From NCBI GenBank assembly GCA_031372065.1, contig JANMKN010000363.1, forward strand, positions 1-20,451: a stretch of 20,451 nucleotides of DNA. The letters run 5' to 3'. The DNA is from Abditibacteriaceae bacterium (GTDB taxonomy: Bacteria > Armatimonadota > Abditibacteriia > Abditibacteriales > Abditibacteriaceae). Position numbers and translations under genes: made by a program. This document shows, piece by piece, positions 1-20,451 of the stretch (position 1 is its first letter; the number at the start of each line of letters is the position of its first letter). The notes beneath the pieces were generated by a model. The model had not been told where the DNA came from. It made no database searches and worked only from the letters and a program-made list of their open reading frames with translations.

Positions 1-2
1 CG

Positions 3-815
3 GCTTATATCGCGTGGGGCGCCGCCGAAAAAGCGAATTTAACATGGAGTTTTAGCGGCCATGCACGCGATATTTTTGTGAATGGCGGCGATTTAGCGGG
101 CAAATTGGCTTCAGCAGAATTCGCCGCCGTTTGCACGCGCGCCGCCGCTCGGCAACTTGAAAACAGCGCGCCCACACAGCGCGACAAAATAATTTATGCG
201 CCGCATGGCATTGAAGCGCAAGAAATTGAATTTAGCGACTGGAATGTTCCGCCTTTTGCCCAACTTCTGGCTGTGGGGCGCTTGGTTGAGAAAAAAGGTT
301 TTGATGTTTTGCTCGACGCGTGTGCCATTTTGCAAGCACAAAACTTCCCCTTCGCGGCGCGCATTATCGGCGACGGGCCGTTGCGCGAAAAATTGATGCA
401 GCGGCGTAATCGCTTGAATTTGCATAATTCGGTGTATCTTACCGGCGCGTTGCCGCAAAGCGAAACGATAACCGCAATGTGCAAATCATCGTGCTTGGTT
501 GTGCCAGCCTTGATCGCCGCCGATGGTGACCGCGATGGATTGCCGAATGTGATTTTGGAAGCGGCGGCCTGCGGCTTGCCAATTGTGGCGACGCGCACCG
601 GCGCCATCGAAGAATTTGTGGATGAAAGCACTGGCGTCTTATGCAAAGCGGGCCGCGCCGAAGCGTTAGCGGCGGCAGTTGCCTCGGTTTTTGCCGAGCG
701 CGATCAAACCGAAAAACGCCGACACGCCGCGCGGCAACGCGTCGAAGACAACTTTGACCTGATGAAAAACGCCGCTCCTTTAGCAGCTGCCTTGAAAAAA
801 ACAACTCCCGTGTGA
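3..815 (+). CDS. GT4-family glycosyltransferase (WcaL-like), 5' end outside the window
   Basis: The frame is open from base 3 (AYIAWGAAEKANLTWSFSGHARDIFV...), so the ORF-track start at 78 is internal. GT-B motifs present: VGRLVEKKGFD, IIGDGPL, DGDRDGLPNVILEAAACGLPIVAT. Confidence 0.9.
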   Translation, partial: AYIAWGAAEKANLTWSFSGHARDIFVNGGDLAGKLASAEFAAVCTRAAARQLENSAPTQRDKIIYAPHGIEAQEIEFSDWNVPPFAQLLAVGRLVEKKGFDVLLDACAILQAQNFPFAARIIGDGPLREKLMQRRNRLNLHNSVYLTGALPQSETITAMCKSSCLVVPALIAADGDRDGLPNVILEAAACGLPIVATRTGAIEEFVDESTGVLCKAGRAEALAAAVASVFAERDQTEKRRHAARQRVEDNFDLMKNAAPLAAALKKTTPV

Positions 816-970
816 ACTGTTTTGTGGCGCGTGGCGCGATGTTTTCTCGATACTTTTGTGAAGTATTTGGGCCATAAGCCTTGAACACTTCGCCTACAAA
901 TGATGTGCAAAATCCATTGCGCTCAATGCCGGAGCGAAAAAGTTCGCTCCTCACAAACGCACTTGTCTTA

Positions 971-1134
971 GAATCAGTTTGAAAAGTCGGAACTTAATTC
1001 CTCTCCCCTCCGGGGAGAGGTTAGGTGAGGGGCAAGAGGTCGCTTGCGACCTCTTCTGATGCAAGAAACCCCTCACCCCAACCCTCTCCCCCAACCGCTG
1101 CGCTGGGGAGAGGGAGAACTTTGCAAACTAATTC
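971..1134. mobile_element. Non-autonomous MITE-like element (164 bp) with internal REP-like hairpins
   Basis: 17-bp terminal inverted repeats GAATCAGTTTGAAAAGT (971-987) / ACTTTGCAAACTAATTC (1118-1134), 15/17 match. Flanked by direct TTA (968-970, 1135-1137). No ORF inside. Confidence 0.7.
1000..1114. repeat. Inverted pair of CCCCTCACC...CCTCTCCCC REP-like units around a central perfect palindrome
   Basis: CCTCTCCCC-tcc-GGGGAGAGG (1000-1020) plus TTAGGTGAGGGG; AAGAGGTCGC-tt-GCGACCTCTT (1034-1055); CCCCTCACCCCAACCCTCTCCCC...GGGGAGAGGG (1069-1114). Confidence 0.8.
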
Positions 1135-1371
1135 TTAGTAGGGTGCGTGGTTTTCTTTTTGTGCGCCCGTTTCGTTGCCGCCAGCGCAACCGCCGCTTTC
1201 ATGCCGGTCTTATTTCGTAGGCTTTCGCCAAAAGCAATGAGACAGCCCTACGTGAACTATCCGTCTCATTTCTGAAGACACCAACAGATTTGGTGCTAAT
1301 TAGGCCTTGCGGATTGCAAATGCCATTGCACATCGAACTTTCGAGTGCGCTGCGTTCTCCAATCTGCGACC

Positions 1372-4300
1372 ATGAAAAACCGCTTTTTCGTTTTTGTCGC
1401 TCTTATTCTTCTTACTGCCGCCAGCTACGCCAATACTTTGCGCGGCCTTGTGCTTTTGCCGGATGGCAAACCGGCAGTGGGTGCCGAAGTTGTGCTGATA
1501 AATGGCACTGGTGATGAAGACCAGCCGTTGGTGACTGCTATAGCGCAGGCAGATGGCACCTTTGCCATTAAAAGCACAGACCTTTCATTTGATACGCCGG
1601 AAGACAGTCACGATTTTGTAGCGCATTTATCTGGTTATGGCTTGACGTGGCGCAAAACGGTGCAACCCGGTATTTTCACGCTGCGCTTGGCCCCGTCCGG
1701 CCCGCGCGTTTTGCGGGCACTTGATGAAGCCGGAAAACCAATTGCCAATTTTCAAGCCGCGCTTTATTTTTTGCATCGCCCTCATTTGCCGTGGGACGTT
1801 TGGGATGTGCTGGATTTGCCTGCATCGCTGGCAGAAAACTGGGCTTTGCACGCGTCAAATAACCAAGTGCGTTTAGTGACCACTCCGGCGCACCTCACTG
1901 CGCGTTGGCGTGTTACAGCACCCGGTTTCGCGCCGCAAAGTGTGATGGATACGGGCGCTGCAAAAATTAACGTCAGGCTGCAACGCGCGGCCACAGTGCG
2001 CGGCAAAATTACTGGTGATGGTCCGTTGCCGCCGAACTTGAAAATCAACGCCTCGGTTTCCATTAAAACCGACCCGACGGGCTGGTTAGATGCTTGGGGA
2101 AAGACTATTCCTGTGACGCCGGAGGGCACATTTGAAATTGCTATGCTGCCCGGCAAGGCGAATTTTCGTATTGTGCGCGATTGGTTGTCGCCAAGACAAT
2201 TCGAGGGCGAAACGAGCGTGGAAATTAAAAGTGGCGCCATCCAGGACATCGCCATTTCGTCGCACGCCATGAAAACGGGACCTATTCTGGCGCGCGTGAT
2301 GGATGATAGCGGCGCGCCAGTGCGCGGCGGGCGCTTTGTCGTTGGTGACCCTGCATTTTTGCGCCTGCCACCAACGGGTGACGATGGCATGACTCGGTTC
2401 TTCGCGGCACCCGGAAAAATGGAATTATTCGCTGACCCGCCGCCCGCTGGCTACCTGCGATCTGCCACTGACCCGCAAATGGATCGGCAAATTACGATTC
2501 CTGCTGGCGATGAGGCATTTCAGTTGCCCGATTTAGTGTTGCCCCGCGCCGCGCGAATGCAAGTGCGTGTTGTGTCGCCCACTGGCGAACCGTTGCCCGC
2601 TGTGTGGGTAGAATCCAGCGAGGATGCCGGACTGATTTACGGACACGATACGCTGCTCACCGATGACGTTGGCATCGCGCGTTTTACGCGACTTGACGGC
2701 AAAAAAGCGCAATTCGTGCGGGCGCACACGCCGCAAGGCTTCAGCGCAACATTAGCCGTGCCGCTGCCCTTGCCAAACAACGTGACTTTGACTTTTCGCC
2801 CTACTTTTACGCGCCTTGTGGTGCGCATTATGGACGATGCCGGGCAGCCTCTTTCCCACACAACAGTGACAGCGATGGCCCGCGACATCAGCGCCAAGCG
2901 CGACAACGAACCGAGTCAAGATATTCAATTAAAAACCGATGCGACAGGGCACCTTTTTAGCCCGCCTTTGCCGCCCCAAATGAGCTATCGTCTCAGCCTT
3001 GCACCGCCCGGCGTCGTTCCGTTATTGACGGCATGGCGTCCGGCACGCGGCGCGCAAATCGTGTTCGGCACTGTTGTTTTGCAACGACTGAATGGCGTTT
3101 TACGCGGCACCGTGCAAGACGCGCGCGGCAAGGCGCTTCAAGGCGTGCGCATATGGAGTCTCAGTGCCGAACATCTCAATGCCGCGCGCAAAACTATCAG
3201 TGATGTGCGCGGCGCGTTCAGACTCGACAAAATGCCAAAGCGCACTTTGTTGGTCTTTGCGCAAGACGCTAAAGGTGAAATTGACTACGCTTATGCGCCG
3301 CCGAACGCGAAGCTGAATTTACAATTGGGACACCGAAAGCGCGTCGCGCAAACAACCACATCTCAAGAGCGGCGCGCTTTAGCAAGGCGCTTGTTAAAGG
3401 CCACAATGCGCGAGGTGCAAAACGCCAAGCCCGGCGAGGCACGCATTAATAATCTGGCATATTTGGCGGCTCAATTGGCGCGCTGCGATGCCAATCGCGC
3501 CCGCCAACTGGTGGCGAGTTACCCCGAAGCGCGCGAGTATTTGCTGGCTGAACAATTTAGCCAAGCCCTCGAACGCGAGCCGCCGAACGTGACGCGCGCT
3601 ATGGCTTGTTGGAACGCACTCAAACCTGCCGAATGGCGAACTTATCGGCTCACTAATGAGACATGGAAATTGGCCGCGCACCATCCCGACGCGGCGCGGC
3701 TGCTTTTGCCCCTCGCTTTGCGAACGGCGCGTAGCACGAGCGATATTCCCGCGCGCCTTTCTCAACTCACGACCTTGCTGGGAACCTTGGCGAGGCTCCA
3801 CGATTCCGGCGTGCCACTTTTGCGCGCTGAAATCGAACATCTCGTCATACTTTTGCCGGACGACAGCGCGAAACTGAGTGCGCGCTTGAATTTAGCAGGC
3901 AATTTGGCGTTTTCTGATGTCGATGTCGCGCTGACGATGATCGAACCGCTCTCTAAGAGCGCAGAGCGCGCTCGTGTTATGCGCCAAATTGCTCGCCGCT
4001 TGGCGCCGCGCGATGCAGAACGCGCGATTCGCTTGGTGCGCGAAGCCGTTGTCGAAAACGATTCGCAATCCTATCTCGAAGCAAGCGATGAAGCAATGGC
4101 GCTACTTTGCCCAGCCATCGCCAAAACCAACTTGCCGCGCGCCATCGCGCTGACCAATTCGCTGCCACCGGGTTATCCTCGTGCGCTGGCGCACTTTCTG
4201 TTGGCACAACAGCAAGCCTCAAAAAGCAAAAAGCAAGCGCGCATCCAATTGGAGGCGGCAATTTTAGAAGCATCAAATTCCAAAGGCGTCGCCGCGTTGG

Positions 4301-4809
4301 AAACTGATGCTGGTTGGCGCGCTCCTGAAGAAAATTACGTTGTCCGCTCACAAGATCAGGAAAATCTCGACAGCCTGCGCCTGCTGTTAGCAAGGGCAGC
4401 GCGACGCTGGAATTTGCCAGGCGCTTCTGAACTGACTTTGCGGGCTTTGGCGAGCAACGCCGTCGGCACATTTTCGGCGGGCGGCGGTGACTATGTCATC
4501 CAACAGGATGCCGCTGCTACGATGGCCGCCGCGCAGATTCTGCCCGCTTATGCGCGCGACTGGGTTAAGGTTTATTGGCCGCGCGTGAAAGCGCGCGATA
4601 AAAATATAGGTTTGTGGACGTTGACCAATATGATGGTGGCCGCTGCGTTTAGCGACACGAAATTGTGTGAGAAAATCTGGCGCGAAATGCCCGCCGGCCA
4701 ACGTGCTTATTGCACTGGGGAATTCTACGAAATGATGCAGGCAGGCGATGCGAGTTTCGAGCGCGCAGTGCGAACCCATCTGCATCTGAATTACGATGCG
4801 AATATGTAA
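1372..4809 (+). CDS. Large secreted protein: repeated carboxypeptidase-regulatory-like beta-sandwich domains plus an alpha-helical C-terminal half
   Basis: ATG 1372 gives a signal peptide (MKNRFFVFVALILLTAASYA). About six repeats of the type VxDxxGxP (e.g. LRGLVLLPDGKPAVGAEV, LARVMDDSGAPVRGG, VVRIMDDAGQPLSHTTV, LRGTVQDARGKALQGVRI). C-terminus is Ala/Leu/Arg-rich and looks helical. Confidence 0.75.
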   Translation: MKNRFFVFVALILLTAASYANTLRGLVLLPDGKPAVGAEVVLINGTGDEDQPLVTAIAQADGTFAIKSTDLSFDTPEDSHDFVAHLSGYGLTWRKTVQPGIFTLRLAPSGPRVLRALDEAGKPIANFQAALYFLHRPHLPWDVWDVLDLPASLAENWALHASNNQVRLVTTPAHLTARWRVTAPGFAPQSVMDTGAAKINVRLQRAATVRGKITGDGPLPPNLKINASVSIKTDPTGWLDAWGKTIPVTPEGTFEIAMLPGKANFRIVRDWLSPRQFEGETSVEIKSGAIQDIAISSHAMKTGPILARVMDDSGAPVRGGRFVVGDPAFLRLPPTGDDGMTRFFAAPGKMELFADPPPAGYLRSATDPQMDRQITIPAGDEAFQLPDLVLPRAARMQVRVVSPTGEPLPAVWVESSEDAGLIYGHDTLLTDDVGIARFTRLDGKKAQFVRAHTPQGFSATLAVPLPLPNNVTLTFRPTFTRLVVRIMDDAGQPLSHTTVTAMARDISAKRDNEPSQDIQLKTDATGHLFSPPLPPQMSYRLSLAPPGVVPLLTAWRPARGAQIVFGTVVLQRLNGVLRGTVQDARGKALQGVRIWSLSAEHLNAARKTISDVRGAFRLDKMPKRTLLVFAQDAKGEIDYAYAPPNAKLNLQLGHRKRVAQTTTSQERRALARRLLKATMREVQNAKPGEARINNLAYLAAQLARCDANRARQLVASYPEAREYLLAEQFSQALEREPPNVTRAMACWNALKPAEWRTYRLTNETWKLAAHHPDAARLLLPLALRTARSTSDIPARLSQLTTLLGTLARLHDSGVPLLRAEIEHLVILLPDDSAKLSARLNLAGNLAFSDVDVALTMIEPLSKSAERARVMRQIARRLAPRDAERAIRLVREAVVENDSQSYLEASDEAMALLCPAIAKTNLPRAIALTNSLPPGYPRALAHFLLAQQQASKSKKQARIQLEAAILEASNSKGVAALETDAGWRAPEENYVVRSQDQENLDSLRLLLARAARRWNLPGASELTLRALASNAVGTFSAGGGDYVIQQDAAATMAAAQILPAYARDWVKVYWPRVKARDKNIGLWTLTNMMVAAAFSDTKLCEKIWREMPAGQRAYCTGEFYEMMQAGDASFERAVRTHLHLNYDANM

Positions 4810-4871
4810 ACAATGTGGCGCGGAAACGAAAAGGCTTTATCATCTCTCCAAAGGCTGGGGAGGCAAGGGTT

Positions 4872-5783
4872 ATGCGAATGAATCAATTTATCGTGCGGGG
4901 ACTACCGGGATTATCTCTGTTGGGGTTGCTGGCATTGGGTGGTTGCGGCGCCAGTGAAAATGCGGCGGAATCAACGGCTTCGATGCCGATGAGCGTGGCG
5001 GCAAGTGGTGAAGCGGCGCCTGCCACAAATGAAGCGACCAAAGCAGTTTCGGATGTGCCTGTTTCTCCGGCTGCGGCTACAGCGCAACTCGTGAAAGCAG
5101 CGGCGGCAGTGCCGCGCAAGATTATTTATAACGCGACGGTTGAACTCGTTTCCGATAACTTTTCGGTTGCGCAACAAAGTTTGCTGAAATTAGTGAAAAT
5201 CAGTCGCGGTTACGTTAGCGAAACCAACGTCAGCGGCACAACCGGCGCGCCACGGCAAGGTTCATGGAAAGTGCGCATCCCCGCCGATCAATTTGAATCG
5301 TTTATGTCTGCCGTTGCCAAACTGGGCGAATTGCAAACCACGCACACCGATTCGCAAGATGTGACCGAAGAATTCTACGATTTGCAAGCGCGCATTTCCA
5401 ACAAGCAAGTCGAAGAAAAACGCCTTATCGAACACCTCAAAAAGTCCACCGGCAAACTCAGCGAAATTCTCCAAGTTGAAAAAGAACTCAGCCGCGTGCG
5501 CGGCGAAATTGAACAAATGCAAGGCCGCGTGCGCTTGCTATCGAACCTGACGGCGCTGACGACAGTCACCGTTTCCATCCGCGAAGTGAAAGATTACGTC
5601 CCGCCCAAGCCAGCTACCTTCGGGACGCAAATCGCGCGCACCTTTCAAGAATCGCTTGGACAACTCGGTGGATTTGGCAAAGGTCTGGTGTTGTTATTTG
5701 TCGCACTGGCGCCGTGGTTCGTTGTGTTGTTGATTATCGGCGTGCCCGCTTGGGGTATCGCGCGGCGCCGCAAGAAAAATTGA
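4872..5783 (+). CDS. DUF4349-type lipoprotein with C-terminal transmembrane segment
   Basis: GGGGAGG RBS (4857-4863) before ATG 4872. Lipobox LALGGC. Family-like motifs [58 protein letters not shown]. Hydrophobic C-terminal helix followed by RRRKKN. Confidence 0.85.
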
Positions 5784-5876
5784 TAGTGCGCTGTTGTTCA
5801 ACACCTTCAATCGTCGTTTAGCGATTCTCATTAACGAATCGCAAGGCAGAAGCACGCGCAAAGCTGGCAAAATTAG

Positions 5877-5922
5877 AATCCGCCAGATAGCGGATGGAGT
5901 TCTTCGCAAGACAGAACACACT
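5877..5922 (+). promoter_or_regulatory. Palindromic box 1 plus -10-like hexamer, upstream of pckG
   Basis: AATCCGCCAGATAGCGGATG (5877-5896), 20-nt gap, CACACT (5917-5922). Confidence 0.8.
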
Positions 5923-5928
5923 CCTCCC

Positions 5929-7797
5929 ATGATGAATGATGAACCGATCAATCAACAGGGAAGTGTCGCTGTGAACACGCCGATTTATGTCCGCCATGCC
6001 GCGTTGTCTGAGTGGGTGCGCCAGATGGCCGAGCTTTGCCAGCCCGATGCGGTTTATTGGTGCGATGGCTCGCCCGAAGAATACGAGCGCCTGTGCAATC
6101 AACTGGTCGAAAGTGGAACGTTTATTCGTTTGAATGACAAAGTGCGCCCACATAGCTTTTTGGCGCGCTCCGACCCCGACGATGTGGCGCGCGTCGAAGA
6201 CCGCACTTTCATTTGCAGCGTCAGCAAAACCGATGCGGGGCCGACCAACATTTGGATGGCGCCCAGAGAAATGAAAGAAACGCTGACGCATCTTTTTAAC
6301 GGCTGCATGAAAGGGCGCACGATGTATGTAGTGCCGTTTTCGATGGGGCCGTTGGGGTCGCCGATGGCACACATTGGCGTTGAAATCACTGATTCGCCTT
6401 ATGTTGTGGTCAACATGAAAATCATGACGCGCATGGGCCGCGCGGTTTTCGATGTGTTGGGCGAAAAAGGCGATTATATTCCGTGTATGCACTCAATTGG
6501 AATGCCCCTTGAAACCGGCCAGCAGGATGTGGCGTGGCCGTGCAACAAAGACAAAAAATACATTGTGCATTTCCCCGAAGGGCGCGCGATTTGGAGCTAT
6601 GGAAGTGGCTATGGCGGCAACGCGCTTTTAGGAAAGAAATGCTTCGCCCTTCGTATCGCTTCCAGCATGGCGCGCGATGAAGGCTGGCTGGCCGAGCATA
6701 TGCTGATTTTAGGCGTGGAATCGCCTGAAGGCGAAAAGACTTATGTGGCGGCAGCCTTTCCGTCAGCCTGCGGCAAAACCAACTTCGCGATGCTGATTCC
6801 ACCCAAAGCGATGGAAGGCTGGAAAGTGACGACAGTTGGCGATGACATCGCGTGGATTAAACCCGGCGCCGATGGAAAAATTTATGCCATTAATCCCGAA
6901 GCCGGTTACTTTGGCGTCGCACCCGGCACCTCTTACGCCACCAACCCGAACGCGATGGATTCCATGCGCGCCAACACCATCTTCACCAACGTCGCGCTCA
7001 CGGACGACGGTGATGTGTGGTGGGAAGGTATGACGGCAGAGAAGCCGGCGCACCTGATTGACTGGACAAGCGGGGAATGGACGCCTGATTGCGGGCGCAA
7101 AGCCGCGCATCCCAACGCGCGTTTCACGGCGCCGGCCAGCCAATGCCCGTGCGTTGATGCCGAAGCAGAAAACCCGCGTGGCGTGCCGATTAAAGCCTTT
7201 ATTTTCGGCGGACGGCGCGGCACTTTAATGCCACTGGTTTATCAAGCGTTCAACTGGACTTATGGCGTCTACTTAGCGGCCACCATAGGCAGTGAAACTA
7301 CGGCTGCCGCAGCGGGCGCCGTGGGCCATGTGCGGCGCGACCCGTTTGCCATGCTGCCGTTTTGCGGCTATCACATGGGCGATTATTTCAACCACTGGCT
7401 GCAATTTGGCCGAACCATTCCCAATCCGCCGCGCATTTTTGCCGTGAATTGGTTTCGCACCGATGACGAAGGTAAATTCCTCTGGCCCGGCTTCGGCGAG
7501 AATATGCGCGTGCTGAAATGGATCGTCGAGCGCGCCAACGGCCACGCGGTTAGCATCGAAGGCCCGATTGGTTGGATGCCGCGTTACGAGGACTTAGACT
7601 GGCGCGGACTGGAAGATTTCAAGAAATGCCAGTTCAACGAGCTGATGTCGGTTGATCGCGTCGAATGGAATGCGGAAATCCTTTCGCACGAAGAATTGTT
7701 CATCAAGCTCTACGACCGTTTGCCGAAGGAACTGCTCTCAATCCGCGACCTGACTCTTTCGAGCTTGTGGCGTTCGCCGGAACACTGGGAAATATAA
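5929..7797 (+). CDS. pckG: Phosphoenolpyruvate carboxykinase (GTP)
   Basis: Signatures [106 protein letters not shown]. Start 5929 or 5932 preferred over 5794. Confidence 0.97.
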
Positions 7798-9378
7798 ATG
7801 CCCGAAAACCAAGCGGCTCGTGAGCAACTGGCGGCAATTTTAGAAGCTTCGGACGACGCCATTATCGGCATCACGCCGGAGGGCATCGTTTCCGGTTGGA
7901 GCCGCAGCGCCGGGGAAATCTTTGGCTACAGCGCGACTGAAATTATTGGGCAGCCTCTGTCGCTGTTGTCGCCGCGTGATTTGGTGCGAGAAGGCCGCGA
8001 AATCATGCGCCAAATCGCGGCTGGCGAAGCAGTTGGGCGCTTTGAAACCGTGCGCGTGGCCAAAGATGGCAGCCGGCTGGACGTGCGAATGTCGCTCACG
8101 CCACTGCGCGACGAATCCGGCGCGGTTTCCGGCGCTGTAGCTCTCGTGCGCGACATCTCGGCACGCCGCGAAGCCGAACGCGCTGTGCGAGAAATGGAAG
8201 CCGGCGCCCATAACCGGGCTGTCGTTTTAGAAACGGCCAATCGTGTCGCGTTGGATATTCTCACCAGCCGCACCGGCGCCGAAGCTCTGCGCCACATCGC
8301 CGACGCGGCGCGCGTTTTAGTCGGCGCTCGTTATGCGGCATTGGGCGTGGCGCGTGAGCATGGCGGCGGCTTGAAACAGTTCATCGCCGTAGGTCTCACG
8401 CCTGAGGAAGAAGCCGCCATCGGCTCGTTGCCGCGCGGGCATGGCATTTTAGGACTGCTGCTCGAACGCCGTGAGCCGTTGCGAATAGATAAAATCGGCG
8501 CCCATCCCGCTTCGGTCGGTTTTCCGGCCAATCATCCGCCGATGGATTCGTTTTTGGGCGTGCCGATTCGGCGCGGCGAAGTGATTTTAGGCAGTCTTTA
8601 TCTCACCAACAAGCAAGGCGGCGGCTCGTTCACCGAAGCCGACGAGGCTGCGGTTCAGGCTTTGGGCGCGCACGCGGCCATTGCCATCTACAACTCGCAA
8701 TTGCTGGCGCAGCAGCGTTCTCTGGTTTCCAGCCTCATCACCGCGCAGGAAGACGAGCATCGCGCCGTCGCTTACGATTTGCACGACGGCCTAACGCAAT
8801 ATGTGATGGCGTCACACGCGCATTTGGAAGCCTTCAAGCGCGCCCACGCGACCGGAAAAGCCGAAAAAGCCGCACGCGAATTAGAACAGGGCTTGCAGTT
8901 CTTGAAGGAAGCTGTGGTCGAATCGCGCCGACTGGTCAACGGTCTGCGCCTGCTGGCATTGGACGACTTGGGCTTAGCCGGCGCGCTGGAGCAACTGCTG
9001 CACGATGAAAAAAACCGCGCCGGCTGGGAAGACGCCGGCTTAATTCATAATCTTGGCGATGCGCGCTTCGACCGCACGCTGGAAACCGGCGTTTATCGCA
9101 TCGCGCAGGAAGCCCTGACCAACGCGCGCCGCCATGCCGAAACGCCGCGCGTAGAAATGAAACTGTTGCTGGGCGATGGGCAATTGCTGCTCGAAGCGCG
9201 CGATTGGGGTCAGGGCTTCAATACGAAAGAGCGCGTTGGCGCGCCCGGCCATGCTGGTTTGCAGGGCATCATCGAGCGCGTGCATTTATTAAGCGGAACG
9301 CTGGAACTGCATTCGATGCCCGGCATCGGCACCACGCTACGCGCCCGCTTTCCGGCGTCGCCCGGAGAAAGTGACTAA
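7798..9378 (+). CDS. Soluble PAS-GAF-HisKA_3 sensor histidine kinase with DosS/DevS-like heme GAF
   Basis: PAS domain (ILEASDDAIIG...AGEIFGYSATEIIGQP...KDGSR). GAF with HPASVGFPANHPPMDSFLGVPI and GSLYLT. H-box AYDLHDGLTQ, N-box RIAQEALTNARRHA, DWGQGF, GLQGIIERV. No transmembrane segment. Confidence 0.92.
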   Translation: MPENQAAREQLAAILEASDDAIIGITPEGIVSGWSRSAGEIFGYSATEIIGQPLSLLSPRDLVREGREIMRQIAAGEAVGRFETVRVAKDGSRLDVRMSLTPLRDESGAVSGAVALVRDISARREAERAVREMEAGAHNRAVVLETANRVALDILTSRTGAEALRHIADAARVLVGARYAALGVAREHGGGLKQFIAVGLTPEEEAAIGSLPRGHGILGLLLERREPLRIDKIGAHPASVGFPANHPPMDSFLGVPIRRGEVILGSLYLTNKQGGGSFTEADEAAVQALGAHAAIAIYNSQLLAQQRSLVSSLITAQEDEHRAVAYDLHDGLTQYVMASHAHLEAFKRAHATGKAEKAARELEQGLQFLKEAVVESRRLVNGLRLLALDDLGLAGALEQLLHDEKNRAGWEDAGLIHNLGDARFDRTLETGVYRIAQEALTNARRHAETPRVEMKLLLGDGQLLLEARDWGQGFNTKERVGAPGHAGLQGIIERVHLLSGTLELHSMPGIGTTLRARFPASPGESD

Positions 9379-9380
9379 AA

Positions 9381-10052
9381 ATGAGCGAAACCAAGCTGTC
9401 TGAAATCACCGTGCTGCTGGTTGACGATCACGCCATCTGGCGCGGCGGCGTGAAAAGTATGTTAGACGACACCGAGTTCCGCGTCGTCGGCGAAGCCTCG
9501 TCCGGGCCGGAAGGTGTCGAAAAAGTGCGCGAATTGCAGCCGCGTCTGGTGTTATTGGACATCCGCATGGCCGGCGGCGATGGCTTGGATGCTTTGGGTG
9601 CCATTCGCGCCGAAAATGCCGCGACTTCAGTCGTCATGCTGACAACTTACGACAACCCAACTTATATGGCTCGCGCGGTTGCAGGCGGCGCGTCGGGTTA
9701 CGTTCTCAAAGGTGTCGGGCGCGACGAATTGTTAGACGCGCTCCGCAAAGTTGCGGGTGGCGAAATGCTGCTCGCAGCCAAAGATTTAACGCGCATTTTG
9801 CGCGGCGTCAGCGAAAGCGCGGCGCTCGCCAAAGATTTGATTCAGCCTTTGTCCGAGCGCGAAATCGAAGTGTTACGTCTTCTTTCAACCGGTCTGTCGA
9901 ATAAGGAGATCGCGCCCTTGCTTTTCATTTCGGAAAGCACCATCAAAACCCATGTCGAGCACATCATTCGCAAACTCGGTGTCGCCGACCGCGTGCAGGC
10001 GGCCGTTTGGGCCGCGCGGCATGGGCTGATAGCCACAGAATCCGCCATTTAG
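9381..10052 (+). CDS. NarL/DosR-family response regulator (REC + LuxR-type HTH)
   Basis: Receiver motifs VLLVDDH, LLDIRM, VMLTTY, GYVLK. HTH LSEREIEVLRLLSTGLSNKEIAPLLFISESTIKTHVEHIIRKLG. Starts 2 nt after the kinase stop. Confidence 0.95.
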   Translation: MSETKLSEITVLLVDDHAIWRGGVKSMLDDTEFRVVGEASSGPEGVEKVRELQPRLVLLDIRMAGGDGLDALGAIRAENAATSVVMLTTYDNPTYMARAVAGGASGYVLKGVGRDELLDALRKVAGGEMLLAAKDLTRILRGVSESAALAKDLIQPLSEREIEVLRLLSTGLSNKEIAPLLFISESTIKTHVEHIIRKLGVADRVQAAVWAARHGLIATESAI

Positions 10053-10084
10053 CGGATGCTCCCGGCCTCGCGCTTATTCATACT
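10039..10084 (+). promoter_or_regulatory. Palindromic box 2 plus -10-like hexamer, upstream of the cupin-cupin-4Fe4S-Rieske unit
   Basis: AATCCGCCATTTAGCGGATG (10039-10058), 20-nt gap, CATACT (10079-10084). Confidence 0.8.
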
Positions 10085-10115
10085 TTTCCGAAGATGCCGG
10101 AAATTCGGAGGAGCC

Positions 10116-10517
10116 ATGAATTCAAACCCAACACGTCTGCGCGAACATCCTAACGCCCGCTTCGCTGCGGCAGAACACGTTCTTAACCTTGCAGAAAGTG
10201 TCGCGCAGTTACGCGCGGAAGAACATTCCGCACAGTGCGGCCATCGGCAAATTACGCTTTACCACCACGCGCCGCTCACGATGGTTTTGTTTGCCTTCGA
10301 GCCTGAGGGCGAACTGCGCGATCACGCCACAGCCGGTCTTGTGACGATTCAGGCGCTCGACGGCGCCCTGACGGTGCAAACCCCCGAACAAACCTACCAA
10401 CTCACGGCGGGCATGATTGTCGTTCTCGCGCCTAAAGTGCGCCATAGCGTGCGTGCCGCGCAGGCGAGTTCGATGCTCTTGACGGTGCATCTTCAAGTGG
10501 AGTCGCCGGACAAATGA
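10116..10517 (+). CDS. Cupin-domain protein
   Basis: GGAGGAG RBS before ATG 10116. Cupin motifs VLFAFEPEGELRDHATAGLVTIQALDG and LTAGMIVVLAPKVRHSVRA. Confidence 0.85.
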   Translation: MNSNPTRLREHPNARFAAAEHVLNLAESVAQLRAEEHSAQCGHRQITLYHHAPLTMVLFAFEPEGELRDHATAGLVTIQALDGALTVQTPEQTYQLTAGMIVVLAPKVRHSVRAAQASSMLLTVHLQVESPDK

Positions 10518-10876
10518 GTAGCGCAGCGGATATTCTCATTGACCTGCCGGCCTTAAGCGACGCGGCAGCGGGTAACGGGCCTGTGTGGGGCTGCGCGCTG
10601 GATGACCTCAATCTCACGCTGCTGGCGTGGGAATCAGGCGGACAGGTGGCGCCGCACGTTAACAGCGAGTTGGATGTGGTTTTCTTTGGCGTCACGGGCG
10701 AAGGCGAAGTGACTATCAACGACCAAATTTTCACACTTTCTCCCGGAAAACTGCTGCTTATCGCCAAAGGCAGCGAACGCGCTGTTCGCGGCTTGAGCGA
10801 CAAATTTTCTTATCTCAGCGTGCATCGCCGCCGCGCCGGCTTGATGCCGACGTCGGTCAAACGTGCGGCCCGGTAA
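10514..10876 (+). CDS. Cupin-domain protein
   Basis: ATGA overlap with the previous gene. VAPHVNSELDVVFFGVTGEGEVTI...LSPGKLLLIAKGSERAV. Confidence 0.82.
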   Translation: MSSAADILIDLPALSDAAAGNGPVWGCALDDLNLTLLAWESGGQVAPHVNSELDVVFFGVTGEGEVTINDQIFTLSPGKLLLIAKGSERAVRGLSDKFSYLSVHRRRAGLMPTSVKRAAR

Positions 10877-10885
10877 AGGTGGCTT

Positions 10886-11482
10886 ATGCCTGAAAACGTC
10901 TTCATCATTGACCCATCGCGCTGCATTGGCTGTCAGGCGTGCGTGCAAGGCTGCGCCGAATGCGACACCCATCGCGGCACTTCGATGATTCATCTGGAGT
11001 TCGTGGATCGCGCACAATCGGTGCAGACCACGCCGCAGGTTTGTATGCACTGCGAGAACCCGACTTGCGCGCAGGTTTGCCCCGCCGATGCCATTAAGCA
11101 AACGCCGGATGGCGTGGTGCAAAGCTCGCTTAAACCGCGCTGTATCGGCTGCTCGAATTGCGTTTTAGCGTGTCCGTTCGGCGTGCCCAAATACTTCGTC
11201 GAAATTGACCAGATGCAAAAGTGCGATATGTGCTACGACCGCACCAGCGTCGGCAAGCGTCCGATGTGCGCGACGGTTTGCCCGTCCGAGGCGCTGTATT
11301 ACGGCCCGCGCGAGGAATGGGAAAAACGGCGGCGCGGCAAGCCGGTCAACGAATGGCGCTTTGGAAAACAGCTTGTCAAAACCGGCGTTTATATGGTCAT
11401 GCCGGACGATACCGAACGCTTCGAGCAACGCGTGGACGTGCTTCTTTCGAGCATTAAACCCGCGCAAAAGGAGAAGCCATGA
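10886..11482 (+). CDS. Four-cluster [4Fe-4S] electron-transfer subunit (DmsB/FdnH/NrfC-like)
   Basis: Four Cys groups: [44 protein letters not shown]...PMCATVCP. Confidence 0.95.
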
Positions 11483-11997
11483 ACGATGCCGATGCTCCCA
11501 AATGGCGCAAAGATTTCCCTATTGAGCGCAGCGTGGACGATTATGTCACGCGCCGTGAGTTCACCAAGTTCCTGATCATGATTTCCGGCGCGACGGCGCT
11601 CGGTAACGGCTATTTTGCTTTGGCGAAGCTGCAAAGCGAGCGCGTCGCCCTGCACCCGCCGCAGGCCATCGCAGGCGCTGATGAATTGCAACATGACGCC
11701 GTAAAATTGTTTCGCTATCCGACGGAAAACGACCCGGCGCTGCTCATTCGATTGCCCAACGGCGAACACGTCGCTTATCTGCAACGCTGCACGCATCTGA
11801 CGTGCCCGGTGATGTATTCGCAAGCGCGCGGACGCATCGAATGTCCGTGTCACAACGGCGCCTTCGACGCCGCAACGGGCAGTGTTCTCGAAGGCCCGCC
11901 GCCGCGCCCTTTGCCGCGCATCGCTTTGCGCGTCGAGAACGGGCAAGTCTTCGCCATCGGAGTGGAAAACGGTGAAGAACCACACGCCCAATCATAA
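11479..11997 (+). CDS. Rieske [2Fe-2S] protein with twin-arginine-like motif and N-terminal hydrophobic helix
   Basis: CTHLTC and CPCHNGAFD boxes, GPPPRPL. N-terminal VTRREF followed by a hydrophobic stretch. ATGA overlap with the 4Fe-4S gene. Confidence 0.93.
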
Positions 11998-12041
11998 TCC
12001 GCCGTTTAGCGGATGCCCGGCGCGCACGAATTTTCCAAAAT
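11996..12041 (+). promoter_or_regulatory. Palindromic box 3 plus -10-like hexamer, upstream of the small membrane protein-narK-narI-like-Mo enzyme unit
   Basis: AATCCGCCGTTTAGCGGATG (11996-12015), 20-nt gap, CAAAAT (12036-12041). Confidence 0.8.
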
Positions 12042-12070
12042 GCTTCTCGTTAATCCATAAGTTGAACGCT

Positions 12071-12328
12071 ATGAAAGACCAGAATCCGCGACTTGCTCGT
12101 TTAGAGCAAAAACTTCAGGGCGTGCAAGCCTTACTCATCGTGGTGCTGCTGGTGCTGCTCATCCAGTTGTGGCTCATCACCATCGCGCTCGAAGAGTATT
12201 TGGCGGCGCGCCATCAACTGGCGGTGCCGACGTTTCTCGCGTCGCTGGCGTGCTTTGGCTTCAACCTGTGGCTACTCAAGTATTTGCGCGATTTGGATCG
12301 CGCCGGAAAGGATCGTGATGCCTCGTGA
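12071..12328 (+). CDS. Small two-helix membrane protein (resembles DUF6755 family)
   Basis: ATG 12071, 85 aa, two hydrophobic helices (LLIVVLLVLLIQLWLITIALEEYL; AVPTFLASLACFGFNLWLL). GTGA overlap with narK. The family name is from recollection only. Confidence 0.75.
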   Translation: MKDQNPRLARLEQKLQGVQALLIVVLLVLLIQLWLITIALEEYLAARHQLAVPTFLASLACFGFNLWLLKYLRDLDRAGKDRDAS

Positions 12329-13521
12329 CTGACATTTCTGCAAAATCTGGTTCAAGCAAAGCACTGGCGCTTTCGACGATTTCGTTTGCCGTCGCGTTTG
12401 CCGTTTGGGGCATGATTTCGCCGCTCGCCAAAACGTTTCAAACCACGTTTCATCTGAGCGAGCAGCAAGCGTGGCTTTTAATCGCCGTGCCGGTTTTGCT
12501 CGGCTCGATCATGCGCCTGCCGATGGGAATGTTGGCGGATCGCTTCGGAGGACGCATCGTTTTCGGTGCGCTGCTGATTTTTATCGCGCTGCCGGCCTTC
12601 ATGCTCAGTGTTTCTCACTCGTTTGAAGCGTTCTTGTTTTGGGGCTTGTTACTGGGCATGGCGGGCAGTTCGTTCGCCGTCGGCGTGACGTTTACCTCGA
12701 AGTGGTTTTCGCCCGAAAAGCAAGGTATGGCGCTCGGCGTTTTCGGCGCCGGCAACATCGGGCAAAGTTTGGCGCTGTTTTTCGTGCCGGTTTTATCGGG
12801 ACGATTCGGCTGGCAAATCACTTATCAAATCTTCGCCGCCGTCGCGTTGCTCTGGGGCATCGTTTTCCTGATGTTCGCCCGCAACGCGCCGGTTGTTACG
12901 CAGCCGCGCAGTTTCAGTGCGATGCTCAAAGTGCTGTGGGAAAAGCCGCTTTCGTGGCTGCTGGCGCTGTTTTACTTCGTGACCTTCGGCGGTTTCGTGG
13001 CGCTGAGCATTGGCCTGCCGAAACTGCTGCAAGAAATATTCGGCCTCACCAAAGAAGACGCCGGATTGCGCGTGGCGGGCTTTGTGTTGCTGGCAACGAT
13101 CATGCGACCTTTAGGCGGCGCTCTCAGCGATAAAATCGGCGGCGCGCGTTTGCTCATGGGCGTGTTCGCGGGCGCCGGAATTTTAGCGCTTGGCATGACT
13201 TTCGACCAAATGCTGCCTTTCACGCTGGGCGCGCTTGGCGTGGCGTCGTGTATCGGTTTGGGTAATGGCGCGGTGTTTAAACTGGTGCCGCAATTCTTTC
13301 CGCAAGACACCGGCACCGTGACGGGATTAGTCGGCGCGATGGGCGGGTTGGGCGGCTTTTTCCCGCCGCTGATTTTAGGCATCATCAAAACGCGCACCGG
13401 CGCTTACGATTTAGGTTTTGTTCTGCTCGCCGGCTTCTGTTTTGTGTGCCTGATTTTGAATTACGTCGTGTTCCTGAAGCGTCCCAGCGGTAAATCAAGC
13501 GTCGCAGCGGCGACTTCTTAA
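12325..13521 (+). CDS. narK: MFS nitrate/nitrite porter (NarK/NasA family)
   Basis: About 12 hydrophobic segments. Two intramembrane Arg (IMRLPMG, IMRPLGG). Nitrate-signature regions WFSPEKQGMALGVFGAGNIG and GTVTGLVGAMGGLGGFF. GNGAVFKLVP. Confidence 0.93.
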   Translation: MTDISAKSGSSKALALSTISFAVAFAVWGMISPLAKTFQTTFHLSEQQAWLLIAVPVLLGSIMRLPMGMLADRFGGRIVFGALLIFIALPAFMLSVSHSFEAFLFWGLLLGMAGSSFAVGVTFTSKWFSPEKQGMALGVFGAGNIGQSLALFFVPVLSGRFGWQITYQIFAAVALLWGIVFLMFARNAPVVTQPRSFSAMLKVLWEKPLSWLLALFYFVTFGGFVALSIGLPKLLQEIFGLTKEDAGLRVAGFVLLATIMRPLGGALSDKIGGARLLMGVFAGAGILALGMTFDQMLPFTLGALGVASCIGLGNGAVFKLVPQFFPQDTGTVTGLVGAMGGLGGFFPPLILGIIKTRTGAYDLGFVLLAGFCFVCLILNYVVFLKRPSGKSSVAAATS

Positions 13522-13527
13522 ACGACC

Positions 13528-14571
13528 ATGAGCCATCAACTCGACCGTAAAGCGGCGCTGACGGGAATTGCCGCCGCATTGCTGCTTATCGCGGCGATTT
13601 ATGTCGGCTCGCGCGGTTTTGCACACATTGACCCGGCGCTGATTGCTTACACCAGCGCCAGTGTTTTTGCGGCGTTCGGCATTGTTTATCGTTATGCGAT
13701 TTGGCTGCAAAAGCCGCCGACCAATATGTATTGGCATCGTGGCTGGCAATTGTTTTTTCGGCCCAAAGATTTGCCGAAAAACGTGCTGTGGCTCCTTCGC
13801 TTGTTCCTTAACACCTTCGTTTTTCAAACTTTCATCGAAAAACGCAGCCACGTCCGCTGGATGGCCCATTTTCTGATTTCATGGGGCTGCATCGTGGCGT
13901 GTCTGGTGACGTTTCCTCTGGTGTGGGGCTGGGTTCATTTCGACGCCGATCCCACAAATCCCATTGCTTATCAGGCGCACGTTTTCGGCTTTCACGCCGG
14001 AACGTTTCCCGCCGCCTCGCTGGTCGGGTGGATCACGTTTCACATTCTCGATTTTTGCGCCGTCGCGATTATTCTCGGTATTGCCTTCGCCTTCAAGCGC
14101 CGTATGTATGAGCCGGGCGCCCTGACCGTGCAAACCTTCGCGATGGACTTTTTGCCGCTGATTCTGCTGATTTCGGTTTGCATCACCGGCCTGATGCTAA
14201 CCATCAGCGCGATTTGGATGCACGGCCATTCATACAGCTTTTTAGCGATTTTGCACGCTTTTAGCGTCATCGTGACGATGCTTTATATTCCGTTCGGCAA
14301 GTTTTTTCATATCTTTCAGCGCCCGGCGAATTTAGGTGTGGCGTTTTATAAACGCGAAGGCGCAGAAGGCGAGCGCGCTTTGTGCAAACGCTGCGGAAGC
14401 GACTTCGCCTCGCAAATGCACATTGACGATTTGAAAACCGTGCTTGACCAGTTGGGCCTCGATCAACACCTCGAAGACGGAGCGCATTATCAGGAAATCT
14501 GCCCGCAGTGCCGTCGCCGCCTGCTGGCCTTGAACCAACTCGAAGCCATCGGCGGGCCGGGGTTTTTGTGA
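13528..14571 (+). CDS. NarI-like polytopic membrane protein (putative cytochrome b anchor) with C-terminal CxxC...CxxC domain
   Basis: Multiple TM segments with His in RWMAHFL, ILHAF and YIPFGKFFHIFQRP (NarI-like PFxKxxH). DFLPLILL...TGL segment. C-terminal CKRC and CPQC. Confidence 0.75.
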   Translation: MSHQLDRKAALTGIAAALLLIAAIYVGSRGFAHIDPALIAYTSASVFAAFGIVYRYAIWLQKPPTNMYWHRGWQLFFRPKDLPKNVLWLLRLFLNTFVFQTFIEKRSHVRWMAHFLISWGCIVACLVTFPLVWGWVHFDADPTNPIAYQAHVFGFHAGTFPAASLVGWITFHILDFCAVAIILGIAFAFKRRMYEPGALTVQTFAMDFLPLILLISVCITGLMLTISAIWMHGHSYSFLAILHAFSVIVTMLYIPFGKFFHIFQRPANLGVAFYKREGAEGERALCKRCGSDFASQMHIDDLKTVLDQLGLDQHLEDGAHYQEICPQCRRRLLALNQLEAIGGPGFL

Positions 14572-14597
14572 GAGATTTGAGAGATTGAGGATTATCC

Positions 14598-16832
14598 ATG
14601 TCGAATCCACCGCTGCCAATTGAGCAGCTTATCGAAGAGTTTGGGCCGCACCCGCAATACACGCCGCCGGGCGGCTGGAAGGGCGATAATCGGCCCGATA
14701 AAATCGTCGCCACGCATTGCTGCTTTTGCGGACAGCAGTGCGGCATCAATTTGAAAGTCAAGGACAACAAAGTCATCGGCTTCGAGCCGCGCGAAGAGTT
14801 TCCCTTCAATAAGGGCAAGCTGTGTCCGAAGGGCATCAAGCGTTATATGCAGAACGAGCATCCCGACCGGCTGCTGCATCCGCTCAAACGCACCGACAAT
14901 GGCTTTGCGCGCATCAGTTGGGAAGAAGCCCTCGATGCCACCGTTAAAGGCATTCGCTCGGTGCAGCAGAAATACGGCAAGGATTCGTTTGCGGTTTTGT
15001 CCGGCTCGTCGCTGACCAACGAAAAGTGCTATCTGATGGGCAAGTTTGCGCGCGTGGGCATCGGCACAGCGAACATTGATTACAACGGTCGTTTGTGCAT
15101 GGCCAGCGCGGCGGGAGCCAATAAAAAATGCTTCGGCATTGACCGCGCGGCCAACTCGTGGGAGGACATTCCGCTCGCCGACGTGATTCTCGTCACCGGC
15201 TCGAATGTCGCCGAATGCGCGCCGATTACAACGGATTATATCTGGCGGGCGCGCGACCGGGGCGCGAAATTGATCATGATTGACCCGCGCGTTACGCCGC
15301 TTGCGCGCACCGCCGATTTGCATATTCCGGTGCGTCCGGGCGGCGATTCGGCCTTGATGAACGGCATTTTGCACGTCGTCATCGAGCGCGGCTGGATTGA
15401 TCGTGATTTCATCGCGCAGCACACAGCCAATTGGGACGACGTGGCCGCGATGGTCAAGAAATACACGCCCGAAGTGGCTGGTGAACTGAGCGGCGTTGAC
15501 CCGCAACTCATCATCAAAGCCGCCGAAATGTGGGGGCCGGCCAAAACGAGCTTTCTTTTACACGCGCGCGGCATTGAGCATCACACCAAAGGCGTCGAAA
15601 ACGTGATGACGTGCATCAATTTGGTTTTAGCGACGGGCCGCATCGGGCGCCCCGGCTGCGGCTACGCGACGATTACCGGGCAGGGCAACGGGCAGGGCGG
15701 GCGCGAACACGGCCAGAAATGCGACCAACTGCCCGGCTTCCGCGACATCGAAGACCCCAAAGCGCGTGAGCATATTTGCAAAATCTGGGAGATTGTTGAT
15801 GCTGAGCTGCCGCACAAAGGCCAGAGCGCCGAAGACCTCGTGCAAATGATGCACGCCGGAGAAATCAAAGGCTTGTTTTCGATTTGCTTTAATCCCGTCG
15901 TCTCGCTGCCGGACGCCAATTTCACCAAAGCAGCGGTCGGAAAACTGGAAGATTATTCGATTATTGAATTTTTCATGAGCGAAACCGCGCAGCACGCCGA
16001 CATCATTGTGCCGGGCAGCCTGCACGAGGAAGACGAGGGCACTGTTACCAGCGCCGAAGGCCGCGTGATTAAAATTAATCGCGCCGTTGAGCCGCCCGGT
16101 GAAGCGCGCCGCGATTGGGAAATTATTTGCGATTTGGGCCGTCGTTTGGGCCGCGAAAAGCACTTCGCGTTCACCAAAGTCGAAGACATTTTTAATGAAT
16201 TGCGCGTTGCCAGCAAAGGCGGCACAGCGGATTACTTCGGCATCACTTACGAGAAAATTGACCGACAGCAAGGCGTTTTCTGGCCTTGTCCCGAACTCGA
16301 TCATCCCGGCACGCCGCGCTTGTTTGAAGACAATAAATTTTACACGCCCGACAAAAAGGCGCATTTTCAAGCCGTGGAATTTCGCCCGCCCGCCGAAGTG
16401 CCGGATGAGGAATATCCGGTTATTCTCACGACGGGGCGTGTCATTAGCCAATATCTGAGCGGCACGCAAACGCGGCGCATTGGCGGTTTGCTCGATCAAT
16501 ATCCTGAGCCTTTGTGCGAGATGCACCCGAAACTCGCGCAAAAACTCGGCGTGCAAAACGGCGAATTGGTGAAAGTCGAAAGCCGGCGCGGGCAAGTGAC
16601 GCTCAAAGCGCAAGTTGTGACTACGATTCGAGAAGACACGGTTTTCATTCCGTATCATTGGGCGAACGAACAGTCGGCCAACCTGCTGACGATTCGCGCG
16701 CTCGACCCGATGTCACGCATTCCCGAATATAAAGTCTGCGCGGTGCGCGTGAGCAAAGCGCAAGCGGGTGCGGCGCCAATGAAGCAATCGCTGGTGCCCG
16801 ATTCCTTGGAAGACGCACAACAAAAATCATGA
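14598..16832 (+). CDS. Mo-bisPGD oxidoreductase, Nas/Nap-type nitrate reductase catalytic subunit (no export signal)
   Basis: N-terminal [4Fe-4S] motif [10 protein letters not shown]...GKLCPKG. Active site NGRLCMASA (Cys167 followed by Met, as in NapA/NasA; FDH has His there). [12 protein letters not shown]-terminal LTTGR...[24 protein letters not shown]. Confidence 0.88.
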
Positions 16833-16837
16833 AGCAC

Positions 16838-16883
16838 AACCCGTCATTTGGCCGATGAGACAGGCGCAGCGTGGTGGCAGACT
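16838..16883 (+). promoter_or_regulatory. Degenerate palindromic box 4 plus extended -10-like element, upstream of ric
   Basis: AACCCGTCATTTGGCCGATG (16838-16857; 3 differences from consensus), 20-nt gap, TGG-CAGACT (hexamer 16878-16883). Confidence 0.68.
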
Positions 16884-16907
16884 GCATTTCAATTGAGGGG
16901 AAATCTG

Positions 16908-17714
16908 ATGAATATTTTTGCATTGAAAAAGAGTCATGCCGCCGGACAACTTATCGTGCTTGGCGGGCAGGGCACTATGAGTTGCGGCGAAACCGTCGCG
17001 CAGATGGTGGCCGAGCGTCCGGCGCGGGCGCGCGTTTTTGAAAAATGGGGCATTGCTTATTGCTGCGGCCAGCGCACGGTGGCGCAGGCGTGCCGCGAGC
17101 AGAATGTGGACACCGAAGCCGTTTTGTCGGATTTGCGCGTCTGCGATGAGAGGATGGGTAAGTTGTCGGGCGATAACGATATTGATTGGTCGCAGGCTTC
17201 GCTTTGCGAGCAGATTGAGGCCATGGTGCGCGGGCCTCATCAATACTTACGCGATGAACTGCCGCGTTTGTCTTATTTGGTTGAGCGCGTCGCTGACGAT
17301 CACGGCGCGGCGTTCTCCGAATTTTGGGAGATGCAGGGGCTTTTCGAAGATGTGAAACAAGAAATCGAGAGTCACATTTTGAGAGAAGAAACTGCCTTGT
17401 TTCCGCTTTTGAAATGGCTCGAAACCTCAGGCGCGGCGCCCGTAGAAACCGAAAATGACCGGAGTAATTCTATTAGCCTGATGCATTCGATTTATCATCA
17501 GCACTCGGAAAATACTATGCTGCGCGCCTCATTGAAAATACTGCGCGGTTGGATTAGCAATTTTCAGCCGCCGGTCGGCGTTTGCAACACCTATCGCGTG
17601 TTGGCGCATGATTTAGGCGAACTTGAAACCACCATCGCGCGCCATCTTAGCATTGAAGAAGACGTAATCTTTCCGCGTGCGCTGGCATTGGCTGCACCTG
17701 ACGAAACAGCGTAA
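16908..17714 (+). CDS. ric: RIC/YtfE/ScdA-like di-iron protein (ScdA_N + hemerythrin domain)
   Basis: GAGGGG RBS before ATG 16908. ARVFEKWGIAYCCGQRTV N-terminal domain. Ligand motifs HQYLRDELPRL, HILREETALFP, HQH, HLSIEEDVIFP. Confidence 0.85.
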   Translation: MNIFALKKSHAAGQLIVLGGQGTMSCGETVAQMVAERPARARVFEKWGIAYCCGQRTVAQACREQNVDTEAVLSDLRVCDERMGKLSGDNDIDWSQASLCEQIEAMVRGPHQYLRDELPRLSYLVERVADDHGAAFSEFWEMQGLFEDVKQEIESHILREETALFPLLKWLETSGAAPVETENDRSNSISLMHSIYHQHSENTMLRASLKILRGWISNFQPPVGVCNTYRVLAHDLGELETTIARHLSIEEDVIFPRALALAAPDETA

Positions 17715-17793
17715 TAAAGTTTTTTACGGCATTTTTCTGACAAATACCGTTTCCCATTGAATAACTGATTTCGGTTGTGCGTAGCTCCCGACG

Positions 17794-17839
17794 AATCCGC
17801 CAAATGGCGGATGCCGTTTCGCGGCAAATGAGCCACAAT
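17794..17839 (+). promoter_or_regulatory. Palindromic box 5 (perfect 8-2-8 core) plus -10-like hexamer, upstream of the AspT/YidE transporter
   Basis: AATCCGCCAAATGGCGGATG (17794-17813; core ATCCGCCA-aa-TGGCGGAT), 20-nt gap, CACAAT (17834-17839). Confidence 0.8.
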
Positions 17840-17869
17840 TAAGGGAGCAACGGCTTGCCGGAACACTCT

Positions 17870-19531
17870 ATGGATTGGCTAAAAGATTTATTTACCGAAG
17901 ATTCCGTCGCGCACGCGGTTTTAGTGCTGGGATTAGTCGCGGTTTGCGGGCTGGGCTTGGGTAGTGTTCAGATCAAAGGCATCGGACTCGGCATCGCGGG
18001 CGTGCTGTTCGCGGGCTTGGCTTTCGGACATTTTGGCCTCACGATTTCGCACGAAGTTTTGGATTTCGCGCGTGAATTTGGCCTGATTCTTTTCGTTTAT
18101 GCCATCGGCGTGCAAGTCGGGCCGGGCTTTTTTAGCAGCTTGCGGCGACAAGGCTTGGCGCTCAACGCGCTGGCGCTCAGCATTGTGATTTGCGGCGTCC
18201 TTGTCACTTTGGCGGTGAGTCGTTTTGGCGGCGTGCCCATGCCCGTGGCCGCCGGTTTGTTTTCGGGCGGCACCACCAACACGCCGTCGCTGGCCGCCGC
18301 GCAGCAGGCATTGCAAGAGTTGCCGGGCGCTTCCGAAAACGTGCAAAAAATGCCCGGTTTGGGCTACGCAGTGGCCTATCCGTTCGGCGTGTTGGGCATT
18401 ATTCTCACCATGCTGATGGCGCGGCGCGCGTTTCGCGTGGATATGGCGCGTGAAGTCGAAGAATCGTTGCCGCAAAACGAAACGGCTCCGCTGGAAACGC
18501 TGAATATTGGAGTCACCAACGAGAATTTAAACGGCCTGCCGATTCGCAAATTGCCGCGCCTCAAAGATTCGGGTGTAGTGGTTTCGCGCGTGCAGCACGA
18601 CGGCGAAATTCTCGTCGCGCGCGGCGATACGCGCATCGAAAGCGGCGACGTTTTGTTAGCCGTCGGGACAAAAGAAGAATTGGAAGCGTTCCGGCTCATT
18701 GTCGGCGAAAAATCGTCGCTCGACTTACGCCAAGCGCTGGGTGAAGTCACGACGCGCAGCTTAATCGTGACACAGCGCGCCATTTTGGGCAAAAGCATTC
18801 ATCAGTTGAACTGGGCCGGGCGCTTTGGCGTGGTCGTCACGCGCATCAATCGCGCCGGAGTGGAATTGACGCCGCGCTCAAATTTGTATCTGCAATTTGG
18901 CGACAGATTGTTAGCCGTCGGCTCGGCGGAGGCGTTAACAGAAGCCGCACGCGAAATCGGCGACTCGGCGAAAGAATTGGAGCATCCTTCGATGGCGGCG
19001 ATATTTCTCGGCATCGCATTCGGCGTGCTGCTCGGCAGCTTTCCGATTGCCCTTCCGGGCTTTCCCGCGCCGGTGAAATTAGGTTTGGCGGGCGGGCCGC
19101 TTCTTGCGGCGATTTTGCTCAGTCGCGTGGGGCGCATCGGGCCTTTGGTGTGGCATATGCCGCCCGCAGCGGGCGCGGCGTTGCGCGAAACGGGCATTAT
19201 TTTGTTTCTGGCGTGCGTCGGCCTCAAATCCGGCGGCAATTTTGTGCCGACGCTGTTGCAAGGCGATGGCTGGCATTGGATGGCTTTGGCGACCCTGATT
19301 ACCATAACTCCGCTGGTTTTGGCGGCTTTTGTGGCGCGTTTTGCCTTAAAAATGCCGTTTCCGGCCCTGTGCGGCCTTTTGGCAGGCAGCATGACCGACC
19401 CGCCGGCTTTGGCCTTCGCGCACAGCGTCACCGACTCCGACGCGCCCGCCGTCACTTACGCGACGGTTTACCCACTGGTGATGATCGCGCGCATCGTAGC
19501 GGCGCAGGTTTTAGTGATTTTCTTCCGGTGA
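17870..19531 (+). CDS. AspT/YidE/YbjL (AAEx family) transporter with two TrkA-C domains
   Basis: GIGLGIAGVLFAGL, EFGLILFVYAIGVQVGPGFFSSLR, GGTTNTPSLAAAQQ, GYAVAYPFGV, two soluble TrkA-C repeats, KLGLAGGPLL, LAGSMTDPPALAFA, YATVYPL. Alternative TTG start at 17855. Confidence 0.93.
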   Translation: MDWLKDLFTEDSVAHAVLVLGLVAVCGLGLGSVQIKGIGLGIAGVLFAGLAFGHFGLTISHEVLDFAREFGLILFVYAIGVQVGPGFFSSLRRQGLALNALALSIVICGVLVTLAVSRFGGVPMPVAAGLFSGGTTNTPSLAAAQQALQELPGASENVQKMPGLGYAVAYPFGVLGIILTMLMARRAFRVDMAREVEESLPQNETAPLETLNIGVTNENLNGLPIRKLPRLKDSGVVVSRVQHDGEILVARGDTRIESGDVLLAVGTKEELEAFRLIVGEKSSLDLRQALGEVTTRSLIVTQRAILGKSIHQLNWAGRFGVVVTRINRAGVELTPRSNLYLQFGDRLLAVGSAEALTEAAREIGDSAKELEHPSMAAIFLGIAFGVLLGSFPIALPGFPAPVKLGLAGGPLLAAILLSRVGRIGPLVWHMPPAAGAALRETGIILFLACVGLKSGGNFVPTLLQGDGWHWMALATLITITPLVLAAFVARFALKMPFPALCGLLAGSMTDPPALAFAHSVTDSDAPAVTYATVYPLVMIARIVAAQVLVIFFR

Positions 19532-19539
19532 AGGCTTTA

Positions 19540-19658
19540 AAACACAAAGAACACAAAGGATTTCACAAAGAAACACAAAGGTTTTGTGATGTGGTTCTTG
19601 ATGTAGCCTTTTTTGAATCTTTGTGCCCTTTGTGAAATCCTTTGTGTTCTTTGTGTTT
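19540..19658. repeat. Long inverted repeat built from CACAAAG units
   Basis: 19540-19570 (AAACACAAAGAACACAAAGGATTTCACAAAG) is the exact reverse complement of 19628-19658 (31 bp). Each arm has a fourth, inner CACAAAG unit. TTAA at both outer ends. Confidence 0.9.
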
Positions 19659-19674
19659 AAGATTGGAGCGAGCC

Positions 19675-20451
19675 ATGCGAAGCGAATATGAAAAAAAACT
19701 GACGACGGTGGAAGCCGCTTTGAAGCACATTCGGCGCGGCGGGCGCATATTTATCGGGTCGGGCTGCGCCGAACCCGGCGCCCTCACACGCGGCTTGATT
19801 CAACACGCGCATTTGTTCGCCGACAATCCACTTATTCACATTCTCACGCAAGGCGAAGCGGCTTATGTGCGGCCCGAATATGCCGAAAATTTTCGGCACA
19901 ACGCGTTTTTCATCGGCGCCAATGTGCGCGAAGCGGTGCAGGATGGGCGCGCCGATTACACGCCGATTTTTCTCTCGGAAATTCCCGCGCTGTTCGCGTC
20001 CGGCCCGATGCCGCTGGATGCGGCGCTGATTCAAGTCACGCCGCCCGACGCTCAAGGCTTTTGCTCGCTCGGCGTGAGCGTGGATGTGGTGAAAGCGGCG
20101 GCGCAAAGCGCACGTTTGGTAATCGCGCAGGTCAACCGCTTTATGCCGCGCACCTTCGGCGATTCGTTCGTGCATTTCAGCGAAATTGACTGCTTCATCG
20201 AAGCCGAAGAAAGCATCCGCGAAGTGCGTTTTAAGGCGCCCAATGCAGAAGCCGAGGCTATCTCCGGGAAAATCGGCGCCAACGTCGCGCGTTTGGTGCG
20301 CGACGGCGCCACGCTGCAAATGGGCATCGGCGCCATTCCCAACGCGGTTTTGGCGCATTTATGCGAGAAAAACGACCTCGGCGTTCACACCGAAATGTTC
20401 TCCGACGGCCTGATGGATTTGGTGGCGCGCGGCGTGGTCAACGGCAAGCGC
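19675..20451 (+). CDS. Acetyl-CoA hydrolase/CoA-transferase family protein (4-hydroxybutyrate CoA-transferase-like), 3' end outside the window
   Basis: Absent from the ORF track because it has no stop in the window. GGAG RBS, ATG 19675: MRSEYEKKLTTVEAALKHIRRGGRIFIGSGCAEP...GRADYTPIFLSEIP...QVTPPDAQGFCSLGVSVD...DGATLQMGIGAIPNAV...DLGVHTEMFSDG. Confidence 0.93.
   Translation, partial: MRSEYEKKLTTVEAALKHIRRGGRIFIGSGCAEPGALTRGLIQHAHLFADNPLIHILTQGEAAYVRPEYAENFRHNAFFIGANVREAVQDGRADYTPIFLSEIPALFASGPMPLDAALIQVTPPDAQGFCSLGVSVDVVKAAAQSARLVIAQVNRFMPRTFGDSFVHFSEIDCFIEAEESIREVRFKAPNAEAEAISGKIGANVARLVRDGATLQMGIGAIPNAVLAHLCEKNDLGVHTEMFSDGLMDLVARGVVNGKR

Follow-up and report, generated by a model that had tools for sequence, protein, structure and literature searches.

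Three described systems come closest to the one considered here. In mycobacteria, promoters controlled by DosR (of the DosRS or DevRS system) carry an 18-bp box at -42.5 and have two to four boxes each; the DosR receiver adopts an atypical (beta-alpha)4 fold, and whether the signal read by DosS itself is redox or O2 is still argued. OsdR, from the OsdKR system of Streptomyces coelicolor, shares 61% identity with DevR and also binds the DevR box. At the yeaR promoter, one NarL dimer on one palindrome near -43.5 suffices, and the alphaCTD contacts its A/T centre.

The window, the whole stretch of DNA that we analysed, comprises 20,451 nucleotides from an Abditibacteriaceae bacterium, and all features given below lie on its + strand. 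An earlier note had described five copies of a 20-bp palindromic operator, at 5877, 10039, 11996, 16838 and 17794, and every one is present at its coordinate. The repeat is real, but the palindrome spans only 18 bp, ATCCGCCA-WW-TGGCGGAT, since the outermost bases of the 20-mer, 5′ A and 3′ G, do not pair. Boxes 1 to 5 stand 32, 57, 55, 50 and 56 nt before a likely ATG, in agreement with the 32–57 nt given before, and they are intergenic except for sites 2 and 3, which overlap the end of the regulator gene (its last codons and stop) and the Rieske stop, respectively. With up to 3 mismatches to the core ATCCGCCANNTGGCGGAT allowed, the window holds 6 matches where 0.19 are expected, and none of 100 shuffles reached 6; the sixth of these, at 8005, falls within the kinase gene, without a -10 hexamer at the conserved spacing. 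With up to 2 mismatches allowed, the whole genome (6.1 Mb) contains 8 copies. The earlier note had named hundreds of promoter-unrelated copies as the mark of a REP, and dispersed palindromic repeats typically run to tens to hundreds of promoter-independent copies, a pattern that 8 copies with a fixed -10 spacing do not fit. Its description of the regulon as local proved too narrow: three additional sites, as good as those in the window, are found on contigs C13, C165 and C294, the box is conserved across the phylum, and when a model made from 78 sites of other genomes is run on the source genome, the first eight ranks go to the five window sites and three others.

A feature absent from the earlier note is a -10 hexamer of the form CAnnnT placed precisely 21 nt 3′ of the 18-mer at all five window sites. 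For box 1 (5878..5895), the hexamer is CACACT (5917..5922), which from the spacing predicts a transcription start at about 5929. This box would drive pckA, the kinase and the regulator, as a predicted autoregulatory site of the kinase–regulator operon, and the same box precedes pckA in L021. Box 2 (10040..10057; CATACT, 10079..10084) would drive the cupin-cupin-FeS-Rieske genes, and box 3 (11997..12014; CAAAAT, 12036..12041) would act as an internal promoter for DUF6755, narK and the narI-like and nasC-like genes. Box 4 (16839..16856), the weakest of the five with 3 mismatches, is followed by CAGACT (16878..16883) with a TG directly before it and would drive ric; matching boxes precede ric in L021 and L023. 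Box 5 (17795..17812; CACAAT, 17834..17839), a perfect palindrome, would drive the yidE-like transporter gene and possibly the CoA transferase gene too. Judged from the -10 spacing, the box centre would fall near -42.5, the position of a class II activator. In other genomes the -10 spacing is 21 or 22 nt at 58 and 22, respectively, of 84 testable sites (80/84), and every other offset from 0 to 59 accounts for 0–8 of the same sites. A wrong-spacing control with the combined model gave 13–16 hits versus 12 at the true spacing; it shows no drop because strong boxes pass unaided, and the spacing claim therefore rests on the 84-site offset count. A sigma-70 consensus scan called none of the five window promoters. 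No secondary upstream box is conserved: at offset 21, none of 138 sites has at least 10 of 16 matches and the mean of 4.65 equals background, in a test that could miss very degenerate secondary sites. A bump at offset 16 was considered as a second box and rejected, as it reflects overlap with the box’s own first two bases.

The genes behind these promoters begin with pckA (5971..7797), encoding a GTP-dependent PEP carboxykinase (NF003253, 1016 bits against a cut-off of 504). Translation of pckA probably begins at GTG 5971, as in the closest orthologue (L021), rather than at ATG 5929, which coincides with the predicted transcription start. After the kinase and regulator come two small cupin proteins (10116–10517 and 10514–10876; weak Cupin_2 matches below cut-off) and, by profile matches, a four-cluster ferredoxin (10886–11482), a Rieske protein (11479–11997) and a DUF6755 protein (12071–12328). 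These are followed by a NarK-like MFS transporter (12325–13521) and a NasC-like molybdoenzyme with an RLCMASA motif (14598–16832), for which the NarK and NasC models are the best hits, below their curated cut-offs; between them lies a QmoC/NarI-like membrane protein (13528–14571; a weak match, E 7.6e-07). Downstream are a Ric/YtfE/ScdA-like di-iron protein of Fe-S repair and NO response (16908..17714; ScdA_N plus hemerythrin, TIGR03652 at 149 bits, below the cut-off of 205), a YidE/AspT-family transporter (17870..19531; NF003007 above cut-off) and an acetyl-CoA hydrolase/transferase truncated where the contig stops (19675..20451), directly boxed in L035. The source-genome set comprises pckA, the nitrate reductase with NarK, Ric, YidE, two USP operons and Acg nitroreductases (NF047509 above cut-off). 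Across genomes, box targets include USPs, Acg nitroreductases, Ric, cytochrome bd and Hsp20, with the membrane-wired nitrate reductase in the source genome. The 77 boxed first genes that were scanned divide into 19 USP, 5 Ric, 5 Zn-ADH, 3 CydA, 3 BON, 3 PEPCK, 3 for the kinase itself, 2 nitroreductase, 2 CDF, 15 singletons and 17 without a family.

We consider it highly probable that the adjacent two-component system uses the palindrome as its activator site and acts as a low-oxygen (and probably NO/CO) switch. The conserved ligands suggest a GAF heme that would hold the kinase off with O2 bound, so that a fall in O2, or binding of NO or CO, would trigger autophosphorylation. As family and gene order indicate, the kinase would then pass the phosphate to Asp60 in the receiver of the regulator, which would dimerise. 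One dimer per 18-bp box, near -42.5 and over a poor -35 region, is the step that the comparative data strongly favour; the bound dimer would recruit the housekeeping RNA polymerase. Its own operon (as positive feedback) and a low-oxygen survival set would then be induced.

The putative oxygen sensor (7798..9378) combines a PAS domain, a DosT/DosS-type heme GAF and a HisKA_3/HATPase module. Its GAF domain matches structure 2vzw at E 3.5e-37, and G183, H246 and Y268 match DosT Gly85, His147 and Tyr169, from which we infer heme binding and gas sensing. The ligand His is kept in 56 of 66 neighbouring GAF domains, and His and Tyr together in 120 of 120 top kinase homologues; the kinase is also found in cultured Capsulimonas corticalis (WP_125206051.1). 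That the regulator binds the box but responds to redox poise, to nitrate or to an input of the PAS domain, instead of oxygen or NO, is in our judgement unlikely. Redox may be the signal in place of O2, the PAS domain has no ligand assigned to it, the heme His is missing from a paralogue clade (L028, L079, L082, L085) and from L066/L084, and NarL is the nearest solved regulator. Against this, the window kinase and most homologues keep the His, Tyr and DosT-type Gly, Pfam finds only PAS, GAF and kinase domains, unlike the membrane-bound NarX and NarQ, the targets form a low-oxygen set, and only 2 of 80 loci have a NasC-like gene close to the regulator.

The earlier note had named the NarL/LuxR-family response regulator (9381..10052; receiver Asp60, recognition helix ESTIKTHVEH with S186, K189, T190 and E193) as the reader of the operator. 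The prediction withstood every computational test, and we regard it as supported because of the fixed activator position, the way the box travels with regulator orthologues and its covariation with the recognition helix. The box flanks orthologues across Armatimonadota/Abditibacteriota, with 86 sites in 46 of 80 loci (shuffles gave 0, 2 and 0); under a wider model, 16 of 80 loci lack a site. Of the 18 genomes in which the regulator is present, 15 contain the combined box and -10 pattern (71 matches), as do 22 of the 133 without it (25 matches); at least three matches occur in 10/18 versus 0/133. This pattern was built from loci overlapping some of the counted genomes, whose kin are not independent, and regulator presence was judged from only 19 candidates per genome. 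Three regulator genomes lack a match (G011, G039 and G106, where the gene has an internal stop). A strict palindrome search at 1 mismatch matched 7 of 41 genomes, 3 of them without the regulator, and was too strict.

Base 15 of the box is A at 16 of 23 sites of Gly186 loci and at none of 116 sites of Ser, Cys or Ala loci, and it is T at all four sites of Asn186 loci; the contrast recurs between paralogues inside 4 single genomes. Mapped via the L086 orthologue, residue 186 corresponds to Lys179 of DosR, one of its base readers. Exceptions are 3 of the 12 Gly loci with sites, which lack A15, and the within-genome Gly/Ser pair L033 and L090, which shows no base 15 contrast; the A15 cases are confined to about 2–3 distinct regions of a quick tree that is resolved only in part. 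For a paralogue with N186 and V193, the matching box would be of the ATCGCCCA type. We think it quite unlikely that the box is an activator site of another factor, from the Crp/Fnr family or elsewhere in the NarL family, with the two-component genes merely regulon members. Crp/Fnr proteins are classic class II activators of low-oxygen genes, HTH_Crp_2 matches the source genome 6 times, 4 of them exceeding the cut-off, C265 and C302 carry two further NarL-type regulators, and the kinase operon itself is preceded by a box. However, the box variant tracks the helix residue of the adjoining paralogue within one genome, which a single genome-wide factor would not give; all multi-site genomes are ones in which the regulator was detected, and seven loci with more distant NarL-type regulators (36–43% identity, L014–L020, about 3.6 kb each) have no site. 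Least probable of the three alternatives, the box might be a repressor site, since it extends over the -35 region and a protein bound there could keep polymerase out, or the palindromes might be REP-like repeats or terminator hairpins, the site 1 reverse strand passing a simple terminator scan; but copies are few with mutually unrelated flanks, the region has 36 terminator-like hits, a chance-level number (30.1 expected), the promoters fail the sigma-70 scan, and repressor sites do not normally keep one spacing to within 1 nt.

If the activator-site reading is right, it gives a complete predicted sensor–regulator–operator–target circuit in a phylum with almost no regulatory biology, from little-studied soil and freshwater bacteria. 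The operator would be a search string for low-oxygen genes in the phylum, including small proteins without a known family, and its regulation would provide a separate line of evidence against a purely assimilatory role for the NasC-Rieske-NarI operon. We are evenly divided on a wider reading, in which Armatimonadota/Abditibacteriota run a dormancy-type programme parallel to that of DosR, with a DosT-type heme sensor wired to a different NarL-family regulator and single-box activation. Paralogues would have diverged into separate circuits when a single helix change altered one operator base pair (a natural one-residue, one-base specificity switch), one clade would have lost the heme ligand and answer another signal, and here an uncharacterised Rieske-containing NasC-type nitrate reductase would be under oxygen control, apart from the unboxed assimilatory narK-nasC-nirB locus, and would on that account be a respiratory or redox-balancing enzyme. 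Open-licence literature searches found nothing joining Armatimonadota and DosR, nothing covering DosS/heme/GAF domain homologs together across Chloroflexi and phyla, primer and siRNA papers among the matches listed for the motif string, and, in further searches, nothing on this sensor–regulator–operator system among the papers listed.

Among solved structures, E. coli NarL is the best match to the regulator (E 7e-41), and the single-dimer, single-palindrome arrangement of yeaR would be shared, with the alphaCTD-contacting Lys174 kept as K175. The NCBIfam NarL model reaches 178 against a cut-off of 250; Arg178 is replaced by Pro179, V189 and K192, which we take to be base readers, are T190 and E193 here, and the NarL 7-2-7 site (TAACCAAT-type) differs from this operator. 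NarX and NarQ are membrane-bound sensors of nitrate/nitrite on the periplasmic side, whereas the kinase here is predicted to be a soluble heme GAF protein, which their models match at the kinase end only, far below cut-off. OsdKR shares the DosT-like kinase and a clustered regulon with USPs, a Zn dehydrogenase, a hemerythrin protein and nitrate reductase, although the window regulator is less close to DevR than OsdR is. Among 143 sites, the inner core matches the OsdR consensus (G5 in 128, C6 in 119, C7 in 135, G13 in 142, C14 in 97), whereas the outer arms do not (0, 2 and 17 at positions 2–4; 7, 0 and 2 at positions 15–17). The earlier note had seen no match to the FNR, CRP, E. coli NarL or M. 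tuberculosis DosR consensus; the refinement here is that the inner core, unlike the outer arms, resembles the OsdR/DosR box.

With DosRS, a system of a different phylum, the locus shares a putative heme GAF with proximal His and distal Tyr (149 and 171 in DosS, H246 and Y268 here, at the same 22-residue spacing), the DosT-type Gly, a HisKA_3-type kinase paired with a NarL-family regulator, an 18-bp palindromic box at a -42.5 position that here comes from the -10 spacing, with activation predicted, and a regulon of USPs, Acg nitroreductases, a NarK-like transporter and Hsp20. DosR is the sixth-best solved match to the regulator (E 1.6e-31). The circuit would work like DosRS, yet it falls outside DosR membership on four counts: the base readers K179/K182/N183 are S186/K189/T190 here; the GGGACT half-site of the Dev box is absent, only G5 and C7 of ATCCGCCA coinciding with it; the kinase has PAS, one GAF, HisKA_3 and HATPase in place of the tandem GAF-A/GAF-B of DosS and DosT; and there is no conserved tandem second box, unlike at all DosR promoters, where tandem boxes stand 21 bp apart. 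This comparison suggests that Actinobacteria are not alone in using a DosT heme sensor with a target set like that of DosR, the DNA reader elsewhere being a different one, and it is relevant to the origin of dormancy regulons.

All five 20-mers reported in the earlier note are present at the positions it gave, and their shared 18-bp palindromic core (boxes 1–5, plus strand, at 5878, 10040, 11997, 16839 and 17795) has six matches in the window at three or fewer mismatches, where 0.19 would be expected. The window is one entire contig of a 6.14-Mb, 94% complete genome, in which the core has one, two and five matches at zero, one and two mismatches, four of these eight lying in the window. The earlier note had named hundreds of copies unrelated to promoters, a dispersed repeat (REP), as grounds for refutation; as the genome has only these eight at up to two mismatches, that reading is ruled out.

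The box appears to be part of a promoter. Exactly 21 nt after boxes 1–5 lie the −10-like hexamers CACACT, CATACT, CAAAAT, CAGACT and CACAAT. A matrix scan of the kind that the earlier note had proposed, here built from eight sites of this genome and run over 80 loci (1.12 Mb) around orthologous regulators, returned 86 sites in 46 of the 80 loci, and 0, 2 and 0 in three shuffles. Among the 84 sites with enough flank, such a hexamer, most commonly TATAAT, stands at 21 nt in 58 and at 22 nt in 22, while the remaining offsets between 0 and 59 have 0–8 each. Assuming the usual −12 to −7 placement of the hexamer, the box centre would fall at −42.5 and its proximal end would overlap the −35 region, giving ATG where TTG is expected. 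This may be why the 3′ flank in the oriented consensus, cacA-ATCCGCCA-TT-TVGCGGAT-g, is G (57/82) and not the palindromic T. Back-to-back boxes, each with its own −10 at 21–22 nt, occur at divergent promoters in the orthologue loci L033, L042, L049, L057, L058 and L073.

Every gene from 5971 to the contig end lies on the plus strand. By profile matches these are pckA (5971–7797), a PAS-GAF-HisKA_3 kinase (7798–9378) and the NarL-family regulator (9381–10052), then two cupins, a four-cluster ferredoxin, a Rieske protein, DUF6755, a NarK-like transporter, a QmoC/NarI-like membrane protein and a NasC-like molybdoenzyme, and last a Ric-like protein, a YidE transporter and an acetyl-CoA transferase. 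The first three genes abut (7797/7798 and 9378/9381), which places box 1 in front of the operon that includes the regulator gene itself. Boxes 2 and 3 each overlap the end of the preceding gene. Two long inverted-repeat elements (966–1142 and 19534–19662) have about 50 and 22 related genomic places by BLAST, and the second, between yidE and the CoA transferase gene, could affect read-through. Outside the regulon, a probably exported 1145-aa protein is encoded at 1372–4809; it carries carboxypeptidase-regulatory-like repeats, and its C-terminal half is helical and belongs to no family.

The regulon extends beyond the window. With a box-plus-−10 model trained on 78 sites of other genomes, closest relative excluded, the top eight sites in this genome (scores 29.6–41.3) are the window's five plus three on other contigs (C13:6827, C294:3988 and C165:4392), followed by a reverse reading of site 5 at 23.6 and then 20.9; the "local regulon" of the earlier note thus holds for its five sites and misses three. 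The C294 box heads a USP gene, the C165 box a USP gene and then an Acg-family oxidoreductase above cut-off, and the C13 box a single-domain receiver and then an Acg fragment where the contig stops. A second narK–nasC pair, followed by a NirB-like gene (together C263:6074–10972, locus L135), has no upstream box, the contig's best score being 11.2, within a downstream gene; the NirB-like gene encodes just 482 aa against about 800 model positions and is perhaps split or shortened. A second pckA (C285:12554–14380), 83% identical to the window copy, also lacks a box; a third GTP-PEPCK gene, on C64, is 49% identical.

Across the orthologue loci, USPs dominate the first genes behind 77 boxes (19, with gene starts called automatically), 17 have no family, and the others include Ric, Zn-ADH, cytochrome bd, BON, PEPCK, nitroreductases, Hsp20, P-type ATPase and Cox1. 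Only occasionally does this set include the nitrate reductase block, with nasC close to the regulator at 2 of the 80 loci. In several Armatimonadota loci the first boxed gene, often directly after the regulator, encodes a small Cys-rich protein (CDG..C ... HFCP.C; L057:10798-10989, L043:1748-1981, L053:10740-11015, L042:18405-18710, L048:4036-4311 and L055:10705-11022) with no Pfam match and, among the four scanned, no NCBIfam match; in L035 it is apparently fused to Ric, as the N-terminal part of 6354–7361. The window regulator's nearest relatives come from Abditibacteriaceae. In the closest relative, L021, a flavin-reductase-like frame (10675–11160, read by eye) lies after the regulator and directly before ric, while the genes for the cupins and the nitrate reductase stand upstream in the opposite orientation; the family has therefore seen rearrangement of this block.

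The earlier note's proposal that the box is the operator of the 9381–10052 regulator gains support from the −10 spacing, the orthologue loci and covariation between recognition helix and box. Regulator orthologues (E < 1e-60) occur in 18 of 151 genomes of the phylum, each at least 90% complete. The box-plus-−10 pattern has 71 matches in 15 of these 18 and 25 in 22 of the 133 others, and at least three matches in 10/18 versus 0/133, counts in which some genomes overlap the loci that supplied the pattern and related genomes are not independent; in an earlier set of 41 genomes the figures were 9/13 versus 2/28. A backwards-pattern control had three matches in total, which the true background exceeds. 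The covariation appears to be the stronger link. Residue 186 of the regulator, aligned with DosR Lys179, is Ser in most orthologues. An A at box base 15 is found in 0 of 116 sites at Ser/Cys/Ala-186 loci and in 16 of 23 at Gly-186 loci (9 of 12 loci), with the symmetric T4 as well in 7 of 22; Asn-186 loci have G4-C5 and T15 in all four sites. The contrast is kept between paralogues within four single genomes (L026/L057 vs L060, L056 vs L086, L040 vs L087 and L024 vs L028) and absent in one (L033 vs L090). Since the Gly–A15 pairing occurs in only about 2–3 distinct regions of a quickly built, long-branched tree, we regard the covariation as supportive rather than as proof.

The kinase GAF domain matches the heme domains of DosT and DosS at E 3.5e-37 to 1.4e-34. 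The counterparts of DosS His149 and Tyr171 are its His246 and Tyr268, and where DosS has Glu87 it has Gly183, like Gly85 of DosT (residues as in PMC4082495). The heme-ligand His is found in 56 of 66 GAF domains adjoining the regulator (three of the other ten alignments stop short), and the His-Tyr motif in 120/120 of the best homologues. The His is absent in an Asn/Val paralogue clade (L028, L079, L082 and L085), with regulator helix ENT[IV]KTHVVH and boxes ATCGCYCA..TRGGTGAT, which possibly forms a separate circuit with another signal. Judged from sequence, the window very probably encodes a low-oxygen switch of heme sensor, regulator, activator box and targets; we hold the predicted activator site more confidently than the exact gas sensed. 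Among open-licence papers we found no earlier description of this box–regulator system; one may exist elsewhere.

Among known systems, NarXL membership was rejected on profile scores and on comparison with NarL and its site; NarL acts from −43.5 (PMC10853779). DosR acts from −42.5 and, according to PMC3177182, needs at least two boxes, whereas a conserved tandem box at 21 bp was found at none of 138 sites here. The DosRS sensor is GAF-GAF and ours PAS-GAF, the window regulator has S/K/T at the positions where DosR reads bases with K/K/N, and the GGGACT of the DosR box is absent. DosR itself is described as having an atypical (beta-alpha)4 receiver fold (PMC13486717). With the OsdR consensus of Streptomyces coelicolor given in PMC5069765 the box shares its inner core, G5-C6-C7...G13-C14, but not the three outer bases per side, so the earlier note's "no match to DosR" is right for the box arms only. 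The system would work like DosRS and OsdKR, yet by the features tested it is a non-member.

Follow-up and report, generated by a model that had tools for sequence, protein, structure and literature searches.

The window analysed here is a 20,451-nt stretch from an Abditibacteriaceae bacterium (GCA_031372065.1 JANMKN010000363.1:1-20451). At 10886-16832 it carries a six-gene module encoding, in this order, a 4x[4Fe-4S] protein, a Rieske protein, DUF6755, NarK, a NarI/QmoC-family membrane protein and a NasC-type Cys-Met molybdoenzyme, all on the + strand with intergenic gaps of -4 to 73 nt. The initial annotation had listed the same genes, and all six ORFs were confirmed and form a conserved module, including the DmsB-like subunit (a four-cluster protein with 16 cysteines) and the 85-aa membrane protein (DUF6755, with two hydrophobic segments). 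Its statement that nitrite reductase, NapBC and NarGHJ genes are absent from the window was borne out by domain and family searches of the window genes. The features are as follows:

5878..5895, + strand: palindromic regulator box upstream of the pckG-sensor-regulator genes; -10-like CACACT 21 nt downstream
7798..9378, + strand: PAS-GAF histidine kinase with a DosS/DevS-like GAF and HPPM histidine; predicted haem O2/redox sensor
9381..10052, + strand: NarL/DosR-family response regulator
10040..10057, + strand: box upstream of the cupin-cupin-ferredoxin-Rieske genes; CATACT 21 nt downstream
10116..10876, + strand: two small cupin-domain genes of the same gene run; accessory, missing from most homologous loci
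10886..11482, + strand: 4x[4Fe-4S] subunit of the FdnH/PsrB/HycB/DmsB class, 198 aa
11479..11997, + strand: Rieske [2Fe-2S] protein, 172 aa, with twin-arginine anchor TRREFTK (RR at 11551-11556) and CTHLTC/CPCH disulfide pair
11997..12014, + strand: box, predicted internal promoter for the DUF6755-narK-membrane-Mo genes; CAAAAT 21 nt downstream
12071..12328, + strand: DUF6755 membrane protein, 85 aa, two helices, invariant Q32/W34/L35/S58
12325..13521, + strand: NarK-family nitrate/nitrite MFS transporter (TIGR00886 237 bits, below the cut-off of 311.7)
13528..14571, + strand: NarI/QmoC-superfamily membrane subunit, 347 aa, six predicted helices, invariant His114/243/261, C-terminal CxxC-x35-CPxC
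14598..16832, + strand: Mo-bisPGD catalytic subunit, 744 aa, NasC-like, one [4Fe-4S] motif, Cys167-Met168, no Tat signal
16839..16856, + strand: degenerate copy of the box, with 3 mismatches, upstream of the RIC gene; CAGACT 21 nt downstream, likewise ahead of ric in locus G003
16908..17714, + strand: RIC/YtfE-like di-iron Fe-S repair protein, a module neighbour at many loci
17795..17812, + strand: box upstream of a YidE/AspT-family transporter and an acetyl-CoA hydrolase/transferase; CACAAT 21 nt downstream

The molybdoenzyme was described at the outset as a Cys-Met enzyme without a Tat signal, and indeed an 11-residue stretch holds Cys167-Met168 while the first 60 aa contain no RR. C41/C44/C48/C76, K78 and C167-M168 align with E. 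coli NapA and the Nas enzymes, giving it both marks of the Cys-ligated Nas/Nap class, namely Cys-Met at the Mo site and an N-terminal CxxCxxxC..C cluster followed by Lys. Its best family match is NF047855 (NasC, Bacillus type) with 854 bits, below the curated cut-off of 1100, but as the separate Nas enzyme of the same genome reaches only 873, this cut-off discriminates weakly. The two enzymes are 48% identical, group together in a quick tree (SH-aLRT 99), and have in common the DYNGRxCM motif and a second, ten-residue motif. Matches to the NarG family TIGR01580 (59.9 bits, cut-off 1084) and the AioA family TIGR02693 (166 bits, cut-off 359) are far lower; the enzyme is not of the NarG class, and NarG was not found in this genome.

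The highest-scoring PDB matches are cytoplasmic formate dehydrogenases, and TIGR01591 scores 637 bits, near its cut-off of 666. This would suit a different main substrate, such as formate, chlorate or another oxyanion, or else operation as a nitrite oxidase, but we consider such a function highly improbable. Both the FDH GQNNVQG motif and the His after the Mo ligand are absent, and the FdhF class, with Cys/Sec followed by His, was rejected. Formate oxidation, which would have spoken against the original proposal, is unlikely given the Cys-Met site and the adjoining transporters of NarK, HPP or SLAC1 type; transporter and NO-stress neighbours fit nitrate or nitrite instead. By established redox potentials, a low-potential Rieske protein is ill-suited to nitrite oxidation. 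Nitrate is the expected substrate because the Cys-Met site is that of NapA and NasA, unlike the Cys/Sec-His of FdhF, and because a NarK-like gene is linked. Such a gene occurs in 22 of 23 genome loci, in 8 of which it is fused to the membrane subunit; HPP genes take its place in 11 loci and SLAC1 in one.

As a single sequence the membrane subunit has no Pfam match, but its family profile matches NarI in the PDB (E 3.4e-4), and HHalign against E. coli NarI gives a probability of 94% (E 1.2e-7). Its first description as NarI-like therefore holds at the level of the superfamily, but not as closer kinship, since 51 of 53 family members match QmoC and one NarI, and only three histidines are invariant (53/53) where NarGHI has four for its two b haems. 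His243 and His261 align to NarI His187 and His205, NarI His66 has no counterpart, and position 172 is occupied by His in 31, Asn in 21 and Gly in one of the 53 sequences. As such, neither a second haem nor the classical NarI quinol site is established. The C-terminus resembles the HycF metal site (HHalign E 3.5e-6; PDB search E 0.004), and in HycF this Cys4 site touches HycB and faces FdhF (PMC9474812). Loops 1-2 and 3-4 and the C-tail carry on average 11.8, 3.8 and 4.1 K+R, against 1.7 and 0.7 in the other two long or outer loops. From this charge bias and the NarK fusions we infer a cytoplasmic location for the docking-like Cys4 domain and for the complete His pair. The 16 cluster cysteines of the ferredoxin-like protein, in four groups, are invariant in 19 of 19 aligned sequences.

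The Rieske protein is membrane-anchored as initially annotated, but the twin-arginine (Tat-type) nature of its anchor had been missed. Both the Tat motif and the disulfide are invariant in 80 of 81 distinct Rieske proteins at module loci, and the protein probably faces outward. With the anchor of Tat type and both disulfide cysteines kept, a cytoplasmic location of the enzyme does not follow from the missing Tat signal of the Mo subunit alone. In arsenite oxidase the Tat leader sits on AioB (PMC3758308), and such a Rieske can export a signal-less Mo subunit. The Mo subunit and ferredoxin could likewise be exported folded with the Rieske protein, which is AioB-like (E 8.5e-12) and the only Tat substrate in the module of a genome that has TatC, and nitrate would then be reduced in the periplasm. 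We regard this as very unlikely, since inner-membrane nitrate/nitrite transporters are linked or fused to the module, and the Cys4 domain and full His pair are predicted to be cytoplasmic. The usual partner of this Mo class, moreover, is a ferredoxin and not a Rieske protein, and in one family the order of the Rieske and Mo genes is changed at six fetched loci, with several kb between the two at five of these.

Membrane, ferredoxin and Rieske partners were found at 23 of 24 well-flanked loci chosen by the molybdoenzyme alone; the single exception, L099, has a close Mo enzyme without any partner inside the fetched flanks. All 38 genomes with a close Mo enzyme have the membrane protein, and this gene-neighbourhood survey thus bears out the co-occurrence on which the original proposal depended. 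Among 301 genomes of the same phylum, the membrane subunit occurs in 40, NarG in 13, and both in only 3. Five of the six genes are kept together across many bacterial phyla, and the suspicion that the cluster may not be unique proved right, the module recurring in Acidobacteriota, Bacteroidota, Deinococcota and Bacillota. Among the neighbours at other loci are genes for cytochrome bd, Crp/Fnr, NnrS, hemerythrin, qNor and Nos, in keeping with use at low oxygen, whereas an ammonium transporter near the module at L007 weighs against this reading.

The claim that this gene set fits none of Nar, Nap and Nas also stands. With E. coli NarGHI (PDB 1Q16) it has in common NarK and a predicted layout of Mo subunit, multi-cluster ferredoxin and NarI-superfamily b-type anchor on the cytoplasmic face, but it differs in a Cys-ligated enzyme of the NasC class, a six-helix anchor with three of four haem histidines, a Cys4 tail, an extra Rieske and DUF6755, and the absence of a NarJ chaperone gene from the operon. 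With NapAB(C) it shares the Cys-Met site (29% identity to E. coli NapA), whereas the Mo subunit lacks a Tat signal and the module lacks NapB/C/D and c-type haem motifs. The NasC type agrees in best family match, one [4Fe-4S], no Tat signal and a NarK neighbour; the module differs in that most loci lack an NADH flavoprotein and a nitrite reductase, in its four extra conserved partners and, here, in a hypoxia-type box. A classical Nas, soluble with an NADH flavoprotein/ferredoxin donor and a linked sirohaem nitrite reductase, was considered and rejected for the window. In AioAB, too, the Mo subunit has no signal and is paired with a Rieske that bears the Tat motif and is of the disulfide type, but a four-cluster ferredoxin and a cytochrome b anchor are lacking. 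The Mo of AioA is not ligated by an amino acid (PMC10100899), and its cluster is [3Fe-4S] (PMC3758308), whereas the module enzyme has the Cys167 ligand and a four-Cys motif. The FdhF-HycB-HycF input arm of formate hydrogenlyase (PDB 7Z0S) offers the same Mo subunit, 4x[4Fe-4S] subunit and CxxC-x34/35-CPxC metal site on a partner, but in the module the Cys4 site forms part of a cytochrome b-like anchor by fusion, a hydrogenase is missing, and the active site belongs to the nitrate-reductase type.

The box common to the module and the DosS-like sensor is real: four of the five exact genome-wide copies of the 6+6 palindrome sit in this 20-kb contig, with about 0.6 copies per spacing expected genome-wide. 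Its spacing to the -10-like element is of activator type, it precedes DosS-like sensor, Usp, PEPCK (pckG), RIC and YidE genes, and it recurs in relatives, though at only 7 of 17 relative loci. The sensor GAF matches a mycobacterial sensor-kinase GAF (E 1.7e-38) and DevS (E 6e-37), its HPPM histidine presumably being the haem ligand, and a sensor homologue adjoins the module in L089 and G003. The system thus shows the features of the DosS/DosR type, that is, the DevS HPPM histidine in the GAF, a cognate NarL-family regulator and Usp genes in the putative regulon, while we take the box itself to differ from the mycobacterial DosR box. The response regulator likely binds the box, and the regulon points to oxygen control of the module, in support of the hypoxia-linked role first suggested.

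Could the module instead be a quinol-fed assimilatory nitrate reductase, its membrane part standing in for the NADH diaphorase and its nitrite passing to NirA or NirB? The NasC-like catalytic subunit and the NirA of this genome would be in line with this, and Heylen and Keltjens read a probably equivalent cluster of Bacillus bataviensis in this way (PMC3475470). Furthermore, 3 of 26 sampled metagenome module loci (L110, L111 and L113, one clade) lie in sirohaem nitrite-reductase operons, adjoining NirBD or NirA, with L113 additionally beside an ABC transporter, and for this clade an assimilatory reading may hold. For the module at large we consider it distinctly unlikely. No sirohaem reductase is among the 128 neighbours that were scanned at loci on genomes and plasmids, and the box regulon, with its Usp, PEPCK and RIC genes, contains no nitrogen-starvation genes. 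Each of the four other Bacteroidota genomes that were tested has, apart from the module, a Nas-type frame of 1170-1180 aa and also a frame of NirB size. The present genome has a separate narK-nasC-flavoprotein locus besides NirA, and four of eight module-bearing Apibacter-genus genomes lack any PF01077 (sirohaem nitrite reductase) match genome-wide, which makes an assimilatory function of the module in this genome unlikely. The initial annotation was thus right to set aside an ordinary Nas here, and its low-oxygen, non-assimilatory role gains support, but it missed the sub-clade in assimilation operons. Seven of the eight Apibacter-genus genomes have no PF00384 enzyme besides that of the module. 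Nitrate reduction is recorded for the A. adventoris type strain, while one Apibacter strain is nitrate-negative and A. adventoris does not grow anaerobically (PMC7442301).

Taken together, co-occurrence, motifs, transporters and regulon favour what was originally proposed, and we think it probable, judging from sequence, that the module encodes a membrane-bound enzyme which faces the cytoplasm, reduces nitrate to nitrite with electrons from quinol and is induced at low oxygen. NarK would import nitrate and export nitrite. Quinol would be oxidised at an outer-face site formed by His243, His/Asn172 and the conserved TFPL..GW..F of the membrane subunit together with the low-potential, Tat-exported Rieske and DUF6755, and a haem b ligated by His114 and His261 would then hand the electrons on to the four-cluster ferredoxin, the [4Fe-4S] cluster and the Mo centre. 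The cytoplasmic Cys4 domain may serve ferredoxin and catalytic subunit as docking site, the part that HycF plays for HycB and FdhF. With protons released outside and consumed inside, this would amount to a NarGHI-like redox loop, with the quinol pool in place of NADH as electron source and with induction by the adjacent DosS/DosR-like system. Its role here may be electron disposal with modest energy conservation under hypoxia. Nitrite would be the end product. A point against this overall picture is that NirK, NrfA and Nor, which could remove nitrite respiratorily, had no match in this genome (94% complete).

The Rieske protein also allows the same cytoplasm-facing reductase to receive its electrons outside, from cytochromes c (alternative complex III or bc), or to bifurcate quinol oxidation between Rieske and haem b; either way nitrate reduction would be coupled to the high-potential chain. 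We judge this unlikely. The near-invariant Tat motif and disulfide, the lack of an invariant fourth His for a distal haem, and the presence of ACIII and a haem-copper oxidase in this genome and in Apibacter-genus genomes would accommodate it, and there is precedent in Streptomyces Nar1, which depends on the bcc-aa3 supercomplex (PMC7931247). Against it, cytochrome c genes are not recurrent members of the module at the loci surveyed, PF00033 (bc cytochrome b/b6) was found neither in this genome nor in four others, and the Rieske lacks the potential-raising Ser and Tyr, which likely makes electron uptake from cytochrome c uphill. A more specific design, which we consider distinctly unlikely, has quinol bound at the place of the NarI distal haem, between His243 and the exported Rieske, with its two electrons parting, one via haem b to nitrate reduction in the cytoplasm and the other via a Rieske branch to cytochrome c: a fourth architecture of prokaryotic nitrate reductase with a Qo-like site. 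If true, aerobes could respire nitrate alongside traces of oxygen and would need no bc complex for it, the Rieske branch feeding an oxidase or NO/N2O reductases.

Two published sightings appear to be this module. In B. bataviensis a nasC accompanied by genes for an Fe-S and a Rieske protein, probably an equivalent cluster, was filed as NasC (PMC3475470), and an Apibacter 'NAR lacking narI' was described with an Fe-S protein and Rieske, narK, Moco and MOSC genes (bioRxiv 10.1101/2020.09.30.321786), a content that matches L015. The membrane subunit is recognised in neither report as far as their accessible parts go, nor do these contain an assay of the enzyme (PMC3475470; bioRxiv 10.1101/2020.09.30.321786). 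Databases label it 'MFS transporter'. Surveys rely on narG and napA to call respiratory nitrate reduction, and they count NasC-like genes as assimilatory. The module likely encodes a hitherto unstudied, membrane-bound nitrate reductase, which such surveys would put down to ordinary nitrogen assimilation, and if it does work at low oxygen, dissimilatory nitrate reduction is undercounted in soil aerobes and microaerophiles. It would also mean that enzymes of the Nas/Nap catalytic class can be connected with quinone at the cytoplasmic face. The outward Rieske on a three-histidine anchor is an unexplained bioenergetic design. Cultured strains exist in which the module enzyme is the only nitrate-reductase-type molybdoenzyme.

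Six open reading frames were confirmed at the positions proposed in the initial annotation. They follow one another on a single strand, with -4 to 73 nt between neighbours, and family scans identified them as follows (all on the same strand):

10886-11482, ferredoxin with four [4Fe-4S] clusters
11479-11997, Rieske protein
12071-12328, DUF6755 protein
12325-13521, NarK-type MFS transporter
13528-14571, 347-aa membrane protein, without a match in the Pfam scan
14598-16832, Mo-bisPGD enzyme

The window is one entire 20,451-base contig of a 6.1 Mb genome (94% complete), and the nearest named relatives of this module are Armatimonadota. A protein atlas search with DUF6755 returned DUF6755 clusters and one weak match, and nothing else.

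Scoring of 8000 candidates gave at least 4189 relatives of the membrane protein, often labelled 'MFS transporter' or 'hypothetical' in databases. The Mo gene adjoins the membrane-protein gene in all 23 genome loci found via the latter; ferredoxin, Rieske and DUF6755 are present in all 21 of these that are sufficiently long, and a NarK-like gene in 22 of the 23, joined to the membrane protein as a fusion in eight. Selection by the Mo enzyme yielded 80 metagenome loci, 24 with enough flank, and the assumed co-occurrence of the partners was borne out: membrane protein, ferredoxin and Rieske accompany the enzyme in 23 of these 24, DUF6755 in 20 and NarK in six. From 26 Mo-selected loci 187 neighbours were taken and 102 scanned, placing HPP genes, which we take to encode a nitrite transporter, beside the module at 11 loci and SLAC1 at one. 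In a set of 301 genomes from the phylum, the membrane protein was matched strongly in 40, which include each of the 38 genomes whose Mo enzyme scores above 880 bits; NarG occurs in 13 of the 301, only three of these within the 40. Deinococcus and Brevibacillus records and Neobacillus/Mesobacillus proteins widen the range further. As such, the module is genuine and conserved; our literature search, covering few subscription journals, found no biochemical study of it, and no bench study is known within the literature searched. In family f12 of the phylum (L194-L198, L201) the module genes are rearranged, and genes for Moco synthesis, molybdate transport, Crp/Fnr and NnrS-like proteins lie between them. 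Locus L099 (7001-9169) carries a 75% identical Mo enzyme with the regulatory box discussed below upstream, and no partner genes inside the fetched flanks.

The top NCBIfam match of the Mo enzyme is NasC (854 bits, cut-off 1100). It has a CxxCxxxC..C cluster, a Lys after it and Cys167-Met168, all shared with E. coli NapA and Nas enzymes, whereas FdhF has a His after the Mo ligand in place of Met168. No RR motif was found in the first 60 residues of the module enzyme. Contig C263 of the same genome encodes another enzyme of nitrate-reductase type, which is 48% identical and has DYNGRxCM and a further 10-residue motif in common with it. In a quick tree of 55 rows this enzyme and all module enzymes were joined (SH-aLRT 99), with NapA, Bacteroidota Nas and FdhF apart; with its long branches and few reference enzymes (B. 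subtilis NasC and cyanobacterial NarB left out), this tree does not establish monophyly of the membrane-partnered enzymes. Judged from sequence, nitrate is well supported as the substrate because of motif and gene context, and we consider it very improbable that the enzyme acts on something else.

The earlier claim that the set fits no established type also stands, as the module lacks defining features of Nar, Nap and classical Nas, and likewise of Aio and FDH. In its predicted working it would be most like Nar. Heylen and Keltjens (PMC3475470) describe a 729-aa NasC in B. bataviensis, linked with genes for an Fe-S and a Rieske protein, and name it an alternative assimilatory system. A preprint (10.1101/2020.09.30.321786) mentions an Apibacter 'NAR' cluster without narI and with a Rieske in its place, which appears to be this module, judging by gene content and by the module Mo enzyme found in that genus. 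The parts of PMC10100899 on NasC and Rieske contain no such enzyme family. If our reading is true, this would be a different build of prokaryotic nitrate reductase, a NasC-class catalyst in a NarGHI-like membrane setting.

That reading, which we hold to be probable but by no means secure, is quinol-fed nitrate reduction in the cytoplasm by a NarGHI-like loop. The membrane subunit, together with Rieske and DUF6755, would oxidise quinol on its outer face; electrons would pass from haem b through the ferredoxin and the [4Fe-4S] cluster to Mo in the cytoplasm, and NarK would swap nitrate and nitrite. Against the PDB, the membrane-subunit profile matched NarI (E 3.4e-4) and HycF (E 0.004); 51 of 53 members match QmoC, and QmoC, TcuB, TmcC and DsrM were all matched more often than NarI. 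The protein atlas returned only its own family. Six helices are predicted from hydropathy; judged by charge bias, loops 1-2 and 3-4 as well as the C-terminus lie inside, and the NarK fusions are consistent with an inside N-terminus. Apparent membrane-to-Mo fusions (P0202, P0235, L106) were given no weight for the topology: P0202 and P0235 look frameshifted, and a lost stop is what sets L106 apart from its sister L104.

His114, His243 and His261 are invariant in all 53 diverse membrane-subunit sequences, with no fourth invariant His among them (position 172 is His in 31 and Asn in 21). His243 and His261 align with NarI His187 and His205. Although HHalign pairs His114 with NarI His66, this residue follows a basic cytoplasmic loop, from which we infer that it corresponds to His56. 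The invariant histidines, the predicted topology and the NarI alignment therefore make a cytoplasm-side haem at His114/His261 likely. The tail carries CxxC-x35-CPxC, which about 47 of the 53 sequences retain and which is eroded in Bacteroidota. This tail aligns with the HycF C-terminus (E 3.5e-6), where one metal is coordinated by four cysteines next to HycB and FdhF (PMC9474812). By analogy, the ferredoxin and Mo subunit may dock inside on the HycB/FdhF pattern.

The Rieske protein would sit at the opposite face. All 21 aligned sequences share its R25-R26 pair and its two disulfide cysteines. Among 81 distinct Rieske sequences from module loci the disulfide pair is kept in 80, and the RR motif was found in 58 by pattern match (four of them on an upstream WRR) and in 22 by eye as TRRDTL, the sole exception being an unrelated Rieske at L132; TatC is present in the genome. 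Its top PDB matches are the Thermus bc Rieske and AioB. That the enzyme faces outward through Aio-like export seems distinctly improbable to us. Ser and Tyr have been tied to high Rieske potential (PMC3758308), and because Gly and Phe replace them here, the sequence suggests a low-potential, menaquinol-type cluster. We think it unlikely, if the least so of the alternatives, that the Rieske couples the module to a high-potential chain or that quinol oxidation is bifurcated. The genome has an alternative complex III and one haem-copper oxidase, and a genome search gave no match to bc cytochrome b. At L157 (10628-15769) a flavoprotein gene followed by cytochrome b/b6 and cytochrome c genes lies just downstream of the module; these cytochromes are a possible Rieske partner in that lineage.

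Could the module instead be quinol-fed assimilation? On contig C263 the second NasC-like gene is accompanied by narK and by the gene for a 482-aa flavoprotein of NirB-N-terminal type, and contig C153 has a NirA (872 bits, cut-off 523). Because of this separate Nas locus and NirA, the module is unlikely to be the assimilatory enzyme of its host. A separate long Nas-type frame also occurs in four other Bacteroidota carriers. Within Apibacter, eight of 11 genomes hold both the module-type Mo enzyme and the membrane protein; the enzyme is the sole PF00384 match in seven of these eight carriers, and four of the eight have no sirohaem reductase. In the A. muscae genome the sirohaem-reductase match is CysI, and NirK is present. 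Nitrate reduction is reported as positive for the A. adventoris type strain and negative for wkB309 (PMC7442301), strains not paired with the genomes counted here. Conversely, one clade adjoins NirBD or NirA (L110:1820-5779, a NirBD fusion; L111:3425-6711, flavoprotein and NirA; L113:795-12406, ABC transporter and NirA), so that the module probably serves assimilation in some lineages. As a general account, assimilation strikes us as rather improbable, and we keep to the NarGHI-like loop. Since NirK, NrfA, Nor and cytochrome bd were not found in the host genome (94% complete), nitrite from the module would leave the cell or enter assimilation through NirA. At L023 (1414-20101, Adhaeribacter rhizoryzae) the module lies between nos genes and qNor/RIC, like the nitrate step of a denitrification island. 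Genes for alginate-export-family outer-membrane proteins, possibly nitrate porins, are found within or next to both the module and an ordinary Nas locus (L089:5350-6663, L201:15421-16590, L024:11810-13321).

The palindrome AATCCGCC-N4-NGCGGATG has five exact genome copies, four in the window contig. Box sites are:

5878-5895, window
10040-10057, window
11997-12014, window
16839-16856, window, degenerate
17795-17812, window
4392, contig C165
3988, contig C294
6827, contig C13

The seven best-scoring sites head pckG-sensor-regulator, cupins-ferredoxin-Rieske, DUF6755-narK-membrane-Mo, yidE, two Usp loci and a receiver gene; the degenerate copy is upstream of ric. In all seven a -10-like hexamer stands 21 nt after the box, a pattern fitted after the sites were seen, so that no p-value is used for it. 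With this spacing the box would be centred at about -42, where class II activators bind. The box was found again at seven of 17 relative loci. It is conserved in genomes G003 and G199 and in five metagenome loci. In G003, of the same genus, it heads ric, yidE, pckG and a module copy (L173, C222:8000-27999; membrane-protein identity 53%) that is more distant and differently ordered, suggesting independent recruitment into the box regulon. A REP or terminator hairpin was rejected because of the exact hexamer spacing at the seven top sites and the box preceding orthologous genes; generic sigma-70 and terminator scans gave chance level. The sensor GAF matches a mycobacterial sensor-kinase GAF (E 1.7e-38) and DevS (E 6e-37), with the HPPM His kept, and homologous sensor-regulator pairs lie beside the module in L089 and G003. 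Module neighbours elsewhere (128 ORFs scanned) include cytochrome bd, Crp/Fnr, NnrS, hemerythrin and Moco genes, with qNor and nos in L023. From the box regulon, the DevS-like sensor and these neighbours we infer low-oxygen induction. The box is apparently an undescribed activator-type palindrome of a small putative DosS/DosR-like regulon comprising PEPCK, Usp, RIC, YidE and the module.

Elsewhere in the window, 1345-4809 encodes a secreted-looking 1154-aa protein with carboxypeptidase-regulatory-like domains. An acetyl-CoA hydrolase/transferase is cut off at the window end (19675-20451). Its apparent continuation, which includes a GNAT domain, lies at C165:123-1127 (L025), so C165 is probably next to the window contig in the genome; the bases at the very start of C165 seem not to belong to this frame. 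Across many contigs, the genome also encodes more than 25 large proteins (800-1200 aa) with two CxxCH motifs each and signal-like N-termini, resembling Planctomycete cytochrome-domain proteins.
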